The notes beneath the pieces were generated by a model, which worked only from the letters and a program-made list of their open reading frames with translations, was not told the origin of the DNA and made no database searches. From IMG/VR virus record IMGVR_UViG_3300022918_000010: a stretch of DNA of 64,000 nt; one strand, written 5' to 3'. Source of the stretch: a virus. Taxonomy: Duplodnaviria > Heunggongvirae > Uroviricota > Caudoviricetes. The position numbers and the translations under genes are program-made. Below are positions 1 to 64,000 of the stretch, piece after piece. Positions within the stretch are counted from its first letter, which is position 1, and every line of letters starts with the position of its first letter.

Positions 1-28
1 TAATAAAAAAATAATAAGGTTATCTGCT

Positions 29-628
29 ATGTTTACTAATGGAGTATTGGTAGCTAGAGAACAAAAGTTACCAGGTGATCAGATTCATTTGGCTCAATAT
101 CTTTTTGATGGAACATTTACAGATAATGATTTTACTGGTACTATTATTCCAGCATATCAATTTGGTAATCATGTATCATTTGAATTAGAAGAAGGTAAAG
201 TACTTAAAGCTGATTTTAAGATTGAGGATGAAGTTGAATCTAGTGGTATGCCTGTATATATGAGTACTGTAACTAGATTACTAACTAGTTTTGTTACTTA
301 TATAAAGACTAAAAATCTATTAGGATTATCATCTGGTCCACCAACAATTGAATCAGATATGCAGAAGTTACTTACTATGTATAGACTTTATGATATACTT
401 TTTATAGAGGGGCAATTAAATAAGTTCAGTAAGGCATCAAAAGAAGACTTTGAAAGATTTAATTTAGATATGCAGAAATTTGATGAGGACTTTGAGATAA
501 CTAGTATTAGTATAGATTATACTAAACCAGATATATTATACTCAAATTCTAAAGTAACGGATAAATCAATTTTATCTTTTTCATCTGGTGAACAATCATT
601 AATTAATATGATATTTGCAAATAATTAA
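29..628 (+). CDS. hypothetical protein
   Basis: 199-aa ORF from track; stop overlaps next start; no recognisable motif. Confidence 0.5.
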   Translation: MFTNGVLVAREQKLPGDQIHLAQYLFDGTFTDNDFTGTIIPAYQFGNHVSFELEEGKVLKADFKIEDEVESSGMPVYMSTVTRLLTSFVTYIKTKNLLGLSSGPPTIESDMQKLLTMYRLYDILFIEGQLNKFSKASKEDFERFNLDMQKFDEDFEITSISIDYTKPDILYSNSKVTDKSILSFSSGEQSLINMIFANN

Positions 629-959
629 AAATAAATCTATGAAAAATTTAATATTAAGTTTAGTAGTACTAGTTCTCCTATTTGGATCGAGCTGTAAGAG
701 AGTATATTACTGTCCTGAAGGAGGTAATAAGGATGGTAAAGAAACATACATTATAATTACTGATAAGTCTCAGATCCAAGATGCATCATCATGGAAAATT
801 ATTGAGACAAAACCCTTTGGTAAAGCAGAAGAACCTTATTGGATACTTCAATCAGGTAATTCTAAAGTTACTGTTAGGAATATCTATGAATATTACTGGA
901 AACCAGAATATGTGAAGGGTAAAGTAGTATCTGGAGCATTTGTTAAGTCAGTATATTAA
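615..959 (+). CDS. putative secreted lipoprotein
   Basis: N-terminus MKNLILSLVVLVLLFGSSC = signal peptide with lipobox-like Cys. Confidence 0.5.
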   Translation: MQIIKNKSMKNLILSLVVLVLLFGSSCKRVYYCPEGGNKDGKETYIIITDKSQIQDASSWKIIETKPFGKAEEPYWILQSGNSKVTVRNIYEYYWKPEYVKGKVVSGAFVKSVY

Positions 960-971
960 AATATAATAAAC

Positions 972-1031
972 CTCCCTACTGGAGCCTGTCCCGTAATGTA
1001 TGAAAGTCATTATATAGGAAAGGTAGGGAGA
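972..1031 (+). other. long-range hairpin (CTCCCTAC ... GTAGGGAG) followed by TTTATTTATT; terminator-like or structured RNA
   Basis: perfect 8-bp inverted repeat with ~44-nt loop in the 94-bp gap 960-1053. Confidence 0.3.
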
Positions 1032-1053
1032 GTTTATTTATTAATCTAATACT

Positions 1054-1335
1054 ATGAAACAAATACAAAAACTATTATTACAAGCTCAAGAGAAATATCC
1101 AATTGGTACTAAAGTAAATAATAAAAATTTATTTAATTACGATGGTAGGGGTGGAGATTTCACTGTTACTGGTAGTGAAATATATATTACCAGTTCTAAT
1201 GTGATATCAATTAGTAGTAATAGTGTTGACATGGGAGGCTCATATAGTTTATATAGACAAGGTATATGGGCAGATATTACTGAAAAGGTAGTTACAGATC
1301 TTGATAAAGCCAGACAAATAATATATTCAGAATAA
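1054..1335 (+). CDS. small protein, paralog family A (C-terminus LDKARQIIYSE)
   Basis: shared C-terminal motif with 6 other ORFs; translationally coupled. Confidence 0.6.
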   Translation: MKQIQKLLLQAQEKYPIGTKVNNKNLFNYDGRGGDFTVTGSEIYITSSNVISISSNSVDMGGSYSLYRQGIWADITEKVVTDLDKARQIIYSE

Positions 1336-1336
1336 T

Positions 1337-1663
1337 ATGGAAGATATACAACAAGTATTGGAAAAAGCTAGACAAATATATGTTACTGGTACTGTATTTA
1401 TATTTGCTCATTTATCTCATAAGGAAGACTCATTAACTGATACGTCTTATCATTGTGAAATAACTGATGATCACTATTTAGATATATATAGAGATCTTAT
1501 AATGCTTTATGATAAGAGTAATAAATCAATAGTTAGTTGTTATGGGTCCCAATGTTATAGTGCTATAATATATGTTGAGAAAGAGAATAAATTTGCACCT
1601 ATTATAAAACAAGGTATTAATATAGAATTGATAGAGGCTAGAAAGATAATATATAAAGACTGA
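1337..1663 (+). CDS. small protein, paralog family A (C-terminus IEARKIIYKD)
   Basis: C-terminal motif; next ATG embedded in last codons (ctgATGg). Confidence 0.6.
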   Translation: MEDIQQVLEKARQIYVTGTVFIFAHLSHKEDSLTDTSYHCEITDDHYLDIYRDLIMLYDKSNKSIVSCYGSQCYSAIIYVEKENKFAPIIKQGINIELIEARKIIYKD

Positions 1664-1950
1664 TGGAATATATAACTATAGATAATTTAGAACAATTCAG
1701 AAAGGTTTGTCTTATCTATAGGAAACTAGGTAAACTTCCTTTTGTTGATACAAGAGAAATAACAATTTACGATCGTGTTGATCAAGATGAAAGATATAAA
1801 ATCTTTATGTATGCTGATAATAGACATTATTATACTCAGTATTATGATATCAAAAATGGCTTAGCTAATACTGATAGAATAATACCAGCATCATTATTTG
1901 TATGTGAATACTACCTAGATAAACTTGAACAGAAACTTAAAACCAAATAA
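1663..1950 (+). CDS. small protein, paralog family C (C-terminus YLDKLEQKLKTK)
   Basis: C-terminal NLDKLE-type motif. Confidence 0.55.
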   Translation: MEYITIDNLEQFRKVCLIYRKLGKLPFVDTREITIYDRVDQDERYKIFMYADNRHYYTQYYDIKNGLANTDRIIPASLFVCEYYLDKLEQKLKTK

Positions 1951-1951
1951 T

Positions 1952-2278
1952 ATGAAATATTTAATCTTATTTCCATTAAATGGAGAACTTAATTTATTAG
2001 GTACTCTTAATTCTCATTCATATGAGAAAGTAGCTGAAGTAGAAGCTACCAGCATTAGTTGTCTTTTACAGAAAGCTCATGATATGTTTATTGAATCATG
2101 TAATAGAGGGTTATCTAAAGGAGATATAATATTAGAACCACATGATGGAACTTCATATATGATAGAGGATTCAGAAATATCTTTATTATGCAATTGTAAT
2201 CATTTATATGAACATCTATATGATTATGAATATTATGATCATAATATAATTGATCAAGGAAAACATTACTATCATTAA
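1952..2278 (+). CDS. hypothetical protein
   Basis: track ORF 1925-2278; start moved to in-frame ATG at 1952 just after upstream stop. Confidence 0.5.
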   Translation: MKYLILFPLNGELNLLGTLNSHSYEKVAEVEATSISCLLQKAHDMFIESCNRGLSKGDIILEPHDGTSYMIEDSEISLLCNCNHLYEHLYDYEYYDHNIIDQGKHYYH

Positions 2279-2290
2279 TACGTCCCGTTA

Positions 2291-2320
2291 AATAGTGGTG
2301 AAATTAGTAGCCACTATTTT
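2291..2320 (+). terminator. hairpin AATAGTGG-loop-CCACTATT followed by T/A-rich run
   Basis: 8-bp inverted repeat in gap 2279-2332. Confidence 0.35.
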
Positions 2321-2332
2321 AAATTTAAAATT

Positions 2333-2641
2333 ATGCATATTACATACGTAATTAAAACAAAAGATATAAATGAATACGAAAAAGCTTGTGGTATATTAGC
2401 ATCACAAGGATATAAATGGACAGGTGATGTTGACTCTCCTGTAGATACCAAACTAGTACCATATGATTCTAGTCGTCCATATTTATATGTATGTGGAATA
2501 TATGCTGGTGCAACTAAAAGAGTTTATCATTATAAAACTGATAAGGGATATACTGCTATTTCTTTAGATGATTATATGACAATATCTGATCCTGATTATT
2601 TTGGATTACAAAAAGCACTTAAAATTATTTATCATGACTGA
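2333..2641 (+). CDS. small protein, paralog family A (C-terminus LQKALKIIYHD)
   Basis: C-terminal motif; stop overlaps next ATG (ATGACTGA). Confidence 0.6.
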   Translation: MHITYVIKTKDINEYEKACGILASQGYKWTGDVDSPVDTKLVPYDSSRPYLYVCGIYAGATKRVYHYKTDKGYTAISLDDYMTISDPDYFGLQKALKIIYHD

Positions 2642-2921
2642 AAAACAATTATCAATAGAAGTTCTATCTGAAAATGAATATAATAGATTAACTAAAGAGT
2701 TATTAAAACAGGGATATACTTATTTTGGTAAAGATCCTGCTGAAAGAGCATATATTACTCATGATAAATTCATGATTATTAATTTTAGTCCTCATGCAGC
2801 TAAAAATAATTATATAATAGGATCTAGTACTTCTATTGGAAAAGTTATAAGTATAGATTCTTTTATAGACGGAGATTGTAATGATGATTTATATGAAATA
2901 AGAAAATGGTTATATGACTAG
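2634..2921 (+). CDS. small protein, paralog family B (C-terminus YEIRKWLYD)
   Basis: track ORF 2601-2921; start placed at ATG 2634, matching the junction pattern of 3209. Confidence 0.55.
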   Translation: MTEKQLSIEVLSENEYNRLTKELLKQGYTYFGKDPAERAYITHDKFMIINFSPHAAKNNYIIGSSTSIGKVISIDSFIDGDCNDDLYEIRKWLYD

Positions 2922-3216
2922 AAAAGTAATTTATTGTCGTAATCCAGAAAGATGGGAAGAAATAAATGAATTATTAAAGTCTTTAGGTTATTATTGGAAG
3001 AACGGATCACCAGGTGTAGAACCATTTATACCCGCCTATGTTGAATCTTTTCCTTATTTAGTTATAAATGATGCAGGTAAGGGATATATATTAATAAGAT
3101 TAAGGACTAATGATTTAAAAGACGATGAACAAATATATACCATACCTCAGTTTATATCAGAATATGGTATTAATGCTGAGTTAGAAGAAGCTTTAAAAAT
3201 AATATACAATGACTGA
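2914..3216 (+). CDS. small protein, paralog family A (C-terminus LEEALKIIYND)
   Basis: C-terminal motif. Confidence 0.6.
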   Translation: MTRKVIYCRNPERWEEINELLKSLGYYWKNGSPGVEPFIPAYVESFPYLVINDAGKGYILIRLRTNDLKDDEQIYTIPQFISEYGINAELEEALKIIYND

Positions 3217-3532
3217 TGAAGATAAAAAGTGGATTATAGAGAATTTTACAGAGGGTACACAATTTATTCCAGCTCATATTATTAGTCGCAATGAACATTA
3301 TAATCTAAAAGAATATATATATACTGTACCTAAAGATCCAGTAATTTATTTTAACGAAGATGGTAATGTTACTATAGTTAGAAGTATTTTATCAGATGAT
3401 TGGGATGAATTAGCTAGTGAGTATGGTTGGTATGGAAGAATTAAACATAGAGGTGTAATGGCAACTATAATTACCCCTGGAGGAAGTATTGAGTTAAATA
3501 ATATTAGAAAATGGTTATATGATAAACAATGA
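3209..3532 (+). CDS. small protein, paralog family B (C-terminus NNIRKWLYDKQ)
   Basis: N-terminus WIIENFTEGTQFIP is paralogous to 3844-4146. Confidence 0.6.
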   Translation: MTDEDKKWIIENFTEGTQFIPAHIISRNEHYNLKEYIYTVPKDPVIYFNEDGNVTIVRSILSDDWDELASEYGWYGRIKHRGVMATIITPGGSIELNNIRKWLYDKQ

Positions 3533-3854
3533 TCAGAAAATATTAATACCTGCTACTAAAGATAATTTTAATGATATTATAGATTATTTATATGACCATG
3601 GTTATGTATGGGTAAATGAGAATGAAAATGGTAAATTATCACATGTATATCAAAACGTTACTGATTATATAATGGTAAATTATAATCATACAAATAATAT
3701 ATATACCAGTAATGAGATAAGTAGGAAAAAATCTTATATGCATTATAAAATACATAATATTCATGATATGAAACTAATTTACCCTACCGAACAAAATAAA
3801 CAAAATAGAGATAAAGATCTTCAAGATATAAGAAATTGGTTGTATGATGAATAA
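3519..3854 (+). CDS. small protein, paralog family B (C-terminus QDIRNWLYDE)
   Basis: C-terminal motif. Confidence 0.55.
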   Translation: MINNDQKILIPATKDNFNDIIDYLYDHGYVWVNENENGKLSHVYQNVTDYIMVNYNHTNNIYTSNEISRKKSYMHYKIHNIHDMKLIYPTEQNKQNRDKDLQDIRNWLYDE

Positions 3855-4146
3855 TGAAGAAAAACAATGGGTTATAGATAACTTTACTGAAGGAGCTACT
3901 TTTTATCCTTGTGATGTATATAAACCTGGATTAGAACATTTAATCACAATTCCTCCAAATCCTCTTATAAGTTTTGAAAATGATAATTATTGGTTTATAT
4001 GTAGAGGTAATAATATTGATGAAGAATTTAATAATGAGAGAGGATGGATAGCAACTATAAAAAACAATGAGAAATTATCAAAAATAATTACTCCTGGAGT
4101 ACAAAGTGAGTTAAATAAGATAAGAACTTGGCTTTATAATGATTAA
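3844..4146 (+). CDS. small protein, paralog family B (C-terminus NKIRTWLYND)
   Basis: N-terminus WVIDNFTEGATFYP paralogous to 3209-3532. Confidence 0.6.
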   Translation: MMNNEEKQWVIDNFTEGATFYPCDVYKPGLEHLITIPPNPLISFENDNYWFICRGNNIDEEFNNERGWIATIKNNEKLSKIITPGVQSELNKIRTWLYND

Positions 4147-4429
4147 AGAAAGATACGCTATTCATTGTTTTAATGAAGAAGAACATGAATCATTACAAGA
4201 TATACTATTTTCTTTAGGGTATAAATGGCGTGAACTAAATAGATGGAATTGGGATTATAATTATCCTTGTATATTACTACATGATACTGGTCTTGATAGT
4301 AATATATTATATATTGGAAATGAAGATGATGATGATAGTATATATATAACATATAGTGATTTTGAACGTATATATGGACAAAATAAAGAATTAGAACAAA
4401 TAAGAGAATATTTATATAAACCAGATTAA
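4139..4429 (+). CDS. small protein, paralog family B (C-terminus EQIREYLYKPD)
   Basis: C-terminal motif. Confidence 0.55.
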   Translation: MIKERYAIHCFNEEEHESLQDILFSLGYKWRELNRWNWDYNYPCILLHDTGLDSNILYIGNEDDDDSIYITYSDFERIYGQNKELEQIREYLYKPD

Positions 4430-4431
4430 TT

Positions 4432-4728
4432 ATGAAAAATTTATTATTACTACTTATTATAGTAGTCCTAGGAAGCTGTATAAAGCTATCTAAAGAAGAA
4501 AAACAAGAGATTGAGCTAATAGCTAACTCAAAGATTTTAATGTCTAAGGTGACAGCTAATGATGTTAAACTTGATTATTTTGAAAGCAAATTAAAAAGTA
4601 CTGATACTACTGTAACAAGAGAAAGAATAGATTTTTATATAAAAGAATCTAACAATTTAATTGATTCAAATGAACTATTTCTTGATAGTTTAAGAAAAAT
4701 AGTAGTTATACTTAAAGCTAGGCAATAA
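4432..4728 (+). CDS. putative lipoprotein
   Basis: MKNLLLLLIIVVLGSC signal/lipobox. Confidence 0.5.
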   Translation: MKNLLLLLIIVVLGSCIKLSKEEKQEIELIANSKILMSKVTANDVKLDYFESKLKSTDTTVTRERIDFYIKESNNLIDSNELFLDSLRKIVVILKARQ

Positions 4729-4940
4729 TGAAGACACATAGATATTATAAGTTTATAGTAGAATACCTTTTATCATTTTCGTTATTCTTAATATTTATAA
4801 TATTTATGAGTATTCTACTTAGAGTATTTAATATTATTATTACAAAAGATATGCTTGTTACTATAGGTGTATCTTTTTTATTAATATGGATGACATCATA
4901 TATAGGGAGTTGGTTTACAAGTAAATATAAAGAGAAATGA
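4728..4940 (+). CDS. small membrane protein (2 TM)
   Basis: hydrophobic stretches. Confidence 0.45.
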   Translation: MKTHRYYKFIVEYLLSFSLFLIFIIFMSILLRVFNIIITKDMLVTIGVSFLLIWMTSYIGSWFTSKYKEK

Positions 4941-5158
4941 TAACTAAGAAAAAAGCTTTTTATGCTTTATACTCTATATCAGGAGATAAAGCAGATGATT
5001 GGTTGGATAATTTAGATATTAAACATTTACATCAAATTAAGAGAATAATTTTAGCTGATTATGGTATAAAAGACTTCTCTGAAGAATTAACTAAGGATCT
5101 TTGTATTGTTATGACGTATTTAACAGAACTATATTTGCAAAATCATGAGTCAAAGTAG
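4937..5158 (+). CDS. hypothetical protein
   Basis: ORF track. Confidence 0.45.
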   Translation: MITKKKAFYALYSISGDKADDWLDNLDIKHLHQIKRIILADYGIKDFSEELTKDLCIVMTYLTELYLQNHESK

Positions 5159-5384
5159 AATTCAATATGCTAAAGCTATATATTATGAAGGCGTATGTTA
5201 TATTCCTTTATCAAGTAATGGTGATGATGAAGATTATACTTGTATAGCTGAGTCTTATATGGATTCAAATAAATATGGTATTTATGTTGGACCTGGTTAT
5301 ATTTATAATTATAAACTAGATAAATGGGCTCAAGTTATTAGTAAAGAACTACAAGAAGCATTAGAAATTATTTACAAAGATTAA
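5145..5384 (+). CDS. small protein, paralog family A (C-terminus LQEALEIIYKD)
   Basis: C-terminal motif. Confidence 0.55.
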   Translation: MSQSRIQYAKAIYYEGVCYIPLSSNGDDEDYTCIAESYMDSNKYGIYVGPGYIYNYKLDKWAQVISKELQEALEIIYKD

Positions 5385-5405
5385 AAACTTAAAAACAAAA
5401 AACAT

Positions 5406-5645
5406 ATGTTAGCATTAGTATTAATAAATCATATAGGTATAGTACTTATTATGATTTTAGTTGCATTAATTATTGGACTTATTAGATTAGTATTTCAATA
5501 TATAGAAGATGGTGGTAAACATGTAATTATTAGTAAATCAGTAAAGAAAGAATATAAAAATATAGTAGTAACTCCTATTATTATAGCACTTGTAATATTC
5601 TCTATATTTGAATTATTTTATTGGATCTGTAAAATCTTTTTTTAA
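5406..5645 (+). CDS. small membrane protein
   Basis: two long hydrophobic segments. Confidence 0.45.
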   Translation: MLALVLINHIGIVLIMILVALIIGLIRLVFQYIEDGGKHVIISKSVKKEYKNIVVTPIIIALVIFSIFELFYWICKIFF

Positions 5646-6016
5646 TGGGAATTATAATAAGATTTATATATAGATTAATAGTTAGTCTATTTTTATTACT
5701 ATTCATGTATCCAATGACATTCTTATTTGTATTTATACTTCACTTATTGTGGAGTTTTAATATAAAAAAGAGTTGGAATTCTTTTATAGAAGTAATTAAG
5801 GAGCCAATTGAAGTTGATAGCAATAGTTATAACTATTGGGCAAATTATGAAGAAACAATTCAATTACATATGCACGTATGGGACTATTTATGGAATAAAA
5901 TTACTATAATTAAAAATCCTAATTATAAACCATTTGAATTAATACCTAAAGAAGATAAAGAAGTAAAGAGAATTAAGGCTAAAAAGACTATTGTAAAGGC
6001 TTTAGATGATCTTTAA
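5645..6016 (+). CDS. membrane protein
   Basis: N-terminal hydrophobic segments. Confidence 0.45.
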   Translation: MGIIIRFIYRLIVSLFLLLFMYPMTFLFVFILHLLWSFNIKKSWNSFIEVIKEPIEVDSNSYNYWANYEETIQLHMHVWDYLWNKITIIKNPNYKPFELIPKEDKEVKRIKAKKTIVKALDDL

Positions 6017-6046
6017 ACTTTATATGTTTATAAACTTATAATATTT

Positions 6047-6307
6047 ATGGATATAAAAATAGGTGACATTGTATATTTAAAAGAATGGGCAGGTCAGATA
6101 AGAAATCATAAATGGGATACTGGAAACTTAGATAGAGATATATCTATACAATATATTGTTGAAGATATAGATTATGAATGTGCAGCTAATAGCAATAAAG
6201 ATGTTGTAAAAATAGGAGGAACAGCATTTAGAGCTCAATATCTTAGAATTCAAGATCCTATGATAAAACAATTAGAACAAGCAAGAAAAATAATTTATAC
6301 AGATTAA
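6047..6307 (+). CDS. small protein, paralog family A (C-terminus LEQARKIIYTD)
   Basis: C-terminal motif. Confidence 0.6.
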   Translation: MDIKIGDIVYLKEWAGQIRNHKWDTGNLDRDISIQYIVEDIDYECAANSNKDVVKIGGTAFRAQYLRIQDPMIKQLEQARKIIYTD

Positions 6308-6308
6308 T

Positions 6309-6575
6309 ATGAAAGTATCAGAAATCAAAAACAATGAGATAGTAACAACTGACAATGGTCAGACTATCACAACTAAATTAGATGGAGTATTTATTACTTT
6401 ATCTAAATCATCAGGTATTTTATCAATGAAGACTATTACAGAAGCTAAGGAATCTGTTCCTGTATCTTTAAGTAATATGTTTTCTTTTTTATCATCTATT
6501 AGTCCTGAAGTATTAGACTTTAATGGTCTTGTACTAAAGGAAAAGATAAATATTTCATTCAATGGGACACAATAA
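6309..6575 (+). CDS. hypothetical protein
   Basis: ORF track. Confidence 0.45.
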   Translation: MKVSEIKNNEIVTTDNGQTITTKLDGVFITLSKSSGILSMKTITEAKESVPVSLSNMFSFLSSISPEVLDFNGLVLKEKINISFNGTQ

Positions 6576-6702
6576 GATATATGCTTTAATGTTAGCAATT
6601 TATATTGCTGTATTATTATTTCTATATTGGTTGGGTAAGTAAGATATGTTTTAAGTTGGTCGAAAGCTAAAAAGTGAGTAGACCATTTTAATTTAAACAA
6701 AT

Positions 6703-7035
6703 ATGGAATTAGTAACAGAGAATAATATAGATCATACACGTATAGTAATATTTAGTGAAGAAGGAAGAAATTCTCACTTTCACTCAGGCTGTAGTGAAAT
6801 AGAAGGTGAATTCTATATAGCTCCTGAAAATATAAAGGAAATACATTATGGTGCTAAAGATACAGAAAATTGGTGGCCTTTAATTAAGACTAAAGATTCT
6901 GATCACATCATACGTGGGGTTTTAATTGGTAAATATGATAAATATAAAGAATATCATCTTTGTTATAAGGATGATACATATGAAATAGAAACAATTATGG
7001 ACAATCTAGATATTCTAGAAGCTAAACTTAAATAA
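6703..7035 (+). CDS. small protein, paralog family C (C-terminus IMDNLDILEAKLK)
   Basis: C-terminal motif. Confidence 0.55.
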   Translation: MELVTENNIDHTRIVIFSEEGRNSHFHSGCSEIEGEFYIAPENIKEIHYGAKDTENWWPLIKTKDSDHIIRGVLIGKYDKYKEYHLCYKDDTYEIETIMDNLDILEAKLK

Positions 7036-7036
7036 T

Positions 7037-7642
7037 ATGATAAAGTCAATATCAAAGAAATTAATAGAAGTATCTTTTCCTTCATTTGAAGGTGAGATTA
7101 AAATGTTACCATTTAATTTATCAGATCTTAGTTCTATACCTAAACAGTTTTTAGAGTTAGTAATGAGTATGATTAGCTCCCTTCCTGTAAAAGAAGGTAT
7201 AGCATATCTAACTGTTGATGGTAAAATGATTCCTGCTGGTTCTTCCCATAGAAGAGGTGGAGCACATATAGATGGTAATTATATACCAGAAATGTGTGGA
7301 TGGGGATCTAGTGGAACTGGTGGAAATGGATGGAAAGTAGGAGAAAATGGTAGAGCTTTAGATACTGAAACTCATAAATTATCTTATAATAATCCAGATG
7401 GTGGTATGTTAATAGTATCAGATTATGCTGGTTGTAAAGGATGGAATGGTATGTTCAATGGAGAACCTGGAATAGGTGGTGATTGTAGACATATAGAATT
7501 AGATAAAGGATTTATTCTAGAACCTAATACTGTATATTATGGTTCATCTCAATTTATTCATGAATCACTTCCTTTAGAGAAAGAAGTATATAGAACTATG
7601 GTAAGAATAACTCTTCCATTAGATTATCCAATAATTAACTAA
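7037..7642 (+). CDS. hypothetical Gly/Trp-rich protein
   Basis: GWGSSGTGGNGWKVGENG region; unknown function. Confidence 0.5.
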   Translation: MIKSISKKLIEVSFPSFEGEIKMLPFNLSDLSSIPKQFLELVMSMISSLPVKEGIAYLTVDGKMIPAGSSHRRGGAHIDGNYIPEMCGWGSSGTGGNGWKVGENGRALDTETHKLSYNNPDGGMLIVSDYAGCKGWNGMFNGEPGIGGDCRHIELDKGFILEPNTVYYGSSQFIHESLPLEKEVYRTMVRITLPLDYPIIN

Positions 7643-7649
7643 AAACGAC

Positions 7650-8123
7650 ATGAATAAAGAAAAAATTACATTAATCATTCAGATGAAGATTGATTCACTG
7701 AAGGAAGAAGTTAAAACAGGTAAGAATCAAGAAGCTAAACTTGGAAGAGATTATGCTGATAAAGTAGAAGATGGTACTATTACTACTCAAGATCTTATAG
7801 ATGCTCAAAATCATGGATTAAAAGCTGGTGATCTTATGATAGCATTTACTCATCTTAGAAAGAATGATACTGGAATGACTCAAGCTGAATCTATTGAATT
7901 AGGTCATAAGATTCAATTTATTTATTTAAGTTATCATCAATCTAAAGGTAGAACTGATGGTGCTAATTTATTCAGAGAATCTATGAGGCCACATGAAGAT
8001 GGTATTGATGCTATATATGCTGGTACATATGACCCAGTTAAGTTAGAAGTACTTAAATCTCTTCCTGAAATAAATGCATGGGATCATAAATTAGGTGCGT
8101 CTGCATATTCTAAAATATTCTAA
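7650..8123 (+). CDS. hypothetical protein
   Basis: ORF track. Confidence 0.5.
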   Translation: MNKEKITLIIQMKIDSLKEEVKTGKNQEAKLGRDYADKVEDGTITTQDLIDAQNHGLKAGDLMIAFTHLRKNDTGMTQAESIELGHKIQFIYLSYHQSKGRTDGANLFRESMRPHEDGIDAIYAGTYDPVKLEVLKSLPEINAWDHKLGASAYSKIF

Positions 8124-8125
8124 TA

Positions 8126-8527
8126 GTGACAGCTGAGAAGATAGCTAAATTAAGAGAATTAGCTGATAGAGGTATTGGAGGTGAAAAACAGAATGCTAGA
8201 GATATACTTACTAAACTTGGAGTAGATTGGAAGAAACCTAAGTTAAACTTTCAAGATACAATTAAGAAGACTTTTAAGAAGGATTATACTAGATCATATC
8301 AAATACCTATTAAGGATGCAGGTGATGTATTATTCATAATGCAATTACTTAATAAAATCACTAGTAAAGCTAGTATATCAATAACTGATAATCGTATTCA
8401 ATTTAATTGTACAAGTGTGCAAATGGAGGATATCTCTAAAATCTACAATAAATATAGACAAGATTTTAATGCTAAAATGTGGTATGAATCTGATAAATAT
8501 ATTAATCAATATTTAAAAACAATATAA
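8126..8527 (+). CDS. hypothetical protein
   Basis: ORF track. Confidence 0.5.
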   Translation: MTAEKIAKLRELADRGIGGEKQNARDILTKLGVDWKKPKLNFQDTIKKTFKKDYTRSYQIPIKDAGDVLFIMQLLNKITSKASISITDNRIQFNCTSVQMEDISKIYNKYRQDFNAKMWYESDKYINQYLKTI

Positions 8528-8709
8528 TGGGACAAATAATAGATAAGCCTGAAGGCTATTTAGACCACACTATAAAGAATAGTAAAGGTCAAACACTACT
8601 ACTTATTGAAACAGAAGATGGGATTGTTACAGAGCCTCTAGGAGACTCTTCATACAATTATGAAATAGAAGTATATGATGCTTCTATAGAAATAAGAGAA
8701 GTAGCTTAA
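8527..8709 (+). CDS. hypothetical small protein
   Basis: ORF track. Confidence 0.4.
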   Translation: MGQIIDKPEGYLDHTIKNSKGQTLLLIETEDGIVTEPLGDSSYNYEIEVYDASIEIREVA

Positions 8710-8734
8710 AGATAATGTTTATGTTTTATGGTTT

Positions 8735-8769
8735 AGCCTATACTGAGAAATTGGTATAGGCTTTTTTAT
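8735..8769 (+). terminator. rho-independent terminator
   Basis: AGCCTATAC-loop-GTATAGGCT perfect 9-bp stem followed by TTTTTTATT. Confidence 0.7.
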
Positions 8770-8776
8770 TAATGTT

Positions 8777-9130
8777 ATGGGAAAAATATGGAAATCAGGT
8801 GAAGATGATTATGTAATTATAAAGGATGATGGATCAAGATTACATCTGAAAACAAATTGTAGATATTTAGGACAAGATAGAACTGGTTTATATATAACAT
8901 TTAGATTAATAAAAGTAGAATATATAAGTAGTAGACAGCAATATATTATGAGAGTTAGTGAAGTATACAATTCTAATGGAACTACTCTACTTGCAGATAA
9001 TGAAGATGTATTATTCACTTTTAATTATGGAGATCGTGATAACTATAGTACTATTACTCCCACAGAAATAGTTTCATTACTTGAAACTATGTTATATAAC
9101 ACTAATAAACTTAAACAAAATGGGAAGTAA
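8777..9130 (+). CDS. hypothetical protein
   Basis: ORF track; first gene after terminator. Confidence 0.5.
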   Translation: MGKIWKSGEDDYVIIKDDGSRLHLKTNCRYLGQDRTGLYITFRLIKVEYISSRQQYIMRVSEVYNSNGTTLLADNEDVLFTFNYGDRDNYSTITPTEIVSLLETMLYNTNKLKQNGK

Positions 9131-9368
9131 TAATACAATAACAGATTTTAATAAAGATGATCTGGTATATTATGTACCAAGACATCTTCAACCTCTAGAA
9201 AGAGAAAGTCCAATGTTTAAAGATTGTCAGGAAGGTATAGTAACTAGTATCAGATATCCTTGGGTCTTTGTAAAATATAAGATAAAGAGTAAAACATTTA
9301 CTGGAAAAGATTATTCTAAATATCAAATAACTTCTCAAGCAACTAAACCTGAAGATTTATGGAAGTAG
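9120..9368 (+). CDS. hypothetical protein
   Basis: track ORF 9081-9368 trimmed to ATG 9120, which overlaps the upstream stop by 11 nt. Confidence 0.45.
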   Translation: MGSNNTITDFNKDDLVYYVPRHLQPLERESPMFKDCQEGIVTSIRYPWVFVKYKIKSKTFTGKDYSKYQITSQATKPEDLWK

Positions 9369-9670
9369 ATGAAATAATAGAAATATGTAAAAAGATATAT
9401 ACCAAAGATACTTATTATTTTAATGCTCGTGTGGCTGTTGTAGATAATTATAATAGGTTAACACATTTAGGTTTGCCTATTTTTAAAAAATATCATCATC
9501 AAAATTATAAAGATTCTGACTTAGCTATAAGTAGTGGTAATGGAATAGTATATTGGAATGGTCATTATGCAGAATTATGTGATAATAAGGGTAATATTAT
9601 ACCTTTTCCAGAAGGAGTATTTACTAATTCAGATTTAGAACTAGCTAGAAAGATAATATATGCAGACTAG
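9359..9670 (+). CDS. small protein, paralog family A (C-terminus LELARKIIYAD)
   Basis: C-terminal motif; next ATG inside YAD codons. Confidence 0.6.
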   Translation: MEVDEIIEICKKIYTKDTYYFNARVAVVDNYNRLTHLGLPIFKKYHHQNYKDSDLAISSGNGIVYWNGHYAELCDNKGNIIPFPEGVFTNSDLELARKIIYAD

Positions 9671-9896
9671 TAATATAGGTAAATTTTATTACTGTAGAGA
9701 AGATCCACATATATTGTTCTTTAGATGTGATGCTATATCTAGGAATTCACAATCAATGCTTTCATATTTTATTATAAATAGAGAAGGTAAGTTATCTACT
9801 GATGGGTATGCAATGAGTGGTGTATATGAAGAAGTAACAATGTCACAAATATTAGATTATTATTTTGATGGTGAATTACCACCATGGTGGGCTTAA
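9660..9896 (+). CDS. hypothetical protein
   Basis: ORF track. Confidence 0.45.
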   Translation: MQTSNIGKFYYCREDPHILFFRCDAISRNSQSMLSYFIINREGKLSTDGYAMSGVYEEVTMSQILDYYFDGELPPWWA

Positions 9897-10198
9897 ATTT
9901 AAAAATTATGTGGGAAAAATTAAAACAACAATGGGGTATACAAAAGAAGTATACTAAAGCTGAATTAGATGTAATTGTAAAAGCAGCTGTTAATGGTACT
10001 ATAGAGGGTACTATTAAATATCTAGAATCAGATAATTTAAAAGCAGTATTTATTAAAAGTGGAAAAGATGTTCCAGGATGTGAGATCGTTCCTACTGGAG
10101 AACATCCAATATTCTTTATAAAAAGAGCTCTAGATGAACAAGGTATTGAATTTACCTTTGATGAAACAGATTTATATGAGTCTGAAGAAGATAAATAG
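9884..10198 (+). CDS. hypothetical protein
   Basis: ORF track. Confidence 0.5.
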   Translation: MVGLNLKIMWEKLKQQWGIQKKYTKAELDVIVKAAVNGTIEGTIKYLESDNLKAVFIKSGKDVPGCEIVPTGEHPIFFIKRALDEQGIEFTFDETDLYESEEDK

Positions 10199-10211
10199 TT
10201 TAAATCAAGTA

Positions 10212-10364
10212 ATGGATTTACTTGATAATGAGAAAGCTAGTTTTTATTCAGGTAGTGATAAAGAAATGGATAATATCTCTAAAGAAGATATTAGAAAGAT
10301 GAAAACTGATGATGTAAGAAACCTAGTAAAAATAGGTCTAATAGTAAGAATAAGCAGACATTAA
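10212..10364 (+). CDS. hypothetical small protein
   Basis: track ORF 10134-10364 trimmed to the first ATG after the upstream stop. Confidence 0.35.
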   Translation: MDLLDNEKASFYSGSDKEMDNISKEDIRKMKTDDVRNLVKIGLIVRISRH

Positions 10365-10365
10365 T

Positions 10366-10545
10366 ATGAATCTAATTAAAGTAATTTTGGCAATTGTAAT
10401 AATATCTTTTGGTATTATACATATTAGTCAACCATCTAACCTTGAAGTATATATAGGTGTAGGTGAAGTAATAATAGCAATGGTGTTATTATATGGTCCA
10501 ATTAAACAATTAATCAAAAACTTAAACAATGAACAACTTTGATCA
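10366..10545 (+). CDS. small 2-TM membrane protein (59 aa), possible SPFH partner
   Basis: unlisted ORF MNLIKVILAIVIISFGIIH...; its 3' end overlaps the SPFH gene start. Confidence 0.45.
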
Positions 10546-11407
10546 AAAGGAATCAGGTATTCCACAACCAGCTAGAACAATTGTAAAGATTCTAGTACCT
10601 CTTATTATTGCAATTATTATATTAGCAGTACAACCATTTACTTATGAGAATGTCGATGCTGGAAATGTAGGGATTAAATTAAATCTTTATGGAACAAATA
10701 GAGGTGTAGATAAGATCACTATTGTTTCAGGAAGAGTGTGGTATAATACCTGGACTACACGTATTGTGGAATTTCCTACATTCATACAAAATGTAGATTA
10801 CAAACCATTTGCAATTAATACTGTAGATGCTGCTAAATTTAATATTGATACAAAAATGCAATATAGAGTATTGTCAGATTCTGTTCCTAGAATATATACA
10901 ACATTTAGATCTTCTCTACAGGAGATACAAGGTGAAGGTAGATATATTCAAACAGCAGTATATGATGCATTTAAGGCTATTGTACCTAAGTATACATCTG
11001 ACTCATTGATGGCTAAAAGATCTCAATTTGAAAGTGAAGTTGAAGTTGTATTAAAGGAAAAACTTGGTTCCAGAGGTATATATTTAGAACAATTGACATC
11101 TAATATAGATCCACCTAGATCAATGGCTGATGCAATTGAGGCTAAGAATGCTAGTATACAAGCTAGATTTAAAGCTGAGAATCAAGCTAAACAAGCTGTT
11201 GCAGAAGCTACAGTAATTAAAGCTAAAGCAGAAGGTGAAGCAGCTGCTACTATTGTTAGAGCTAAAGCAGAATCTGAAGCTAATAGATTAAAACAAGCTA
11301 CACTTACCCCATTATTAGTTGAGATGGAAAGAATACGCCGATGGGATGGTACATATCCAACTACAGTAGCTGGTGCTGGTACTAACTTTTTAATGCAGTT
11401 AAAATAA
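10529..11407 (+). CDS. SPFH/band-7 (HflC/prohibitin-like) domain membrane protein
   Basis: N-terminal TM; VDAGNVGI...G core; C-terminal Ala/Glu/Lys-rich helix AKAEGEAAATIVRAKAESEA typical of HflK/C. Confidence 0.6.
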   Translation: MNNFDQKESGIPQPARTIVKILVPLIIAIIILAVQPFTYENVDAGNVGIKLNLYGTNRGVDKITIVSGRVWYNTWTTRIVEFPTFIQNVDYKPFAINTVDAAKFNIDTKMQYRVLSDSVPRIYTTFRSSLQEIQGEGRYIQTAVYDAFKAIVPKYTSDSLMAKRSQFESEVEVVLKEKLGSRGIYLEQLTSNIDPPRSMADAIEAKNASIQARFKAENQAKQAVAEATVIKAKAEGEAAATIVRAKAESEANRLKQATLTPLLVEMERIRRWDGTYPTTVAGAGTNFLMQLK

Positions 11408-11416
11408 TTAAACGTA

Positions 11417-11446
11417 AACCTGGGGAGTTGTAAAACAAACCAGGTT
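11417..11446 (+). other. hairpin AACCTGG-loop-CCAGGTT
   Basis: 7-bp inverted repeat in the gap between the SPFH and ATPase genes; no T-run. Confidence 0.3.
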
Positions 11447-11461
11447 AATTAAACTAAAAAC

Positions 11462-12490
11462 ATGGATCAAAAATATTTTAAATCAGGAAATAATTATTTC
11501 CTACGTGAAGTAAGTAATGTAGAAGACCCTCTACAAGTAGCACTATATGTGTTACAATTCTCTCCTAAAGAAGGATTTTATTTAGAGAAATCAGCAGAAG
11601 ATTTTCATGTAAATCATAAAATATATGGTAAAGATGAAAAAGCATTTACAGAACGTGTAAAGAAAACATTTAATGCTACCAAAGATAATCTTGGTGTATT
11701 ATTAAATGGAGTAAAAGGTACTGGCAAGTCAGTTCAATTAAAATTAATAGCTAATCATCTTGAGTTACCTATTATTATTATTCCACAAGCTTATGAAGGT
11801 GTAGCAGATTATATTAGTAAAATACCTTATTCAGTTACTCTTGTATTTGATGAGTTTGAAAAAATGTATCCTGCTAACTATAATAACAATGCTGATATAC
11901 TTACAGTAATGGAAGGTGTACTTGCAAATCAATATAGAAGAGTATTCTTATTGACAACAAATAGCACTTATATTAATGATAATCTTCTAGAAAGACCAGG
12001 AAGAATTAGATATCATAGGACTTATGAAGATCTTCCTTTAGAGACAATAGAGGAGATTGTAGATGATCTACTTGAATATAAAGATCTTAGAACTGCTACA
12101 ATTGATTTCTTATCGACTCTTAAAACTATTACTATTGATATAGTAAAGAAAATTGTTGAAGAGGTTAATATCCATAATGAAGACCCTAAAATCTTTGGTA
12201 AATATTTTAATATCAAAAAAGATAGTAAAAAATATGATGTATTAATCATTAATGAGAATGGTACTGAAAAAGTATGGTTTGAAGATGTAGCTTTACCTGT
12301 TTTTGATCCTAAAAAGCCAATTAAAGATCTTAGAGTAAATGGTGAATGGGAAGCTAAAATTATTAGTATTCTTTCTCCAACTATGTTAATTGTTGATGAA
12401 CAGCTAAATGAAAATAATGAACCAGAAGTTCATATTAAGATTAAAATTGTAGATAGAGATAATCTACATAAATCATTTAGAGTTTTCTAG
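11462..12490 (+). CDS. AAA-type ATPase
   Basis: Walker A GVKGTGKS, Walker B LVFDEFEKM, sensor-1 LLTTN. Confidence 0.6.
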   Translation: MDQKYFKSGNNYFLREVSNVEDPLQVALYVLQFSPKEGFYLEKSAEDFHVNHKIYGKDEKAFTERVKKTFNATKDNLGVLLNGVKGTGKSVQLKLIANHLELPIIIIPQAYEGVADYISKIPYSVTLVFDEFEKMYPANYNNNADILTVMEGVLANQYRRVFLLTTNSTYINDNLLERPGRIRYHRTYEDLPLETIEEIVDDLLEYKDLRTATIDFLSTLKTITIDIVKKIVEEVNIHNEDPKIFGKYFNIKKDSKKYDVLIINENGTEKVWFEDVALPVFDPKKPIKDLRVNGEWEAKIISILSPTMLIVDEQLNENNEPEVHIKIKIVDRDNLHKSFRVF

Positions 12491-12521
12491 TCTAGTATCT
12501 TCAAAGGATACAATCGTAAGA

Positions 12522-12529
12522 TAGATTTG
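12522..12529 (+). promoter_or_regulatory. TAGATTTG match to Bacteroidota -7 promoter consensus TAnnTTTG
   Basis: exact consensus match in the gap upstream of the first family-C array. Confidence 0.35.
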
Positions 12530-12565
12530 ATGACATGGGAGCAATCCCATGTAAAAACCATAGAT

Positions 12566-12841
12566 ATGAAAACAAAGTATGAAGTAGGAGATATGGCTAT
12601 TATTGTTAGGTATGATAAATATAAAGGAGATAAGTCACAGAATAATATAGGTGAATTGGTTTGTATAACTACAGCTGGAAGCTTGACAAGAGCTCCTCAA
12701 GTTCTTATAGCTGATGATAGAATATTTACACAAGATTCTGTATTTACTTGTGATGTAAATGAACTTTTTCCTATAGAAAAATACATAGAAGTAATAGATA
12801 TGAATTTAGATAAGTTAATAGATAAGTATGGCAAAAGATAA
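12566..12841 (+). CDS. small protein, paralog family C (C-terminus NLDKLIDKYGKR)
   Basis: track ORF 12527 starts with TTG inside the promoter motif; start moved to MKTKYEVGDMAIIV, which fits the family N-terminus. Confidence 0.5.
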   Translation: MKTKYEVGDMAIIVRYDKYKGDKSQNNIGELVCITTAGSLTRAPQVLIADDRIFTQDSVFTCDVNELFPIEKYIEVIDMNLDKLIDKYGKR

Positions 12842-13169
12842 TACAATATTTCAACAAGGTAAATACTATATTATTACAGAATTCAAAAAAGGATATGGTA
12901 AATCTTTTAGTAATATATTTAAAGATCACATATATATATCTAGAAAAAGTGACAATGGATATTTATTTCCAAGACTTGATAGTCTTGGTAGAATAAATTC
13001 TGGTATTCACACTAACTATATAGAAAGTTATAGAGAAGCAACTAAAGAAGAAATAATTAGATATAGAAAGCTAAAGAAACCTTTTGATATTAATGATAAA
13101 TCATATATAATAGATGATATTAATATGTATTTAGATATATTAGAATTAAAATTTAAAGAAGATGAATAA
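12828..13169 (+). CDS. small protein, paralog family C
   Basis: LLKKPFD and YLDILELKF motifs shared with 13162. Confidence 0.6.
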   Translation: MAKDNTIFQQGKYYIITEFKKGYGKSFSNIFKDHIYISRKSDNGYLFPRLDSLGRINSGIHTNYIESYREATKEEIIRYRKLKKPFDINDKSYIIDDINMYLDILELKFKEDE

Positions 13170-13497
13170 TAGATTTAGTCAAGGACAATGTATAGTAATA
13201 ACTAAATTAAATACTAGTTATATATCTTCTAAAGATCAGTATTTGAAAGTTAATCATGTATATAAACAAAGAAAAAATTATAACTGTTTATTACCTATGT
13301 TAGATAGTAATGGTAAAGAAAATACACGTGTACATTTTATAAACCCAGCTAATAATTATGATAATGAATGTAGAGCAGCTACCCCAACAGAAGCTGCTAG
13401 ATATAAGTTACTAAAGAAACCATTTGATGTTTATAATAATGCTTATTTAATAGAAAAGATGTTTGATGATTTAGATAAATTAGAGAAGAAATTGTAA
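13162..13497 (+). CDS. small protein, paralog family C
   Basis: paralog of 12828 (LLKKPFD...DLDKLEKKL). Confidence 0.6.
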   Translation: MNNRFSQGQCIVITKLNTSYISSKDQYLKVNHVYKQRKNYNCLLPMLDSNGKENTRVHFINPANNYDNECRAATPTEAARYKLLKKPFDVYNNAYLIEKMFDDLDKLEKKL

Positions 13498-13844
13498 TGT
13501 TTAAAAGAGGAGAAAGAGTAGTATTAAAGAAATGTGATATAGAAGGTTATAGATTTAACTTTGAATATAACTTATCTAATGATCCTAACACTATAATAGA
13601 TGAATCTGATGATATTTATAATTCACAATATGGTGAAATAGCTAAAGATTGGATAAAAGATAATTCTACTATAGGAGTAAATTGGTATAATTCTAAAGAA
13701 GAAATTATAAATACTAAAGATCCACTTAATATGTATGTTATCGAGTCTAATGGTAATTTAGTAGAAATTGAACATATACAACTGTATTCTATAGATAAAA
13801 TTATTAGTGATTTAGATACATTAGAAAATGGACTTAAAGATTAA
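13497..13844 (+). CDS. small protein, paralog family C
   Basis: MFKRGERVVL ... LDTLENGLKD. Confidence 0.6.
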   Translation: MFKRGERVVLKKCDIEGYRFNFEYNLSNDPNTIIDESDDIYNSQYGEIAKDWIKDNSTIGVNWYNSKEEIINTKDPLNMYVIESNGNLVEIEHIQLYSIDKIISDLDTLENGLKD

Positions 13845-14157
13845 AAAAGGTGATAAACTAAAATTAGTCAAGACTTTAAATTCTAGATATTTTTATCCAG
13901 ATGGAAGATTAAAATTTACTGAATTGATAGATTATCAATATTTTGAAGTTGATAAACATAAACCTTATCCAGATAAAATTAATTGTTCATTTTGTGAAGG
14001 TGAATTTATATTAAAAGATGGTTCTAGATCAAAAACTTATAATGTTAATTATAGAGAAAATAAGGATTTTGGTATTGAAGTAGAATTGTATGATTTAATA
14101 AAAATTGAAGATATAATAAGTAATTTGGATAAACTGGAAAGTAAATATAATGTTTAA
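13828..14157 (+). CDS. small protein, paralog family C
   Basis: KKGDKLKL ... NLDKLESKYNV. Confidence 0.6.
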   Translation: MDLKIKKGDKLKLVKTLNSRYFYPDGRLKFTELIDYQYFEVDKHKPYPDKINCSFCEGEFILKDGSRSKTYNVNYRENKDFGIEVELYDLIKIEDIISNLDKLESKYNV

Positions 14158-14467
14158 GGCTGGAGATAAAGTTAGGCTTATAGTTGATAAAGATAGTAGA
14201 TATTTTAACGAAGATTTAAGTCATGTACATGAAAATTTAATAGGTTATAAGTATGGGATATTAAAGGATAATTTAACTTATATATATGAGGACCCTGGTA
14301 CTGAAAAATTTTATGTTAATTGGTTAGAAATAGGTGGAAACTTTACTAGTGATTGGGGTATATATGATGGATCAAATAAGAAACACAAGTGTGAAATAGA
14401 GTTTTATCAATATGATATAAATAGAATAGTTAAGAATTTAGAGATATTAGAAAGTAAATATGAGTGA
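14150..14467 (+). CDS. small protein, paralog family C
   Basis: MFKAGDKVRL ... NLEILESKYE. Confidence 0.6.
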   Translation: MFKAGDKVRLIVDKDSRYFNEDLSHVHENLIGYKYGILKDNLTYIYEDPGTEKFYVNWLEIGGNFTSDWGIYDGSNKKHKCEIEFYQYDINRIVKNLEILESKYE

Positions 14468-14960
14468 ATTTAAAATAGGAGATATAGTAGTCTCACTTAT
14501 AGATCAAGAATCATCTACTAATCAAGAACCTGTTTCCATAAGAGAAGGTTATGTAGGTGAAAATATATCACCATTAGATAATCAAGTAGTATTCTTTGAT
14601 CAAACAGTGCCTGGAAAAGGATGTTATAAATCAGAGAACTTTAGATTAGCTACTGATGATGAGAAAGAACAGTTTTTGAAAGGAAGAAAAATAGTAGAAC
14701 CTGAATCACCTTTTGAGGAAGGTGATATAATAATAGTGGATACTAATGAGATAATATCAATTGATAAAAAAAATACTCTCAAAAGAGGTGTTATGGGTCA
14801 AATTGATGGTATAGTTAAAACTAAAGACATTAGTAAATCTATGTTTTATTTTGCTTCTACATTATTTGATCAACCACATACTATAGACGGGTATTATAGA
14901 TTGACAGATAAGTTTAGATTAGCTACACAAGAAGAAATTGATAATGAATCAAAACTCTAA
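14460..14960 (+). CDS. two-module family-C-related protein with FRLAT(D/Q)EE motifs
   Basis: two internal repeats, each starting FKIGD and ending FRLATxEE. Confidence 0.55.
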   Translation: MSEFKIGDIVVSLIDQESSTNQEPVSIREGYVGENISPLDNQVVFFDQTVPGKGCYKSENFRLATDDEKEQFLKGRKIVEPESPFEEGDIIIVDTNEIISIDKKNTLKRGVMGQIDGIVKTKDISKSMFYFASTLFDQPHTIDGYYRLTDKFRLATQEEIDNESKL

Positions 14961-15420
14961 ATTTGTAAATAATACTATCATAGTAGCATTGCTAGATATG
15001 AATAGTGTTGATGGTAATGAAAGTATAAAAGAAGGAACTGTAGATAGAGTATCAATATCTGGTAGCAGTGGTAAGTTTAGCTGTGATTGGGTTATTGGAT
15101 TTATAGATAGAAGAGCAACAGAAAGCTACTATAAAGCTGATAAAGAGATCTATTTTAGGTTAGCTACAGAAAGTGAAATTGAAGAGTTTAATAAAAAAGG
15201 AAGATATACAATAGATCAACCTAAATTTAAGATAGGTGATAAAATAGTAGCATTAGATGATATTACTACTACTGAAGATGAGTACTCAGTTAAGAAGGGA
15301 GAAGAAAGAACTATAGAAGATATAATTGTTAATAAAAAAGATATTAATAAATCTATATTTTGGTTTCCTGGACATAAAGGAGTATTTACAATGGAAGATA
15401 ATTTTAAATTAAAAGATTAA
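14938..15420 (+). CDS. two-module family-C-related protein (paralog of 14460)
   Basis: YFRLATESEIEEF and KFKIGDKIVAL repeats. Confidence 0.55.
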   Translation: MIMNQNSKFVNNTIIVALLDMNSVDGNESIKEGTVDRVSISGSSGKFSCDWVIGFIDRRATESYYKADKEIYFRLATESEIEEFNKKGRYTIDQPKFKIGDKIVALDDITTTEDEYSVKKGEERTIEDIIVNKKDINKSIFWFPGHKGVFTMEDNFKLKD

Positions 15421-15423
15421 ACA

Positions 15424-15825
15424 ATGACTGAAGAATTAAAAAATGCAGTAAAAAGAGAAGCTGCTCTATTAAGAGCAAATGCTACTCAAGAACAACTAGA
15501 TAAAATTAATCTAGATGATCTTAATGGATTATCAGCAGAATATTGTATATATGGACAGCTTACTGGATCATGTTATAATGATGAAGCTAGAGATCTATTT
15601 GCTAAATGTGCTATACCATATAGAAGAGGTATATATAGTGATTTTAATGAGGGTTCACCAGAACCAGCTGAAGCTACAGCAACATGTTTTGATGAAGCTG
15701 GAGAAGCTAGAAAACAGGGTAATCACTCGGCTATTGAGTATTATATATCTTTACCAGAGAATGAGTATAAATTACAAGGATTAGTAGATTTCTTACAAAA
15801 TAAAACAAATAAATTAATTTTATAA
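15424..15825 (+). CDS. hypothetical protein
   Basis: ORF track. Confidence 0.5.
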   Translation: MTEELKNAVKREAALLRANATQEQLDKINLDDLNGLSAEYCIYGQLTGSCYNDEARDLFAKCAIPYRRGIYSDFNEGSPEPAEATATCFDEAGEARKQGNHSAIEYYISLPENEYKLQGLVDFLQNKTNKLIL

Positions 15826-15837
15826 TTAAAAATAAGT

Positions 15838-16062
15838 ATGACAATAGCAGAACAAGCAACAGCTCAAGAAAGAAGAGAATTATTACAAAGAATGATTAAC
15901 TTAAACAAAGTAGAACCTGTAGATAGAAGTATCTATACTAAATCTGAACAGGATAAAGCTAAGTTGTTTAAACTTAAAAAGGAGTGGCAGGTGAAGATTG
16001 ATAATGGTTATCTAATCAATACAGTTATTCATTCTGGAGCATATACTGCAATCGCTGAATAA
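15838..16062 (+). CDS. hypothetical protein
   Basis: ORF track. Confidence 0.45.
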   Translation: MTIAEQATAQERRELLQRMINLNKVEPVDRSIYTKSEQDKAKLFKLKKEWQVKIDNGYLINTVIHSGAYTAIAE

Positions 16063-16508
16063 TGAAAAGATCAGTTGTATTAATAGTAATGGATACTCAA
16101 AGTAGAGTGTTATTACTAAAAAGACCAGAGCATCATACTTATGGATCAGAATGGTGTTTCCCTGGTGGAAAAGTAGATTACATAGTTGATGATGTTAAAT
16201 ATCAGATATATGGTACTGATTCACATGGTACTATTAAACGTTTTGAAACAGATGATGAAGCTTGTGTAAGAGAATGTATTGAAGAAACTGGTTACGTACC
16301 AGCTGTAATACAAGATACATTAGTAACTGCTAGTGATGGAAAATATTTAGTTAAAGTATTTGTATCCCACGAACGTATAGAAGAAAATGAAGTAACAAAG
16401 AAATTTCCTAACAGAGAACATACTGAGTATAGATTCTTTGCTTTGAATGAATTACCTGAAGATATAGGTAAATTAACTAATAAAATTTTAAAACACGTAC
16501 AACTTTAA
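16062..16508 (+). CDS. Nudix-family hydrolase (probable)
   Basis: Nudix-box-like E-x7-RECIEETGY, preceded by PGGKVD. Confidence 0.5.
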   Translation: MKRSVVLIVMDTQSRVLLLKRPEHHTYGSEWCFPGGKVDYIVDDVKYQIYGTDSHGTIKRFETDDEACVRECIEETGYVPAVIQDTLVTASDGKYLVKVFVSHERIEENEVTKKFPNREHTEYRFFALNELPEDIGKLTNKILKHVQL

Positions 16509-16511
16509 AAC

Positions 16512-17675
16512 ATGGCTGAAACACAAGACGAAATTATTGAACAATTAGAAGCTAAGGTTCAAGAATATGAGAATTTATTAGAAGAGACTCTTTCTGATAA
16601 AAAAGGATTTGGTAAGATACTAGCAGGTCCTTTTGATCATGATGGTAAGAAGTATTATAGAGTTTCTATAGGAAGTGATATATCAATGGTATATGCTGCT
16701 GAAGTTAGTATGTTTGATGGATCTCCAATTGATCCAACTTTACCTGAAGAAACAGAAGTTATTGTTGTAGGTCAAACTATAGCATGTGTTGTTCCTGAAG
16801 AACTTAAAGTTATTATCGAACCACCAGTATTTGATCTTATTTCATGGTCTGATATAGGTGGATTTAAATCACAACTTCAAATTATCAGAGATGCTATCGA
16901 ACTTCCTATGGTAAATGCTAAGTTAGCAGAAGAATTGGGTGTTCAACCTATCTGTGGTATTCTTTTATATGGAGCTCCAGGTTGTGGTAAAACATATATA
17001 GCAAAAGCTATTGCATCTACAGTACTTGGTGCAACTAGAATTGATCCACAAGCTTTTCAGTATATGAAAGGTGGTGAGATGTTATCTATGTATGTTGGTA
17101 AAACTGAACAGGATATTAAGAATTCATTTGCACAATGTAGAGATTACACTAAACGTACTGGTAAAAAAGCTATTATGTTTATTGATGAAGCTGAAGCATT
17201 ACTTCCTACAAGAGGTAGCAGAAGATCATCTGATGTAGAAACTACTATTGTACCAACATTCTTAAGTGAGATGTCTGGTTTTGAAGGTAATAATCCAATT
17301 GTTATCTTAGCAACTAATAAAAAAGATGCTATTGATGAAGCCATCCTTAGAGAAGGTAGGATTGATATTAAAATTGAGATCAAACGTCCTACAGAGCCTG
17401 ATGCATTAGAGATCTTTGAGATTCATCTTAAGAAACTTAAAACTCATGATGCTGTTGCAGATTTGGCAGAATTTGCATCTTCATCTTTATTTGGATCACC
17501 TGCTGCTAAGAAAGTTAGTGGAGCTATGATAGAAGCTATCTGTAAAGATGCAATACGTAAAACCATGACTAGAGTAATAGCTACTCCAAAAACTAAGGAG
17601 AAAGGAATAACCTTAGATGATATGTCAAAAGCAATAACAGCAATAAATACATCATATGTCACTACAAAAGCGTAA
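16512..17675 (+). CDS. classic-clade AAA+ ATPase (CDC48/FtsH-type module)
   Basis: Walker A GAPGCGKT, Walker B IMFIDEAEAL, second region ILATNKKDAIDEAILREGRIDIKIEI. Confidence 0.75.
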   Translation: MAETQDEIIEQLEAKVQEYENLLEETLSDKKGFGKILAGPFDHDGKKYYRVSIGSDISMVYAAEVSMFDGSPIDPTLPEETEVIVVGQTIACVVPEELKVIIEPPVFDLISWSDIGGFKSQLQIIRDAIELPMVNAKLAEELGVQPICGILLYGAPGCGKTYIAKAIASTVLGATRIDPQAFQYMKGGEMLSMYVGKTEQDIKNSFAQCRDYTKRTGKKAIMFIDEAEALLPTRGSRRSSDVETTIVPTFLSEMSGFEGNNPIVILATNKKDAIDEAILREGRIDIKIEIKRPTEPDALEIFEIHLKKLKTHDAVADLAEFASSSLFGSPAAKKVSGAMIEAICKDAIRKTMTRVIATPKTKEKGITLDDMSKAITAINTSYVTTKA

Positions 17676-17928
17676 AGGTCAAGAATCTGATCAAGAACAG
17701 AGTGGTTTAGAATCTCTTAAAGAGAAGTTCTCTAAAGAGAAAGCTAAAGTTATAGATACTGAAATATCTCAAGAAGACAGACAAGTTAGATTAACTGTAA
17801 CTATGGATCAATTCTGTGGGTGTGGAGGAAAAGAAGATGTTGAAGTTACAAGAACTGTTCCATGGGATTCTCCATTAAATGATGGAGATAAAGTGGAAGG
17901 TTTTCATGACTCTGACGAAATACATTAG
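17656..17928 (+). CDS. hypothetical acidic protein
   Basis: ORF track; CGCGG pair. Confidence 0.45.
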   Translation: MSLQKRKGQESDQEQSGLESLKEKFSKEKAKVIDTEISQEDRQVRLTVTMDQFCGCGGKEDVEVTRTVPWDSPLNDGDKVEGFHDSDEIH

Positions 17929-17935
17929 TAAGATA

Positions 17936-17960
17936 GGGGACTCAAAAGGTCCCCTTTTTA
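17936..17960 (+). terminator. rho-independent terminator
   Basis: GGGGAC-loop-GTCCCC followed by TTTTTAATTTT. Confidence 0.7.
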
Positions 17961-17970
17961 ATTTTACATT

Positions 17971-18231
17971 ATGATTCCAGGAGAAAAAAGACAATTAACA
18001 GATTTAGGAAGAGAACAATTTAAATTAATAAAATGGGATAGTATAGCTAATTCCAGATATGGAATTGTTGAAATAAATTCCTCTGATATAACTTGGTATA
18101 ATGATCTTAATCAAAATATAGGAAAAAGTGGATGCTGTAGAGATGGTTGGCATATTGAATGGGAAGAACCTTATACTATTGAGAAAATTGAAGAGAATTT
18201 AGATAAACTAATTAAGAAATGTTTAAGTTAA
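17971..18231 (+). CDS. small protein, paralog family C
   Basis: ...NLDKLIKKCLS; next ATG embedded. Confidence 0.6.
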   Translation: MIPGEKRQLTDLGREQFKLIKWDSIANSRYGIVEINSSDITWYNDLNQNIGKSGCCRDGWHIEWEEPYTIEKIEENLDKLIKKCLS

Positions 18232-18482
18232 ATGATAAAGTAACTCTTTCTGAAGAAGGTGTAAAAGTATTTGATGCTCCTAATGAAACTAATATTAGAA
18301 ATTCAGCTTATGGTATAATAACATATTATAGTGAATCTAATATAGATGTAATTTGGTATGATTATAATCATAATAAAATAAAAGTTACTGGATCTTATAA
18401 AGGTTGGATTCAACATTATATTATATATGATATTAACGAAATTGAGCAAAATTTAGATAAATTGATAGAAAAATATGTATAA
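18219..18482 (+). CDS. small protein, paralog family C
   Basis: MFKLNDKVTL...NLDKLIEKYV. Confidence 0.6.
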   Translation: MFKLNDKVTLSEEGVKVFDAPNETNIRNSAYGIITYYSESNIDVIWYDYNHNKIKVTGSYKGWIQHYIIYDINEIEQNLDKLIEKYV

Positions 18483-18765
18483 GAAAGGAGATAGAGTTGA
18501 ATTAACATATGAAGGTATAGAAGATTTAAATTCTATAAGTCGTACTGATATATTAACATCTCATTATGGTATTTGTCAAGATGATATTATTTCACTTAAT
18601 CCAAATTTTGGACCTCATGTACATTGGTATGATCAATATCATAATTATATATCTAATTCAGGAACAGATATTAGATGGATTAAGCACTTTAAAGAAGTTG
18701 AACCATATAATATCAGTAAAATAATGAATAATTTAGATAAACTTATTGAAAAATGTTTAAAGTAG
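18475..18765 (+). CDS. small protein, paralog family C
   Basis: MYKKGDRVEL...NLDKLIEKCLK. Confidence 0.6.
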   Translation: MYKKGDRVELTYEGIEDLNSISRTDILTSHYGICQDDIISLNPNFGPHVHWYDQYHNYISNSGTDIRWIKHFKEVEPYNISKIMNNLDKLIEKCLK

Positions 18766-19067
18766 GAGATAAGATTAAATTTAATGATTATACTAAATCT
18801 TTAATAAATGCTAGTAATCATGAATATTATAGAAGTGCGATATGGAAATCAGTAGAATATATGATTATTGATATAGTACGTACTCAAAGTTATGGTGCTA
18901 GATGCTTTTATATCAATGGTCTACCCATCGAAGATTTACATACAGGACAACCTATACATGAAGATATTGAACTATATATCAAATATAATATAGAAGAAAT
19001 AATAAACGATTTAAATAACTTAGAACAAAAATTAAATGGAAAATTGGTTAATAATATTAGCAGCTAG
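18753..19067 (+). CDS. small protein, paralog family C
   Basis: MFKVGDKIKF...LNNLEQKLNGK. Confidence 0.6.
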   Translation: MFKVGDKIKFNDYTKSLINASNHEYYRSAIWKSVEYMIIDIVRTQSYGARCFYINGLPIEDLHTGQPIHEDIELYIKYNIEEIINDLNNLEQKLNGKLVNNISS

Positions 19068-19407
19068 TTTATGTTGTGCTGGTATATCATTCACAGTTAC
19101 AATATCTGGAATGTTTGAAGGATTAAGAAATTGGATTTATGATAAAAATAAATTCTTAGGTGAACTTATAACATGTCCATGGTGTTTTGGACATTATGTT
19201 GTATTTGTATTGTTACTTATTTCAGATATACAATATATAATTGTGTCACAGTATGTAGTTTTTAACTTTTTATTTACATCTTTTGTAATAATTGGATTAA
19301 TGGGACTATGGCATAAGATATTACTTGTAGCATATGACCCTGTAATGAAGATTAAAGCTCAAAGAGAAATAAATAGATTAAAGATAGCTAAAGCTAAATC
19401 TGAATAA
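19036..19407 (+). CDS. membrane protein (3-4 TM)
   Basis: hydrophobic segments; CPWCFGH motif. Confidence 0.5.
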   Translation: MENWLIILAASLCCAGISFTVTISGMFEGLRNWIYDKNKFLGELITCPWCFGHYVVFVLLLISDIQYIIVSQYVVFNFLFTSFVIIGLMGLWHKILLVAYDPVMKIKAQREINRLKIAKAKSE

Positions 19408-19410
19408 TAT

Positions 19411-19484
19411 ATAGGAGTCGTATAAATGGTTAGTAAGATTCGCTGAAGAATCTGGTGGTAGTTCGAATCTGCCCTCCTATGCCA
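19411..19484 (+). tRNA. tRNA-like gene with encoded 3' CCA; anticodon uncertain (possibly CUG/Gln)
   Basis: perfect 7-bp acceptor stem ATAGGAG/CTCCTAT, discriminator G then CCA. Canonical T-arm GGTAG-TTCGAAT-CTGCC. D-loop contains GG. Anticodon arm GATTC-GCTGAA-GAATC does not give a standard 7-nt loop in a manual fold. Confidence 0.6.
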
Positions 19485-19498
19485 CTAAATAAAGTGAT

Positions 19499-19894
19499 AT
19501 GACATATTCAAAAGTAACACCAGAGATCACCAGAGAAGTGATCAGAATGAGAGGTCTAGGTAAACAGCTAGAAGTAATAGCTAAAGCTGTTGGAATCTCT
19601 ACAACATCAGTATTCAGAATTGTGAATACAAGGAAAACAATTATAAATGGAGCAAATAATGGACAAATAGTCTCTGCTAAAGAATTAATTAGTAAAAGTA
19701 TATCAAAACCAAATGATTCTACTTTTGTAGAACGTATGCAAATGGCTAAACAAGCTAAGAAAGTCGCACCACTTCCTGTAGAAGAGAATACAATCAATCT
19801 TACAATTGAATTTAATGGTATAAAAATCCATGTAAATAATAAAGTAAGTGATGTATACTTATCACAATCTTCAATACGAGTTATAACTAAGTAA
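19499..19894 (+). CDS. helix-turn-helix DNA-binding protein
   Basis: LEVIAKAVGISTTSVFRIV HTH-like segment; the overlapping minus-strand ORF 19477-19902 is rejected. Confidence 0.5.
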   Translation: MTYSKVTPEITREVIRMRGLGKQLEVIAKAVGISTTSVFRIVNTRKTIINGANNGQIVSAKELISKSISKPNDSTFVERMQMAKQAKKVAPLPVEENTINLTIEFNGIKIHVNNKVSDVYLSQSSIRVITK

Positions 19895-19953
19895 TATACC
19901 ATAAGTACAGCAGATCTAATATAAGCTATAGGTTCCCTGGAATACTACCCTTA

Positions 19954-19961
19954 TAGGTTTG
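19954..19961 (+). promoter_or_regulatory. TAGGTTTG match to Bacteroidota -7 consensus
   Basis: 28 nt upstream of ATG 19989. Confidence 0.35.
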
Positions 19962-19988
19962 GTCTGTTGTACTTTCTATTTTAATATT

Positions 19989-20294
19989 ATGAAGGAAATA
20001 AAAGAAGGAGACTCAATAAAATTTACAAATAAAGCAAAACTAAATTTATCTATTGATGGATATTATATGGATGATGATGATTGTAAAGATGGTTGGAATA
20101 AAATGAAATTCATGATCGTTAAGAAGATCGAACAAAATGGATATGTAATAACTGGTTTTGATAAAAACAATGATCTTATAACAGAAATACAAGATCATGC
20201 ACCTAGAAAAGAAGATTGTGAATTTTATAACAATTATAATATAGATGAAATTATGAGTAATTTAGATAAACTTAAAAACAAATGGAAAAGATAG
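19989..20294 (+). CDS. small protein, paralog family C
   Basis: track ORF 19959 trimmed to MKEIKEGDSIKF; ...NLDKLKNKWKR. Confidence 0.55.
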   Translation: MKEIKEGDSIKFTNKAKLNLSIDGYYMDDDDCKDGWNKMKFMIVKKIEQNGYVITGFDKNNDLITEIQDHAPRKEDCEFYNNYNIDEIMSNLDKLKNKWKR

Positions 20295-20647
20295 TAGCAA
20301 CACCAAATAATGTTAAAGTAGGTACTAAAGTTATTATTGATAAAACTAATACAAGATTATCTAAATGGGCAACTATAATAGTGAACAGTGACCAATATCG
20401 TTTAGTTGAATATTTTAAAGTAATAAGATTTAATAAAGTTAATGATAATATAGTATATGTAAATGGTTATAATCTTAATGATAAAAAGATAGATATTGCG
20501 GAAGATGTACTATGTATAGGTTATGATGGATTTTATGATGTTACACTTTATGAAAATACTCCAGATTATGATCTTGATAGTATTTTGAATAATCTTGATA
20601 AACTTCGATATAAGTTACCTAAAAAGAAATGGTGGAAAATATTTTAA
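20282..20647 (+). CDS. small protein, paralog family C
   Basis: ...NLDKLRYKLPKKKWWKIF. Confidence 0.55.
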   Translation: MEKIVATPNNVKVGTKVIIDKTNTRLSKWATIIVNSDQYRLVEYFKVIRFNKVNDNIVYVNGYNLNDKKIDIAEDVLCIGYDGFYDVTLYENTPDYDLDSILNNLDKLRYKLPKKKWWKIF

Positions 20648-20656
20648 TAAAAGAAT

Positions 20657-20965
20657 ATGACTAAAGGAGATATAGTAAAAAATGACAACTTTAAAAAAGG
20701 ACATAAAGTTATAAAAGGTCCTGATTGGGAATATGGAGATCAGGATATACATTCTATATATGGTGTAATAGTAACTCCTCCAGGGACATATAATGAAGAT
20801 TGTGAAGTTATCTGGATAGATCAACATAATCATCCATTAAAGAAATATGTATATAGAACAGGAAGAGCTGGTAAACATGATTTAGTATTTTATCAAGATA
20901 CAATTGATTATTCATTAGAAGATATGTTTGCAGATCTAGATGCTTTGGCAGATAAATTTAAATAG
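20657..20965 (+). CDS. small protein, paralog family C
   Basis: MTKGDIVKND...DLDALADKFK. Confidence 0.55.
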   Translation: MTKGDIVKNDNFKKGHKVIKGPDWEYGDQDIHSIYGVIVTPPGTYNEDCEVIWIDQHNHPLKKYVYRTGRAGKHDLVFYQDTIDYSLEDMFADLDALADKFK

Positions 20966-20967
20966 TT

Positions 20968-21291
20968 ATGATAACTTTTATAGGAGACCATGAAACAGCA
21001 AAATTGTTAGGAGATCAAAAGGTTAAAATATACTTAACTAGAGAAGGAGCACTTCGGTATAGAACTACTAATAATTTTATTTACAATAATTATGAATATG
21101 GTTTAATAGAATATGTTACTAAAGGTGCATTTACTATTCAATGGTATGATAGGTCAAGTAAGAGTATAGGAGGTGAAACTCATTTATATGGATTTGAGCT
21201 TTTATATTATTTATCTGAAAAGCTTAATTCAATCCCTTCTATAGAAAGTATAATTATCAATCTTGAAAAACTAGAAAAGAAATATGTATAA
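20968..21291 (+). CDS. small protein, paralog family C
   Basis: ...NLEKLEKKYV. Confidence 0.55.
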   Translation: MITFIGDHETAKLLGDQKVKIYLTREGALRYRTTNNFIYNNYEYGLIEYVTKGAFTIQWYDRSSKSIGGETHLYGFELLYYLSEKLNSIPSIESIIINLEKLEKKYV

Positions 21292-21580
21292 TATTAATAT
21301 TGAAGATAAAGTATACTTTACTCCTGATGCTAAAAACAGATTAATAATGTATTTTAATAATCATGCTGTAGATCATGGTATTATTAAAAGTGAATATAGA
21401 GGCGGCAAAGAATTAATATTATTAACTATAATAGATATGTTTGGTCTTGTTATAGATGAGAACTTTGTTGTATCATGTTTAGATATTAGTACCGAACGTT
21501 ACAACGATATTGAAACAGTAATGCATAATATCTTAGTAAATTTAAATAAATTAGAAAAGAAAATCATAAAACAAAAATAA
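21284..21580 (+). CDS. small protein, paralog family C
   Basis: ...NLNKLEKKIIKQK. Confidence 0.55.
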   Translation: MYNINIEDKVYFTPDAKNRLIMYFNNHAVDHGIIKSEYRGGKELILLTIIDMFGLVIDENFVVSCLDISTERYNDIETVMHNILVNLNKLEKKIIKQK

Positions 21581-21581
21581 C

Positions 21582-22259
21582 ATGGAAAAATTAGTAGTCC
21601 CACAATTTGATCACGAAGCAAAAGGATTGTCAGCATCATTAGGATTGACAGATAGAGATGTACATTATGTAAGATCTGCTATCTTATTTGAAGCATTAGC
21701 TTGCCCTATATTAGCTAAAGAATTATTTGATGAAGATCAAGCACCAGCTAACATGACAACTATGACAGGAGTTATGGAAAGAGTTTATCTTCATATGAGA
21801 AATTATGTAGAGCAATTCTATATGACAATGATATTTGCTGATGGTTGGTTTAATATTCAGAATGCTATTAAACATTCAGAACAATTAGGTGAAAGAGAAG
21901 CTGAGATTAATGAATTACCTGAAGCATTAAAGAAAATGCTTAGTAAAGCTATTGGAGGGCCACTTCAAACACTTACTGGAGTAACAGCTCAAATTAGACA
22001 ATCATCTTTTAATTTCAATGAATTTGTTAACATAGTTCTTGATGACAATAATTATAATGCTTCAGGTAAATACTGTCCTACAGAGATAGAACCTAATGAA
22101 ACTGATATTAAAGAAGTTGAAGAATTTATGGCTAAAAAACTTGAAGCATTTAAAGAGAAAGCTGAAAAGTTAAAGAAAGAAAAAAAAGCTAAGAAGAAAG
22201 ATAAGAAGAAGTCTAAGGACAATCCTGAAAGTACAACTGAAGAAAAGAAAGATGAATAA
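21582..22259 (+). CDS. hypothetical protein with Lys/Glu-rich tail
   Basis: C-terminus KKEKKAKKKDKKKSKD. Confidence 0.5.
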   Translation: MEKLVVPQFDHEAKGLSASLGLTDRDVHYVRSAILFEALACPILAKELFDEDQAPANMTTMTGVMERVYLHMRNYVEQFYMTMIFADGWFNIQNAIKHSEQLGEREAEINELPEALKKMLSKAIGGPLQTLTGVTAQIRQSSFNFNEFVNIVLDDNNYNASGKYCPTEIEPNETDIKEVEEFMAKKLEAFKEKAEKLKKEKKAKKKDKKKSKDNPESTTEEKKDE

Positions 22260-22623
22260 TATAGGTATTATAATAGGATTTATTCCTACAGTATTTATAT
22301 TATTTTATATAGTAAAAATACTAATTGAAGCATTTAAACATGAATGTTACTACTTTGTATCTTACTACTGGACATCACAAGATCAAAAAGGACATGGAAA
22401 TATAGAAGTTATATTACATGGTACTACAATAGATTCTTATGATGATATGGAAGAAATAACTCATTATATAGAAGATAGAGTTAGAGATAGTAAAGGAAAA
22501 CAAGTTAAAGCTATAGTACTTAATATAGTTAAATTAACTAAAGCTTCAAAAAACGGTAAAACAGATAACATATTATTTACAGACGAAGGTATAATTATAA
22601 AACAAAATGAAAAGAACATATAA
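22252..22623 (+). CDS. membrane-anchored protein
   Basis: N-terminal TM IGIIIGFIPTVFILFYIV. Confidence 0.5.
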   Translation: MNNIGIIIGFIPTVFILFYIVKILIEAFKHECYYFVSYYWTSQDQKGHGNIEVILHGTTIDSYDDMEEITHYIEDRVRDSKGKQVKAIVLNIVKLTKASKNGKTDNILFTDEGIIIKQNEKNI

Positions 22624-22993
22624 GATAGCTAGTACAATATTATTAATTGGTATATTATTTTGGATTGGTGAAACAGTGTTTTTCCTTATAAAAGATGGAT
22701 GGCACTACAGACCATTATCAGTATCTGAAGCTCAGTGTGATAAAATAGTAAGTTATATATTTACTTTAGGTTGGATATTTATGGTAGTTGCTGCAATGGA
22801 AACTATACAATGGACTATAAGAGCTAAAGATGATATTGAATTATTATTTGAGTTACTAGAAAGGAATACAGAAGTTACTAGAGCTAATAGTAAATCATTT
22901 ATGTCACTTATGGATGATCTTAAAAAAGCATTTGATTCAATAGGTAATTCTAAGGAAAAGAAACCTGAAGAAAAGGTAGAGAAAACAGAATAA
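22607..22993 (+). CDS. membrane protein (2 TM)
   Basis: hydrophobic segments. Confidence 0.5.
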   Translation: MKRTYKIASTILLIGILFWIGETVFFLIKDGWHYRPLSVSEAQCDKIVSYIFTLGWIFMVVAAMETIQWTIRAKDDIELLFELLERNTEVTRANSKSFMSLMDDLKKAFDSIGNSKEKKPEEKVEKTE

Positions 22994-22999
22994 TTACAT

Positions 23000-23029
23000 G
23001 GGTCCTTTAATCGGGACCCTTTTTATTTT
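23000..23029 (+). terminator. rho-independent terminator
   Basis: GGGTCC-loop-GGACCC followed by TTTTTATTTT. Confidence 0.7.
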
Positions 23030-23034
23030 AAGAT

Positions 23035-23292
23035 ATGTTTAACAAAGGAGATGTAATTGTAGTACGTGAAGATCGTGAATGTTATGATGAATATAGTGAT
23101 ACTGATTATATAGTAGATCGTATGGAAAATAGTAATCATAGTGTTTATTGTTATCCTACATCTGGTGAACGTTTAGGACAATTACATGGTTTTGACCTAA
23201 AAGATGTTGTTCTAAAAAATCAATATTTCATTGAAGATATAATTAAAGATTTAGAAATACTAGAGAAAAGATGTTTAATAAAGGAGATATAG
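23035..23292 (+). CDS. small protein, paralog family C
   Basis: MFNKGDVIVV...LEILEKRC. Confidence 0.6.
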   Translation: MFNKGDVIVVREDRECYDEYSDTDYIVDRMENSNHSVYCYPTSGERLGQLHGFDLKDVVLKNQYFIEDIIKDLEILEKRCLIKEI

Positions 23293-23516
23293 TTACAATA
23301 ATACCTGGTACTAGATATTTTAAAGATTATTCATATACAAATTATAGAGTAGAAGAATTTACTAGTAATGATCATATTCAAACAAAGCCTATATCAGGTA
23401 ATAAAACAATGCAAGTACATTCATTTACTATACTTGATATAATGTTAGCATCAGATCCTATAGATTCTATATTAGAAAATCTAGAAATATTAGAAAAGAA
23501 ATATGAAAAAGCATGA
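23271..23516 (+). CDS. small protein, paralog family C
   Basis: MFNKGDIVTI...LEILEKKYEKA. Confidence 0.6.
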   Translation: MFNKGDIVTIIPGTRYFKDYSYTNYRVEEFTSNDHIQTKPISGNKTMQVHSFTILDIMLASDPIDSILENLEILEKKYEKA

Positions 23517-23787
23517 ATATTTAATGGCTGAAGACCATTATGAAGTAAGAAGTGTAAAGAAGGGTAGAAAAGAAAAAGTTTGTGAATATTGTGGAAGAGC
23601 TATACCTATAGGAGCTCCAGCAAATACCCACACATTCTATCCTGAATTTCAAGCTTATGATACACATTTAAAATGTAGTGATGATTTTGAGGCTAGTCTA
23701 AATACTCAAGAAGACATAAAACAAAAAGAGTATGAAGAATCCACTGAATATCAATTACAACAAGTTAGAGAATTAATTAAAGAATAA
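23503..23787 (+). CDS. putative zinc-binding small protein
   Basis: CEYCGR...HLKC. Confidence 0.45.
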   Translation: MKKHEYLMAEDHYEVRSVKKGRKEKVCEYCGRAIPIGAPANTHTFYPEFQAYDTHLKCSDDFEASLNTQEDIKQKEYEESTEYQLQQVRELIKE

Positions 23788-24431
23788 TGGCATCAGGAGA
23801 TTTAAGTATAGCAGGATCAGGTTCTCCTATATCAATGCAAAAGTTTACAGACTATTTAGATGCAGAAACTCCTATAGAAAAGCAACCAGAATTAATTGTA
23901 ATGCTTAATCAATCAGGACAAGGATTATTACAGGATAATGATAGTATAGTTCAAGTTATGATAGCTGATAGAGTAATGCAAGCTCATTATTGGAGAGATG
24001 AATTCTGGAATGGAAAGCAGATATCAGCATACTTATATAGATATGTATATTATATGCTAGAAGAAGACGAATATGATATAGTTAAACATAAATATCCAAA
24101 TAACCAAGCTATAGTAGATGCATTAACTTCAGGAGCTTTAACAGAAACTTCAGATGAGTTTGTAAGAATGAAAGGTTATTTTGAATGGCTTAAAAGTAAT
24201 AATGAAGTAACTCATATAGTAGGATTAGTCCAATTAGTAGGAGGTTCATTAAGAGCTGCTGCTAAAAAACAATCTTATCTTAGAATATTTATAGAAGAAC
24301 CTGAAACAGGTATGCATCCTAAAAGAGAAAGAAAACTTGTAACATTAATTAAAATGTTAGGAGATGACTATGGATTTAGTCAAAAAAATCATGACAGAGA
24401 TGTTGATGAAGCTAGAAAAATAATAGGATAA
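23787..24431 (+). CDS. hypothetical protein
   Basis: ORF track. Confidence 0.5.
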   Translation: MASGDLSIAGSGSPISMQKFTDYLDAETPIEKQPELIVMLNQSGQGLLQDNDSIVQVMIADRVMQAHYWRDEFWNGKQISAYLYRYVYYMLEEDEYDIVKHKYPNNQAIVDALTSGALTETSDEFVRMKGYFEWLKSNNEVTHIVGLVQLVGGSLRAAAKKQSYLRIFIEEPETGMHPKRERKLVTLIKMLGDDYGFSQKNHDRDVDEARKIIG

Positions 24432-24433
24432 TA

Positions 24434-24685
24434 ATGTTCAATATTGGTGATAAAATTAAGGTAAAGCATGTTGGTTTAGGTCATAAACCTTATATAACTC
24501 AAGTATTTACTGTTATATACGCAAGTCATGAATATATTACTTGTACTACTGAAGATTATGTTGATGCTAAATCTATACATGAAAATTATACATTTGATGA
24601 AAATGATTGTTATCTATATTATATGTACGATATAAACCTAATAATAGCTGACCTTGAAAAATTAGAGAAAAAATATGAAAGATAA
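24434..24685 (+). CDS. small protein, paralog family C
   Basis: MFNIGDKIKV...LEKLEKKYER. Confidence 0.6.
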   Translation: MFNIGDKIKVKHVGLGHKPYITQVFTVIYASHEYITCTTEDYVDAKSIHENYTFDENDCYLYYMYDINLIIADLEKLEKKYER

Positions 24686-24950
24686 AGTAAGATTAATTTG
24701 TCAACTCAATGGTTCTGATAAATTTTATGAGATGGAGCAGAAGATAGAAGGAACTTTTGATGTATTCTATGGAAGAATAGGAGCAGCTCCTCAAACAAAA
24801 ACTTATCATATAAGTGATTGGCAGAAAAAATATAATGAAAAGATTAATAAAGGTTATAAAGATATATCTGAAAGCATAGTTAAATTTAGTCTTGAAGATG
24901 TATTTGCTAATCTAGATAAACTAGAACTTAAGCTAAGTGAAAAAGGGTGA
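24675..24950 (+). CDS. small protein, paralog family C
   Basis: KDKVRL...NLDKLELKLSEKG. Confidence 0.55.
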   Translation: MKDKVRLICQLNGSDKFYEMEQKIEGTFDVFYGRIGAAPQTKTYHISDWQKKYNEKINKGYKDISESIVKFSLEDVFANLDKLELKLSEKG

Positions 24951-25227
24951 TAAAGTCCAGCTTAATGAAAAAGGTTACAAAGGATATAATATAGGCCAAG
25001 GATCTGAATTAAAACTACGTAATAATTTTGGATATGCTATTATAAATCGTATTAATAAAGAAAAAATAGATTATATATCAGTTGATATATATAATGTACA
25101 ACAGGCTAAATTAAGTACTATAGAGGGATGTGCAAGTTGGTTTGAGCCTTATGAAGAACCTTTTGATATAGATAATACTATAGATAATCTAAATAAATTA
25201 GAAATTAAACTAAAAAAAGATGAGTAA
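24937..25227 (+). CDS. small protein, paralog family C (GTG start)
   Basis: KKGDKVQL...NLNKLEIKLKKDE. Confidence 0.5.
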   Translation: MKKGDKVQLNEKGYKGYNIGQGSELKLRNNFGYAIINRINKEKIDYISVDIYNVQQAKLSTIEGCASWFEPYEEPFDIDNTIDNLNKLEIKLKKDE

Positions 25228-26419
25228 TACACAATTGGTTATACCAAAAACAATTACTGTAGGTTATCAAGAGAGATCTGATACTTACACTAAAAGATTA
25301 GCATATATTATATATACAGATGCTAAAGGAGTACTTAGAAAAGAAAAATCCTGGAGAGCATGGTGTGAACTTGGTCAACAACATCAATATGGTGCTCCAG
25401 GTCAAATGAGAAAAAATTTAGGTTCAGATGTTTATGATAATGCTCCTACAGAAGGATTTGTATTAAATAAAGGAGCTGGAGGTTATGCTGGAAGTAGTTC
25501 ATCATGGAACATTAGAAAAGAAACTATTAGAGTTTATGATCCAAGAGGATTTGAATTTGAAATTAGTATAGCTAATCTATTATTCATACTTGAAAATAGC
25601 AATTCTTATAAGGGTAAAGGATTAGAAGGTGAATTTGTTTATTCCTGGGAAGGAACTGAACTTGTATTACTTCCTGCTGCATGTGATGAGTATAAAAAGT
25701 CTCAAGTATTTACTAATCTTCAATCTGGTAAAGTAGCCAGTAAAGATCTAGTAGAAGGTGGAACATATGAAACTAAGAGACAAGAAAAACTTGTTTATAT
25801 GGGAAGACATATGTGGTTTACTTTTGATGGTTATTATAAAAAAGAAGCTAAGTTTAGAAAAGTATATGCTTTTATGAATGAAGCTGGAGCCTTTGTAACT
25901 CAAACTGGATTAACTTCTATTGCTGCTACAATTGATGATAAACCTATATCAGATTATGCAAATAGAGTTGAGAAGTTTGAGAAGACTTGTGCTTTTAACT
26001 TATCTAAACCAAAAGAGTTTTTCTTAAAACCAGCTAAGTTTAATACAAAAAATAGAAATTATGGTTGGGTTGAAGCTAATGATGGAAGTAAATTCTGCCA
26101 GAAAGTAGGAGATCTTTATAAACACTATCATATTTATTGTAAACAAACTTATGAGCAAAAAAGAGCTACTGATAGTTGGATGTTAGGTAGAATGATAGAT
26201 GATATAAAAAAACCTCTTGGTTATCGTATGTGTATGGTTCCCATAGAAGATCTTATTATAAAAAATGATACTATTATTCAAAAAGAAAATAGGGAAAATC
26301 ATAATGATGTTATAAATGGAAAACATACTAAATGGTATACAGAATCTGAAATAGAACCTTTAGTAAGTGTATTATGGTTGAAAATGGATTCAGGTAAAGA
26401 AGTAATATTTAACAAATAA
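25220..26419 (+). CDS. hypothetical protein (399 aa)
   Basis: ORF track; no motif recognised. Confidence 0.55.
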   Translation: MSNTQLVIPKTITVGYQERSDTYTKRLAYIIYTDAKGVLRKEKSWRAWCELGQQHQYGAPGQMRKNLGSDVYDNAPTEGFVLNKGAGGYAGSSSSWNIRKETIRVYDPRGFEFEISIANLLFILENSNSYKGKGLEGEFVYSWEGTELVLLPAACDEYKKSQVFTNLQSGKVASKDLVEGGTYETKRQEKLVYMGRHMWFTFDGYYKKEAKFRKVYAFMNEAGAFVTQTGLTSIAATIDDKPISDYANRVEKFEKTCAFNLSKPKEFFLKPAKFNTKNRNYGWVEANDGSKFCQKVGDLYKHYHIYCKQTYEQKRATDSWMLGRMIDDIKKPLGYRMCMVPIEDLIIKNDTIIQKENRENHNDVINGKHTKWYTESEIEPLVSVLWLKMDSGKEVIFNK

Positions 26420-26421
26420 CA

Positions 26422-26856
26422 ATGGCTAAAAAAGAAAACAAAGACAAAGTTGTAGCAGAATTACAAGAGATTGTCAAAACAAAGAAAGCTGAAATAGCTA
26501 GTATAGAAAGACCTAATTATAAGACTCATATGTCTTTGAATGTAGGAGATGGTAGTGTTAATTTAAATACTATAACTGATCCTTGGACTTTAGGAACTTT
26601 ATTAGGTACATTATTAAGATTAAAAGCAGACTTTGAAACAGGAGCTAAATTATTAGGACTTGATGTACATTATAAGCACCAATCATTTCCTGTAGGAGAT
26701 TGGGTAGATGATATTCAAGCTAGATTTGAGAAAGTAACTATTAATCAAAAGAAACAACAACTTGAGATCATAGAGAAAAGATTAGCTGCTTTAGAGTCTA
26801 AGGAATCACGTGAAGAAAAAGAGTTAAAAGAAATTCAATCATTATTAAACAAATAA
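26422..26856 (+). CDS. hypothetical protein
   Basis: ORF track. Confidence 0.5.
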   Translation: MAKKENKDKVVAELQEIVKTKKAEIASIERPNYKTHMSLNVGDGSVNLNTITDPWTLGTLLGTLLRLKADFETGAKLLGLDVHYKHQSFPVGDWVDDIQARFEKVTINQKKQQLEIIEKRLAALESKESREEKELKEIQSLLNK

Positions 26857-26865
26857 ATAACAAAT

Positions 26866-27243
26866 ATGAAAAAAGTAAAAGTAACACCTGCACAAGTACA
26901 AGAGATCACTAGTAAAGAAGCTGCTGAAATGGGATTTAATGATGCTCCAGCTAAGAAATTAACTGCTGCTGAAATTAAAACAAAAAATATTAGTAGAACT
27001 CAAGCTTTAGAGTTGATGAAAAATAATAAAGGTCATTTCTTCAGTGCTGTATTTGTGACTAAAGGTAATAAACTACGTACTATTAATGGTCAATGGTTGA
27101 AAGATCAAGGTCCTTCAGATTTAGGTTATGTTAAAGTAAGAGAAACTTCTAAACTTAAATCAGGTAAAGAGGCTATCCGTAATGTAAATCTTCAGACTCT
27201 TGAGTTATTGAAAATTGCTGGCAAAACTTTTAACGTAGGATAA
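26866..27243 (+). CDS. hypothetical protein
   Basis: ORF track. Confidence 0.5.
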   Translation: MKKVKVTPAQVQEITSKEAAEMGFNDAPAKKLTAAEIKTKNISRTQALELMKNNKGHFFSAVFVTKGNKLRTINGQWLKDQGPSDLGYVKVRETSKLKSGKEAIRNVNLQTLELLKIAGKTFNVG

Positions 27244-27393
27244 TTATTTATCCTGGAGGTTCTGTTGCAGTTATAAAAGAAAAGAAACATTATAGAGAAG
27301 CCGATTTAATGGAACAGTATTACCATGAATCTCCAATAATCTGGAAACGGATAAAAAGAAAAGTACGTGTATCTCAAAAGTAACGTATATTAA

Positions 27394-27418
27394 GGGGTAT
27401 CTGAGATATGGATACCCC
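27394..27418 (+). other. hairpin GGGGTATC-loop-GATACCCC followed by TTTCACTT (terminator or leader structure)
   Basis: perfect 8-bp inverted repeat in the 194-bp gap. Confidence 0.45.
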
Positions 27419-27437
27419 TTTCACTTAATTAAAAAGA

Positions 27438-27965
27438 ATGAATAAAGAAGACAGTGGACATAGACAGTGGGCTACAGGATTGTTAGGAGGAATAGTTATA
27501 GCATTTATCAGTATTGGATTTATGTATTATCTTATGCAAAAGGTTCCTATTAAAGTCACTGAAACTAAAACTCAAGTAGTATATGATTTAAATGATTCAT
27601 ATAGTGAACAGAAGGTGATGGATTATTTATTACAGTTAAATGTAAAATATCCTAAAGTAGCTTTAGCTCAGATGAAGTTAGAATCAGCTAATGGTACTAG
27701 TAAAATCTTTAAAGAAGGTAACAATCTTTTTGGGATGAAAGTGCCTGTAAGAAGACCCACTACTGCTTTAGGTGAAAAGGATAATCATGCTTATTATTCA
27801 CATTGGAGACAAGCTGTTATTGATTATGCATTATTTCAAGCATTTGTATCTAATACAGAGAATATGAATAGTGAATCTGATTGGTTGGATTATATTAGTC
27901 ATACATATGCATCTGATACTTCTTATAGAAATAAATTAGTTCATATTAAGAACAATTTAAAATGA
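27438..27965 (+). CDS. membrane-anchored peptidoglycan hydrolase, glucosaminidase (FlgJ-like) domain
   Basis: N-terminal TM; LAQMKLESANGTSKIFKEGNNLFGMK resembles the glucosaminidase-domain core AQAALESGWG...NNLFGIK. Confidence 0.6.
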   Translation: MNKEDSGHRQWATGLLGGIVIAFISIGFMYYLMQKVPIKVTETKTQVVYDLNDSYSEQKVMDYLLQLNVKYPKVALAQMKLESANGTSKIFKEGNNLFGMKVPVRRPTTALGEKDNHAYYSHWRQAVIDYALFQAFVSNTENMNSESDWLDYISHTYASDTSYRNKLVHIKNNLK

Positions 27966-28303
27966 CACAACAAATTGAAGAAGGTCAAATAGTATATAGA
28001 TTCTCAACTGGTATGTATCCAAAAATTGAAGAATGGAAGGTAACTGGTTTAACACCTGAAGTTACTTCATTTGAGTATCAACATAGTAAAATAACTAGAA
28101 ATACAGAGACAGTTAATAGTTACATTGATAATATAGCTTATTTATACAATTCTTTTTATACTACAAAACAGAAGTGTATTGAGGGTATTGAAGCACATAG
28201 TGTATTGATGAAAAACAATTATATTAAGAAACAACAACAAATGCAAGGTAAAATTGATAGAATCAATGATTACTTAACAAATATTAAACTTAAAAATAAA
28301 TAA
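27962..28303 (+). CDS. hypothetical protein
   Basis: ORF track. Confidence 0.5.
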   Translation: MTQQIEEGQIVYRFSTGMYPKIEEWKVTGLTPEVTSFEYQHSKITRNTETVNSYIDNIAYLYNSFYTTKQKCIEGIEAHSVLMKNNYIKKQQQMQGKIDRINDYLTNIKLKNK

Positions 28304-28304
28304 T

Positions 28305-28616
28305 ATGAAAACTACAATTAGAGAAGTGTTTATGCACTCAAAACCTAAGAAAAATGTAAAACGTTCTAGAACTACTATTGCTGGTATTGTCAATTATGAA
28401 GAACAGACAATTTCATTACATGGTGCTAGAAATAATACTTCTGTAGGAGAAACATTTAAAAGAGAAATAGGAAGACAGGTTGCTCTAGGTAGAGCTAGAA
28501 AACATCCAATTAAAGTTGTTCCTTTCAGTGATGCTAAAACAGTTAGAGATATTTTTAATGCTGAAGCAACTCAGTTAATTAAACACTCTCATAGACTTAA
28601 TCCTTTAGCGGATTAA
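28305..28616 (+). CDS. hypothetical protein
   Basis: ORF track. Confidence 0.5.
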   Translation: MKTTIREVFMHSKPKKNVKRSRTTIAGIVNYEEQTISLHGARNNTSVGETFKREIGRQVALGRARKHPIKVVPFSDAKTVRDIFNAEATQLIKHSHRLNPLAD

Positions 28617-28945
28617 TGATTTGGTATAAGTTGGTAGGTAAGAAAGTTGTACAAACAAATGAGCCTCCAGCTGGATCAGATATAATAAACGTTACAAATC
28701 TAGAAATACTAGATCATAAAGTTAAAGTATCTACAGTATTTTTAGCTATAGATCACAATCATTCTCGTACTGGACTCCCAATATTATTTGAAACAATGAT
28801 ATTTGGGGGTTCACATGATCAAGATCAATTCAGATATACATCATATGAAGCTGCTGAAAGAGGTCATGAACTAATAGTGAAATATATCACTGGTAGAATA
28901 TATGAGGATGAATTTTATAAATCAATTAACATTGAAGAGGCATAA
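28616..28945 (+). CDS. hypothetical protein
   Basis: ORF track. Confidence 0.5.
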   Translation: MIWYKLVGKKVVQTNEPPAGSDIINVTNLEILDHKVKVSTVFLAIDHNHSRTGLPILFETMIFGGSHDQDQFRYTSYEAAERGHELIVKYITGRIYEDEFYKSINIEEA

Positions 28946-28989
28946 GCCATTAAACATTAAATTAAAAAAAAATAAATTAAAAACAAGTT

Positions 28990-30084
28990 ATGGTAACTAC
29001 ACAAAACAAATCAGCATTGAAAGAGAAATTAGCTAAAATTAATGAGAAAGAAATCATTAAACCAGGAACACCTCCTGCTAGTGCAGCAGTAATTGATGCA
29101 TCAAAATTTGTATATATTGATCCAACTAAAAAAGCTTTAGAATTATCTTTTAATTGCAATGAGAATATCATTCTTTATGGTAAAGGTGGACATGGTAAGT
29201 CAGAACTTGTTGAATGGTTTTTACATAACAAAGGAATTACTCCATTTGTTAAAACTATGGGTGCTGGTACTACTACAGAAAGTCTATTTGGTGGTATGGA
29301 TATTAAAAAATTCAATGATACAGGTATGTTAGAGTACTTAGTTGAAAATTCATTCATGAATCATGAGTATGTGATTTTTGAAGAGTTAATGGATGCACCT
29401 GATTATATCTTAGAGCAATTGAAAGATATCATTACTTCTAAGAAATTTAGAAATGGTAGTCAAGTATTCCATATCAAAACTAAACTTATAATCTGCTGTA
29501 CTAACCGTACTAGGGATGAATTCTCTAAAAACGATTCATTAAAAGCATTGATGGAAAGGTTTCCTTTAGAGCAAAAAGTAGAATGGGATTCATATAATAG
29601 AACTACTTACGGATTCATGTTCAAAACACTATTTGGTAAAAACTATAAAACTCTTGAATATATCTTAGAGAAATTAGCTCAAGCAGATAGTATTGTATCA
29701 CCAAGGACTGCTGTTAAAGCAGCTAAAATTCTTGATGCAAATGGAGGTGATTATAGCTGTTTAGAATTTATTGCAGATTTTGCAGGTAAAAACCAGAAAA
29801 TGGTTCAAACTGAAATTGCTAAATACAAAACAGTTGAGCAAGTTGATGTTATTATTGATAGTGTTAAATCTATGATGACTCAATGTGATGCTCTTAAATT
29901 AGATACACTTGATAATATCAAAAATGTTAAAACATTATTGCGTAGTATTGATAGTGAAACTAAAACATTAAAAGCTAAAAAAGTTGATGATGATTTAATG
30001 AAAACTATTAATGCAAACACAAGTCAATTTGAGAATTATTTAGTAACTAAAGGTAAAGAGATTCAACATGCTACAGAAGGATAA
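28990..30084 (+). CDS. MoxR-like (AAA_5-type) AAA+ ATPase
   Basis: Walker A GKGGHGKS; FEELMDAPDYILEQLKDII resembles the MoxR DEINRA...LLEAM segment; paired with a downstream VWA gene. Confidence 0.6.
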   Translation: MVTTQNKSALKEKLAKINEKEIIKPGTPPASAAVIDASKFVYIDPTKKALELSFNCNENIILYGKGGHGKSELVEWFLHNKGITPFVKTMGAGTTTESLFGGMDIKKFNDTGMLEYLVENSFMNHEYVIFEELMDAPDYILEQLKDIITSKKFRNGSQVFHIKTKLIICCTNRTRDEFSKNDSLKALMERFPLEQKVEWDSYNRTTYGFMFKTLFGKNYKTLEYILEKLAQADSIVSPRTAVKAAKILDANGGDYSCLEFIADFAGKNQKMVQTEIAKYKTVEQVDVIIDSVKSMMTQCDALKLDTLDNIKNVKTLLRSIDSETKTLKAKKVDDDLMKTINANTSQFENYLVTKGKEIQHATEG

Positions 30085-31312
30085 TAAGAAGTTTTATATT
30101 AATGACCATGATTGGTATTGGACACCAAGTGAGTGGAATGTTGAGTGGAGATTAAAAATGAGAAAGTTGGGCATTAATAATGTCCACTTTGCTCAAGAAT
30201 TATCTAGATTTTATTATCATAAGATGATTCAAGAAAAAGAATATGTTGATCCATATTTTGCAGATGAAACTAAACTTAATGCATTTGAGTTAGAACAAGC
30301 TAACCAGTCAAAGGAGTTTTATGCAAAAATGTGGGACAAATATGTTCCTGGAATGTCTCCTTTAGATAAGGCTTTAAATTTATTAGCTTTACTAAAGAAA
30401 CAACATGATGCATCTGGTGGAGTTGGTGGTCAAAGAGGAAGAAATGAGTTAATGGATGTAGATATTGAGAAAGCTTTGGAACATGTCCCTGAGAAAGAGA
30501 TATTTGAATCCTCTACTCTAAATGAAATCTTTGATCGTAAAGAAGGTTTGGATGACTTTGATAAGAAAATCAATCTTATGAATAAGATTGCTATGGTTGA
30601 AAAGTTTGGTAAAACCTTTGATGTAAAGAAAATCATCTCTGAGAAAAGAGTAACTAATTCTCGTATACACAAACAGAAAAGAATGGTTGAGTATGAAGAA
30701 TTAATTAATTCTCCTTTGTATCAAAAAATACTTCCTAATTATCAAGCCAAATTAATCAGTAAAGATCTAGTAATTAATACTCCTGTAGTATATGAAGAAT
30801 CTAAACAAAAGATTATTATTTTGGTAGATTATAGTGGTAGTATGTCAATGATACAGAAACAAGACTGGGTTTTATCTATATTAGCAGATAGACTTAGATA
30901 TTGTGTCAAAGAGGAGTGTGAGATTTTCTTTAGTTTCTTTTTAACTGCACGTGATGTAAAGAACAAAAACTTTAAATTCACACACATTTATAATAGAGAA
31001 ACAGCTCTTAAGTTCTTCAAAGAATTGAGTACTGCTCCTTCTGGTGGTGACACTGAAGTTGGACATGTAATTGAATTAATCAGAGAAGAGATTATGGACA
31101 ATAAACGTCTATTTAATCTTGATGTTGATTTATCTTTTGAGAAACCTGAAATCTTAGTGATTAATGATGGTCAAGATAGTGTTAAAACTGATAAGTTAAC
31201 ATGGAAGACCAATGCAATTACCTTATATGGTAATAATCCTGAATTAGAAGCCTTATGTAAAAAGACAGGTGGAAAATTTATATCTATTGATGGTAAACAA
31301 GATCATTACTAA
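30068..31312 (+). CDS. von Willebrand factor A (VWA) domain protein
   Basis: C-terminal MIDAS motif ILVDYSGSMS; coupled to the ATPase. Confidence 0.6.
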   Translation: MLQKDNKKFYINDHDWYWTPSEWNVEWRLKMRKLGINNVHFAQELSRFYYHKMIQEKEYVDPYFADETKLNAFELEQANQSKEFYAKMWDKYVPGMSPLDKALNLLALLKKQHDASGGVGGQRGRNELMDVDIEKALEHVPEKEIFESSTLNEIFDRKEGLDDFDKKINLMNKIAMVEKFGKTFDVKKIISEKRVTNSRIHKQKRMVEYEELINSPLYQKILPNYQAKLISKDLVINTPVVYEESKQKIIILVDYSGSMSMIQKQDWVLSILADRLRYCVKEECEIFFSFFLTARDVKNKNFKFTHIYNRETALKFFKELSTAPSGGDTEVGHVIELIREEIMDNKRLFNLDVDLSFEKPEILVINDGQDSVKTDKLTWKTNAITLYGNNPELEALCKKTGGKFISIDGKQDHY

Positions 31313-31695
31313 TGATCATAAGCTGGTATGGAGAAATCTGTACCAGCTTTTTAATTATGAACAAAAAAGTACCAGTGATTCTTAAAATAGTAAACAAGGA
31401 ATTTGTTGTAGAGTTTGAGGATCAGATTATAAAAATAGAAAATATTGGCTGGGTAAGTGAATCAATCCAAATTATTATGGATCATATACCACGTAAGTAT
31501 AAACCTATTACAGAAGATGATTTAATCAGTATAGTAGAGGATGGAGGTGAGTGTTATCTTGAACTTGTTGAAGTTAGAAATAAAGCTAAAACATGGGAAG
31601 GAAGTGCAATTAATTCATTTACTACAGAAGAACCTATTTACACAGATGAGATAAAATTAATTGAGAACAAAATGGTACTTCACTATAAAAACTAA
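31312..31695 (+). CDS. hypothetical protein
   Basis: ORF track; TAATG overlap. Confidence 0.45.
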   Translation: MIISWYGEICTSFLIMNKKVPVILKIVNKEFVVEFEDQIIKIENIGWVSESIQIIMDHIPRKYKPITEDDLISIVEDGGECYLELVEVRNKAKTWEGSAINSFTTEEPIYTDEIKLIENKMVLHYKN

Positions 31696-31697
31696 GT

Positions 31698-31898
31698 ATG
31701 AATCCATTAGAATGGTTAAAAAGGAAGTTACTTCCTGAATATTATAAACAACTAGATGAAATAACAAAAGACAGAGATAATTTGACTAAAGTAGTTAAAG
31801 ATCTAGAGGAAAGAAACAAAAATTGTCAAGAAAATATCAATAAGACTAATTCATACTGGAAAGGTGTAATTAGAACTAAAAAAGGAAGTAAACTATAG
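31698..31898 (+). CDS. hypothetical small protein
   Basis: ORF track. Confidence 0.4.
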   Translation: MNPLEWLKRKLLPEYYKQLDEITKDRDNLTKVVKDLEERNKNCQENINKTNSYWKGVIRTKKGSKL

Positions 31899-31978
31899 CT
31901 ATATTCTCCCGTTAGATAAACTCATCTATTGCTAATACAGTTAATAGAGTTTACATTTATGATACAAATTATCATCAA

Positions 31979-32233
31979 ATGACTTATTCATTAAAAAACG
32001 GGACAACTATTGAGATGTCTGTAGAACAATATTTAAACATGTCAGATTCAGAATTAGATTATTTAAATAGTACCTATCATGGTGACTATATAGAGAATCC
32101 TTGGCATGGTTCAGTATTAGGAAGACAGATACCAGATGATATAGAAGAAGAAATTCTTGAAGATCTTACTTCTGTAACAGATGAAGAAAAGCTATTAGAT
32201 CCAGATATTGACATAGATTTATTTATGGAATAA
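31979..32233 (+). CDS. hypothetical acidic protein
   Basis: ORF track. Confidence 0.45.
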   Translation: MTYSLKNGTTIEMSVEQYLNMSDSELDYLNSTYHGDYIENPWHGSVLGRQIPDDIEEEILEDLTSVTDEEKLLDPDIDIDLFME

Positions 32234-32234
32234 A

Positions 32235-32717
32235 ATGAGAAGTCCAGTAACAATAACTGCTGATGTTACTGGGGCAATTATAGGAATATCACCTAATAAT
32301 CCAGAGTATGGTTATATTAGGGTAGAACAGAACACTCCTTTAATTAGTAACAAAGGTTGGTTAACCTTTGATCCCAGATCAGCATTAATTAAAGGTACAT
32401 TAGATGATTTAAAGAAAGCTAAATATAGAGATGGACAAGAATTAGAAGGAAGAATAGTAATTAAAGAATCTTTAATACCATTCAATACTGAAGATCCTGA
32501 TCATGATCTAAAAATAGCTGGAAATACAGGAATTATATGTACTTTTCAAGGTGATCCAATTTATAGACAAGTTGTATATACACCAGATTTTAATGACAAA
32601 GATGAGTTAATTCAACATGATAATGGTGAAGAGATAAGAAAAGAAATAGCTTATCTAAAAAAGATGGGTAGATACTACTCAGATAATGTAGTAAATGGTG
32701 ATACCATAACAGAATAA
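32235..32717 (+). CDS. hypothetical protein
   Basis: ORF track. Confidence 0.5.
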   Translation: MRSPVTITADVTGAIIGISPNNPEYGYIRVEQNTPLISNKGWLTFDPRSALIKGTLDDLKKAKYRDGQELEGRIVIKESLIPFNTEDPDHDLKIAGNTGIICTFQGDPIYRQVVYTPDFNDKDELIQHDNGEEIRKEIAYLKKMGRYYSDNVVNGDTITE

Positions 32718-32723
32718 TACCAG

Positions 32724-32760
32724 AATGGGGTTTGTAGGAATACAGCCCCATTTATTTTTT
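32724..32760 (+). terminator. rho-independent terminator
   Basis: AATGGGG-loop-CCCCATT followed by TTATTTTTT; overlaps the ATG of track ORF 32725. Confidence 0.6.
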
Positions 32761-32784
32761 ATACTAACTATAAATCCATGTAAC

Positions 32785-33300
32785 ATGAAACACAATCCTA
32801 ACAAAGCTATTTCAGCAAACAGTCGTGGTATAACAATATCATATACTGACACATGTAAACACTTTAATCTACCTTATGAAAAAGAATCAATATTAAATAG
32901 TATTCAGTTACATGGAAATAAATACAAAGGTAAGTTCTATCAAAATAAAGCTCAACAACAAGCTTATAGAGTAGCATTGTATGGATTATCTGTATTTACT
33001 CCCGAAGAAGTTAAAGAAATCCCATTCCTAAAGAAGGCTAAAATTACAAACAATCAACAAAAAGTACAACAATTTCTTGATAAGTGGAAACAAGAAATAT
33101 GTCATCAAAAATTAGGTAGTTTTCTTACTACTTTCTTTTCACATAGTAAACTAGCATCTGAATTAGCTAATTATGATTATTATGATTCAAATAATAAGAA
33201 TAAATTAGATTTTAAAGAGTTAGGTATTACAAAAGATATGATAGTTAAAAAGCTTATATTAGCTAAGTTATTACCAAATAACTATTATGAATTAAAATAA
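32785..33300 (+). CDS. hypothetical protein
   Basis: track ORF 32725 trimmed to ATG 32785 downstream of the terminator. Confidence 0.45.
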   Translation: MKHNPNKAISANSRGITISYTDTCKHFNLPYEKESILNSIQLHGNKYKGKFYQNKAQQQAYRVALYGLSVFTPEEVKEIPFLKKAKITNNQQKVQQFLDKWKQEICHQKLGSFLTTFFSHSKLASELANYDYYDSNNKNKLDFKELGITKDMIVKKLILAKLLPNNYYELK

Positions 33301-33465
33301 ATACTTATAGAAAATAAGAAAAAACTATGCTACGGATGTAAACTAGAAAAGTTCATCTGGTCAAGCAAACTGGGTGAGAAGTATTGTATTTCATGTTGGA
33401 ATAAACTGAAATTAGATACTAAAGAGGCTGTAGATTCATATGAAACTCCAGTCTCTACTCAACCT

Positions 33466-33804
33466 ATGAAATATAAACCATTGAAGAGGACTAAGTTCCC
33501 TAAAATAGTTTCATTAAAGAGAAAGATAGAACAAAAAGAATATGGTATAGAAAGATTATTATTTTTAGTAGCAAATCCTATATGTGCAGCTAATATAAGA
33601 TTTATATGTACACATGAATCAACGGAAGTACATCACTCAAGAGGTAGAGTTGGTGATTTGTATTTGGATAAAAAATGGTGGAAACCTTTATGTCATGCAT
33701 GTCATGAATATTGTGAGCTTCACCCTAAAGAAGCTAAAGAATTAGGTATAAGTTATAATAGATTAGATAAATACAATGAAGATGAAGATGAAGATAAGGA
33801 ATGA
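33466..33804 (+). CDS. HNH-like endonuclease (probable)
   Basis: C-x8-C...HHSRGR...CHACH pattern; upstream same-frame sequence encodes a CxxC...CxxC ribbon (see findings). Confidence 0.45.
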   Translation: MKYKPLKRTKFPKIVSLKRKIEQKEYGIERLLFLVANPICAANIRFICTHESTEVHHSRGRVGDLYLDKKWWKPLCHACHEYCELHPKEAKELGISYNRLDKYNEDEDEDKE

Positions 33805-34030
33805 AGTACATACTAGAATAAAGTTTGCATCACAACAGTATTATAAACATTTAACTAATGCTGCATATAATTTACCAACAGATAATAAGAAAATTGATTT
33901 AACTGCATATAGAAGATTAAGTGGTATTGGAGTAAAAGAATTACCATATAAATTATTAAAAGCAGTTAATATATATAATCATTATACTAAAGAGTATAAT
34001 GATACACTAGATAAAATAAATTCACAATGA
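33776..34030 (+). CDS. hypothetical protein
   Basis: ORF track. Confidence 0.45.
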   Translation: MKMKMKIRNEVHTRIKFASQQYYKHLTNAAYNLPTDNKKIDLTAYRRLSGIGVKELPYKLLKAVNIYNHYTKEYNDTLDKINSQ

Positions 34031-34275
34031 AAAATGAAATATTAGTATGTGAATGTTCTAGCTTAGAACATATGGTAGTTATTAGATATGATGATGAAGA
34101 TGTATATTTAGGTGTACATCTAACTAAGAGATCTTTTTTAGATAGACTTAAGTATGGTATTAAATATATATTTGGATACCAATCTACATATGGGGCTTTT
34201 GAAGAAGTAATACTTCATAAAGATCATTTAGAAGGATTTGAAAATATTGTTAAAGAATTAAAGTTTAAACAATAA
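34027..34275 (+). CDS. hypothetical protein
   Basis: ORF track. Confidence 0.45.
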   Translation: MKNEILVCECSSLEHMVVIRYDDEDVYLGVHLTKRSFLDRLKYGIKYIFGYQSTYGAFEEVILHKDHLEGFENIVKELKFKQ

Positions 34276-34598
34276 TGATAGAATTTAGATATATAAAAAC
34301 AGGTAATGCTTATATGCCTCAATATAAACAAGCTGAGTTTGAAAATGAGTGGAGATATTTTACTGAAAAAACTTTAGGTGAAAAGACTTTAATAAGAAGA
34401 TTAGCAGCTGGATTAGCAGAACTTAATATTATTACACAAAGTAGATTTGAAAGTAGATGGGATAGTGTTAAATCAGGTCCATATTTTATAATGACTGATA
34501 ATAAACAAGTATATTTTCTAGAGGAGCATTTAGTATGTGCATTTTTAGGTGGAGCTAAATCCTACTATAGTAAAGAAATAAAAGAATTTGATTCATGA
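34275..34598 (+). CDS. hypothetical protein
   Basis: ORF track. Confidence 0.5.
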   Translation: MIEFRYIKTGNAYMPQYKQAEFENEWRYFTEKTLGEKTLIRRLAAGLAELNIITQSRFESRWDSVKSGPYFIMTDNKQVYFLEEHLVCAFLGGAKSYYSKEIKEFDS

Positions 34599-34828
34599 AA
34601 GTTAAAGTAACAAAAATATTAGATGATAAGTTTAATGATAATCATCCTAATAAAATAAATACTGGTTATGAAAAGACTGGAGATATGATTAATAGCGAAT
34701 TAAGAGTTGGAGAATGTGTTATGATTTTAACCCTTGGTACATGGTTTTCTACTTCTCCTATAGAAGAGATTATTGATAACTCTACATTTAAAACTGCTAA
34801 TTCAACATATAAAATAGAATACTTATGA
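34595..34828 (+). CDS. hypothetical protein
   Basis: ORF track. Confidence 0.45.
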   Translation: MKVKVTKILDDKFNDNHPNKINTGYEKTGDMINSELRVGECVMILTLGTWFSTSPIEEIIDNSTFKTANSTYKIEYL

Positions 34829-35214
34829 TTGAGAATAGACAATATATTAAAGCTATAGAATTAGAAAAAGGTGAATATAATTCTTTAGATGAATTAAGTA
34901 AAGAAGTATTACAGATCTATAATGATGGTCTTAAAGATATCTATATAACATATCCACCTGATGAATTTCAATTTGAATATGTTCTTAATATAGCTGGAAA
35001 TGAAAATGATGCTTATATAGAAGTTGATTTTTATAGATCTGAAAATAAAGATGAAAAGATTAAAAGAGAAAAATATGAAGCTGATAAAATTCAGAAACAA
35101 CTAGATAGAGAAAGAGCTATTAAAGTGAGAGAAACCAGATTACAATTGGCTCAAGATGACCCTGATTATATTCAATATAATAAGTTATATGAAAAATTTA
35201 AAGATATATTATGA
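34825..35214 (+). CDS. hypothetical protein
   Basis: ORF track. Confidence 0.5.
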   Translation: MIENRQYIKAIELEKGEYNSLDELSKEVLQIYNDGLKDIYITYPPDEFQFEYVLNIAGNENDAYIEVDFYRSENKDEKIKREKYEADKIQKQLDRERAIKVRETRLQLAQDDPDYIQYNKLYEKFKDIL

Positions 35215-35435
35215 CACTAGGAGAATTAAGGCAACATATAGATAACATACTTATAGATGACCCATCTAAGAATGATTTAAGAGTAGTAATATCAACTAAT
35301 GATGATAGTGTAGGACCATCTTCTTCTGCTAATATAGTTATGTTACATGAGGGATTCGACTGGGATTCTGGAACTGTATTTATATATACAGAACATATGT
35401 TAGTGAAAGATAATGGAAGAAATAGAAGTAAGTAA
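35211..35435 (+). CDS. hypothetical protein
   Basis: ORF track. Confidence 0.45.
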   Translation: MTLGELRQHIDNILIDDPSKNDLRVVISTNDDSVGPSSSANIVMLHEGFDWDSGTVFIYTEHMLVKDNGRNRSK

Positions 35436-35859
35436 AAATATATTTAATGATATAGAAAATGTAGAATCTCATGTAAATGAATATAAAGAGTTTTATCTTA
35501 GTAAAGGTATAGTATTATCAACCATAAAAATAAAACCTCATGGTTGGAATCAGATTGAAGTTATTTGCAATAGAGAATTAACTGAAGAGTTAAAAGAAGA
35601 AATACGTATTAAGAAAGAAGCTGATCTTATTAAACAACAAGAACGTTTAAAAGCTCTATCTGAAAAAATGTCTAAAGCAGCAAAGAAAGGTTGGATTAAA
35701 AGACATGAAAGAGAAACTAAAGAAAGAGAAAAACGTAATGAAGCAGCTAGAAAGTATGCTGAAAAACAGTTGATTAAAAGACAAGCTAAAGAAGCAGAAA
35801 AATTAAGAATACAACAAGAAAAAGATTTCTTACATAAGTTATTATACGAAGAAGAGTAA
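35413..35859 (+). CDS. Lys/Glu-rich coiled-coil protein
   Basis: KE-rich C-terminal half. Confidence 0.45.
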   Translation: MEEIEVSKNIFNDIENVESHVNEYKEFYLSKGIVLSTIKIKPHGWNQIEVICNRELTEELKEEIRIKKEADLIKQQERLKALSEKMSKAAKKGWIKRHERETKEREKRNEAARKYAEKQLIKRQAKEAEKLRIQQEKDFLHKLLYEEE

Positions 35860-35861
35860 TT

Positions 35862-36599
35862 ATGAAAGTATATATTTATAAAAATAAAGAAATAGAAACT
35901 GATTGGATTTTTGCAGCATATAAAGGTTTTCGGGAATTACAAGCAGAAATTATATTCTTTACTAATGTAAATGATATACCTTATGCTCCTGATAATATAG
36001 TAGTAGCTGATGTAGAACCTACTATTGAATATATGGATAAGCATAATATAAAATATCCAAGACCTTTAAATATACCAGCATGTCTAAGAGAAGATGATTA
36101 TTTACAAAGAAAAGTAAAAACTCTAACACTCAAACAGGTTGCTGCTATTACTACACCTGTCTTTATTAAACCATTTGAAAAAGTTAAACAGTTTTCTTCA
36201 GGTGTTATTAAACATGGATCTAATATTCATTATTTAATTGATCAACCAGATGCTACTGCTGTTTTTGTATCTAATATTATAGATATAGTATCTGAATGGA
36301 GAGGATTTGTATATAATAAAGAATTAGTAGGATTAAAACATTATAGTGGTCAATTTGATAAATTTCCAGATATAGCAATTATAGATAAAATGATTTATAG
36401 ATATAAAGGTTTTGCATATTCTCCTATAGCATATACTATAGATGTAGCAGTAATAAGTACTCCTAATCCTCAAAAAACTGTACTAATTGAATGTAATGAT
36501 TTTTGGAGTATAGGACATTATGGATTAGATCCACTAACATATGCTAAAATGCTAAGAGATAGGTGGTTTCAAATGACAGAATATAGAAAATGGACTTAA
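35862..36599 (+). CDS. ATP-grasp-like enzyme (tentative)
   Basis: VFIKP...EWRGFV...DVAV...VLIECNDFWSIGHYG resembles the ATP-grasp core. Confidence 0.4.
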   Translation: MKVYIYKNKEIETDWIFAAYKGFRELQAEIIFFTNVNDIPYAPDNIVVADVEPTIEYMDKHNIKYPRPLNIPACLREDDYLQRKVKTLTLKQVAAITTPVFIKPFEKVKQFSSGVIKHGSNIHYLIDQPDATAVFVSNIIDIVSEWRGFVYNKELVGLKHYSGQFDKFPDIAIIDKMIYRYKGFAYSPIAYTIDVAVISTPNPQKTVLIECNDFWSIGHYGLDPLTYAKMLRDRWFQMTEYRKWT

Positions 36600-36940
36600 A
36601 GGTTATTAAAGAAAAATGTCCTAATGCATACAGTAACTTCAAATTTTGGAAAGATAAAGAAGTAACTAGTGGAAGCAGACATTTCGTTATAGTAAGAGAT
36701 TTATATACATTCTTTGATAAGAAAAGAATATGGATTGAAGTATGTCCTGAATATAACTTTGGAGAAGAGTATGTAAATATTAAAAGATGGTTTTTTACTA
36801 TTAATAATGGTACATCCTTTAAAGGACAATCTTCAGATAACAAACCTTATGAGAGTAGAAAAGAATGTGAAGAAGCTGCTTTTTATAGTAGCTTTTTTAT
36901 ATTAGAGCAAAACATACTTAATAAAAAGAAAAAGATATGA
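36590..36940 (+). CDS. hypothetical protein
   Basis: ORF track. Confidence 0.45.
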   Translation: MDLKVIKEKCPNAYSNFKFWKDKEVTSGSRHFVIVRDLYTFFDKKRIWIEVCPEYNFGEEYVNIKRWFFTINNGTSFKGQSSDNKPYESRKECEEAAFYSSFFILEQNILNKKKKI

Positions 36941-37326
36941 AGAAGGTAGAAAAGAAGAAGTATGAAGAGTATGCTGATGTTCCTCCAGGAGAGAATGTTA
37001 TAAGGAAGAAAGTACCTAAACCATGGCAATTAGAAGCTATGATGATAGATGAAAATGTAGTTAAAGAACATGCTTTCTTTTATAAAGAGTTTAAAAAAGA
37101 TACTTGGGTTAAAGACTCATGGTTTAGTAATATGCTATCAGTTAAACACTGTATAGAACAAATGAATAAATTAGCTAGAACTACAATGTTAGCTGGTAAA
37201 GGTAAAACTGCAATTAATGAACATTGGAGGTTTGCTGGAAGAAAGTTTAGAGTAGTAAATACAGAAACAAAAGAAATCGTATCTTTGTTAAATACAGATA
37301 CAGAATTCTATGCAGAATCAGAATAG
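36937..37326 (+). CDS. hypothetical protein
   Basis: ORF track. Confidence 0.5.
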   Translation: MKKVEKKKYEEYADVPPGENVIRKKVPKPWQLEAMMIDENVVKEHAFFYKEFKKDTWVKDSWFSNMLSVKHCIEQMNKLARTTMLAGKGKTAINEHWRFAGRKFRVVNTETKEIVSLLNTDTEFYAESE

Positions 37327-38404
37327 AGAAAAGGTTCAGGAAGAAGCAATTACTGAAGCTTCAAAATATACAAAACGAACTCTTAATATAAGTATGAGAG
37401 TTGGTAAGACTAAGATAGGTCTTGAAGTAATAAATAAAATAGTTAAAGGAACTGAAGGTAAAGTATTAATAGTTGCTCCTAAGCTTTCAATCTTTAAAGG
37501 ATGGAAAGATGATATAAAGAAGTTTAATTATCATTACTTAAATGAACATATTGATTATGTAACATATAGATCATTTAGTAAATTGAAATTATCAGATTAT
37601 AAACTTATAGTATTTGATGAAATACATGCTCTTAAAATGAGTCATAATACTCAAGAATTATATACTTTTAAAGGAGAGGTATTAGGTCTTACTGGTACAC
37701 CACCAACAAATAAACATAGTGAGCAATATAAGATGATTAAGCATTATGCTCCTATTCAATATACTTATCATACTGAAGATGCAATAGATGCGGATATTCT
37801 TAATGATTATAGAATTATAGTACATATGATTCCTCTATCACAAAAGAGAGATATTCATGTAAAAACAGCTAAACATGATTTTTATACTAATGAAATAAAA
37901 GCTTATGAGTATGCTACGAAATCTGTAGAAGAGACTAGAACTTCTTGGGCTCATATAAATAGAATGAAGACAATGCAGAACTTTAAATCAAAAGAAGTAT
38001 ATGCTAAGAATCTTCTAGAAAAGATGGAACATAAATGTATTGTATTTGCTAACACTAAAGATCAAGCTGATAAATTATGTGATCACACATATCATAGTAG
38101 TAATTCAGAAAGTGAAGCTAATCTTCAATTATTTAAAATTGGAGTAATAGAAAAACTAGGATGTGTATTGCAATTATCTGAAGGAGTTACTATTCCTGGA
38201 CTTAAAGAATCTATTATATTACATGCTTTTGCATCAGATAATAAATTTTTACAAAGGTTTGCTAGAGCTCTTAATCTTACTACAGATGATATGTCTAATG
38301 TACATTTATTATGTTATAAAAATACAGTAGATGAGCAATGGATAGAAAAAGCTTTATCTAGTTTAGATCAGAGTAAAATTACATATAAGGAGTTTAAAGA
38401 TTAA
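37310..38404 (+). CDS. superfamily-2 (DEAD/SNF2-like) helicase
   Basis: motif I RVGKTKIG, motif II VFDEIHAL, motif III GLTGTPP, helicase-C-like region. Confidence 0.65.
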   Translation: MQNQNREKVQEEAITEASKYTKRTLNISMRVGKTKIGLEVINKIVKGTEGKVLIVAPKLSIFKGWKDDIKKFNYHYLNEHIDYVTYRSFSKLKLSDYKLIVFDEIHALKMSHNTQELYTFKGEVLGLTGTPPTNKHSEQYKMIKHYAPIQYTYHTEDAIDADILNDYRIIVHMIPLSQKRDIHVKTAKHDFYTNEIKAYEYATKSVEETRTSWAHINRMKTMQNFKSKEVYAKNLLEKMEHKCIVFANTKDQADKLCDHTYHSSNSESEANLQLFKIGVIEKLGCVLQLSEGVTIPGLKESIILHAFASDNKFLQRFARALNLTTDDMSNVHLLCYKNTVDEQWIEKALSSLDQSKITYKEFKD

Positions 38405-38406
38405 AT

Positions 38407-38808
38407 ATGGTCATTAAAGAATTATTCCATAGAATTTTAACAGATATAAAAGTTGATAAAGTAAATAATGAAATCATCTTTACAAGAGATGATGGAAAAC
38501 AGTTTAGAATGTATCATTCTCAGGATTGTTGTGAATCTGTTACTATTGATGATATTATAGGAGATATAAATGATCTTATTGGATATCCATTACATATGGC
38601 AGATGAGGAAACTAGTAATCTAGCTGAACCTACTAGAGATGATGAAGATGATTATAGTGTAGAATCATGTACTTGGACATTCTATAAGTTTGCTACTATT
38701 AAAGGATATGTAACTATAAGATGGTATGCTCAATCTAATGGTTATTATAGTGAGTCAGTATACATTAGTGAGATAAACGAAACAGAAGAAGATGAATTTG
38801 AATTATAA
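38407..38808 (+). CDS. hypothetical protein
   Basis: ORF track. Confidence 0.5.
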   Translation: MVIKELFHRILTDIKVDKVNNEIIFTRDDGKQFRMYHSQDCCESVTIDDIIGDINDLIGYPLHMADEETSNLAEPTRDDEDDYSVESCTWTFYKFATIKGYVTIRWYAQSNGYYSESVYISEINETEEDEFEL

Positions 38809-39193
38809 TTTTTTTGGTAGACTTAAGAAAGAGAATGGACAATTAGTCTATATTAAAGATAGAGATACGAAGGATTATGAGAAGTTTAAATCACTTATTC
38901 CCGAAGGAAGTTATGTTGATTTATATGCAGAGATTGTAGATGATGATGCTAACTTAGCCCAGTTATCAAAGATTCATGCTATGATTAGAGATTTATCTAG
39001 ACATACTGGTATAAGTACATCTGATCTTAAGTTAGTAATTAAACAGAAAGCTGGATTATGTATTACTAGAGAAAAAGAAGGAAAGGAGATATTTATCTGC
39101 CCTTCCTTCGGTGATGCATCTAAAGAAGATTTATCAGCTGCTATACAAGAATGTTATAATTTAGGTGATGAACTTAACTACCCATTGATGTAA
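38792..39193 (+). CDS. hypothetical protein
   Basis: ORF track. Confidence 0.5.
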   Translation: MNLNYNFFGRLKKENGQLVYIKDRDTKDYEKFKSLIPEGSYVDLYAEIVDDDANLAQLSKIHAMIRDLSRHTGISTSDLKLVIKQKAGLCITREKEGKEIFICPSFGDASKEDLSAAIQECYNLGDELNYPLM

Positions 39194-39449
39194 CATCCTT
39201 TTCTTCAGTTAAATTAGATTGCATAGCTGAGTCTTCAATAGCTTTGATTAGAAGAGCTAAAGTCTCATAATGAGTCATCCATTCACTTAAAGAAGTTTCT
39301 CCCTTGAGAGCATCTGTAAATGCCTGTACCTCTTCATCAGTCTTCTGATTCATAAAATAAACAAAAGCTTGTTGTAATTTATTTATAAAACTTGTTCCTA
39401 AGTTTAATGGAACAAGTGCGTCCTTTTTTATAACAGTTATATTATCCAT
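39174..39449 (-). CDS. hypothetical acidic protein, lone minus-strand gene
   Basis: only ORF covering the 267-bp gap left by + strand ORFs; start taken at MDNITVIKKD. Confidence 0.4.
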   Translation of the reverse strand: MDNITVIKKDALVPLNLGTSFINKLQQAFVYFMNQKTDEEVQAFTDALKGETSLSEWMTHYETLALLIKAIEDSAMQSNLTEEKDVTSMGS

Positions 39450-39460
39450 AATACAAATAT

Positions 39461-39709
39461 ATGAAAACATTATTAACAAAGGAATTACTTATAGAAAAAG
39501 GATTCTTATATAAAAGTGGTAAAGGCCCTAGTGGAGCAGATCAGTGGCAAGGAATGGACTTCTGGAAATTACCTTATGGAAGTAATAAAGAATTAGTTTT
39601 TAGAGGTCCAGCTAATCATTTATATTCTCAAGATGAGTTTAATGCTCAATTTGATAACTATGAAGAATTAGCTGATTTTATATTTAATAAGATTAAAAAA
39701 TTAATATGA
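39461..39709 (+). CDS. hypothetical protein
   Basis: ORF track. Confidence 0.5.
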   Translation: MKTLLTKELLIEKGFLYKSGKGPSGADQWQGMDFWKLPYGSNKELVFRGPANHLYSQDEFNAQFDNYEELADFIFNKIKKLI

Positions 39710-39897
39710 AAAATTTAGATAGTGAGTGGAAATACACTACAAAAGTAAATATAGCTCAAGCAGAGTTATTAGGTAGAATAGGATACTATAGACAAGGTGC
39801 ATCTGAGTTTCAGGAAAGACTTCTTAAAGTATTAGAAGATAGACAACCAGGTGATGAACCTGATATTATAACATTAGTTAAGGAATTAAAACCATGA
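39706..39897 (+). CDS. small protein, VKELKP paralog 1
   Basis: ends ...LVKELKP, as does its neighbour. Confidence 0.5.
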   Translation: MKNLDSEWKYTTKVNIAQAELLGRIGYYRQGASEFQERLLKVLEDRQPGDEPDIITLVKELKP

Positions 39898-40079
39898 GCC
39901 AATTAGATGAAAAATGGTTTAAAACTGCTGAAGAATTTGGTGAACACCCATTATCATATTTTGAGGGATGTGAAGATTTTCAGTCAACATTACTTAAAAA
40001 ATTAAAAAAAGTTAAAGAATTAAAAGCTATTGATTCAATAGATAATATTATTAAAATAGTAAAAGAATTAAAACCATGA
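39894..40079 (+). CDS. small protein, VKELKP paralog 2
   Basis: ends ...IVKELKP. Confidence 0.5.
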   Translation: MSQLDEKWFKTAEEFGEHPLSYFEGCEDFQSTLLKKLKKVKELKAIDSIDNIIKIVKELKP

Positions 40080-40342
40080 ATTATAACTGTGTAATATGCA
40101 ATTTTGAAATTGTAAATTTAGAACCATCATTAACTAAAGACAGACCTGAATCAGGTATGTATGATGGAGGAGTTGTAGATAAAATATCTGCTGGATATGG
40201 AAGTAGATTAGATGGTAATATGCATATTATAGCAATATGTGATAACTGTTTAAATGAGAAAACTTTAGCAGGTATTACTCCTTTTGTAGGAGACTATATG
40301 ATGCCTGATGTAAAAGAATATACTCCATTAAGAAATGATTGA
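40076..40342 (+). CDS. putative zinc-ribbon protein
   Basis: CVICNFE...CDNC. Confidence 0.45.
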   Translation: MNYNCVICNFEIVNLEPSLTKDRPESGMYDGGVVDKISAGYGSRLDGNMHIIAICDNCLNEKTLAGITPFVGDYMMPDVKEYTPLRND

Positions 40343-40751
40343 AAGAGAATACACTCCAGATAATATAGAATCATTACCAGATAATGGAATATTTGTATTT
40401 GGTAGTAATACAGAAGGTAGACATGGTAAAGGAGCTGCATTAGTAGCTAAACAAAAGTTTGGAGCTATATATGGTAAGTCATCTGGTTTACAAGGTAAAT
40501 CTTATGCTATTATAACTAAAGACTTAAAAAAAGGTTTAAAATCATATCCATTAACAGAAATATATATTCAATTATTATTTTTATTTCAGTTTGCTAATGA
40601 TAATTCTCAACTAAAGTTTTATGTAACTAAATTAGGTAGCTCTCTTGCGGGTTATACTATAGAAGAAATTAAAACTCTTATAGTAGATTTAGAAGATGAA
40701 ATAACAGATAATATAATACTACCAAAAGAATACGAATTTAGAGATGATTAA
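40335..40751 (+). CDS. hypothetical protein with Gly-rich nucleotide-binding-like N-terminus
   Basis: GIFVFGSNTEGRHGKGAALVAKQKFGAIYGKSSGLQGKSYAI; family not identified. Confidence 0.45.
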   Translation: MIEREYTPDNIESLPDNGIFVFGSNTEGRHGKGAALVAKQKFGAIYGKSSGLQGKSYAIITKDLKKGLKSYPLTEIYIQLLFLFQFANDNSQLKFYVTKLGSSLAGYTIEEIKTLIVDLEDEITDNIILPKEYEFRDD

Positions 40752-41448
40752 CATAGAAGAGATTAAAGAAAAACTTATAGATAAATTAAAATCATCAGGA
40801 TGGGCGTCAGTACTTAAGGGATTTATATACTCATCAGACTTTGTTAAGATTATAGAAGATCTAGAAAAAGAAGTTAATGATGGTAAGAGGTTTACTCCTG
40901 TACTAAAAGATGTATTTACTGCATTTGAAGAATGTAAATGGGAAGATCTTAGAGTAGTAATGATTGGACAAGATAGTTATCCTACTTTAGGAGTAGCAGA
41001 TGGACTAGCATTTAGTTGTAGTAAGACTAACAAAGAGCAACCTAGTTTAAGATATATGAGAGATGCAATACAAAGAACTGTATATGATCCAATACCTGAA
41101 CCTAGACAAACTGATTTAAGGTATTTAGCTAATCAGGGTGTATTATTAATAAATACAGCTCTTACTACTCAAATAGATAAACCAATGACTCATCAAAAGA
41201 TATGGTCAGCATTTATTGCATATACTTTAGATACTATTAGTAGTAATAAAAAAGATATTGTATTTGTTTTCTTAGGAAAAGAAGCTGCTAGTGTTGAAGG
41301 ATTAGTTAGTGATTTACATACTAAATATATAGTATCACATCCAATGTCAGCTGGATATAGTAATCAATTAGAATGGGATTGTAAAGATGTGTTTAATAAA
41401 GTAAATGAAAGTTTAGAACAAAATAAAATAACTCCAATAAAATGGTAG
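40744..41448 (+). CDS. ung: uracil-DNA glycosylase, UNG family
   Basis: VVMIGQDSYP (water-activating loop), GLAFS, QGVLLINTALT, VFVFLGKEA, SHPMSAGYS (His loop); near-collinear with E. coli Ung. Confidence 0.8.
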   Translation: MINIEEIKEKLIDKLKSSGWASVLKGFIYSSDFVKIIEDLEKEVNDGKRFTPVLKDVFTAFEECKWEDLRVVMIGQDSYPTLGVADGLAFSCSKTNKEQPSLRYMRDAIQRTVYDPIPEPRQTDLRYLANQGVLLINTALTTQIDKPMTHQKIWSAFIAYTLDTISSNKKDIVFVFLGKEAASVEGLVSDLHTKYIVSHPMSAGYSNQLEWDCKDVFNKVNESLEQNKITPIKW

Positions 41449-41798
41449 AACATAAGTTAATTACAAAAATAGTTGATGTAAGTGATTATAAAATAGGTGC
41501 AAAATTTAATTTTATTATAAAAGATAATCCTAGAATATCAACCATGAATTCTAGTCATTATGCAATTATTAAAGAAACACAGGTAACATACTATGATAGA
41601 TTAAGTAATCCGGGATTTTATATAGATATATATACTAAGAAAGATAAACTTGTAAAATCAAATGAATTTGGATTAATATATAGAACTGGATCAACATATA
41701 GTGGTTCATATAGTCCAGAATTATGTTATCTTGAACCAGATTATAATATTGATGATATATTAAATAATTTACAAATATTAGAACAAAACATAAAATGA
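41442..41798 (+). CDS. small protein, paralog family C (outlier copy)
   Basis: ...ILNNLQILEQNIK. Confidence 0.5.
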   Translation: MVEHKLITKIVDVSDYKIGAKFNFIIKDNPRISTMNSSHYAIIKETQVTYYDRLSNPGFYIDIYTKKDKLVKSNEFGLIYRTGSTYSGSYSPELCYLEPDYNIDDILNNLQILEQNIK

Positions 41799-42163
41799 TA
41801 GAAAAAGTAAAATTAACCATAACACAATTAATAGAAAATTTAAATTCAGGATTATCTTGGTTAAAAAAAGATGATAATGGAGCTGGTAGTATTCAACAAA
41901 AGTATGAAGCTACTGATATTCAGATACTTACTATACAGAAACATCCAGCATTAAAAGATGTTCAAGTTACTAAATATATATTTGAAATAGTTGATGATAC
42001 TAAGGCTACGGAAGATGTAGAAGAAAAAGTTTGTGATAATCAGGTAGTTATACCAGAACAACCAACTCCTCCTAGTTTAAGAATGGTTAAAGAAGGTGAA
42101 TTATTACAAAAAGGTCCTGGTATATATCTACATTCAGCTGAAGTAGAACAACAATTACCATAA
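41795..42163 (+). CDS. hypothetical protein
   Basis: ORF track. Confidence 0.5.
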   Translation: MIEKVKLTITQLIENLNSGLSWLKKDDNGAGSIQQKYEATDIQILTIQKHPALKDVQVTKYIFEIVDDTKATEDVEEKVCDNQVVIPEQPTPPSLRMVKEGELLQKGPGIYLHSAEVEQQLP

Positions 42164-43254
42164 TGGAACAAACAAAGTCAGATAGATATATAACTATAGA
42201 TACTAATCTTATTAATAAGAAAGAAGTATTCAAAATGCTGGCTTTAGCTCATTCATCTGGATTACCTGTCTTATTGATTGGTAATCCAGGTACTGGGAAA
42301 ACCAGGATAGCATTGGATTATGCTAAAGCATGGATAATGCAGAATATAGATAAGAGTAATAAACAAGAAATGACTCAAGCTTCTAATGACTATATGGATA
42401 AAGTATATATCTTAGAAACTGATGAAGGTACAAAGGCTTCTGAAATCAAAGGTACTCCTGATATAGAAAACATGTTTATTAATAACAAATACTCTTTAAA
42501 TACTCCTATAGCAGATGCAGAAATTATTATTGTTAATGAAATAGATAAAGCCTCTTCTGCTATTAGAAATAGTTTATTAGGTGTTATGAATGAGAAGTTC
42601 ATATTTAATGGTAAAGAGAAAATACCATGTAAATGGAAGCTTTTTATAGGTGCATGCAATGAGATCCCTAAAGAAGAGGAAGGATCACCATTTTGGGATA
42701 GATTTATTCTAAAGAAAGTAGTTAATAGAATATCTTCTTCAGATGTATTAAAATACTATGAAGGTGGAGAAAAGAGTTATAAAGAATATTTTGATATTAA
42801 CATTCCTACTAAAGAAGAGATTGATGATATAGAAGTAAATTCTAAAAAGTTAAATAAGTTTCTTACTGTAAGTTATAATAAATGTTCTGATAGGACTCTT
42901 ACCTTTATTCCAAAGCTTACTAAAATTATCAGTAAAGTATGGGAAGAGAATATAGATAAATCATTAATTAGATTAGCATCTATTATAGTTGGATCTGCTG
43001 CTGCTTCTGAGCTTCATAATAGTTTAATAAGTACTGAAGTAAAAAGTATATTAAATAAAATCGAAGTATTATATACAGTTACTGATCCTGTAGGAATTGA
43101 GGCTCATATGAATGAAATAGAAGCTTTAATTAAAGGTTATACTGCATCTAAAAAGATTGACAGTGATGATCTAATTATAATTGAAGATGCTATTACAGAA
43201 GTAATGAATAAACATCCTAGTAAAGCTCAAAATGATGATGACACACCATTTTAA
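42163..43254 (+). CDS. MoxR-like AAA+ ATPase (second copy)
   Basis: Walker A GNPGTGKT; IIIVNEIDKASSAIRNSLLGVMNEK resembles DEINRA...LLEAMEE. Confidence 0.65.
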   Translation: MEQTKSDRYITIDTNLINKKEVFKMLALAHSSGLPVLLIGNPGTGKTRIALDYAKAWIMQNIDKSNKQEMTQASNDYMDKVYILETDEGTKASEIKGTPDIENMFINNKYSLNTPIADAEIIIVNEIDKASSAIRNSLLGVMNEKFIFNGKEKIPCKWKLFIGACNEIPKEEEGSPFWDRFILKKVVNRISSSDVLKYYEGGEKSYKEYFDINIPTKEEIDDIEVNSKKLNKFLTVSYNKCSDRTLTFIPKLTKIISKVWEENIDKSLIRLASIIVGSAAASELHNSLISTEVKSILNKIEVLYTVTDPVGIEAHMNEIEALIKGYTASKKIDSDDLIIIEDAITEVMNKHPSKAQNDDDTPF

Positions 43255-44608
43255 AAAAGAGTTAGTAAGTCCTTATCTACATGAGATGGATAGTAATGCA
43301 TTAATTAATGCTATTAATGCTTATATCAATGATAATTCTAATAATAAGAAGTTTGTTCAGTTAATAACTAAATATAAGAAGACTGAAATACTTTCTCCAG
43401 ATGATATATTTAATCAAATAAGACAAATCTGGAGATCTTTTCCAAGATCAATTGTCAATGATATATATAATATATATTATAATCATATTGAGAATTTAAA
43501 GTTTGAACAAAGAACAGAACAAAATGGTAGTAAATATAGATTACTTGATAAAGCAAATGATCCTAATATAAAAGTTATTACTAATAATAATAGTATTAGA
43601 TCTATGATCTTTACTAGAGGACTTGTCCAATATTATTTAATTATGTTATCTACTATAGAGCAGTATGATAATGATAGTTTTCATGAGATAATGAAAGATC
43701 TTAAAGATAAAAGTGGATCTGCTGGATTAGAAGAGTTAAATGACTTACTTGAAGAACAAAATAGTTGGAATAAAATTATAAGTAATACTATTGATAAGGA
43801 CTCTAAGGAAAATATTGAAGAACTTTCTAAGATATATACTGAAAATGAGTTACAAGAAATGTGGGAAGAGTTAAAAATAACTACTGTTCCATCAAATGTT
43901 ATTAATAAAATGAATCTTCAAAGTCTTAAATTATTAGGATATGAGCTTAAAAAAGTAACAATGAGTCTTGGTTCTTTACAATCAAGTATTAAAAAGATAC
44001 TTAATAAGTCTATATCTTACTTTTCTTCTAAAGAAGAAGTTATTTATAATAATTTATTAGAAAGTGATAATTTGGATGGTTTAGAAGATTATCATTTACT
44101 TCATCCTAATTTAAAGAAATTATTTATTAATGACATCTTAGTAAAAGATGTAAAAAAAGTAGGTAAGGTAGATCTATATTTAGATGTATCTGGATCTATG
44201 GATGCATGGTCAGGATCTTACAATAAAGAAGGTAAATCAATTACTAAAATACATTTTGCTAAAGCATTCGTATTTAAGATGAAAGAACTAAACCTTATTA
44301 ATGATCTTTATGTTTTTGATACAGTTGTAGATAAGACAGGAAAAAGTATTCATGATATACTTTCTATAGAAAGTGGTGGAGGTACAAATATTAATGAAGT
44401 AGTTAAGCATATATCGAAGATTAATAGAAATGCAATTGTTCTTACTGATGCTGAAGACCATTGCAGTCTATACTCAAAATATACATATTTTATTGGAGTA
44501 AAAGGTGCAAATTTTAGCAGATTTGCTAATGGAGTAAAAAAACAATATGTTGAAAACAAACAAATTATAATATTTGATGGAATTAAAGTAGAAAATGTTG
44601 TTAAATAA
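43232..44608 (+). CDS. VWA domain protein (second copy)
   Basis: MIDAS motif LYLDVSGSMD in the C-terminal third. Confidence 0.6.
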   Translation: MMMTHHFKKELVSPYLHEMDSNALINAINAYINDNSNNKKFVQLITKYKKTEILSPDDIFNQIRQIWRSFPRSIVNDIYNIYYNHIENLKFEQRTEQNGSKYRLLDKANDPNIKVITNNNSIRSMIFTRGLVQYYLIMLSTIEQYDNDSFHEIMKDLKDKSGSAGLEELNDLLEEQNSWNKIISNTIDKDSKENIEELSKIYTENELQEMWEELKITTVPSNVINKMNLQSLKLLGYELKKVTMSLGSLQSSIKKILNKSISYFSSKEEVIYNNLLESDNLDGLEDYHLLHPNLKKLFINDILVKDVKKVGKVDLYLDVSGSMDAWSGSYNKEGKSITKIHFAKAFVFKMKELNLINDLYVFDTVVDKTGKSIHDILSIESGGGTNINEVVKHISKINRNAIVLTDAEDHCSLYSKYTYFIGVKGANFSRFANGVKKQYVENKQIIIFDGIKVENVVK

Positions 44609-44612
44609 TAAA

Positions 44613-44634
44613 GGGAGATATTATTCTCCCTTTT
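44613..44634. terminator. bidirectional terminator hairpin between convergent genes
   Basis: GGGAGA-TATTAT-TCTCCC followed by TTTTCTTT; overlaps the last codons of minus-strand gene 44621-44923. Confidence 0.55.
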
Positions 44635-44923
44635 CTTTAATTTTGTTATCTACATTTATATCTCCAGAATTTGTTGTTGCTACTGGAGTAGGACTGGCAT
44701 TCATAGTTGCTATCAACTCATCCTTTTTATTAGCTCCTTGACTGCTACCGAAGTAATATTGTAATACATTACTCATTGCAGCTACTATAGCAATTATTAC
44801 TTGAGGATCAGCTTTACGTTCATAAAAAGTAATTATAAAGAAATAAGCAAATGAGGATACAATTACTGTTGCTGCTAATATACCTTTAAAGTTATCTGGA
44901 ATCCATTTAAATCCTGTTTCCAT
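44621..44923 (-). CDS. holin-like membrane protein
   Basis: 2 TM plus hydrophilic C-terminus; adjacent to the hydrolase. Confidence 0.45.
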   Translation of the reverse strand: METGFKWIPDNFKGILAATVIVSSFAYFFIITFYERKADPQVIIAIVAAMSNVLQYYFGSSQGANKKDELIATMNASPTPVATTNSGDINVDNKIKEKGE

Positions 44924-45465
44924 TATGATTCATTTGATGATAAAGAACCAGTCTCATTAAGATATATTTTTCTTACACCTGCTGGTTGTGATGTTTTCCA
45001 ATGTGCTCTACGACATCCTTTTAGTCTATCTTTTGCTATAAATGCAAATCCAACAGCATTAGATTGGTTACCACCATATACTAAAAAAGCATTATCATTT
45101 TCTCCAATATAATATCCAACATGTCCACCACCAGGTCTAATAAATACTAAAGTATCTCCAAGAGATTCTTGACCTTTAGGTACAGCATCACCCCATGTTA
45201 ACCATGATAATGCAGAAAGTAGATCATATTTAGGTTTTTCTAACCAACCAGTTCTTTTAGCACATACACCTTTAAATAAACCACACCAAGGTATATCATC
45301 ATCTCCATACCAACCTGATACACCAACTTCTTTGGCCCAACTGGTTATATTAGGATTTGATCCTTTACCTACTTTTTCTAAAGTACCATAATGCTTTAAA
45401 GCTTCTTTTAATTCTAATGGTCCACTTTCTTTAAGTAACCATTGATATTTATTTGGTAGCATCAT
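44923..45465 (-). CDS. phage cell-wall hydrolase, TIGR02594/CHAP-NlpC-P60-like
   Basis: GSNPNITSW...DIPWCGLF...WLTWGDAV...GGGHVGYYIGE...YGGNQSNAV...GCRRA matches the TIGR02594 pattern (Cys/His). Confidence 0.75.
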   Translation of the reverse strand: MMLPNKYQWLLKESGPLELKEALKHYGTLEKVGKGSNPNITSWAKEVGVSGWYGDDDIPWCGLFKGVCAKRTGWLEKPKYDLLSALSWLTWGDAVPKGQESLGDTLVFIRPGGGHVGYYIGENDNAFLVYGGNQSNAVGFAFIAKDRLKGCRRAHWKTSQPAGVRKIYLNETGSLSSNES

Positions 45466-45745
45466 TTTTATCTTTTTGTTCTAATTGATTTAGTTTTTGA
45501 ATTAGAGCCCATTTATCTTTGATGAACTTGAGATATAAATCTCCACCACCAAATATCCAACAGAATATTATTGCAAAACTAAGTACAGATCCTAACCATG
45601 TACGTTGTACTAATGATAATTCTAAGTATCCTTTAGTTATTACTGTAAGTACAGCTATCATGTTTGGTAACAATACAGCAGAAATTGGACGCATTATTTG
45701 TATAAAGCGTAGTAACCAACTTGATTTCTCTTTTTCTGTATTCAT
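45449..45745 (-). CDS. small membrane protein (holin/antiholin-like)
   Basis: 2-3 TM; charged C-terminus. Confidence 0.45.
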   Translation of the reverse strand: MNTEKEKSSWLLRFIQIMRPISAVLLPNMIAVLTVITKGYLELSLVQRTWLGSVLSFAIIFCWIFGGGDLYLKFIKDKWALIQKLNQLEQKDKNDATK

Positions 45746-45747
45746 TA

Positions 45748-46377
45748 TTAACCATCTTGTTTTAATATCTTATATCGGTTACGTTTTTTAAGTCTCAACC
45801 ACTCAAGAAATAGAGTTAAACTAATGAATATGAATCCAAGACCTAATATTAAATATATTGCTAAATCACGTACTGTTATTATTAAGTTAGTCAATCCCTG
45901 TGATATTTTAGTTGCTTCTATATTAGTATTTTCAATTCTATTTACTGCGGATTGTAAAGAATCAATTCTTTTATCTTTAACAATTGATTGTAATAAAGAA
46001 GAATCTCTTTCTGTTGATGCTTTTTGATATTCTAATGTTTCTATATATCTTAAATTATTTATACTGTCTAACCTTTTACTTTGTCTTTGTAAGACGAATG
46101 TTAATGTAGATATATCTTTATAATTTGAGTTTTTTAAATCATCAGTATAAGGTTGTATAATACTAGCTATATATCTCCTAAAGGAAGTATCACGTTGAGC
46201 TTGTTCTTTTTTTGAAAGAGGTTGTCTTTCTACATATTTTATAACTGTATCTTGTTTTAAATGTATTAATGTTGTAGATGGTTTACTTTGTGTAATGCCT
46301 CCTCTTGTAGAAAATGCACAACTTACTACGATACATATAAAAGATACAATTAGTACTTTTTTCATCATTGCTATCAT
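45748..46377 (-). CDS. membrane-anchored coiled-coil protein (N-terminal signal/TM and C-terminal TM)
   Basis: hydrophobic N- and C-termini; could be a spanin-like component. Confidence 0.45.
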   Translation of the reverse strand: MIAMMKKVLIVSFICIVVSCAFSTRGGITQSKPSTTLIHLKQDTVIKYVERQPLSKKEQAQRDTSFRRYIASIIQPYTDDLKNSNYKDISTLTFVLQRQSKRLDSINNLRYIETLEYQKASTERDSSLLQSIVKDKRIDSLQSAVNRIENTNIEATKISQGLTNLIITVRDLAIYLILGLGFIFISLTLFLEWLRLKKRNRYKILKQDG

Positions 46378-46378
46378 A

Positions 46379-46942
46379 TTAGAGAAAAGGGATAAATTTT
46401 TTAAACAAACCTGTCTTTATACCAATCCCCAACAATAATACCAAACCAATGCCAATATATGTAAAGGTTAATTTATTTTTTGCAGATTTTAATTCTAAAT
46501 TTCTTACTTTTAAATTACTTTCTGTAATATTAAGCTGTTTAAGTGCTGTATCTCGTTCTACTTTTAACATAGATTCTAATTTAAGATCTCTAATATTATT
46601 AGTAATTGTTCTAGTAATTAATTTTTCTTTTGTTTTTACTGGATAATCAACTGTTAGAATCCCATTTTTACTAGTTACTGTAGCACCATTACTTGTTTTT
46701 TTAGTAAAATCAGGACATGGGGTATCTACAGTGTCTCTAATAATAGAATCCTTAGTTAAATATGTTATACTATCTTTAGAAATAGTTACAGTATCATTAA
46801 CACAAATCTTTAAATCTTCAATTAAGTACTTTTGTACTGCATTAAATGTTTTAGGATCTGTTTTAATTTTCTTTAAAGTACGATTAACTGAACTACATGA
46901 TGACAATATTAGAAGTAATAGTAGTATTATTGTTGGTTTCAT
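46379..46942 (-). CDS. lipoprotein with C-terminal TM segment
   Basis: MKPTIILLLLLILSSCSS lipobox; C-terminal IGIGLVLLLGIGI. Confidence 0.5.
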   Translation of the reverse strand: MKPTIILLLLLILSSCSSVNRTLKKIKTDPKTFNAVQKYLIEDLKICVNDTVTISKDSITYLTKDSIIRDTVDTPCPDFTKKTSNGATVTSKNGILTVDYPVKTKEKLITRTITNNIRDLKLESMLKVERDTALKQLNITESNLKVRNLELKSAKNKLTFTYIGIGLVLLLGIGIKTGLFKKFIPFL

Positions 46943-46947
46943 GATTA

Positions 46948-47238
46948 TTAAGCTATACTATCAAATAATATAAATTCTCTATATTTACCTTTTGGTCTTT
47001 TCTTAGAAGCAATAAGTGAGTTTGGTAAAACATCACAACAGGCTCCTGATACTTGATAAAAATAATGTAGACCATTAGGATGATATCTACGTGAATCATT
47101 ACCATCTGGTTGATCTGGAGTACCTAAGATTTCAATAAGTTCACATTTACATGGATCTTTAAGGTAACCTCTAAGAGTAGATGGAATAGGGAAGCCCAAT
47201 TCGTCTTTTAATGCAAAATATCTTAATTTTTTTGCCAT
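46948..47238 (-). CDS. Cys-rich hypothetical protein
   Basis: track ORF trimmed to MAKKLRYF start; CKC...CC motifs. Confidence 0.4.
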   Translation of the reverse strand: MAKKLRYFALKDELGFPIPSTLRGYLKDPCKCELIEILGTPDQPDGNDSRRYHPNGLHYFYQVSGACCDVLPNSLIASKKRPKGKYREFILFDSIA

Positions 47239-47247
47239 AATATATAG

Positions 47248-47278
47248 TTTGAATTTAAACTTGAAATGTGTAGATTTG
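47248..47278 (+). promoter_or_regulatory. Bacteroidota-type promoter candidate: TTTG-N19-TAGATTTG
   Basis: -33-like TTTG at 47248-47251 and -7 TAGATTTG at 47271-47278 in the divergent intergenic region. Confidence 0.4.
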
Positions 47279-47344
47279 TGAATAACTTTACAATATAATA
47301 TACTAAAAATCAACTAATAAACCTAAATATATAATAAATAACAT

Positions 47345-47920
47345 ATGAATGATGATGATATAAAAGAAGAGAAAAGATATATAGATAAGTTTAAAATGAA
47401 TTTTGCTCTTAGGTACGGATATTACCCTAAGATAGATATAAGTGACAGAACACCAACATTATTAACACACGATTTAAATAGTCTTTTAGAAATAATTGAT
47501 AACTTTATTCCTGATGATATAGTTAATAAACTATCAACTATAAAAATCAAAACTAGAAAAAGACCTATTACTCTTCTTAGAAGTATATTTTGTATGTTAT
47601 CAATGGATATGGGATATACTTTAGTTGAAATAGGTAAATTTTTAAATAAAGATCATTCTACTATTATTTATAATAATAAAGCAGGATATGATTTATTAGA
47701 GAATGATACTGAATTTCAGAAATTATATATTCAGATATCAACAATAGTCAATCCAAAAATATATCCACATGCAAGAATTAATGAAGTTATTGATAATAAA
47801 CAAATTGACACCAAACCAGTTGGTGCTTTTAGATTGCATCAACGAAGGTATAATGTCACAAGACCTAATTTCGAACAAAGAAGAGGAATTAAAGGTATTA
47901 GAAGAGAAGAATTTCATTGA
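47345..47920 (+). CDS. DnaA C-terminal-domain-like DNA-binding protein
   Basis: ITLLRSIFCMLSMDMGYTLVEIGKFLNKDHSTIIY resembles Bac_DnaA_C (...IG..FGGRDHTTVLHA). Confidence 0.5.
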   Translation: MNDDDIKEEKRYIDKFKMNFALRYGYYPKIDISDRTPTLLTHDLNSLLEIIDNFIPDDIVNKLSTIKIKTRKRPITLLRSIFCMLSMDMGYTLVEIGKFLNKDHSTIIYNNKAGYDLLENDTEFQKLYIQISTIVNPKIYPHARINEVIDNKQIDTKPVGAFRLHQRRYNVTRPNFEQRRGIKGIRREEFH

Positions 47921-48356
47921 TGAACATAATAAACTTACAGTAAGTGGTTATACTTTATTAGAGGATGCACAAAAGTTATTTGTAATTCCACGTAACAAGA
48001 AAAAGAATAATCTAATTACTACTGAGTTTATGCAAAATTTAGAAGAGTATAGGGAACTATTTCCTAATAAAAAACTACCGTCTGGTAAAGCTGCCAGAAC
48101 CAATATAGATGATCTTAAGAAGAAAATGATTGAATTTAGAATTAAATATCCTAGTTATAGTTGGGATACAATTTTAGATGCTACTACATATTATGTAGAA
48201 GAATATCGTAAATCTGATTACATGTATATGAAAACTGCGGGATATTATATATCAAAAAATAATGAGTCAGATTTAGCTACAGATTGTCAGCTTCTTATAG
48301 AAGGTGGTATGGAAGAGTTACAAAGAAAATCTACATCATTATATAGTGTAAGATAA
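47769..48356 (+). CDS. hypothetical protein (start ambiguous; ATG 47853 alternative)
   Basis: overlaps the upstream gene by 150 nt in another frame; true start uncertain. Confidence 0.4.
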   Translation: MQELMKLLIINKLTPNQLVLLDCINEGIMSQDLISNKEEELKVLEEKNFIDEHNKLTVSGYTLLEDAQKLFVIPRNKKKNNLITTEFMQNLEEYRELFPNKKLPSGKAARTNIDDLKKKMIEFRIKYPSYSWDTILDATTYYVEEYRKSDYMYMKTAGYYISKNNESDLATDCQLLIEGGMEELQRKSTSLYSVR

Positions 48357-48365
48357 AGGAGGAAG

Positions 48366-49331
48366 ATGAGTGATAAACCTAAACTGAAATTATGGAGTCA
48401 TATCTCTGATATTCATAAAGCTGGTATAGCTTATATGGAAGATAGAAGAGATGGTATTGTTAAATCAATAGCAACTCCATGGAAGAAGTTTAATGATGCG
48501 GGTATTGGTGGGCTTGAATGGGGAACTATAAATACTATAGGTGGAAGACCTGGAAGTGGTAAAACACTTATAGTAAATCAAATAACCAGACAAGCTCATA
48601 GCTTAAATAAAGATCAAGACTTTTGTGTTCTTGATTTTCAGTTTGAAATGAGTAATAAGACTACTGCTGTAAGAGAATTCTCTTCTATAGTACGTAAGAC
48701 TTATAAAGAATTAGTAAGTGTTGATAGAAGAATTGATGATTCTGATATTAATATTATTAAGACTTATATAAGTAAAGGTGAACATAAAGAGATATATCAA
48801 GTAGATATGTCTATGACTGTTGATCAGATGAAGGAAACAATATTGTTATTCCTACATGAAAAAGGTAAACCTACTATAATCACAATAGATCATAGTGTGT
48901 TGATTAAAAAGGATGCTACAGAGAAAGATAAATTTGAAATGTTATATAATTTAGGTGAGATGATGACAGAGCTCAAAAGGGCTTATCCTGTTATCTTTAT
49001 TGTATTAACACAAATGAATCGTAGTATTGAGGCACAGGAAAGAAAGATTCCTGGAACAGTAGGAAATTATCCTACAACAGCTGATGTTTTTGGAGCAGAT
49101 GCTCTATTACAACATTCAGATTTAATGGTTGCAATCAATAAACCATCTGAATATTATTTAGATATTTATGGTCCAGAACAGTACATTGTTGATGAAAAAA
49201 CCTTAGCTTTACACTTTGTAAAAGCACGTAATGGTGATAGATCAATATGTTTCTTTGAAGCTCAATTTGAACATATGAGTATTAAAGAGATGGGAATACC
49301 AGCAACTAAAAAAGTAAAATTAAGAACGTAA
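48366..49331 (+). CDS. DnaB-like replicative helicase (RecA-like C-terminal domain only)
   Basis: Walker A GGRPGSGKT; FQFEMSNKTTAVRE resembles DnaB H2 FSLEMS...R; IITIDHSVLI. Confidence 0.7.
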   Translation: MSDKPKLKLWSHISDIHKAGIAYMEDRRDGIVKSIATPWKKFNDAGIGGLEWGTINTIGGRPGSGKTLIVNQITRQAHSLNKDQDFCVLDFQFEMSNKTTAVREFSSIVRKTYKELVSVDRRIDDSDINIIKTYISKGEHKEIYQVDMSMTVDQMKETILLFLHEKGKPTIITIDHSVLIKKDATEKDKFEMLYNLGEMMTELKRAYPVIFIVLTQMNRSIEAQERKIPGTVGNYPTTADVFGADALLQHSDLMVAINKPSEYYLDIYGPEQYIVDEKTLALHFVKARNGDRSICFFEAQFEHMSIKEMGIPATKKVKLRT

Positions 49332-49332
49332 T

Positions 49333-49848
49333 ATGATTACATCAAAAGGACTTCTTACTAAAGAGGAAAAAGAGCAAAAGTTATTGGATGCTAGAGAATA
49401 TCATAAAGATATTTTGCAACATTATAATGCAAAAGCAACAGACTTTAACTTTAAGAAAGAATTTATGGATGCCAGACAAAAAGTTGTTGGTATATTTCCA
49501 TCAGAATTTAAGAAAGACAATGGTTTCTTTCTTGAGTTTATAGATTCTAATCTTGATCCTACAGATAAAGAAAGAAAGTTATATAGATTACAACCTACTG
49601 AGAATTATGAAGATATTTATAATTTATTACAGTCAGGTTCTTATGCAGTTCCTTTAGAAGATCTAGAGGTTGCATCTATACCAGTTAAGGAAAAGAAGAA
49701 AGATTTTGAAGTTAATTTTGATACATTAAATGAAGTAAAAGATGATAATATCAGTAACATGACTATTACAGACTTTGCTGCAATAATGTGGATGAAACCA
49801 GTCTCAACAAGACCATGGTTAAATAACTTAATAAATCAGAATTTATAA
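49333..49848 (+). CDS. hypothetical protein
   Basis: ORF track. Confidence 0.5.
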   Translation: MITSKGLLTKEEKEQKLLDAREYHKDILQHYNAKATDFNFKKEFMDARQKVVGIFPSEFKKDNGFFLEFIDSNLDPTDKERKLYRLQPTENYEDIYNLLQSGSYAVPLEDLEVASIPVKEKKKDFEVNFDTLNEVKDDNISNMTITDFAAIMWMKPVSTRPWLNNLINQNL

Positions 49849-49851
49849 TAT

Positions 49852-50640
49852 ATGTCAGATTTTAAATTACCAACATCACCAACTATAAATGTAGATCAAT
49901 CACCAAATAACTTAGTGATTATATCTAAACCAAAAACAGGTAAGACTAGTTTATTAGCTGGATTACCTAATTGTTTAATCCTAGACTTTGAAAATGGTTC
50001 AGGATTTGTAAATGCAATGAGAGTTCATATTGAATCAGTTGATGATATTACAAAAACAGCAGAAGCTATTGCAGCAGCTAACTTCCCATATGAGTATATA
50101 GGAGTTGATACTATGACTGCTTTAGAGGATATGTGTGTGGGATATGCTGAAACATTATATAGTAGGTCACCAATGGGTAAAAATTGGTTTGTAGCTGATA
50201 CTGGTGGTAAAGCTAAATATGGAAGTATTATAGCTCTTCCTGAAGGAAGTGGTTATCATTGGTTAAGACAAGCATTTGAAAAAGTATTGAGTGTTATTCA
50301 GAAAATGGCACCAAGAATAGTTCTAGCAGGACACATAAAAGATATCTTTTTAGATAAAGATGATAATAAAGTAACTTCATCAGAAATTGATTTAACTGGT
50401 AAGTTAAAAAGAGTTATAGCTTCTAAATCAGATTCCATTGGATATTTGTTTAGAAAGAAAAATCAAACCATACTAAGTTTTAAAACTAGTGAAGATGTTG
50501 TATGTGGTGCAAGACCAGAACATCTTAGTAATAAGGAAATTGTAGTCTCAGAAAAAATAGGTGATAAATTATACACTTATTGGGATGAAATTTTCTTAGA
50601 TTTGGATAAACAACCAAGAGCTCCTAAAGAGGAAAAGTAA
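49852..50640 (+). CDS. AAA_24/Sak4-like RecA-fold ATPase
   Basis: LVIISKPKTGKTSLLAGLPNCLILDFENG matches the AAA_24 N-terminus. Confidence 0.55.
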   Translation: MSDFKLPTSPTINVDQSPNNLVIISKPKTGKTSLLAGLPNCLILDFENGSGFVNAMRVHIESVDDITKTAEAIAAANFPYEYIGVDTMTALEDMCVGYAETLYSRSPMGKNWFVADTGGKAKYGSIIALPEGSGYHWLRQAFEKVLSVIQKMAPRIVLAGHIKDIFLDKDDNKVTSSEIDLTGKLKRVIASKSDSIGYLFRKKNQTILSFKTSEDVVCGARPEHLSNKEIVVSEKIGDKLYTYWDEIFLDLDKQPRAPKEEK

Positions 50641-50897
50641 TGATAAAGACAGCACATGAGATATTAAGTTCTTATCAGTGTTTTTCAGTTGAAATAGCAG
50701 ATCACTATACTGAATATGTAATATCAACTGAAGATGCTGAATTAGCAATGAAAGAATTTGCTGCACAATTTATAGATCTAGCAGCAGAACAAGGTAAAGT
50801 AGATTACAAAGAAGCTAGAAATGGCTTTGGAGATTATGAAAATGAATACTTTGTAAATAAAGATTCTATTTTAGAAATTAAGAAACAAATTAAATAA
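50640..50897 (+). CDS. hypothetical protein
   Basis: ORF track. Confidence 0.45.
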   Translation: MIKTAHEILSSYQCFSVEIADHYTEYVISTEDAELAMKEFAAQFIDLAAEQGKVDYKEARNGFGDYENEYFVNKDSILEIKKQIK

Positions 50898-50910
50898 TAA
50901 ATACAAATAT

Positions 50911-51558
50911 ATGTTAAGTACAAATAATCTTCCACAAGCAAACGTATCAAAAACTTTAAATCCAGGTAATCAAGTAGTGAAAATCAACTCTGTTGAATTA
51001 GCTAAAGGATATCAAGAAGGTTCATATCAAGTTAATCTTAATATGGAAGGAGAGGATTTAGGTGATGATTTTGAGGGATTTTTTATAGATAACGTATCTA
51101 AATCTGGAGACAGATATAAAGGACAAGTGGGAAGAGTTAGAATGTCACAGTATGCATATAATAATGCAACAACTAATAGTGGCGTTAAGATTGACAGAGA
51201 TCAATCTATTTTAAGAGGTCTACAAAACTTAGCTAAAGTAAGTGGAGTATTATCTCAGTTAGATGCTATAGAAGCAGATACAATTGAAGAGTATATTCCA
51301 TTAGCATCAGAAGTATTAGCTGGTGGTGAATATTTTAAAGCATGTATTGGTGGTAAAGAATACCTTAATAAAGGTGGTTATACACAACATGATTTGTTTT
51401 TACCTGGAAGTAAAGGTGGACAATATGCATTTACTGCAATAGATGAAGATGATTCTAAATTAATGCAATTTGATGCTAGTAAACATATAATTAAACCTAC
51501 TCCAGCAGCATCTGTAGATGGTTTTGAAGCAGCTAAGAAAAGTCAGTTCGCATTGTAA
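50911..51558 (+). CDS. hypothetical protein (candidate ssDNA-binding partner of the Sak4-like ATPase)
   Basis: position only; no motif. Confidence 0.4.
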   Translation: MLSTNNLPQANVSKTLNPGNQVVKINSVELAKGYQEGSYQVNLNMEGEDLGDDFEGFFIDNVSKSGDRYKGQVGRVRMSQYAYNNATTNSGVKIDRDQSILRGLQNLAKVSGVLSQLDAIEADTIEEYIPLASEVLAGGEYFKACIGGKEYLNKGGYTQHDLFLPGSKGGQYAFTAIDEDDSKLMQFDASKHIIKPTPAASVDGFEAAKKSQFAL

Positions 51559-51579
51559 TAGTTATAAATAGATAAATTA

Positions 51580-51607
51580 GGGGAGGAGAGATCTTCCCCT
51601 TTTTTTG
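51580..51607 (+). terminator. rho-independent terminator
   Basis: GGGGAGGA-GAGA-TCTTCCCC followed by TTTTTTTG. Confidence 0.7.
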
Positions 51608-51623
51608 TCTTAAAATTTTAATA

Positions 51624-52592
51624 ATGTTATCAACTAAGAATCTTGTTAATGATTATACAAGTGTTCCAGCTAAATTTATCTTTGAATACTACTGTAATTT
51701 ACAAGAGAAACTAACTGGTCAAGAGGTTACAATAAAGTCAATATTTAATGATCAGGATAATAATCCTAGTATGAGTATCTATATAGATAAAAAGACTAGA
51801 GATTATAAATTTAAAGATTTTTCTACAGGAATAGGTGGAAGTGCTATCAATTTAGTAATGGCTAGTAAAGGATTAAATTTTAACCAAGCTGCATTATTAA
51901 TTGTAAGTGATTATAATACATATAAACTACTTCACCCCGAAGAAGAAACAAAACAAATTGTAGTTCAAGATAAGTTTACAGTAAGTGATTATAAAATACG
52001 TAAATGGAATACTAATGATCAATCTTTTTGGACAGACTTTTATATTGGCAGTGAATTCTTAAATGAATATGAGGTTAAACCTTTATCAGAGTATACTATG
52101 TCACGTGTTGGTGATTCATTTACTATGAAAGGTCAATTTATGTATGGTTATTTTACTAAAGCTGGAGAGCTCTATAAAATATATCAACCTAAGAATAAAG
52201 AAAGAAAGTTTATTAAAGTTAAATCACATATACAAGGATCAGAACAATTAAAAGGTTATGATGTTCTTATTATACAATCAAGTATAAAAGATATTGGAGC
52301 TATGAAGAGTTTAAAACTTCAAGTAGATTCTATAGCTGCTGATTCAGAAAATGTAATGATACTTCCTGCTGTAATAGCTAAGTATAAGAAAGAATATAAG
52401 TGGGTTTTTGTGATGTTTGATAATGATGAAGCTGGTATAAAAGCTATGAAGAAGTATAGAGAGGTTTATAACTTACCATGTATACTACTTACTATAGGAA
52501 AAGACTTAGCTGAAGCAGTAAAAGATAAAGGTCCCAGGGAAATAAGACCACGTGTAATATCTTTGATAGAATTAAAAACTTTTGATATGTAA
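51624..52592 (+). CDS. DnaG-like primase (toprim domain)
   Basis: toprim signature VFVMFDNDEAGIKAMKK; N-terminal region resembles a cysteine-less primase zinc-binding fold. Confidence 0.6.
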   Translation: MLSTKNLVNDYTSVPAKFIFEYYCNLQEKLTGQEVTIKSIFNDQDNNPSMSIYIDKKTRDYKFKDFSTGIGGSAINLVMASKGLNFNQAALLIVSDYNTYKLLHPEEETKQIVVQDKFTVSDYKIRKWNTNDQSFWTDFYIGSEFLNEYEVKPLSEYTMSRVGDSFTMKGQFMYGYFTKAGELYKIYQPKNKERKFIKVKSHIQGSEQLKGYDVLIIQSSIKDIGAMKSLKLQVDSIAADSENVMILPAVIAKYKKEYKWVFVMFDNDEAGIKAMKKYREVYNLPCILLTIGKDLAEAVKDKGPREIRPRVISLIELKTFDM

Positions 52593-52615
52593 TAAAGTAG
52601 TTATATATTTGTTAT

Positions 52616-53074
52616 ATGACTCATTGGAAATATAAAGGAAAAGAAGTTACATGTTTAGAAGATATTGCTGACTATGAAAAGATAGTTGGTTTTGTGTATA
52701 TAATTAAAAGACAGAAGTCTTCAAATGGACCTGAAAAGATTTATATTGGTAAGAAGTCCTTACAACATTCACGTAAAGTACGTATAACAAAGAAGGAGAA
52801 ACTTGAAGCTCCAACTAGAAAAGTATTTAAAAGAGTAGTAAAAGAATCTGATTGGATTAAGTATTGGGGTTCATGCACTCCTTTAAAAGATGATATGAAG
52901 ATTATACCATTAAAATATTTTACTAGAGAAATAATTGAGTTTTGTTATACTAAAAAGTATTTATCTTATTGTGAAATTGAACATCAGTTTAAATATGATG
53001 TTCTTAGAAAAGATACCTATAATGGTAATATATTAAGTAGATACTTTAAAAAAGATATGTTAAATGAGCCGTAG
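52616..53074 (+). CDS. GIY-YIG endonuclease-like protein
   Basis: GFVYIIK...KIYIGKK matches the GIY-x10-YIG spacing. Confidence 0.5.
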   Translation: MTHWKYKGKEVTCLEDIADYEKIVGFVYIIKRQKSSNGPEKIYIGKKSLQHSRKVRITKKEKLEAPTRKVFKRVVKESDWIKYWGSCTPLKDDMKIIPLKYFTREIIEFCYTKKYLSYCEIEHQFKYDVLRKDTYNGNILSRYFKKDMLNEP

Positions 53075-53489
53075 TTATAAACAACCGTATACACGATCAA
53101 AAAGGTTTGATAGTACATGTAGATGTCATGGTACTTGTGAATATTGTAGAGATAATAGACTATACCAATCCAACAAACAGCCTACATTAGAAGAAGAATT
53201 AAAAATAGAAGACTATAATATGATACAACCAGAAAGTAAACTTCCTTGGGAATATACAAAAATAAGTGACGAATATATTGTAAAAGATGCAGAAGGTTTG
53301 GCTATTATGTGTGATAGACAATATGAAAATTGGGTTCCATATGAAGAAGATGCTAAATATTTAGTAGTAGCTTGTAATCAATATCCAGTATTATTAGATA
53401 CTTTAGAAAGATTAGAGTCAACTACTACAGATAAAGCTACAGCAGCTAAAATAAGAGAAGTTCTAATAGAACAAGGATTATGGAAATAA
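53064..53489 (+). CDS. hypothetical protein
   Basis: ORF track; CRCHGTCEYC. Confidence 0.45.
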   Translation: MSRSYKQPYTRSKRFDSTCRCHGTCEYCRDNRLYQSNKQPTLEEELKIEDYNMIQPESKLPWEYTKISDEYIVKDAEGLAIMCDRQYENWVPYEEDAKYLVVACNQYPVLLDTLERLESTTTDKATAAKIREVLIEQGLWK

Positions 53490-54181
53490 AGATAGTGTGC
53501 GTCTCAGATTCGCATGGGTTACATCGGAAGATGAAATATAAAATACCAGAATGTGATATACTTATTCATGCTGGAGATTACACCAATAGAGGTGAAAAAG
53601 AACAAGTAGATGATTTCTTTAAATGGTTAAATGAGCAAACTCAATGTACCACTAAAGTTGTTATTGAAGGTAATCATGATTTACATACAGAAGCTAGATT
53701 TGATGCTGAAACTGGTGCAAATAAGTGGTTTGAAGAGTTAATAGATAAACATAATATAAATAAACCAGAAGGTTCAATAACTAGATTATATAATTCATCT
53801 GTACAATTGTATGGATTAAATATATGGGGATCTCCTATTACTCCTGATTTTTATCCTGAGAATTGGGCACATAATTGTGCTAGAGGAACTAAAATTAAAG
53901 CTGTATGGGATGAAATTCCTTTAGATACAGATATAGTTGTAACACATGGTCCTGTATATGCTAAATTAGATTGGGTTCCTTATAGAGGAGGTGAATTTGT
54001 TGGTTGTGCAGAACTTGATTATAAATTACAAGAAGTAAAACCTATATTGCATGTATGTGGTCATATACATTGTGGGGTAGGTATTGAACAAACTATTGAT
54101 ACAATATATATTAATGCTTCTATATGTGATGAAAAGTATAGACCAATTAATGAACCACATACAATAGATTTGACAATATGA
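53480..54181 (+). CDS. calcineurin-like metallophosphoesterase
   Basis: VSDSHG, HAGD, GNHD, VTHGP, GHIH motifs in canonical order. Confidence 0.8.
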   Translation: MEIKIVCVSDSHGLHRKMKYKIPECDILIHAGDYTNRGEKEQVDDFFKWLNEQTQCTTKVVIEGNHDLHTEARFDAETGANKWFEELIDKHNINKPEGSITRLYNSSVQLYGLNIWGSPITPDFYPENWAHNCARGTKIKAVWDEIPLDTDIVVTHGPVYAKLDWVPYRGGEFVGCAELDYKLQEVKPILHVCGHIHCGVGIEQTIDTIYINASICDEKYRPINEPHTIDLTI

Positions 54182-54609
54182 CAATAATTAGTGGTTTTCA
54201 GACAGGAATTGACCAAATGGGATTAGAAGTTGCTAGAGAATTAGGTCTCCCTACAGGGGGATTTGCACCTAAAGACTTTAGAACTGAAAATGGTAGTCAA
54301 CGTAAATTGGCTGAGTTATATGGTATAAAAGAACACTCTAGTGGTGATTACAATGCAAGAACAGAGTTAAATATACAATTATCAGGAGGTACTATTATAT
54401 TTGGAGATATTAATTCTCCAGGAAGTAGGGCTACATTAAGATTTCTTAAGAAGCATGGTAAACCATATCTTATTAATCCCTCTGTAGAAGAAATAAAAGC
54501 TTTCAAGAAATATCAAGATATAATTAATATAGCTGGAAACAGAGGATCTAAGATAAGTAAAGAAGACTTAGAGAAATATAGACAAACTTTAAAAGAAGGT
54601 TTAGCATGA
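54178..54609 (+). CDS. MoCo-carrier-like (PF12694) / SLOG-family nucleotide-binding protein
   Basis: ISGFQTGIDQMGLEVARELGLPTGGFAPKDFRTENG...KKHGKP closely matches the MoCo_carrier consensus SGGQTGVDRAALDAA..G.P.GGW.PKG. Confidence 0.7.
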   Translation: MTIISGFQTGIDQMGLEVARELGLPTGGFAPKDFRTENGSQRKLAELYGIKEHSSGDYNARTELNIQLSGGTIIFGDINSPGSRATLRFLKKHGKPYLINPSVEEIKAFKKYQDIINIAGNRGSKISKEDLEKYRQTLKEGLA

Positions 54610-55628
54610 TTGAAGAATTAGTACAGGAAACAGTTGAAATTCTTGAAGAAGAATTCTATAGTAAAACATTTTACTTCTCATATTCTAGTATATCAAAGCT
54701 ATTATACAGTCCTGCTGTATTTTATCAAATGTATATACTTGGACATAGACCAGAAACTAGAGAACAACATCTCTTAACTGGAAGTGTTATACATTGTTTA
54801 TTATTAGAACCACATGAGTTTAATAATAGATATATTGTTTCTCCTACTAATTTACCAAAAGATCCATCTAAGTCTATTATAGATTCTGTATATAGAAAAA
54901 ATAAGAAAGCTATAAGTTTTGATAATACAATTGAACTTGATACTTTAGAATATAGTATATTAGAAACTCTGATGGATATTAATTTACATCAAAGTTTAAA
55001 ACAAGATTCAGCTAGACTTGATAAAGTGATAACTGAGCAGAACAAAAGTTATTTTGAGTTCTTAAAAAATAAAAATAATAAAGAGTTATTAGATGAAGAA
55101 ACATTCATCTATTGTAAAGAAGCTATAGACATCATTAAAAGTACCCCTGGAGTTCCCAAACTACTTGGAATTGGTGTAACACCAGAAGATAATATTGAGG
55201 TGTTTAATGAGCTATATTTAGAAGGACAATTTCCTGGTAAAGTATATGGTATAAAAGGAATATTAGATAATTTAGTAATTAATCATGATGAAAAGATTAT
55301 CTATATCAATGACTTTAAAACATCAAGTAAATCACTTGATAAATTTGAAGAGTCTATTGAATTCTGGAATTATTGGATGCAAGCCATAATATATATAGAT
55401 TTAGTAGGAATTAACTATATGAATCTAATAATGAAAGGATATCAAATTAAATTTTGTTTTCTAGTAATAGATAAATATTTTAATGTATATCCATTCCATT
55501 TAAGTGCTGATACAGCATTAAAGTGGAATAATAGATTGTTAAAAGTATTTGATGATTTAGATTATCATTACTTAAAGAATGATTATACACTTCCTGCAAA
55601 ATATGCACAAGGATTAGTAAAATTATAA
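54606..55628 (+). CDS. PD-(D/E)xK nuclease (Cas4/YqaJ-like exonuclease fold)
   Basis: GILDNLVINHDEKIIYINDFKTSSK matches D...(h)hDhKT(G/S). Confidence 0.5.
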   Translation: MIEELVQETVEILEEEFYSKTFYFSYSSISKLLYSPAVFYQMYILGHRPETREQHLLTGSVIHCLLLEPHEFNNRYIVSPTNLPKDPSKSIIDSVYRKNKKAISFDNTIELDTLEYSILETLMDINLHQSLKQDSARLDKVITEQNKSYFEFLKNKNNKELLDEETFIYCKEAIDIIKSTPGVPKLLGIGVTPEDNIEVFNELYLEGQFPGKVYGIKGILDNLVINHDEKIIYINDFKTSSKSLDKFEESIEFWNYWMQAIIYIDLVGINYMNLIMKGYQIKFCFLVIDKYFNVYPFHLSADTALKWNNRLLKVFDDLDYHYLKNDYTLPAKYAQGLVKL

Positions 55629-55652
55629 GTTGTATATAAGACAAATTATATA

Positions 55653-55660
55653 TAAATTTG
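55653..55660 (+). promoter_or_regulatory. TAAATTTG match to Bacteroidota -7 consensus
   Basis: 10 nt upstream of ATG 55671. Confidence 0.3.
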
Positions 55661-55670
55661 TACACACAAT

Positions 55671-56036
55671 ATGAGAGATAATAAAACAATGATATTAATT
55701 ACATCTTCATGGGAAGATAAAAAAACATTTAAAATGTTACCTATTAATGATAGGTGTATATATAATGAATGTATTTTTGATCCAGTTGAATGTATATTAG
55801 CTATCGTTTCTAAAGAATATAAAAAAAACCTGCATATGATACCTCAATTAGATATTACTGGTGGGGTTAAAAGTGGAAAAGAAAGAATAAAGTTAGATAC
55901 TTATTATGAGTATTTTATAGAAGAAAAACAAGAGATCATAGAATTTATTAAATCAATGGCTGATAATGATTATACATATAATTATATGGAAATTATAGAA
56001 TCAGCCTTCAAAAATAAAGCTGTTGAAACAGTTTAG
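55671..56036 (+). CDS. hypothetical protein
   Basis: ORF track. Confidence 0.5.
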   Translation: MRDNKTMILITSSWEDKKTFKMLPINDRCIYNECIFDPVECILAIVSKEYKKNLHMIPQLDITGGVKSGKERIKLDTYYEYFIEEKQEIIEFIKSMADNDYTYNYMEIIESAFKNKAVETV

Positions 56037-56050
56037 TGTCGTCATACACA

Positions 56051-56077
56051 TGTTAATTAAGAGGGGTTTCAGCCCCT
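56051..56077 (+). terminator. rho-independent terminator
   Basis: GAGGGG-TTTCAG-CCCCTC followed by TTTTTTTAT. Confidence 0.7.
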
Positions 56078-56097
56078 CTTTTTTTATCTTATAGATT

Positions 56098-58062
56098 ATG
56101 AATAAGAATTGGATAGTAGATTTTGAAACTATGGTCAATTGTACTATATTATGTGCAGAAGATTATAAGACTGATGAAAGACATGAGTTTGTAATTAATA
56201 GGGATAGAAATGATATAGCTAAATTAATAGATTTTCTAGAGCAGAATATTACTAATGTAGAATGGCATATAAGTTTTAATGGTTTAGCATTTGACGGTCA
56301 GGTAACTCACCATATTCTAAAGAATAAGTGGAGATATCTTAAGATGGATTCAGAAAGATTATCTGCTGATATACAAAGATTTGCTGGAGGTGTAATTGAA
56401 AAGATTAATAAAGGTGAATTTCCACCCTATTACTTTGCTAATTTCAAACATAGACATATAGATTTATTTAAGCAGAATCACTGGGATAACAAAGCTAAAA
56501 AGACTAGTCTTAAATGGGCAGAGTATTCTATGGATTGGTATAACATTGAAGAGATGCCTATTCATTATACAACAAGAATAGAAAATGATGAAGATTTACA
56601 AACTGTAATAGATTATTGTTGGAATGATGTAGGTGCTACTAAGAGGATATATGAATATTCTAAAGGAGGAATTGAGTTAAGAGCTAAATTGTCTGAACTT
56701 TATGATTTAGATTTATATTCTGCTTCAGAGACGGCTATTAGTAAAGCTATATTAGGTCCTAAGTTATCTTCTGCAATGAATATGGATCTTAAAGAATTTA
56801 AAGCTTTAAGAACTCCAAGATATAATGTATTAGGTAGAGATATTATATTAGATTATGTGGACTTCAAAACTATGAAGTTTGAAGCTGTTAAAACCTGGGT
56901 TGAGAATCTTAATATAGATTTTCATACTAAGATGACTAAAGAGCAACGTAAGAAATTATATACATATAACTTTGAATATAAAGGTGCTAAAACTAAATTT
57001 GCATTAGGAGGAATACATGGTGCTGCTCCTACAGGAATATATGAATCTGGTAACGGTAAGGTTATTAAATCTGCTGATGTTACTAGTTTTTATCCTAATC
57101 TTATTATGCAGAATAATTGGTCTCCTGCACACATTCCACCTGAGATATTTATACCTGAGTACAGATTCTTTTATACAGAGAGACAGCTTATTCCTAAGAA
57201 AGATCCAATTAACTATACATATAAGATTATATTAAATGCTACTTATGGATTAAGTAATGAAGCAAACTCATTTATGTTTGATCCAGAATTAACTATGAAG
57301 ATTACTCTTAATGGTCAATTATTACTAGCTATGTTATATGAAATGCTTGGGGAAAGAATTCCAGGTATTCAACCATTAATGCAGAATACAGATGGTTTAG
57401 AAATGATGTTTGATGAGAAATATACTGATCTATATATGGAAATATGTAATGAATGGTGTAAGCTTACTAAACTAGAACTAGAGTATGCTGATTATACCAA
57501 AATGATCATAGGTGACGTAAATAGTTATATTGCTGTAGATACTAATGGAAATGTTAAATCTAAAGGTAGATATGAATGGGAAGATCAAGATAAAAAGAAA
57601 GTAGGTTATTTTCATAAAAATAAATCCTTTTTAATTATACCTAAAGCTATTCATGAGTATTTTATTAATGGTACATTACCAGAAGATTATTTAGAATCAA
57701 ACAAAAATATATTTGATTACTGTGCTGGAGTTAAAGTTGATGGCAGATTTAGATTATATGAAAAGTATATTGAAGATGGAGAAGTAATAGAAAGAGATCT
57801 TAATAAGATTGTACGTTATTACATCTCTAAAGAAGGTAATAAATTACTTAAATATAATAAGATATCTGGAACAACAAGTCAATTAGAGGCAGGTAAATGG
57901 ATGCAGATTGAATGTAATAAGATTGATGTTAATAAAAAGTTTGAAGACTATCCTATAGATAAAGAATATTACTTAGAGAAGATATATAATGAGATTTATA
58001 ATCTTGAAAATAGAGTTGAAGAAGTTATAAAAGAAGGAACACAACAATTAGAATTATTTTAA
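56098..58062 (+). CDS. family B DNA polymerase with 3'-5' exonuclease domain
   Basis: Exo I VDFET, Exo II FNGLAFD, Exo III YCWND; pol motif A DVTSFYPNL, motif B KIILNATYG, motif C region QNTDGL (noncanonical), KxY-like KSKGRY. Confidence 0.7.
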   Translation: MNKNWIVDFETMVNCTILCAEDYKTDERHEFVINRDRNDIAKLIDFLEQNITNVEWHISFNGLAFDGQVTHHILKNKWRYLKMDSERLSADIQRFAGGVIEKINKGEFPPYYFANFKHRHIDLFKQNHWDNKAKKTSLKWAEYSMDWYNIEEMPIHYTTRIENDEDLQTVIDYCWNDVGATKRIYEYSKGGIELRAKLSELYDLDLYSASETAISKAILGPKLSSAMNMDLKEFKALRTPRYNVLGRDIILDYVDFKTMKFEAVKTWVENLNIDFHTKMTKEQRKKLYTYNFEYKGAKTKFALGGIHGAAPTGIYESGNGKVIKSADVTSFYPNLIMQNNWSPAHIPPEIFIPEYRFFYTERQLIPKKDPINYTYKIILNATYGLSNEANSFMFDPELTMKITLNGQLLLAMLYEMLGERIPGIQPLMQNTDGLEMMFDEKYTDLYMEICNEWCKLTKLELEYADYTKMIIGDVNSYIAVDTNGNVKSKGRYEWEDQDKKKVGYFHKNKSFLIIPKAIHEYFINGTLPEDYLESNKNIFDYCAGVKVDGRFRLYEKYIEDGEVIERDLNKIVRYYISKEGNKLLKYNKISGTTSQLEAGKWMQIECNKIDVNKKFEDYPIDKEYYLEKIYNEIYNLENRVEEVIKEGTQQLELF

Positions 58063-58063
58063 A

Positions 58064-58873
58064 ATGCCAATAAAAATAGAATACAAAACAGAACAAGAGA
58101 TTAAGGATATCAAAGTGACAGGTCTTGTCTCTTATTCTGATGTAATTGATGAAACATATAGATTATTAGAAGAAAAGAATTTAAGAGTTAAATATGTAAT
58201 ATACAAACCTAGTAGTAATGGAGATACAGTAACTGCAACATTTATTTTAGATGATGGTATAAATTCTGATCCAGATATATTTATGAGTCTTACTTGGACA
58301 CATAGTTATCATAAAGCTATCAGATTTCAATGTAATAGCTCAGCAACTACTACAGATGGATTAATAGTTGTAAAAGGTGTACAAACTCCAGTTACAAAAG
58401 CTAGAAGATCATCTGATGCAATTAAATATAAAGATGAAATATTTTCTGATCTACAATTAGAAATATCATATATATTTAATAGTTTTAATGAAATCATTAA
58501 ATTTAAAGATACACTTAAAGGTTCTGTAGCTAATTTAGAAGTAGCTGCTATTAGTTTAGGTATATTGTATGTACAGTTTAATATTTTAACTACATCTCAA
58601 GCATCTGTAATAAAAGATTGGTTATTAACTAATACTATAGAAACAGGTTGGGATATATATAAATCTTTTGCTGAAGGATTGAGAGACTCACATCCTAAAC
58701 AATTTATGAATGATCATATTGATAGTTATTTATTCTTTCAAGATAGTTTCTCTGAAGAAATTAAACCAAAAGAGTTATATTTACCAAATGAAACACCTAA
58801 ATCAGTTAATCAAGAACTAATAGATGATCATGATTTTGTATCAAAAATACCAAGTGTAATATTTATTTCATGA
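58064..58873 (+). CDS. hypothetical protein
   Basis: ORF track. Confidence 0.5.
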   Translation: MPIKIEYKTEQEIKDIKVTGLVSYSDVIDETYRLLEEKNLRVKYVIYKPSSNGDTVTATFILDDGINSDPDIFMSLTWTHSYHKAIRFQCNSSATTTDGLIVVKGVQTPVTKARRSSDAIKYKDEIFSDLQLEISYIFNSFNEIIKFKDTLKGSVANLEVAAISLGILYVQFNILTTSQASVIKDWLLTNTIETGWDIYKSFAEGLRDSHPKQFMNDHIDSYLFFQDSFSEEIKPKELYLPNETPKSVNQELIDDHDFVSKIPSVIFIS

Positions 58874-58874
58874 G

Positions 58875-59108
58875 ATGAAACGTTATAAATGTAATTTGAC
58901 GGGTAAAACTACTTTTGAATCAGTTTCTGAAGCTAAAGACTCAATGTTTGGATTTGGTTTCAGGAACTGGGACCCTGTCACATTACAACGTAGAAATAGA
59001 CGGATTAAAAAGAAAGAACAAAAAAGAGTTTACTTTTGTGAAGGATGTCAAGGATATCACTTAACAAGTCAAGAATATTATTCAGAAGACTATAAACGTA
59101 AAAAATGA
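58875..59108 (+). CDS. small basic zinc-ribbon-like protein
   Basis: CNLTG...CEGCQGYH. Confidence 0.45.
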   Translation: MKRYKCNLTGKTTFESVSEAKDSMFGFGFRNWDPVTLQRRNRRIKKKEQKRVYFCEGCQGYHLTSQEYYSEDYKRKK

Positions 59109-59515
59109 AAGATCAATTAAATAAAATTGAACAATTCCATACATCATTTGGTGTAAAAAATGGTGAATCACCTTCTAATATTGATGAGATAGATTATCTA
59201 TTAAGATATGATCTTATGAAAGAAGAAAATGATGAATATTTAAAAGCTTGTCAGGAAGATGATTTAGTAGAAATAGCAGATGCTCTAGGGGATAAGTTAG
59301 TTATCTTATGTGGAACTATATTAAAACATGGTATGCAGAATATTATTGAAGATGTATTCGCTGCAATACATGATAATAATATGTCTAAGTTAGATGAAAA
59401 TGGTAAACCTATTATTAATGGTGAAAATGGAATACTTGATACTAAAAGACCATTAGGTAAAATACTTAAACCATCTACTTATAGACCAGTAGATATTACT
59501 CATTTAGTTAAATAA
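59105..59515 (+). CDS. MazG-like nucleotide pyrophosphohydrolase
   Basis: EENDEYLKA...DDLVEIADALGDKLVILCG matches the MazG all-alpha EExxE...DxxD pattern. Confidence 0.55.
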   Translation: MKDQLNKIEQFHTSFGVKNGESPSNIDEIDYLLRYDLMKEENDEYLKACQEDDLVEIADALGDKLVILCGTILKHGMQNIIEDVFAAIHDNNMSKLDENGKPIINGENGILDTKRPLGKILKPSTYRPVDITHLVK

Positions 59516-59718
59516 TGAAACAATATAGATTTTTCTATCATTATAGAAGATCTGATAAAAAGATGAGTGTTCATTTTAGAGGTAGTTGTTATTCTACAGA
59601 AAATGTAGATTGTAAAGTACCTTGTCAAACTAAAAGAAATAAAATACAACCATATCTTGTGTTACAAGGTTATTGTACAGAGTTAGAACAAAAAGATAAT
59701 ATAATTATAATCAAATAA
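59515..59718 (+). CDS. hypothetical Cys-rich small protein
   Basis: ORF track. Confidence 0.4.
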   Translation: MKQYRFFYHYRRSDKKMSVHFRGSCYSTENVDCKVPCQTKRNKIQPYLVLQGYCTELEQKDNIIIIK

Positions 59719-59720
59719 TC

Positions 59721-59921
59721 ATGACTGAGAAAAAAGAAGATCATAAAGAGAAAGAGATTAAAACTCATAAAGAGGATAAGAAACCAGAAAAGAAACAAAG
59801 TCTAGCAGATAAGGTCGGTGTAGATCAAAAAGTTGTTGATTTTGTTAAAGATTTTTTAAAGACTGATGATGAAGTTATTTTAGAACATCACATTAGAGGT
59901 CATTATGAAACTAAAAACTAA
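59721..59921 (+). CDS. hypothetical Lys/Glu-rich small protein
   Basis: ORF track. Confidence 0.4.
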   Translation: MTEKKEDHKEKEIKTHKEDKKPEKKQSLADKVGVDQKVVDFVKDFLKTDDEVILEHHIRGHYETKN

Positions 59922-60602
59922 TTGAAGAATACAGTAGAACTTATAGGTTTTTATGGATCTGATACTGTTATTGCAAGTTCAGCTTGGACTAGTACTAGTA
60001 GAAAATTATCAGAAGAGAAGAAAGCTAGGATACCTAAGCTTATTAATCAGTTATGGAAAGATGGGCATGAAACTCCATTCGAAAAGGGTGTTGTTCACTT
60101 TCTTGTAGATACAGATATTGCATCCCATATACATTTATTAAAACATAGAATATCATCATTTAATGGTGAATCTGCTAGATATAAAGAGTTAAAAGAGGAT
60201 AAGACATATTCACCTGAAGATTGGATAGGAATCGAATTTGATATTGATAAATTTAACTCTTATACAGTTAATTTCTTACATGGTTATGAAACTTGGACAC
60301 AAGTTTTAGAAAGATATAACGAATTAGGTAATGAATTATATCATCAAGCTTTAGAAGATATTACTCCTGTATTAGGAAGAAAAAGAGCTAAAGAATCTGC
60401 TAGATATTTTAAAACATATGCTTCACAGATACAGGGTGATGTTAGTTTTAATATGAGATCTTTTGCTAATTTCATTAAGTTACGTAATTCTCCACATGCT
60501 CAATTAGAGATAAGAGAAGTTGCTGCTGAAATGTTAAAGTTAGTTAAAGAAATACCAGGGAATCCATTTGAACATACATTAAAAGCCTGGGAAGATGAAT
60601 AA
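59922..60602 (+). CDS. thyX: flavin-dependent thymidylate synthase ThyX-like
   Basis: ThyX signature (R/K)HR-x7-S-xRY present as KHRISSFNGESARY; N-terminal SAWTSTSRK substrate-loop-like. Confidence 0.65.
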   Translation: MKNTVELIGFYGSDTVIASSAWTSTSRKLSEEKKARIPKLINQLWKDGHETPFEKGVVHFLVDTDIASHIHLLKHRISSFNGESARYKELKEDKTYSPEDWIGIEFDIDKFNSYTVNFLHGYETWTQVLERYNELGNELYHQALEDITPVLGRKRAKESARYFKTYASQIQGDVSFNMRSFANFIKLRNSPHAQLEIREVAAEMLKLVKEIPGNPFEHTLKAWEDE

Positions 60603-60753
60603 TATATATAAAGTAAAAGTAAAAACACCTCTTTTACGTCCTGGTCTAGAAATAGAAACAGAATGTTCAGAAAAATATTTAGTAGATGTTACCAAAACAT
60701 TATTAGAAAAAGTAAGAGAAATAAATACTAAAGATGAACAGAAAGAGGTTTAA
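60595..60753 (+). CDS. unlisted 52-aa ORF bridging the ThyX gene and the next gene
   Basis: ATG inside the GAAGATGAATAA stop region of ThyX; its 3' end overlaps ATG 60734. Same coupling architecture as neighbouring genes, but below the track size cutoff. Confidence 0.4.
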   Translation: MNNIYKVKVKTPLLRPGLEIETECSEKYLVDVTKTLLEKVREINTKDEQKEV

Positions 60754-61063
60754 CCATATTATAGAACACAGAGTTGAGAAATCAATTGGTGTGTTTAAAT
60801 CAAAGAATGATGAGTATGCTTCTGAAGAAGAAGTATTTGCTAATTTTAAACAAGGTGTAGGTATATCATATAATAATACTCCAGAGAAATATGCTTGGGA
60901 GCTATTATCAAAACATCTTCAATCTATAAAAGATATATTATCTTCTTTAGAGAAAGGGATTAAACCATCTGTATCATTAATTGATGAAAAGATGAATGAT
61001 GCACATAATTACTTATACCTTATAGAAGGTATGATTACAGAAAAAATAGAGAATGACACATAA
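60734..61063 (+). CDS. hypothetical protein
   Basis: ORF track. Confidence 0.5.
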   Translation: MNRKRFNHIIEHRVEKSIGVFKSKNDEYASEEEVFANFKQGVGISYNNTPEKYAWELLSKHLQSIKDILSSLEKGIKPSVSLIDEKMNDAHNYLYLIEGMITEKIENDT

Positions 61064-61343
61064 AAAACAAGCAATAGTACTTAGCTATGTATATAGCAGT
61101 CTATTAATAAAAAATTTAGAGGTAGCTGTTCATGAAGCTAGAGTTAGTAAAGATCCTGATGTAAAGAAAATGGCAGACAAGTTAAAAAAGCTACAGGATC
61201 AAACTATAACAACAATGATCTTTCTTAATAAGAAAATGATTAAAGATGGAGTTGATATGAATGCTGTAGAAGAAGAACTTGATACCATTATGGATGAAGG
61301 TTGGGTTAATATAGAAACAAATGAAGAAAGCACTATATCTTGA
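61053..61343 (+). CDS. hypothetical protein
   Basis: ORF track. Confidence 0.5.
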   Translation: MTHKKQAIVLSYVYSSLLIKNLEVAVHEARVSKDPDVKKMADKLKKLQDQTITTMIFLNKKMIKDGVDMNAVEEELDTIMDEGWVNIETNEESTIS

Positions 61344-61749
61344 TGACGTAAGAACACCTATAGAAACTATACCAGAATATGATGAATGGATTATTGTAAG
61401 GAGTTATAATGAGTTTGTTCAATATATTACTGATAATGGTATGCCTGATCTTATATCATATGATCATGACTTAGCTGATGAACATATGGATGACTATTAT
61501 GAGCAATTCAGAAAGTTTGGTAGACAACTACCAGCATATGATTTATATAAAGAAAAGACAGGATTAGATTGTGCTAAATATGTATGTGAGTTACATCAGG
61601 ATAATCCAGATATGAACTTCCCTAGATCATTAGTACATTCATTTAATCCTGTAGGAACTAGTAATATAGTTGGTTATATTAATGGTTATATAAAACATGC
61701 TAAACTTGATTCTTTCTGTTATGAACAAATAACTAAATTTGAATCATGA
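61321..61749 (+). CDS. hypothetical protein
   Basis: ORF track. Confidence 0.5.
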   Translation: MKKALYLDDVRTPIETIPEYDEWIIVRSYNEFVQYITDNGMPDLISYDHDLADEHMDDYYEQFRKFGRQLPAYDLYKEKTGLDCAKYVCELHQDNPDMNFPRSLVHSFNPVGTSNIVGYINGYIKHAKLDSFCYEQITKFES

Positions 61750-61928
61750 AGGCACACCATTTAAAAATAGATTTCTTAAGTCCTTTTCAAATACTTTTAG
61801 GAATTAACTTTCGTAGAGGTTATGAGATAATGGAGAAAGAAGATTCTTCAGATATAAAGATGATGACTACAGATATCCAAATAGGATTATTATTTATCTT
61901 ATTTACATATACACTATATGAGTTATAA
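61746..61928 (+). CDS. small membrane protein
   Basis: C-terminal hydrophobic IGLLFILFTYTLY. Confidence 0.4.
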   Translation: MKAHHLKIDFLSPFQILLGINFRRGYEIMEKEDSSDIKMMTTDIQIGLLFILFTYTLYEL

Positions 61929-61933
61929 AAGAG

Positions 61934-61960
61934 TGGGGGAGTTAATCCCCCATTTTTATT
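61934..61960. terminator. bidirectional rho-independent terminator between convergent genes
   Basis: TGGGGGA-GTTAA-TCCCCCA perfect 7-bp stem, flanked by T-runs on both strands. Confidence 0.7.
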
Positions 61961-63968
61961 TAATATAAAATGATTTAACAGTCTCAAATGAATCCCATCT
62001 GTTGAGCATAGCTAATGCTGGAATAACATCTTTAAGTTCTTTCCAAGCTTTTAAATCACCTTTATGAACACCTTTTTCATAATAGTTCTTATCATAAGGA
62101 GGAATAGGTAGTTTCAATGCAGATAATAATACATCACCAAAATCTTTAGCTGTACCTAATACTGCTATAGGAGATTTAGCCAATTGAAATTGTTCTTGTA
62201 AACCAAATATAGGAACCAGAGTAAGTAATTCTTTTGCTTGTCTTGATTGTTGATATTGTAAGAAGTTCATAAATCTTTTAAGTTCTTCATCTTCATCAGG
62301 AACACCTGCACCTACTAAAGCTACTATATTATACATTGCTATTGAAGACATAAGAAATCCAAGTTCAGCCATATTTTTTCTCATATTAGCTATCTGCATA
62401 TCATCCATATTTGCCCAACCAGATTTAATTCTATCATATATAGCACCCTCTGATTGAGCTATATATTTAATTAGACTCCATACAGTAAGATATCTCCCTT
62501 CAAGTTCACCTAAGTTCTGATCCATATATCTAGATTTAAATCTATTTTTATATGAAGGATAAACCCATTTATGAAACTGAGCTGCTAGTGAACCTATCCA
62601 ATGTTCTTGAATAACCATTCTATCACCAAAAGCATAGTTACCATGTATCTTTTTATTTACTTCATATATATAATTGGTTTGTTTATGTCTTTCTTCATCT
62701 AACAACGTATATCCAGGTTTTAATTTAAGTTGATTAGTATTAGGATTAAATTCATATGCATCATATATAGATTCAGTTTCTCCTGTAATAGAGTTAGTTA
62801 GCTGTTTATCCATAAGTATTGCAATACCAGTCTTAGATTGTACATTATACTCACCTCCTTCTTGTATGATATATGCCCAAGATAATGGATCTACTCTACC
62901 TGAATCTTGTTGATTTTTTCTTACAATTCTAAACTTTTCTACTAAAGCTTCATATTTAGATCCATTTTTTTCTTCAGCATATGATCCTGGATTACGTCCT
63001 ACTTTTCCTAACCAACCTGGAACTAATTCTTTATTAAAAGCTATATTAGCTCTAGTAGATGATTTCCATGTATAGTGATGATTACCTGCTGCTTCTACAG
63101 CATTGTTAATCCTACCCATTACATAGTTATTTACACCACCAAATACGTTGAAACCAATACCTTTTAAAGACGTAAGTTGCTGAAGTCGTTGAGCTACCAT
63201 TGCCATTGTAGTCTTATTAAACTCTTCATCAGCATAGAATACCATCTTCATATACTTACGTACTCTACGGGCAGCTAATGATTCCTTATCCTGTTGTAAT
63301 ACAGAACCACCACCTATTTTCTTTAATAGCTTTTGTCCTGTTGAATCTGTTTTAATATAAGTTCTATCTTCAACTACACGTTGGATAGCTTTAATATCAG
63401 CTTCCACATTACTCATAGCTTCAAAGTTCTCAGCCATAGCTCTGAATGCAATTAAGTTGTTTACTAAATCACCTTCAAGTTCACTAGAAGATACTTTACC
63501 CTCTTCTATTCTTAACCAATTAGTTAGATCTTTCTTTTGAGCTAAGTATTCTTTTTGGGATACTTTTTTGGACAGCTTATCAGCATTAAGTTTAGTAATC
63601 TTGTCTTTAATATTTTGTACTGATTTTTCTGATTGTAGTTTACCAACATACATAATTGGCACTGATTCTGCAATTTGTCCTTTTTCATCTACTATACGTT
63701 GATTAGTATAAACATCAGCTGTAAAAAAGTTTCTCATTTTCTTAGATACTGCTTCATAGAAACCTGATCCATTTTTAGTCATTGCTTCTATAAAAGATGA
63801 TCTAATACGACCTACTTTACCATTCATAGATCTTTGTACATCTGGTGGGAGTTTTTCTAAAGTAGTATCCATTTCATTAGTCCAACCTTTATAGAATTCA
63901 GATTGAGCTCTTTCCACTGGAGAACTAGGATTGCTAAGTTTTACATATTTAGGATCTCTTAGATCCAT
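61956..63968 (-). CDS. large hypothetical protein (670 aa), possibly a virion/structural protein
   Basis: long minus-strand ORF starting a new gene block; no motif recognised; internal hydrophobic segment. Confidence 0.55.
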   Translation of the reverse strand: MDLRDPKYVKLSNPSSPVERAQSEFYKGWTNEMDTTLEKLPPDVQRSMNGKVGRIRSSFIEAMTKNGSGFYEAVSKKMRNFFTADVYTNQRIVDEKGQIAESVPIMYVGKLQSEKSVQNIKDKITKLNADKLSKKVSQKEYLAQKKDLTNWLRIEEGKVSSSELEGDLVNNLIAFRAMAENFEAMSNVEADIKAIQRVVEDRTYIKTDSTGQKLLKKIGGGSVLQQDKESLAARRVRKYMKMVFYADEEFNKTTMAMVAQRLQQLTSLKGIGFNVFGGVNNYVMGRINNAVEAAGNHHYTWKSSTRANIAFNKELVPGWLGKVGRNPGSYAEEKNGSKYEALVEKFRIVRKNQQDSGRVDPLSWAYIIQEGGEYNVQSKTGIAILMDKQLTNSITGETESIYDAYEFNPNTNQLKLKPGYTLLDEERHKQTNYIYEVNKKIHGNYAFGDRMVIQEHWIGSLAAQFHKWVYPSYKNRFKSRYMDQNLGELEGRYLTVWSLIKYIAQSEGAIYDRIKSGWANMDDMQIANMRKNMAELGFLMSSIAMYNIVALVGAGVPDEDEELKRFMNFLQYQQSRQAKELLTLVPIFGLQEQFQLAKSPIAVLGTAKDFGDVLLSALKLPIPPYDKNYYEKGVHKGDLKAWKELKDVIPALAMLNRWDSFETVKSFYIK

Positions 63969-64000
63969 ACCATTTCTAGCAACATCTCTAATTTCTACAT

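What the first reader, a model, noticed from the sequence alone, without database searches (positions are those of the whole stretch)
1054..9670. Interleaved array of two further paralog families with C-termini ...ARKIIYxD (7 copies) and ...IRKWLYD (5 copies)
Family A (1054, 1337, 2333, 2914, 5145, 6047, 9359) ends LExA(R/L)KIIY-x-D. Family B (2634, 3209, 3519, 3844, 4139) ends xIRKWLYD. Members 3209 and 3844 also share the N-terminus W(I/V)I(E/D)NFTEG. The families are interleaved A-B-A-B-B-B-B. In family A the stop is overlapped by the next ATG (IIY-x-D-stop over ATGACTGA or ATGCAGACTAG). All three family signatures end in a basic-hydrophobic-Tyr-acidic helix terminus. One superfamily with alternative docking helices would explain this. 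A lipoprotein and three small membrane proteins (4432-6016) are embedded in the array.
Basis: seen in the sequence. Interest (0 to 1): 0.65.

Follow-up and report, generated by a model that had tools for sequence, protein, structure and literature searches.

The report
Shared C-terminal helix tag on phage proteins
Twelve small genes in an uncultured, AT-rich phage end in the same 12-residue helix although their main bodies have at least three unrelated folds, so the helix looks like a portable tag, probably for docking or assembly, whose partner is unknown.

Summary
Twelve + strand ORFs between 1054 and 9670 end in [DE]-L-x-x-[AI]-[RL]-x-[IWYF]-[IL]-Y-x-[DE]. A tail profile scores them at 15.6-21.7 bits, always 0-2 residues from the stop codon. 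The next best ORF in all six frames scores 8.3.

The split into families A and B does not hold. With tails removed, the bodies form three classes that cut across A and B:
- an alpha/beta 'GYxW' class: 2333, 2634, 2914, 3519, 4139
- a helix plus SH3-like barrel class: 1054, 1337, 3209, 3844, 5145, 9359
- an SH3-like 'IKIGD' class: 6047

Profile-profile similarity between classes is confined to the tail. Bodies alone give under 1% probability, and the two classes that were modelled (1 and 2) have different predicted folds. Relatives carry intermediate tails such as IRKIIY and IRKLLY.

The tail is selected as a peptide, because codon identity matches codon-usage expectation. It is kept in divergent relatives and stayed in place when a body was swapped between two 97%-identical genomes. 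The class-2 body is a stand-alone copy of a widespread phage repeat that has no tail in multi-repeat proteins.

Best reading: a modular C-terminal amphipathic helix used for docking or assembly. Its partner and function are unknown. 'One superfamily' is not supported; 'alternative docking helices' remains plausible but untested.

The parts
1054..1335 (+). Class-2 body (N-terminal helix, YPIGT, SH3-like barrel) with tail DLDKARQIIYSE
   Evidence: 18.0 bits. AlphaFold model pLDDT 77 with helix 2-14, six strands, helix 82-92. Body HMM E = 1.4e-20.
1337..1663 (+). Class-2 body with tail ELIEARKIIYKD
   Evidence: (18.1 bits).
2333..2641 (+). Class-1 alpha/beta 'GYxW' body with tail GLQKALKIIYHD. 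The next ATG lies inside the H-D codons.
2634..2921 (+).
2914..3216 (+). It is the closest paralog of 4139, which carries a type B tail.
3209..3532 (+). Class-2 body (WIIENFTEG variant) with tail ELNNIRKWLYDKQ
   Evidence: (E = 2e-17 to 3844).
3519..3854 (+). Class-1 body with tail DLQDIRNWLYDE
3844..4146 (+). Class-2 body with tail ELNKIRTWLYND
4139..4429 (+). Class-1 body with tail ELEQIREYLYKPD
5145..5384 (+). Class-2 body with tail ELQEALEIIYKD. In the 97%-identical genome L001 this body is replaced by an SH3-like body while the tail is kept.
   Evidence: Homology breaks at the ATG and resumes at V-I-S-K/R-E-L-Q.
6047..6307 (+). Class-3 SH3-like body (MDIKIGDIVYLKEW) with tail QLEQARKIIYTD
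   Evidence: (21.7 bits). The ortholog in L003 has 32% body identity and 10/10 tail identity.
9359..9670 (+). Class-2 body with tail DLELARKIIYAD
4432..6016 (+). Embedded non-family genes: lipoprotein 4432-4728, membrane proteins 4728-4940, 5406-5645 and 5645-6016, and soluble ORF 4937-5158. They are interrupted by family member 5145-5384.
23503..24431 (+). Two weaker tail-like endings outside the array: 23503-23787 (QLQQVRELIKE) and 23787-24431 (VDEARKIIG, a 214-aa protein with weak ABC-ATPase-like matches)
   Evidence: (8.3 and 4.9 bits).

Best explanation
The conserved ending is a portable C-terminal amphipathic helix of about 12 residues. This phage lineage attaches it to small single-domain proteins with at least three unrelated bodies. 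The consensus is [DE]-L-[EDQN]-x-[A/I]-[R/L]-K-[I/W/F/Y]-[I/L]-Y-x-[D/E].

It most likely acts as a common docking or assembly handle. The variable body would bind something specific, and the constant tail would plug each protein into one shared partner, either a phage or host protein or the other tail-bearing proteins. The A form (A-R/L-K-I-I-Y) and the B form (I-R-x-W/Y/F-L-Y) are variants of one tag joined by intermediates.

The genes sit in a fast-changing tandem array. In it, bodies are exchanged and copies are gained or lost by recombination, and the tail marks the 3' boundary of the exchanged unit.

Shown here: the motif, its strict C-terminal position, its independence from the body fold, selection at the peptide level, conservation in divergent relatives, and one head swap. 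Inferred: that the tail binds a partner, and what that partner is.
For: 1. The position is strictly terminal and highly non-random: 12 hits of 15.6-21.7 bits, all 0-2 residues from the stop, against a next best of 8.3 bits.
2. The tail is independent of the body. hhalign similarity between classes is confined to the tail, and bodies alone give under 1%. The two AlphaFold models have different folds. In relatives the same tail sits on further bodies, which by eye look all-helical or coiled-coil (L009 and L010).
3. The class-2 body matches 459 proteins at E < 1e-3. Among the best 150 listed, most are 300-1300 aa with 2-7 copies of the domain, and in the five inspected the copies follow one another without the tail. 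Only 14 of 315 domain matches in the long proteins held locally extend into the tail positions. The tail is therefore an add-on to the stand-alone versions.
4. Selection acts on the peptide, not the DNA. At tail positions with identical amino acids, codons are identical in 477 of 781 pairwise cells, against 458 expected from codon usage.
5. The tail is kept in divergent phages: L003 (32% GC), L010 (26% GC) and L037. Among tail-bearing ORFs in the held loci, every one that the body HMMs detect (20 class 1, 25 class 2, 5 class 3) carries the tail; only three of these were not used to build the HMMs. The ortholog pair w6047 / L003-8008 has 32% body identity and 10/10 tail identity.
6. Between two 97%-identical genomes the body of 5145 is replaced while the tail stays. 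The breakpoints are at the ATG and at the first tail codons.
7. Polar residues are strongly conserved across unrelated bodies: R in 34/45, Y in 39/45, and a terminal D or E in 36/45. That pattern suits a specific interface better than generic hydrophobic packing.
8. AlphaFold predicts a helix at the tail in both modelled classes.
Against: - No partner has been identified and no binding test was possible.
- I could not inspect model coordinates. The tail may simply pack back onto its own domain.
- Several variants (A, B, intermediates) coexist in one genome, which is untidy for a single shared partner.
- The tail is short for a stand-alone interaction module.
- The family is confined to a narrow uncultured lineage, so co-occurrence statistics with candidate partners cannot be computed.
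- The tail weakly resembles the N-terminal helix of the class-2 repeat. This allows a purely structural origin, at least for class 2.
Confidence: 0.5

Rival explanations
1. The tail is an intramolecular structural helix. For class 2 it would be a relic of the N-terminal helix of the following repeat in an ancestral multi-repeat protein. It caps the small domain and has no shared partner. It would have spread to other bodies only because recombination between array members uses it as a homology arm.
For: - AlphaFold places a helix at both ends of the class-2 barrel.
- The N-terminal helices of class-2 domains score higher with a tail PSSM than control segments do: mean -6.9 against -11.8, p about 0.001.
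- In some multi-repeat proteins the helix following a barrel reads NLEKAKRIY or LADARKMF, one residue shorter than the tail.
- A head swap with a breakpoint at the tail shows that recombination does occur there.
Against: - The same 12 residues, including a conserved Arg, Tyr and terminal acid, are kept on unrelated folds that offer different packing surfaces.
- Synonymous sites are randomised while the peptide is kept, so it is not merely a recently spread DNA segment.
- The similarity to the N-terminal helix is weak. Most PSSM scores are negative, and the best HMM hit is 4.3 bits.
Confidence: 0.25
2. The tail is a degradation or unfolding tag. It would mark these accessory proteins, or the targets their bodies hold, for an AAA+ machine. 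The candidate is the phage's own ATPase at 16512-17675, which has a coiled-coil, an OB-like domain and an AAA domain. The analogy is the way Pup's helix binds the coiled coil of Mpa.
For: - The window encodes a Cdc48/VAT/ARC-like AAA protein (E = 1e-67 to VAT, 168 bits to Mpa/ARC). By eye it has an N-terminal heptad-rich helix followed by an OB-like stretch.
- This gene lies among the arrays of tail-bearing small genes.
- Terminal tags are the usual way such machines recognise their clients (general knowledge).
Against: - There is no evidence of interaction.
- The distance from the Tyr to the C-terminus varies from 1 to 4 residues, unlike degrons that read the alpha-carboxylate.
- I could not test whether the ATPase co-occurs with tails in the relatives.
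- No protease partner was found. The ATPase ends in TKA and lacks an HbYX motif.
Confidence: 0.1
3. The conservation reflects a nucleic-acid or translational signal rather than a protein motif. Options are a recombination site, a promoter or coupling signal for the overlapping downstream start, or a nascent peptide acting in the ribosome tunnel at termination.
For: - The motif lies in the last 12 codons.
- 8 of 12 tail genes overlap the next start.
- One recombination breakpoint maps to the start of the tail.
Against: - Codon identity is no higher than codon usage predicts: 477 observed against 458 expected.
- Overlaps are equally common at other junctions, 67 of 119.
- Spacing from the motif to the stop varies from 1 to 4 codons, and spacing to the next ATG ranges from -14 to +21 nt.
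- The residue pattern has helical amphipathic periodicity.
Confidence: 0.05
4. The tail is a targeting signal for membrane association, export, or packaging into the virion for ejection. Unrelated cargo proteins would share it, as Dot/Icm effectors share a C-terminal signal.
For: - A strictly C-terminal short motif on unrelated bodies is the hallmark of such signals (general knowledge).
- A lipoprotein and membrane-protein genes are embedded in the array.
Against: - The net charge is neutral to acidic, unlike known membrane-targeting helices.
- In this window the genes lie upstream of replication genes among small ORFs, which looks like an early region, and no structural genes are seen in the window.
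- No known phage packaging signal is C-terminal (from memory).
Confidence: 0.07

Closest known systems
Poxvirus ankyrin-repeat proteins with a C-terminal PRANC (F-box-like) motif (from memory)
   Same: A viral multigene family in which variable target-binding parts carry one short conserved C-terminal helical motif. That motif docks all members onto a single machine, the host SCF ligase.
   Different: There is no sequence relation. PRANC is about 30 residues long and the bodies are all ankyrin repeats. Here the tail is about 12 residues, the bodies have unrelated folds, the virus is a bacteriophage, and the partner is unknown.
C-terminal clamp-binding tails of phage T4 gp43, gp33 and gp55, which bind the gp45 sliding clamp (from memory)
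   Same: Several unrelated proteins of one phage share a short extreme C-terminal hydrophobic motif that docks them to one hub.
   Different: The motif differs (SLDFLF-like). In T4 it serves a few large proteins of known function. Here it sits on at least 12-20 small paralogous accessory proteins, and no clamp gene has been linked to it.
MIM helices of ESCRT-III subunits binding the MIT domain of the Vps4 AAA ATPase, and the Pup helix binding the Mpa coiled coil (from memory)
   Same: A C-terminal amphipathic helix acts as the handle that an AAA+ ATPase N-domain recognises. This window does encode an ATPase with a coiled-coil, an OB-like domain and an AAA domain.
   Different: The consensus differs from MIM1 ([DE]xxLxxRLxxL[KR]). 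There is no MIT domain, no ESCRT-III fold and no evidence of interaction.
Cassette exchange in polymorphic toxin loci (PMC3482391) and PeSL-mediated module shuffling in T4-type phages (from memory)
   Same: Variable modules are swapped by recombination at a conserved junction inside a hyperplastic region. The 5145 head swap shows this.
   Different: In polymorphic toxins the constant part is N-terminal and the variable part is a toxin. PeSLs are intergenic promoter and stem-loop DNA elements. Here the constant junction is a coding tail selected as a peptide.
Uncharacterised multi-repeat phage proteins carrying the 'YPIGT...GxGYxYxxGKWAEI' domain, for example Cellulophaga phage Calle_1 gp61 and a phi38:1 hypothetical protein
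   Same: The class-2 bodies are homologous to this repeat: 459 hits at E < 1e-3, a Foldseek top hit in phi38:1, and tblastn hits only in Cellulophaga phages.
   Different: In those proteins the domain occurs 2-7 times in one polypeptide without the tail. Here it is one domain per gene, always with the tail.

Membership tests
   With tails removed, 2914 (A) matches 4139 (B) at E = 7e-8, and 2333 (A) matches 4139 (B) and 2634 (B). Each body HMM recovers members with both tail types. Intermediate tails such as IRKIIY and IRKLLY exist.
One superfamily comprising A, B and C | Detectable similarity beyond the terminal 8-10 residues | tested here: not met
   hhalign on bodies alone gives under 1% probability between classes 1, 2 and 3. 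The A/B tail and the C tail give 0.1%.
One superfamily comprising A, B and C | A common predicted fold | tested here: not met
   The class-2 model is a helix, six strands and a helix. The class-1 model is strand, helix, three strands, two helices. Both models have only moderate confidence (pLDDT 77 and 72).
'YPIGT...GKWAEI' repeat domain (unnamed; absent from Pfam and PHROGs) | Significant profile match over the helix-plus-barrel unit | tested here: met
   The class-2 profile finds 459 proteins at E < 1e-3 and 86 at E < 1e-10, covering profile positions of about 3-75. The shared motifs are visible in the sequences.
SH3-like / Sm-like small beta-barrel fold (class 2) | Structural superposition with significant Z or E | tested here: inconclusive
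Pfam, PHROG or PDB families (any) | A match above the curated threshold | tested here: not met
   None of the 12 proteins gives a Pfam hit below E = 0.03. The best PHROG hit is E = 0.0011, to a family of unknown function. There is no meaningful PDB sequence match.
DNA-level repeat or regulatory cassette (PeSL-like) | Nucleotide conservation beyond what the protein sequence requires | tested here: not met
   477 identical codons observed against 458 expected over 781 pairwise cells with identical amino acids.
Docking motif for a common partner (functional class) | Demonstrated binding of the tail to a partner | not testable with these tools
ESCRT-III MIM1 motif | Consensus [DE]xxLxxRLxxL[KR] and an MIT-domain ATPase partner | tested here: not met
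   The tail consensus from 45 sequences does not fit MIM1. By eye, the ATPase N-terminus is a coiled coil plus an OB-like stretch, not an MIT domain.

The most novel reading that the evidence does not exclude
The tails may be genetically encoded adaptor tags. Each small body would bind a different host protein, for example a defence or housekeeping factor. Its tail helix would dock on the N-terminal coiled coil of the phage's own PAN/ARC-like AAA+ unfoldase (16512-17675). The result would be a programmable system for remodelling or removing host proteins, with heads that can be exchanged by recombination. It would be a phage counterpart of Pup-Mpa or of poxvirus ANK-PRANC/SCF. The second tail type (NLDKLExKY, 'family C') would then be a second docking specificity.
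Probability: 0.08. Interest if true: 0.85.

Novelty: new variant of a known kind. Interest (0 to 1): 0.5.

Why it matters
Small accessory genes of large phages are mostly of unknown function. Many are thought to be host-takeover or counter-defence factors.

A short tag shared by about 20 such proteins per genome, across unrelated folds, would point to a single hub through which they all act. One pull-down with the tail peptide could then place a whole block of unknown genes in a pathway. It would also yield a compact, transferable interaction tag.

The work also defines a widespread, unnamed phage repeat domain (YPIGT...GKWAEI), with 459 hits at E < 1e-3 among 1.84 billion cluster representatives at 50% identity. 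It shows head swapping at a coding junction in a natural phage population.

If the tail turns out to be only a structural cap, the finding reduces to a lineage-specific paralog expansion.

Tried and rejected
- **Annotation searches.** Pfam and PHROG scans of all 12 proteins gave nothing usable. Megablast against phage genomes found no match.
- **Protein-based locus searches.** Searching IMG/VR with neighbour 7037-7642 and with the AAA protein found no relatives.
- **Word-indexed homolog searches.** All three returned almost only the phage's own proteins. The exhaustive HMMER search was the one that revealed the class-2 repeat family.
- **Back-translated tail patterns.**
  - IMG/VR: one real contig out of five contigs (six stretches).
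  - JGI metagenomes: one clear case (L037) out of 34, plus a truncated tail-like ORF in L022 that was not followed up.
  - GTDB genomes: 10 scattered matches whose taxa look like chance; not translated.
  - A RarA-like protein ending RRLEAARKIIYGE (L032) was judged coincidental.
- **DNA-level or translational-coupling explanation.** Rejected on codon statistics and junction statistics.
- **A retracted impression.** By eye, a class-1-like body upstream of the window seemed to carry a C-type tail. The class-1 body HMM did not support this, so I dropped it.
- **Tail derived from the class-2 N-terminal helix.** The signal is weak only.
- **Literature.** Two full-text searches found no description of such a tail.
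- **tRNAs.** None in the window.

Full report
**Context**

The window is 24-33% GC (about 28% overall) and almost entirely coding on the + strand. It has no nucleotide match among 50,697 phage records. It encodes phage replication functions:
- a family B DNA polymerase, at most 35% identical to known phage polymerases
- a DnaB-like helicase, a primase, a PD-(D/E)XK nuclease and four AAA+ ATPases

Exact-protein look-up places it on 135-138 kb metagenomic contigs. ENA ERZ27228460 k141_1589990 (locus L002) matches the window's gene layout. ERZ27228646 k141_6437 (locus L001) is a 93-98% identical variant over the aligned blocks.

The host is probably a member of the Flavobacteriia, on three indirect grounds. 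Homologs of the class-2 domain among cultured phages occur only in Cellulophaga phages. The genome is AT-rich. It encodes proteins with signal peptides ending in a Cys lipobox.

**The observation**

All twelve ORFs exist as listed. Anchored on the conserved Tyr, 45 distinct tails from this phage and its relatives give this consensus:

| Position relative to Tyr | Residues (count out of 45) |
|---|---|
| -9 | E or D (35) |
| -8 | L (44) |
| -7 | E, D, Q or N |
| -6 | variable |
| -5 | A (28) or I (15) |
| -4 | R (34) or L (11) |
| -3 | K (25) |
| -2 | I (32), or W, F, Y, L |
| -1 | I (36) or L (9) |
| 0 | Y (39) |
| +1 | variable |
| +2 | D or E (36) |

A profile of these tails was scanned over every stop-to-stop ORF of at least 30 codons in all six frames. 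It scores the twelve at 15.6-21.7 bits, each ending 0-2 residues before the stop. The next scores are 8.3 and 4.9 bits, both also at C-termini (ORFs 23503 and 23787), and then noise. The motif is therefore real, strictly C-terminal and far beyond chance.

The stop/start overlap is not special to these genes: 67 of 119 other junctions overlap, against 8 of 12 here. The embedded lipoprotein and three membrane proteins are confirmed by hydropathy. The array also continues upstream of the window, with 6 further members in L002 and 8 in L001.

**A and B are not families**

With the last 16 residues removed, BLASTP groups the proteins differently:
- 2914 (A) matches 4139 (B) at E = 7e-8.
- 2333 (A) matches 4139 (B) and 2634 (B).
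- 3209 matches 3844 at E = 2e-17.

Alignments and body-only HMMs define three classes:

| Class | Body | Window members |
|---|---|---|
| 1 | strand, helix, 'GY-x-W', alpha/beta | 2333, 2634, 2914, 3519, 4139 |
| 2 | N-terminal helix, 'YP-x-GT', barrel, 'G-K-W-A-x-I' | 1054, 1337, 3209, 3844, 5145, 9359 |
| 3 | 'IKIGDxV', SH3-like | 6047 |

Classes 1 and 2 each carry both A and B tails. Relatives carry intermediate tails: IRKIIY four times, plus IRKLLY and IRIFIY. The closest body relative of 1054 (A tail) in L003 has a B-like tail.

**Bodies are unrelated; only the tail is shared**

hhalign on full-length class profiles gives 93-95% probability, but the aligned region is only the 16-30 C-terminal columns. 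On bodies alone the probability is under 1%.

| | Class 2 (1054, 11 sequences) | Class 1 (2914, 9 sequences) |
|---|---|---|
| Mean pLDDT | 77 | 72 |
| Predicted elements | helix 2-14, six strands, helix 82-92 | strand, helix, three strands, two helices |

Model confidence is moderate, so the fold assignments are tentative. The difference in secondary-structure order is clear. These include a MIB_HERC2 domain protein and a WGR domain protein. It shows no profile similarity to the A/B tail.

**The class-2 body is a widespread repeat that normally lacks the tail**

An exhaustive HMMER search of 1.84 billion cluster representatives found 459 proteins at E < 1e-3 and 86 at E < 1e-10. Among the best 150 listed, most are 300-1300 residues long with 2-7 copies of the unit 'LLEEAKRRYPIGTKY...GxGYxYxxGKWAEI'. 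The copies follow each other directly.

The matches cover profile positions of about 3-75, which is the body without the tail. Only 14 of 315 domain matches in the long proteins held locally reach the tail positions. One such protein lies in a phage-like contig with NAMPT, PRPP synthetase and Thg1 genes. No Pfam or PHROG family covers the domain. Hence the tail is an addition specific to the stand-alone versions in this lineage.

**Selection and dynamics**

- Codons are no more alike than codon usage predicts at tail positions where two paralogs share an amino acid: 477 identical against 458 expected, out of 781 cells. The peptide is what is conserved, not the DNA.
- The tail is retained in divergent relatives:
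  - L003 (32% GC, ten tail genes of all three classes)
  - an IMG/VR contig (L006 and L009), with four further tail genes on other bodies
  - L010 (26% GC, four A-type tails including bodies that look all-helical, plus two C-type tails)
  - L037 (two tandem class-1 genes)
- Every tail-bearing ORF in the held loci that the class 1, 2 and 3 body HMMs detect carries the tail: 20, 25 and 5 ORFs. The ORF list was pre-selected by tail, so this does not exclude tail-less members, and all but three of these ORFs (two in L037, one in L010) were also used to build the HMMs.
- The ortholog pair 6047 / L003-8008 has 32% body identity and 10/10 tail identity.
- Between the window and L001, homology stops at the ATG of ORF 5145 and resumes at the codons for V-I-S-K/R-E-L-Q. 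In between, a class-2 body is replaced by an SH3-like body.
- L001 and L002 also differ in copy number upstream of the window. By eye, one L002 gene looks like a chimera of two L001 paralogs. The array therefore evolves by recombination among its members.

**Mechanism**

The best-supported account (confidence about 0.5) is a modular C-terminal amphipathic helix. It would serve as a docking or assembly handle shared by otherwise unrelated small domains. The argument rests on four points:
- fold independence;
- obligate presence in this lineage, against absence in the fused-repeat homologs;
- conservation of polar residues (Arg, Tyr, terminal acid);
- peptide-level selection.

Binding itself is inferred, not shown.

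Rivals:
- **Purely structural cap (0.25).** This could derive from the next repeat's N-terminal helix. The support is weak.
- **Unfolding or degradation tag (0.1).** This would be read by the phage's own coiled-coil / OB-like / AAA ATPase at 16512-17675. It is attractive but wholly circumstantial.
- **Targeting signal (0.07).**
- **DNA or translational signal (0.05).** disfavour it.

**Comparison with known systems**

The logic resembles several known systems, none of which shows sequence or family membership here:
- poxvirus ANK-PRANC proteins
- T4 clamp-binding C-terminal tails
- MIM-MIT and Pup-Mpa helix docking
- the cassette exchange of polymorphic toxin loci

I found no description of this tail in Pfam, PHROGs, PDB sequences or two full-text literature searches.

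**Verdict**

The feature is real and the classification needed correcting. 'One superfamily' is not supported, while 'a modular tail that may dock' remains plausible and untested. Novelty: a new variant of a known kind, namely a shared terminal motif on a viral multigene set. Interest is moderate (0.5) because the function and the partner remain unknown.

Noticed in passing
window 16512-17675 (+): A 387-aa single-domain AAA+ ATPase. By eye it has an N-terminal heptad-rich helix and an OB-like stretch, the layout of PAN/ARC/Mpa. phmmer gives E = 1e-67 to archaeal VAT/p97 and 168 bits to Mpa/ARC. It ends in ...TTKA with no HbYX motif. This is unusual for a phage whose likely host lacks proteasomes.
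   Followed up: partly
It also sits on mixed bodies: an SH3-like 'MFKxGDxV' type, MIB_HERC2 (20657-20965, 33.9 bits) and WGR (24675-24950, 26.8 bits). It has no profile similarity to the A/B tail.
   Followed up: partly
window 1054-1335 and homologs P0012-P0152: The class-2 body defines a widespread, unnamed repeat domain of about 75 aa (LLEEAKRRYPIGTKY...GxGYxYxxGKWAEI). It has 459 hits at E < 1e-3, with 2-7 copies per protein in most of the listed hits. Among cultured phages it appears only in Cellulophaga phages (Calle_1 gp61, phi38:1, phi40:1). It is absent from Pfam and PHROGs.
   Followed up: partly
window 28990-30084 and 42163-43254 (+): Two MoxR-type AAA ATPases (Pfam bpMoxR and AAA_5). 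Each is followed by an overlapping gene of 414-458 aa with no Pfam match (30068-31312, 43232-44608). These may be paired systems.
   Followed up: no
window 10529-12490 (+): An SPFH/Band 7 membrane-scaffold protein (E = 1e-21) lies directly upstream of a divergent AAA protein of 342 aa.
   Followed up: no
window 7650-8123 (+): This 157-aa ORF is absent from the variant genome L001. Homology runs 5333-7642 and then resumes at 8124, so this is an indel of one whole gene between variants 93-95% identical across the flanking blocks.
   Followed up: partly
L001 2528-4683 against L002 2646-4279 (upstream of the window): Copy number of tail genes differs, 8 against 6. By eye, L002 3992-4279 looks like a chimera of L001 4161 and 4405, and the class-1 gene L001 3869 is missing. 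This would be unequal recombination within the array.
   Followed up: partly
window 44621-47238 (-) and 61956-63968 (-): These are the only minus-strand gene blocks, and GC and AT skew invert there. The 44.6-47.2 kb block encodes small proteins with hydrophobic N-termini or lipoprotein-like signals, so it may be a lysis or membrane module.
   Followed up: no
window 23503-23787, 23787-24431, 35413-35859: Three weaker tail-like C-termini sit on other proteins: QLQQVRELIKE, VDEARKIIG (a 214-aa protein with weak ABC-ATPase-like matches) and DFLHKLLYEEE. The last has a counterpart in L010 (DFLHNLLYGEDD).
   Followed up: partly
window 29-628 (+), full length in L002 6659-7420: The first ORF of the window is the 3' part of a 253-aa gene containing an SSGEQ motif that resembles the ABC signature. 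It gave no Pfam hit.
   Followed up: no
window 1-64000: ARAGORN finds no tRNA or tmRNA genes in 64 kb of a phage of about 136 kb.
   Followed up: yes

Follow-up and report, generated by a model that had tools for sequence, protein, structure and literature searches.

A mobile gene pair for an SPFH protein and a two-helix membrane partner in a tailed phage: a probable membrane module beside, and separate from, an AAA ATPase gene

SPFH scaffolds, including prohibitin, stomatin, flotillin and HflK/C, are universal. One of these systems, HflK/HflC-FtsH, is connected historically with phage biology by way of lambda lysogeny. In the SPFH-NfeD operons (QmcA-YbbJ, FloA-NfeD, FloT-YuaF, PH1511-PH1510), the partner of the SPFH protein is thought to aid its oligomerisation or anchoring (PMC13086221). 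The PspA-YdjG-YdjH-YdjI system of B. subtilis is a further case, where the operon also encodes small integral membrane proteins that the SPFH protein needs for its membrane function (PMC8581546). Our literature searches found no functional study of any phage SPFH gene.

Here we analyse such a gene in the Caudoviricetes record IMGVR_UViG_3300022918_000010, from which a stretch of 64,000 nucleotides was used (referred to as the window). A preliminary description had combined an SPFH protein, a small membrane partner and the downstream AAA ATPase (Table 1) into one machine modelled on FtsH-HflKC. We instead read 10366-11407 as a mobile two-gene membrane module and not as part of a trio, with a likely host-type function in membrane organisation or quality control during infection, and consider this reading fairly probable.

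Table 1. Features of the locus (positions in the window)
Feature	Position	Strand	Remarks
76-aa backbone gene, upstream edge of slot	10134..10364	+	stop 1 nt before small ORF
Small membrane partner	10366..10542 incl. TGA stop	+	58 aa, 2 TM helices
SPFH/Band-7 scaffold, prohibitin-like	10529..11407	+	292 aa
Intergenic hairpin	11417..11446	+	outer stem 7 bp, inner stem 3 bp
AAA ATPase, classical clade, soluble	11462..12490	+	342 aa, phrog_2376

The SPFH/Band-7 assignment of the larger protein of the pair holds, as Pfam Band_7 (PF01145) matches its residues 42-227 with E=1.2e-21 and 78 bits vs a cut-off of 23.6. The protein also belongs to phrog_200 (labelled "lipoprotein", E=4.5e-52), and its best sequence match in PDB is prohibitin-1 (E=2.3e-9). 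The AF2 monomer model (pLDDT 74) consists of a signal-anchor helix (about residues 13-34), the strands and helices of an SPFH core (87-194) and, ahead of a flexible C-tail, a helix of 74 residues (197-270). Foldseek returned 47 matches to this model at E<=0.001, all of them SPFH-family proteins or major vault protein, with PHB1/2, HflK/C, stomatin, QmcA and flotillin at the top, and the SPFH proteins among them are all cage-forming; QmcA-YbbJ (8z5g) is among them, and the HflK/C chains 7vhq, 7wi3, 9paw and 9cz2 are strong matches. The narrower "HflC-like" label given earlier has to be dropped. The protein scores 24 bits with TIGR01933 (cut-off 159) and 14 bits with NF008181 (cut-off 660), it is encoded by the only SPFH gene of the locus, its flanking ORFs are not SPFH, and there is no K/C tandem.

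Which side of the membrane the SPFH domain faces can be judged from its homologues. SPII lipoboxes are present in 77 of the 78 distant viral SPFH homologues as well as in the SPFH genes found at ATPase loci, and the SPFH domain is exported in these homologues. In L010 and L075 (AISC|QPFTYENIDAG) the lipid-modified Cys falls exactly at the end of the TM helix of the window protein. Since the homologues carry lipoprotein signals where this helix ends, the SPFH domain of the window protein can be placed, from sequence comparison, in the periplasm as well. Lys/Arg residues are located at the cytoplasmic ends of both this protein and its small partner.

The small ORF had been described as a 59-aa two-TM ORF at 10366-10545. 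Its two TM segments and its overlap with the SPFH start are correct, but it is 58 aa long and ends at 10542, so that the stop codon lies inside the 5' end of the SPFH gene (ATG at 10529) and the overlap is 14 nt. The two hydrophobic segments are separated by the loop HISQPSNLE, and the predicted topology is N-in/C-in with this loop in the periplasm. Pfam, NCBIfam, PHROG, PADLOC and PDB sequence searches gave no match to the protein. An NfeD/YuaF-type partner, as initially supposed, is not what the locus encodes: the protein is too short for an OB-fold, none of nine members of its family matches NfeD (PF01957) at E<=1, and the family representatives (about 32-33) are all stand-alone proteins of 53-86 aa, none of them fused to NfeD. 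The family is hitherto undescribed.

Conservation of the small ORF next to SPFH genes is nearly complete. Of the 161 homologous loci, 158 have a two-TM ORF directly at the SPFH start, vs 20 of 1037 control ORFs, with the spacing from the end of the small ORF to the SPFH start varying from -27 to +35 nt. As its position, size and topology are kept to this extent, the small ORF is more than a chance reading frame, and its earlier designation as a co-encoded, conserved partner of the SPFH protein is well founded. Neither of the outcomes named beforehand as refuting, a small ORF that relatives do not conserve and a failed Band_7 match, was obtained. Of the three loci without an abutting ORF, one has a frameshift in its SPFH gene but retains the small ORF, and in another the ORF is over-extended at its start. 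Selection on the small ORF itself, measured as dN/dS, is moderately low only (median 0.44).

An HMM built from nine members of the small-protein family matches all 78 cellular loci, and the motif N[IL]S[EQ]PS[ND]xxVxIGVxEV is common to the window, other phages and Pedobacter. The same HMM recognises only 6 of the 78 partners in the distant viral clade, so that homology there rests on position, topology and the short loop motif. Related loops in distant clades are VSYPSNTLVAVGFIG in L235, GVSKADT in a gut-phage clade and LVSAKDTISVIGG in Klebsiella phage K54_rec6. The paired loci include a Lak megaphage and Kuttervirus PhiSH19, where the small ORF is unannotated; the Kuttervirus version is covered only by phrog_11680, labelled as of unknown function. 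An upstream small membrane protein adjoins the SPFH gene also in MSA6, Piffle, PhiSH19, Lak-B1 and K54_rec6, while certain isolated phages have there a membrane protein with a single TM or several, or have its gene one position further away.

The pair is also a chromosomal locus. It was found in about 77-78 chromosomal loci of Sphingobacteriales/Cytophagales and is vertically inherited in Pedobacter, Dyadobacter, Mucilaginibacter and their relatives. An accA homologue is encoded close to the SPFH gene in 22 loci, all of Pedobacter type, and in 21 of these it follows downstream on the same strand; P. endophyticus has the pair between SusCD and accA. The window SPFH protein shares 53-58% identity with the Pedobacter chromosomal genes vs less than 40% with any isolated phage.

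In phages, the pair occupies varying positions. SPFH orthologues with 58-91% identity are present in eight other phage loci, none of which has any other gene in common with the window. L174 and L175, which share 8-9 flanking genes with the window, including a syntenic ATPase, have at the same slot no SPFH gene (L174) or a non-orthologous one (L175). The pair is mobile, since the orthologous phage pairs share no further neighbour and the backbone relatives keep the ATPase without the window SPFH. The upstream edge of the slot is marked by the 76-aa backbone gene, which has a homologue in L174 (2022..2225, 44% identity, E=5e-14); it resembles L175 2125..2313 by eye only, and tblastn against L175 gave no match at E<=1e-4.

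The genomic context is phage-like, as the earlier description had taken it to be. The neighbours of the pair in the window and its relatives are replication and nucleotide-metabolism genes. SPFH homologues are present in 762 phage records. Megablast of a 3-kb stretch of the locus against phage genomes gave no match, nor did the initial scan of viral contigs with a single protein query. The best INPHARED match, MT836585 ("Bacteriophage sp.", L001), was rejected as a phage context, having neither phage-like neighbours nor such annotation and lacking the small ORF.

The ATPase gene begins behind the hairpin, which is present where it had been reported and has a folding energy of -12.4 kcal/mol (z=-2.2 vs shuffles). 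The terminator scan called none at this hairpin and a T-tract is absent, therefore an intrinsic terminator is not supported; at best the hairpin is a weak terminator or an RNA-stability element.

That the downstream gene encodes an AAA-type ATPase with canonical Walker motifs is confirmed by Pfam AAA (29 bits vs a cut-off of 21.2), by phrog_2376 (E=6e-55) and by Walker A (GVKGTGKS), Walker B (LVFDEFE), sensor-1 (TTN) and the SRH arginines (ERPGRIR), all four of which are invariant in 22 homologues. Its AF2 model (pLDDT 82) has an N-terminal beta domain, the AAA core and a C-terminal beta domain. The top Foldseek matches are Bcs1, YjoB, NSF/Sec18 and the AAA domain of FtsH, the closest folds being 6u1y_C (E=2.3e-9), 8t14, 6sh5 and 7w42. 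The AAA module of an FtsH-type protease is thus present, but its other parts are missing: no TM or hydrophobic segment was found in the window ATPase (sequence and model) or in its homologues, and a Peptidase_M41 match and the HEXXH motif are absent. A membrane anchor of the Bcs1 kind is likewise lacking. The phrog_2376 family has 567 uncultured homologues. The ATPase gene belongs to the conserved phage backbone and borders the cassette; it is no demonstrated component of the module.

These data bear directly on the model of partner, SPFH protein and ATPase as one machine, a phage analogue of HflK/C-FtsH or of prohibitin-m-AAA that would remodel membrane microdomains or control proteolysis. 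Some features speak for it. The SPFH and ATPase genes are 54 nt apart in the window on the same strand, and the ATPase belongs to the classical AAA clade together with FtsH and the m-AAA proteases. In L175, the closest relative by ATPase, a 404-aa SPFH protein (Band_7 30 bits, phrog_11908) with a small TM partner of its own is encoded directly upstream of the ATPase. More broadly, of 82 loci with a member of the ATPase family, 12 have an SPFH gene within 4 kb of it; these SPFH genes are of two non-orthologous types, form about nine distinct arrangements and adjoin the ATPase directly, on either side of it, in L175, L235, L184 and L250. This recurrence exceeds the prediction of a pure "unrelated neighbour" model; as a sign of an SPFH-ATPase link, the roughly 12% of distant ATPase-family loci with an SPFH gene within 4 kb are suggestive only.

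Seen from the SPFH side the association disappears. Co-occurrence of the three genes, proposed earlier as a check, was not observed around SPFH homologues: an ATPase homologue is present in none of the 168 loci around SPFH homologues, including the eight close phage orthologues and 78 cellular loci. Nor does an ATPase homologue lie close to the SPFH gene of Piffle, K54_rec6, MSA6, Riley, Magneto or SSE121 (in the last, none within 6 kb), and L174 retains the ATPase without any SPFH gene. SPFH-ATPase distances within isolated genomes yielded no usable null distribution; in ECGD1, two ATPase paralogues are present and an SPFH gene is not annotated in the 47 kb examined. As the window contains three further AAA+ genes, adjacency to one of them is less remarkable. 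With the SPFH domain in the periplasm and the ATPase soluble, direct contact could occur only via short cytoplasmic tails. The FtsH-HflKC paradigm is unsupported also because the ATPase is Bcs1/YjoB-like, soluble and without a protease domain. We therefore consider a three-protein machine unlikely. Since the ATPase is absent near SPFH homologues and is not FtsH-like, the supposed trio reads as a mobile two-gene cassette beside a backbone gene.

For this two-gene module we propose the following scheme. The first gene would encode a helical hairpin in the inner membrane with both termini in the cytoplasm and a short conserved periplasmic loop with the motif S-x-P-S-[N/D], and the second is probably translationally coupled to it through the overlap. 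An uncleaved signal anchor would keep the SPFH protein attached to the inner membrane, so that the SPFH domain and a long coiled-coil helix project into the periplasm. Going by the solved assemblies of prohibitin, HflK/C, QmcA, stomatin and flotillin, its subunits most likely build a ring or cage at the periplasmic side of the membrane and would thereby enclose a patch of it. The hairpin protein may be a stoichiometric membrane-embedded co-subunit of this structure or its client, taking the place of NfeD or YdjG/H. Phages of Pedobacter-type hosts would carry the pair as a cassette at unrelated genomic positions, in the window in a variable slot just upstream of the backbone ATPase gene. Since the pair is a host chromosomal locus carried by phages, the phage copy most likely supplies or boosts host-type membrane organisation or membrane-protein quality control during infection.

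Alternatively, the module could be directed at competing phages or at defences of the host and not serve as a housekeeping-type scaffold, acting from the inner membrane, for example by a superinfection exclusion that blocks the transfer of incoming DNA or by shielding the membrane from abortive-infection effectors. The predicted periplasm-facing membrane surface is the site of injection, the moron-like cassette is found at varied positions in many unrelated phages, and the architecture of a small protein with two TMs resembles that of T4 Imm. We nevertheless find such a role rather improbable. The small protein matches no superinfection-immunity Pfam family and no PADLOC model matches; the "superinfection exclusion protein" near the PhiSH19 SPFH gene, also considered and rejected as its partner, is a separate, soluble, acidic protein; and the same pair is a core chromosomal locus beside accA in Pedobacter, which points to a cellular physiological role first.

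The same chromosomal distribution bears on lysis timing, with the small protein as a class II holin- or antiholin-like protein organised or restrained by the SPFH protein. Small size, two TMs and a basic C-terminus are features of class II holins, and the 58-aa protein with its N-in/C-in topology fits them. Weak holin- and spanin-like matches were obtained with the small protein that accompanies the 404-aa SPFH type in L175. Kayvirus has the SPFH gene mbpS, together with the holin-like mbpV, between lysK and tgl (PMC7150955). However, no endolysin or other lysis gene was seen beside the pair in the window or its relatives, and 78 bacterial species have orthologous pairs among their chromosomal core genes, which makes a lysis device very unlikely. 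A neutral passenger, a piece of host DNA captured lately and without a part in infection, would agree with host-type chromosomal genes being the closest non-phage relatives, but is very improbable given that neither ORF is disrupted and both are conserved in at least seven distinct phage contigs (intact ORFs with 58-91% identity are present in several contigs of 60-160 kb), that the GC content of the pair (0.30) is near that of the phage (0.25-0.30) and not that of the host range (~0.43), and that analogous cassettes occur in hundreds of phages.

A host-type membrane module of two genes remains our preferred interpretation, and it has consequences for annotation. One SPFH clade is always paired with a two-helix micro-protein of ~55-70 aa that gene callers and annotators usually miss: the PhiSH19 ORF is unannotated and the ORFs are uncalled in most metagenomic relatives, so the gap is systematic. 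The two genes move together between chromosomes of Bacteroidota and several lineages of phages, and the culturable genus Pedobacter offers a minimal two-gene system for questions of SPFH cage nucleation and anchoring and of phage carriage. A more far-reaching idea, which we regard as doubtful, is that the small hairpin is the first recognised member of widespread, largely unannotated SPFH co-subunits that replace NfeD in the periplasm-facing cages of Bacteroidota and many phages, and that in large phages the cassette is functionally tied to the phrog_2376 ATPase as a counterpart of prohibitin/m-AAA or HflKC/FtsH spanning the inner membrane.

Compared with the described systems, the locus shares with the SPFH-NfeD operons an SPFH gene in a tight operon with a gene for a small membrane protein. 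Unlike in those operons, the partner is a bare 58-aa hairpin without an OB-fold NfeD or ClpP domain, and its gene comes first and overlaps the SPFH start. QmcA and FloA have their SPFH domain on the cytoplasmic side, whereas that of the window protein is presumably periplasmic. In the B. subtilis system YdjI is cytoplasmic and without an anchor of its own, and its partners are unrelated in sequence to the hairpin protein; no PspA homologue was seen at the window locus. Bcs1 and B. subtilis YjoB share with the window ATPase its fold and a classical AAA core with SRH arginines, but the latter has no N-terminal TM anchor, has N- and C-terminal beta domains of its own and belongs to the phage-specific phrog_2376.

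Among phage proteins, the window SPFH protein is a phrog_200 member like Kayvirus MbpS, which is accompanied by MbpV, but it has an uncleaved signal anchor in place of a lipobox and is far closer to Pedobacter genes than to phrog_200 proteins of isolated phages. With HflK/HflC-FtsH the module would share a periplasm-facing SPFH cage with an N-terminal anchor, the cage being proposed here by analogy, while differing in its single SPFH gene and in having no FtsH-type protein adjoining. Prohibitin PHB1/PHB2 gave the best fold match (9o9z, 8rrh, 9unl) as well as the best sequence match, although at only ~20% identity. PHB1/2 form a hetero-oligomer, whereas the window protein, in its bacterial and phage membrane setting, would be a homo-oligomer; the order of N-terminal anchor, SPFH domain and long helix is the same in both.

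The genes between 10134 and 12490 are closely packed, in a window of about 28% GC with nearly all of its genes on the plus strand. The preliminary description was right to place a two-TM small ORF across the start of the SPFH gene, but its length had to be corrected from 59 aa (end at 10545) to 58 aa. The hairpin reported downstream of the SPFH gene is present too, albeit weak (dG -12.4 kcal/mol, z=-2.2); it has no T-run and was not called by the terminator scan. GC and AT skew change sign at about 44900-47000 and at 61956-63968, two stretches with minus-strand ORFs which alone interrupt an otherwise plus-strand window.

Features of the SPFH gene region and its flanks (window coordinates)
Feature	Coordinates	Strand	Remark
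76-aa gene	10134..10364	+	ORF call
58-aa two-TM small ORF	10366..10542	+	TGA stop at 10540-10542
292-aa SPFH ORF	10529..11407	+	start 14 nt before small-ORF end
54-nt spacer between SPFH and ATPase ORFs			contains hairpin 11417-11446
342-aa ATPase ORF	11462..12490	+	ORF call

The 292-aa protein belongs to the Band_7 family, as proposed (Pfam score of 78 bits against a cut-off of 23.6), and matches phrog_200 ('lipoprotein', E=4.5e-52). Its description as HflC-like could not be upheld: it scores 24 bits against an HflK equivalog cut-off of 159. The closest solved relative by sequence is prohibitin-1 (E=2.3e-9). The AF2 model (pLDDT 74) comprises a TM helix (13-34), the SPFH core, a 74-residue helix (197-270) and a disordered tail. 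Foldseek matches it to prohibitin, HflK/C, stomatin, QmcA-YbbJ, flotillin, erlin and vault chains, every one of them ring- or cage-forming.

SPII lipoboxes are present in 77 of 78 distant viral SPFH homologues (e.g., LASC|TRIDAG) and are likewise encoded by the SPFH genes found near ATPases. At two loci, L010 and L075, the lipobox Cys (AISC|QPFTYENIDAG) aligns exactly with the end of the TM helix of the window protein (...ILAVQPFTYENVDAG), which has basic residues N-terminal to this helix. From these three features we infer export of the SPFH domain to the periplasmic side, the window clade probably being anchored by an uncleaved signal anchor. Two phage proteins, P0013 (L011) and P0014 (L007), combine cellular-clade-like N-terminal halves with C-terminal coiled-coil halves resembling the window's phage clade (alignments A2/A4, columns ~200-300, the C-terminal half of SPFH), a pattern which suggests within-gene recombination.

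The small ORF encodes two hydrophobic segments and has no family match in Pfam, PHROGs, NCBIfam or PADLOC, nor a sequence match in the PDB. Searching with its SPFH neighbour returned three tiers: the exact protein on a 137.8-kb contig, phage-like relatives (58-89% identity) on contigs of 60-160 kb, and many cellular proteins (53-58% identity) from Pedobacter, Mucilaginibacter, Dyadobacter and related genera. In all phage relatives retrieved (L002-L008, L011, L090), a two-TM ORF of 53-77 aa, mostly missed by gene callers, ends from 27 nt before to 35 nt after the SPFH start. In the chromosome of Pedobacter endophyticus the two genes are arranged likewise, between SusC/SusD and accA, the partner reading ...GVNNISQPSNLKVWIGVGEV... 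there and ...GIIHISQPSNLEVYIGVGEV... in the window. Scanning a single genome for each species gave 77 cellular loci, and scanning viral contigs gave 80 loci. A script was used to count SPFH genes adjoined upstream by a two-TM ORF of 40-110 aa, the other ORFs of these loci that reach 150 aa (n=1037) serving as controls. Such an ORF adjoins 158/161 SPFH genes compared with 20/1037 control ORFs, so the small ORF is indeed kept in relatives. Two of the three misses are artefactual: L061 has an over-extended ORF, and in L090 the SPFH gene is frameshifted while the small ORF is intact. The latter gene (5989-6834, from an IMG/VR relative with 88% identity) is broken into three frames, as a pseudogene or through an assembly error.

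With an HMM of nine partners, 78/78 cellular and 9/10 close phage loci are recognised, but only 6/78 in a distant viral clade, whose partners keep the position, the topology and a related loop (GVSKADT). Among other distant phages, similar loops occur in the ATPase locus L235 (VSYPSNTLVAVGFIG) and in Klebsiella phage K54_rec6 (LVSAKDTISVIGG). The median dN/dS of the partner core is 0.44. The family has only 25 called members in a set of 5.8 billion clustered proteins; searching 1.84 billion representatives with its profile gave 33 matches, one of which is a repetitive false positive, the remainder all being stand-alone proteins of 53-86 aa. The conservation counts and these stand-alone members establish the partner as a real protein and not the NfeD/YuaF-like one expected, be it a truncated or a mis-split NfeD. 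Given its N-terminal K/R residue and basic C-terminus, the partner is predicted to be N-in/C-in, which would put its conserved SxPS[ND] loop on the periplasmic side. This loop would adjoin the membrane-proximal part of the SPFH domain, and we infer contact between the two proteins. In the partner alignment A5, a TM2 Glu (window E34, GVxEV) is nearly invariant in the Pedobacter/phage clade, as are P23, S24 and G31; partners of the distant gut-phage clade are without this Glu.

Similar cassettes, many of them lacking annotation, are found in isolated phages. In the Salmonella phage PhiSH19 (Kuttervirus, JN126049, locus L258) an unannotated 72-aa two-TM ORF (1932-2150, minus strand), a member of phrog_11680 (unknown function), overlaps the start of an annotated lipoprotein SPFH gene by 4 nt. 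An 83-aa two-TM ORF precedes SPFH by 25 nt in Prevotella megaphage Lak-B1, Stenotrophomonas phage Piffle has a 45-aa one-TM ORF with an 8-nt overlap, and in Kayvirus MSA6 MbpV (102 aa, one TM) overlaps mbpS, a pair whose function in Kayvirus has been a matter of speculation only (PMC7150955). Small membrane proteins with one TM helix (Bacillus phage Riley) or several (Caulobacter phage Magneto) also lie upstream of SPFH; in K54_rec6 a two-TM protein is placed one gene further upstream. This is a recurring architecture, for which we do not claim common descent. The best INPHARED match to the SPFH protein, L001 (MT836585.1, 'Bacteriophage sp.', an unannotated record), has a lipobox (FISC|TT) and no phage-like neighbours, and is one of the rare loci at which no two-TM ORF precedes SPFH.

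In Pedobacter, accA follows the pair at 21 of 22 loci, which indicates a stable chromosomal locus. The window copy has a phage-like GC of 0.30, versus about 0.43 in cellular loci, and belongs to a phage clade with 70-89% mutual identity; both features point to an old host-phage transfer, after which the gene was maintained in phages. Judging from the nearest relatives only, the host is likely a member of Sphingobacteriales or related Bacteroidota.

The 342-aa protein matches Pfam AAA (29 bits) and phrog_2376 (E=6e-55). Its Walker A (GVKGTGKS) and Walker B (DEFE) motifs are canonical, as described, and invariant in 22 homologues, together with the sensor-1 TTN and the SRH arginines (RPGRIR). 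The model (pLDDT 82) resembles Bcs1, B. subtilis YjoB, NSF/Sec18 and FtsH-type AAA modules, with beta domains of its own at either end. FtsH-like in overall architecture it is not, having neither a TM helix nor a protease. The closest relatives are in L175 (59% identity) and L174 (58%), which have in common with the window the ATPase, the downstream 166-aa, 133-aa and 387-aa AAA genes and several upstream genes. The SPFH-orthologous phage loci share no gene with the window except SPFH. Between the ATPase and the 76-aa backbone gene lies a slot that holds the two-TM partner and the 292-aa SPFH in the window, a 75-aa one-TM protein and a 404-aa SPFH in L175, and a 74-aa one-TM protein and a 77-aa soluble protein, with no SPFH, in L174. 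The L175 SPFH protein is non-orthologous (Band_7 30 bits, phrog_11908, no BLASTP similarity to the window SPFH). Synteny and slot contents mark the pair as a mobile unit and the ATPase as a backbone gene of the lineage.

The FtsH-HflKC-like machine proposed earlier, in which partner, SPFH and ATPase act together, has a low probability. The window ATPase has no tblastn match in any of the 168 loci around SPFH homologues, and in six isolated phages an ATPase HMM has no match in the vicinity of SPFH. What favours joint action is that seven diverse SPFH queries, run against 82 ATPase loci (30-59% identity, +/-4 kb), find a same-strand SPFH gene in 12 of them, in about nine distinct arrangements, against an expectation of ~2-4 that is our own rough estimate and not a proper null. 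This estimate assumes that at most ~40% of ATPase-bearing phages carry SPFH (from taxon counts), ~140-kb genomes and random placement within half the genome. The SPFH gene is directly upstream of the ATPase in L175 and L235, directly downstream in L184 and L250, and within 0.4-2 kb in L229-231, L237, L240, L241, L248 and L249. The excess is suggestive; it could reflect a shared early-gene module or insertion hotspot and not shared function. Three distant loci (L175 2315-3762, L237 5121-6654, L241 417-1878) have, close to a member of this ATPase family, another type of phage SPFH (404-422 aa, phrog_11908, unknown function). A 75-98-aa protein with a single TM helix, a coiled coil and weak holin and Rz-spanin-like matches precedes it in every case.

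Three further AAA+ genes are present in the window (16512-17675, 28990-31312 and 42163-44608). One of them matches the classical AAA family strongly (PF00004, E=1e-30) and is syntenic in L174 and L175. Two encode MoxR-like ATPases (bpMoxR/AAA_5), and the overlapping ORF behind each of these two (414 or 458 aa, without a Pfam match) may encode a MoxR partner. Directly 3' of the 342-aa ATPase gene, at 12527-15420, about eight co-directional ORFs of 104-166 aa look like a tandem paralogue array. Several share an acidic C-terminal motif (...DDLDKLEKKL, ...SDLDTLENGLKD, ...SNLDKLESKYNV, ...KNLEILESKYE), two have repeated 'FRLAT..E' segments, and parts of the array are conserved in L174 and L175.

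Overall, partner and SPFH are best read as a two-subunit, periplasm-facing membrane scaffold, with the hairpin micro-protein as its putative co-subunit, anchor or client. Carried by a phage, the pair would be a host-type module modulating inner-membrane organisation or membrane-protein turnover during infection. Our confidence is high for the genomic and structural part of this reading, moderate for cage formation and partner contact, and low for any specific physiological role. Phage SPFH genes and SPFH operons with small membrane partners were already known; new are the partner family itself, its near-obligate linkage to SPFH, the pair's mobility between phages and host chromosomes, and the gap in the annotation of partner ORFs.

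Follow-up and report, generated by a model that had tools for sequence, protein, structure and literature searches.

An uncultured phage with a genome of ~137 kb carries one tandemly expanded, lineage-specific family of small accessory proteins (81-121 amino acids), which is previously undescribed and unnamed. Its members combine a variable N-terminal body with a common C-terminal helix, here called the tail. The tail is the constrained part of these proteins, whereas the bodies turn over like cassettes, with recombination breakpoints that lie in the two conserved ends. As our best inference, to which we give about even chances of being right, the family combines diversifying binding domains with an interaction helix common to all members. 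The analysis covers a stretch of 64,000 nucleotides (the window); all coordinates refer to it, and the family genes, the two terminators and the ATPase at 16512..17675 are on its plus strand.

Membership was defined with a hidden Markov model built from the listed members, a check proposed together with the original prediction. Seeded with 17 obvious members, the HMM picked up five further ORFs (23035, 41442, 20282, 20657 and 6703; E = 2e-10 to 2e-5), far above decoys made of reversed or shuffled sequences, the best of which reached E = 0.13. The family comprises 22 solid ORFs: 20 are distributed across five arrays and two stand outside them (6703..7035, a non-seed match with E = 2e-5, and 41442..41798). 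All five predicted arrays hold, with six genes at 12566-14467, four at 17971-19067, five at 19989-21580, two at 23035-23516 and three at 24434-25227. At least 23 copies had been claimed. The additional one, 1663..1950, is borderline: the full model gives it E = 0.11 and a tail-only model 9.4 bits (decoy maximum 5.0), its tail consists of the second half only (YYLDKLEQKL; YYLDKLEQKLKTK) and its body is unlike every other group. The family had also been merged into one superfamily with families A and B and with the ‘fusion’ proteins at 14460-15420, together about a quarter of the genes. The count is correct, but the homology finds no support. The hhalign probability is 0.1% for families A/B and 1-2% for the ‘fusion’ proteins, the latter alignment being limited to the FKxGDxV strand, and a repeat-unit HMM of the ‘fusion’ proteins retrieved no family member above decoys.

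The family is defined by its ~18 C-terminal residues, which follow the motif Y-x-I-[DE]-x-I-[ILMF]-x-[ND]-L-[DEN]-K-L-E-x-K-[YLCF]. It corresponds to a 17-residue amphipathic helix at the extreme C-terminus, N-capped and with a heptad pattern; the helical nature proposed for this end agrees with the models of the SH3-type and WGR members, both of which contain the tail helix. The N-cap and hydrophobic staple are formed by Y-[DSNT]-I-[DE]-x-I, while the heptad core places I,I / L,L / Y or L at the a/d positions and E and K at e/g. Leucines at positions 0 and +3 are invariant (22/22). N/D at −1 and D/E/N at +1 each occur in 21 of the 22 members, K at +6 in 19, I at −7 and I at −4 in 18 each, and E at +4 in 15. 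Polar positions are thus conserved like hydrophobic ones, which exceeds the needs of a generic amphipathic helix. The invariant leucines are encoded by TTA, CTA, CTT, TTG and CTG (four to five synonymous codons from both Leu codon families) and copies share only 60-80% identity in the DNA that encodes the tail. Selection therefore acts on the tail protein, as had been suspected from synonymous variation at the junctions. Among reciprocal-best orthologues in three divergent phages, identity is 63% in the tail versus 32% in the body, and dN/dS between the window and L001, a relative ~96% identical to the window phage, is 0.33 for tails and 0.64 for bodies. The pattern of conserved polar and hydrophobic positions recurs in 22 paralogues and in several phage lineages, which points to a constraint lying outside the individual protein. 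Particular groups of orthologues also keep tail variants of their own (DMFADLDALA, VMxxILVNLNKLEKKI and a KKKWWKIF extension), which could mean that the tail is co-adapted to its own body and not to one hub. At the other end, most members had been described as beginning with M(F/Y)K-x-GD. A [KN]-x-G-[DE] strand is found in about 16 of the 22, and it stands at the very start (M[FY][KN]xG[DE]) in eight.

After tail removal, the bodies fall into at least five subfamilies plus singletons. Most are SH3-like beta-barrels of the Mib-Herc2/Tudor/KOW structural class, several are unclassified, and one is a canonical MIB_HERC2 and another a WGR domain. The predicted fold of the core group is an SH3-like barrel. 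This group includes 13497..13844, 13828..14157 and 14150..14467 (the last gene of array 1, linked to 13828), 17971..18231 (the first gene of array 2), 18475..18765 (the best-scoring member), 20968..21291 in array 3 and 24937..25227, the GTG-started last gene of array 5. The barrel of the modelled representative, 18219..18482 in array 2 (AF2 pLDDT 91), consists of five strands (residues 7-10, 31-37, 42-47, 53-59 and 64-66) with a two-helix insert at 12-27 and the tail helix at 72-86. A separate subfamily unites 12828..13169 (tail YIIDDINMYLDILELKF) and 13162..13497 of array 1 (pair E = 1e-13 with tails removed) and contains YREATKEE...KKPFD. Further pairs are formed by 18753..19067, last in array 2, with 19989..20294, first in array 3; by 20282..20647 of array 3, whose tail bears a basic extension (...KLPKKKWWKIF) kept in orthologues, with the isolated 41442..41798; and by the two genes of array 4, 23035..23292 and 23271..23516. 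Singleton bodies occur in the first gene of array 1 (12566..12841, tail KYIEVIDMNLDKLIDKY; its longest ORF begins at TTG 12527) and in the last gene of array 3 (21284..21580, tail VMHNILVNLNKLEKKIIKQK). Array 5 opens with 24434..24685, another HMM member.

Two bodies belong to named domain families. The best-conserved member across phages, 20657..20965 in array 3, matches Pfam MIB_HERC2 over residues 15-79 (33.9 bits; gathering score 33.5) and ends in the tail YSLEDMFADLDALADKF. The product of 24675..24950 in array 5 has a WGR domain at residues about 4-62, above the Pfam threshold, which a linker connects to the tail FSLEDVFANLDKLELKL. Its model matched the WGR domains of PARP1/3 as well as a Bacteroides WGR protein. 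At the syntenic locus, the relative L006 encodes a full PARP whose N-terminal WGR is homologous to this domain; no PARP catalytic domain is found within the window. Since SH3-like, MIB_HERC2 and WGR bodies share it, the tail is a module on unrelated folds, and it falls outside both Pfam envelopes. This distribution favours a portable interaction module.

Comparison with L001 illustrates how the bodies change. Replacement, gain or loss affects eight of the 20 members, and the breakpoints coincide exactly with the conserved start and tail; by the criterion of <80% identity or absence, the count is 8/20 members versus 3/31 other genes (Fisher p = 0.015). Identity profiles fall from 100% to about 50% precisely in the stretch that separates the MFKxGD start from the beginning of the tail. 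In 18753..19067, the body (about 18785-18989) is replaced while start and tail are 100% identical. The body of 19989..20294 is replaced as well (30/77 amino acids identical) and its tail kept (16/18), and 21284..21580 has a different body (25/76) in front of the same tail. Divergence is also seen in 23035..23292 (body 39/65) and in 24937..25227 (body 51/78, tail 13/18). Copy number at the arrays differs between related phages, as had been proposed for checking: 20968..21291 has no counterpart in L001, and the entire gene unit of 24434..24685 is missing there through a clean indel between two A-rich junctions. In divergent relatives, the arrays are nevertheless kept as arrays, with 11 members in 16 kb, 14-15 in 19 kb and 6 in 6 kb.

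A shared helix on diversifying domains would comprise two modules. The body would act as a variable small binding domain, giving diversified target recognition, and the tail as a common protein-protein interaction helix bringing every member to one shared partner. Alternatively, the tail might serve to assemble the members among themselves, as a short coiled coil or helical bundle. At two and a half heptads, the tail is short for a stable free-standing coiled coil, which counts against this explanation. The tail was never found on a large protein or enzyme, where a general-purpose docking tag might be expected.

The strongest competitor, which we consider unlikely but well worth weighing, describes the tail as an intramolecular capping helix. 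The family would then be one ancient fold, a barrel plus C-terminal helix whose core has diverged beyond recognition, and conservation would reflect the sealing of a hydrophobic core and not binding. In the SH3-type model, the tail helix follows the last strand after only five residues with a pLDDT of 89-95 and may do no more than pack against its own barrel. The orthologue-specific tail variants, conserved along with their bodies, and the fact that the tail never occurs apart from a small body point the same way. However, WGR and the complete MIB_HERC2 are self-sufficient Pfam folds that carry the tail outside their envelopes, its solvent-type positions (N, D, K, E, K) are conserved as much as the hydrophobic ones, and the tail stays while bodies exchange. 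In the WGR model, a linker of low confidence (pLDDT <50) parts the tail helix from the domain, although this floppy linker is weak evidence in a model built on 3 sequences (pLDDT 71.8).

The genes around the arrays suggest a candidate partner. An AAA+ unfoldase-type ATPase of the classical clade, not assigned to the family, lies between arrays 1 and 2 (16512..17675), a position that is syntenic in all relatives with enough sequence. In the window as well as in L001 and L004, array 1 is immediately preceded by a second AAA ATPase (11462-12490). By analogy with adaptors, the tails might dock the diversified bodies and their bound host proteins onto the proteasomal-type enzyme at 16512..17675; we regard this as improbable. 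This enzyme belongs to the Cdc48/VAT/Mpa/PAN clade and a helix with a heptad pattern can be read from its first ~30 residues, which would suit such a role. Its scores (NCBIfam pup_AAA 220 bits, CDC48 165, PAN 162) nonetheless fall well short of all equivalog cutoffs, no known domain for binding substrates or adaptors matches its N-terminal 100 residues, and no protease partner was identified. The argument is one of co-location, and this reading would be a special case of the shared interaction helix rather than a separate line of evidence.

The arrangement of the genes raises the question of whether the conserved ends serve the nucleic acid. In 18 of the 22 members, the coding sequence extends 1-32 nt into the following gene (8 nt for six members, 13 nt and 14 nt for three each), in line with the embedded starts predicted at the junctions. 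The start codon and A-rich leader of each gene sit within the tail codons of the previous one, so that the last 4-5 tail codons are additionally constrained. Continuous termination-reinitiation as a special feature of the arrays was overstated: overlaps are common genome-wide, at about 80 of 130 plus-strand junctions. The genome dispenses with Shine-Dalgarno sites: their motifs are depleted (7%, against 13% at random positions) and its leader is rich in A, a pattern reported for Bacteroidetes (PMC6847099). Arrays 2 and 4 (starts at 17971 and 23035) each begin 15 nt past an intrinsic terminator, a hairpin plus T-run located directly upstream (17935..17965 and 23000..23029, respectively). The conserved ends could mainly be reinitiation leaders and starts and/or handles for recombination, in which case the peptide motif would be a side effect; we judge this very improbable. 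Besides the embedded starts, the ATG creates the Y, C or W at tail position +7 in 10 of 11 cases (AAA TAT G / AAA TGT / AAA TGG), the E-K-K codons provide the A-rich leader used genome-wide, and the recombination breakpoints match the conserved ends. The comparison of the window with L001 also gives a dS of 0.064 for tails against 0.173 for bodies, but a lower value is to be expected in any case for tails, which the replaced segments do not include. Yet such constraints account for the last 4-5 codons at most, the invariant leucines and the upstream Y-x-I-D-x-I-I-x-N vary synonymously in tail DNA of low identity, and the motif is kept where no downstream family gene overlaps (6703, 20657, 21284 and 41442).

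Least probable of all is a capsid-packaging or injection signal on virion-borne effectors delivered with the DNA: its sole logic is that many different small proteins bear one terminal peptide, as in the T4 internal proteins with their common capsid-targeting peptide, but the T4 sequence is N-terminal and cleaved while the family element is C-terminal, the arrays lie among non-structural genes and not in a structural module, and an unsystematic look revealed no evident prohead-protease-type site.

A variable binding domain joined to a C-terminal docking element is known from the poxvirus ankyrin/PRANC (F-box-like) families, and comparable C-terminal elements are the ClpX-binding tail of SspB and the Pup helix that binds the Mpa coiled coil. 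The likeness would lie in the combination, across many paralogues, of diversified target-binding parts with one short conserved C-terminal element for a common machine; it is an analogy of possible working only, with no sequence or structural relationship.

The family had not been recognised from characterised phages, and the searches agree. Models of Pfam, PHROGs and NCBIfam gave no match for 20 of the 22 members, and tblastn found none in 50,697 GenBank phages. A collection of 1.84 billion proteins contains about 45 cluster representatives of the family, and each of them comes from a related uncultured phage. In comparison with MIB/HERC2 (PF06701), Tudor, KOW and PWWP domains, the barrels have a two-helix insert after strand 1 and mostly escape sequence models; the tail is not known from any Mib-Herc2, Tudor or KOW protein, and the ubiquitin-ligase context of MIB/HERC2 is absent. 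The WGR body resembles those of PARPs and bacterial MolR-like proteins (PF05406), but is a stand-alone 62-residue domain with the family tail and without a catalytic domain. WGR-domain proteins and PARPs are on record in large phages (PMC7824862), as are lineage-specific small-domain expansions such as the about 35 zinc-ribbon copies of Bacillus phage G (Iyer et al. 2021, PMC7824862). These expansions likewise place dozens of paralogous single-domain proteins in one genome. Unlike them, the present family is unified across folds by a short C-terminal helix and not by a domain, and forms tight overlapping arrays whose bodies are exchanged between near-identical genomes. In T4-type phages, hyperplastic regions are reported to undergo modular shuffling mediated by PeSLs (PMC2839356, PMC4122927). 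The two situations share indels and replacements that concentrate in small accessory genes (here between ~96%-identical phages) and are bounded by short conserved sequences acting as recombination sites. PeSLs are non-coding promoter/stem-loop cassettes between unrelated ORFs, whereas the boundaries here are coding (first strand and last helix) and the shuffled ORFs all come from one family.

Paralogous small-domain proteins of large phages have been read as regulators or conflict factors (PMC7824862). The arrays of the present phage lie upstream of replication genes, next to the ATPase, NUDIX and other non-structural genes, neighbours from which we infer an early or host-takeover role. They may represent an arsenal of host-interaction factors for takeover or counter-defence, which would be under diversifying selection and expressed together from tightly coupled operons.

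The five arrays predicted originally (12566-14467, six genes; 17971-19067, four; 19989-21580, five; 23035-23516, two; 24434-25227, three) and the two singletons at 6703 and 41442 are present at these positions. For the family HMM, 17 members chosen by the motif of their C-terminal helix, the tail, served as seed, and 284 reversed or shuffled sequences as decoys. Five ORFs outside the seed were regained at E = 2e-10 to 2e-5 (best decoy E = 0.13), which brings family C to 22 members. The ORF at 1663-1950, also proposed as a singleton, is a borderline member by its sequence: it carries half a tail only, scoring 9.4 bits with a tail-only model against a decoy maximum of 5.0, and its body, i.e. the remainder of the protein, is related to no other group.

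The tail motif reads Y-x-I-[DE]-x-I-[ILMF]-x-[ND]-L-[DEN]-K-L-E-x-K-[YLCF]. Its two leucines, L(0) and L(+3), never vary, and four further positions, I(-7), I(-4), N/D(-1) and K(+6), are each kept in 18-21 of the 22 members. Read as a helix, the tail begins with a capping box and a hydrophobic staple (Y at N', D/S/N/T as N-cap, I at N4). It shows the heptad pattern of a coiled coil, over about 2.5 heptads only: the core a/d positions hold I,I / L,L / Y or L, with I(-7), I(-4), L(0), L(+3) and Y/L/C/F/I(+7) in 18-22 of 22 members, while E(+4) and K(+6) occupy e/g positions of the second heptad. In both AlphaFold models this segment is helical (residues 72-86 of 87 in member 18219, 73-89 of 91 in the WGR member discussed below). 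As originally proposed, conservation acts at the protein level, since the invariant leucines are coded by TTA, CTA, CTT, TTG and CTG and the tail DNA is 60-80% identical between copies. In the window and about 60 kb of related loci, the tail-only HMM finds the motif nowhere else; all its occurrences are terminal, on proteins of up to about 125 residues. The tail, rather than any body, unifies family C.

Once the last ~18 residues are removed, phmmer splits the bodies into several groups. The core cluster comprises 17971, 18219, 18475, 24937, 20968, 13497, 14150 and 13828; four pairs are formed by 12828/13162, 23035/23271, 18753/19989 and 20282/41442; 6703, 12566, 21284, 24434 and 24675 are singletons and 20657 is weakly linked. 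A model of the core member 18219-18482, built from the 22-paralogue alignment, reaches a pLDDT of 90.9 and shows a barrel of five strands, the first of which is followed by a two-helix insert. The original prediction had compared the first strand to a KOW motif, a resemblance that fails at the level of sequence, as no KOW motif or model match was found in the family. Two bodies can be named. The protein encoded at 20657-20965 is a MIB_HERC2 domain (PF06701; 33.9 bits against a gathering score of 33.5, residues 15-79 covering profile positions 1-65 of 66). Its orthologues in three relatives (L001, L002, L005) also have precomputed Pfam matches, and none of the other 21 members reaches the 33.5-bit gathering score. 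The protein encoded at 24675-24950 belongs to WGR (PF05406, gathering score 22 bits) by score as well as by fold. In both proteins the tail lies outside the Pfam domain envelope, and in the WGR model it follows a linker (residues 68-76) with pLDDT below 50. Separately, the exhaustive profile search described below aligned the N-terminal strand region of the family profile, and that region alone, with P0043 (E = 2e-4), a 698-aa protein of about 11 repeats (REGDKIEARYKGRERWFxGVIRRVNRDDTYDINYDDGERE) that is Tudor/Agenet-like in appearance. P0043 is not a family member, and its match is consistent with an SH3/Tudor-like body.

The WGR member provides the strongest single argument for the tail as a portable module. 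In the divergent relative L006, the position of array 5 is occupied by a complete PARP (14706-15914; catalytic domain 64.9 bits, PARP_reg and WGR weak). When this protein is compared with the window by tblastn, its N-terminal WGR alone matches, to the WGR-plus-tail gene (window 24714-24869, 38% identity, E = 2e-5), and the PARP catalytic domain is absent from the window. In the window lineage, a PARP-related WGR piece thus stands alone as a gene with the family tail. This looks like domain capture 'in the act', in which a PARP gene left behind a WGR fragment and the tail was grafted on an unrelated fold. The idea that the WGR-plus-tail protein acts with a neighbouring PARP was dropped for the window, as the next large gene after array 5 (25220-26419) is unrelated to the PARP of L006 (BLASTP E = 0.95) and has no Pfam or PDB sequence match. 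That gene, which follows array 5 directly, encodes 399 aa and matches phrog_2475 (unknown function) at E = 9e-66; its L001 orthologue (430 aa, 89% identical) is less conserved than most neighbours.

Family C had also been joined to families A/B and to two 'fusion' proteins at 14460-15420 in one superfamily. This union is not supported, since no profile-profile or HMM similarity extends beyond a short motif. In hhalign the alignments of family C and of families A/B match with a probability of 0.1%, and family C matches the two 'fusion' proteins with 1.3% and 1.8%, the FKxGDxV strand alone being aligned. Furthermore, an HMM of the repeat unit of the latter gave no family C match above decoys. 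The accompanying count of about a quarter of the genes is right when the three groups are summed. The adjacent genes 14460-14960 and 14938-15420 each encode two ~80-aa repeat units which start FKIGD/FEEGD and end F-R-L-A-T-x-E-E. They lack the family C tail, are 99-100% conserved in L001 and form a separate family. A kinship of the 12828/13162 bodies with these repeat units via '[FY]R.AT.EE' was considered and is not significant.

Families A/B consist of about 12 small proteins at 1054-6307 and 9359-9670 with a C-terminal motif of their own (...[LE]-x-x-A-[RL]-K-I-I-Y-x-D or IRKWLYD), which occurs on three or more types of body (pair 3209/3844, trio 2333/2914/4139, others). They share with family C the design of variable body and constant tail, but the tail is another one. 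Tail types may be exchangeable between body types. The gene 6047-6307 has a family-C-like start (MDIKIGDIVYL) and an A-type end (LEQARKIIYTD), and the 214-aa protein of 23787-24431, with a weak C-terminal AAA_21 match, ends in ...DVDEARKIIG, an A-type-like tail on a larger protein. For 1663-1950, a family-B body with a C-type tail was rejected, as a B-body HMM and phmmer gave no match above decoys.

Beyond the window, family C is rare. A word-indexed search of 5.8 billion proteins gave seven matches, all on contigs of 135-138 kb. When 1.84 billion cluster representatives were searched exhaustively with an HMMER profile, 45 proteins reached E <= 1e-3, about half of which are the window's own; the rest have 78-123 aa and the same tail, with the one exception of the long repeat protein P0043, matched in its N-terminal strand only. 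Relatives carry tight arrays (11 members in 16 kb in L004, 14-15 in 19 kb in L006, six in 6 kb in L009, three in 1.2 kb in L005), and the gene order is kept across them: SPFH/Band_7, AAA, array, ..., NUDIX, AAA+, array. Searches of IMG/VR, JGI metagenome contigs and GTDB genomes with the AAA+ protein and with an alignment of the MIB_HERC2 member yielded no further relatives. Family C was not recognised from characterised phages in the original prediction, in agreement with the databases: no PHROGs, NCBIfam or GenBank phage family is significantly matched. Among the 22 members, Pfam has a model for the MIB_HERC2 and WGR bodies alone, two marginal PHROGs matches lead to families of unknown function (E = 0.003-0.004), NCBIfam holds nothing relevant, tblastn against 50,697 GenBank phage records gave no match, BFVD returned weak matches to uncharacterised proteins, and literature searches for a family of this architecture found nothing specific. 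Family C is new to databases and limited to a small clade of uncultured phages.

The window itself is phage-like and AT-rich (about 27-30% G+C), and almost all of its genes lie on the plus strand. Before its end, one minus-strand block alone is sizeable (44621-47313; six ORFs, several with hydrophobic N-termini); GC and AT skew reverse locally at the same place. A 137,800-bp metagenomic contig encodes proteins identical to those of the window. No GenBank phage has a family-B DNA polymerase more than about 35% identical to the one encoded here, and megablast of the family C region against the same 50,697 records gave no match. Shine-Dalgarno motifs are rarer before starts than at random positions (7% of 131 genes vs 13%) and leaders are A-rich (50-63% A from -14 to -2, 63% at -3), a pattern described for Bacteroidetes (PMC6847099). 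Because of these initiation signals and because the WGR member finds its top structural match in a Bacteroides protein, the host likely belongs to the Bacteroidota.

Comparison between phages reveals how the two modules evolve. Among 16 pairs of reciprocal-best orthologues from divergent phages, bodies are 32% identical and tails 63%. Over 20 kb, the window and L001 (a contig of 136.7 kb) share about 96% identity, and 12 of the 18 orthologous family pairs are near-identical. In the other six, bodies are 33-65% identical and 13-18 of the 18 tail residues are. The window genes 20968 and 24434 have no counterpart in L001, so copy number does differ between related phages. Altogether, eight of 20 family genes are replaced, absent or less than 80% identical in L001, against three of 31 others in the same stretch (Fisher p = 0.015). 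DNA identity is step-like within family genes. At 18753-19067 it is 100% over the first ~32 nt, about 50% in the body and again 100% from ~18989, where the tail starts; 19989-20294 and 23035-23292 have the same profile. One of the events is the clean insertion or deletion of a single gene between two A-rich junctions, and another places a different body on an unchanged tail (VMHNILVNLNKLEKKIIKQK). Therefore, the conserved first strand and the tail delimit an exchangeable cassette. Outside family C, a second hotspot of allele replacement lies at 8777-10198, where three small genes (8777-9130, 9660-9896, 9884-10198) are 49-64% identical to L001 and their neighbours 95-100%.

The nearest precedent is the PeSL-mediated modular shuffling in hyperplastic regions of T4-type phages, where the boundaries are non-coding (PMC2839356, PMC4122927). 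In family C, the boundaries are coding sequence at both gene ends. Expansions of small accessory proteins within one lineage, in plastic parts of the genome, are already known as a kind. The new elements are the shared tail on different folds and the coding-sequence boundaries of the cassettes.

Family C thus combines two modules, a tail found on unrelated folds and bodies which turn over as cassettes, in a tightly coupled gene organisation, and the tail is the more constrained of the two. Because both helix faces are conserved in 22 paralogues and several phage lineages, the constraint would lie outside each protein, in a common partner or in mutual association of the members. Between near-identical phages, allele replacement is concentrated in the family, as one would expect for host-interaction or counter-defence factors. 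Since both helix faces are conserved and replacement is concentrated in the bodies, we favour, at about even chances, a reading in which family C consists of host-interaction factors, with diversified binding domains as bodies and one protein-protein interaction helix shared as the tail. The main rival, that the helix merely caps its own barrel, we consider rather unlikely. The 5-residue linker and high pLDDT of the SH3-type model agree with a cap, as do orthologue-specific tail variants, but the WGR and MIB_HERC2 members fit it poorly.

A special case of the interaction-helix reading gives the partner a name. Between arrays 1 and 2, every relative with enough sequence keeps a classical-clade AAA+ ATPase (16512-17675 in the window), whose best matches are VAT/p97/Cdc48 structures (E about 1e-67). 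The top NCBIfam model is pup_AAA (Mpa/ARC) at 220 bits, every score being far under the equivalog cutoffs, and the ATPase module is nearest to the Mpa/ARC, Cdc48 and PAN unfoldases. Directly upstream of array 1 lies another AAA ATPase (11462-12490, phrog_2376). Docking of the tails onto 16512-17675 seems improbable to us: the evidence for it is the conserved synteny of the ATPase with the arrays, and the N-terminal ~100 residues, which begin with a heptad-patterned helix, are unclassified. A coiled-coil-plus-OB N-domain as in PAN/Mpa gained no support, as Pfam finds no match in residues 1-120. The arrays might, with similarly small probability, form a programmable arsenal of adaptors, whose bodies would each capture a different host protein, e.g. 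a defence or housekeeping factor. The common helix would bring all bodies to the proteasomal-type unfoldase, and the captured targets would be unfolded or extracted. Such a system would be a phage-encoded analogue of substrate-receptor families (F-box/PRANC proteins, SspB/Pup-type delivery), and exchange of body cassettes would let the phage population re-target it quickly.

The junctions between genes place a second demand on the tail DNA. Embedded starts are real: in 18 of the 22 members the gene end overlaps the start that follows, by 1-32 nt, and 10 of the 11 members with Y/C/W at +7 have the next ATG embedded in that codon (AAA TAT G, AAA TGT, AAA TGG). Owing to this embedding, dual coding has a part in shaping the 'K-Y' end of the motif. 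The E-K-K codons also provide the A-rich leader of the next gene. The predicted reading of the arrays by termination-reinitiation would not be special to the family, as about 80 of 130 plus-strand junctions overlap throughout the genome. Translational coupling in the arrays is plausible. That the conserved ends act purely as nucleic acid is hardly probable, however, as this would account for the last few tail codons only. Comparison of dS between tails and bodies was discarded as a test of nucleotide-level constraint because the tails lie outside the replaced segments. Strong intrinsic terminators stand 15 nt upstream of the starts of arrays 2 and 4. The Bacteroidota-type promoter TTTG-N17-21-TAnnTTTG has three matches (2.7 expected), none before any array; sigma-70-like sites are fewer than in shuffled sequence, and no promoter was assigned to the arrays. 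The intergenic stretch 19410-19492 is tRNA-like (acceptor-type pairing ATAGGAG/CTCCTAT, T-arm GGTAG-TTCGAAT-CTGCC, 3' GCCA, a 6-nt 'anticodon' loop). A functional assignment as tRNA was rejected (ARAGORN and Rfam negative, fold z-score -1.5), and it may be a decayed tRNA gene.

Capsid packaging, for which analogy is the sole argument, is very improbable: the capsid-targeting sequence of T4-type phages is an N-terminal peptide, removed by the prohead protease, on proteins packaged in virions, and the shared element of family C lies at the extreme C-terminus.

Family C is a genuine family of phage proteins, previously undescribed and unusual in its organising principle. In large phages, small ORFs of unknown function fill much of the genome, and in this 64-kb window one very short module under strong constraint is common to about 16% of the genes. 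As a bait, a single 17-residue peptide would offer an experimental handle on all members at once. Even if the tail proves to be a structural cap only, the family is new and well delimited and a clear example of cassette evolution. The portable C-terminal helix can be grafted on unrelated folds, and the use of gene-end coding sequence as cassette boundary is a counterpart of the non-coding shuffling cassettes of T4-type phages. To our knowledge, few phage-host conflict proteins are known for Bacteroidota-type hosts, and the bodies of family C may supply new inhibitors or binders for them.
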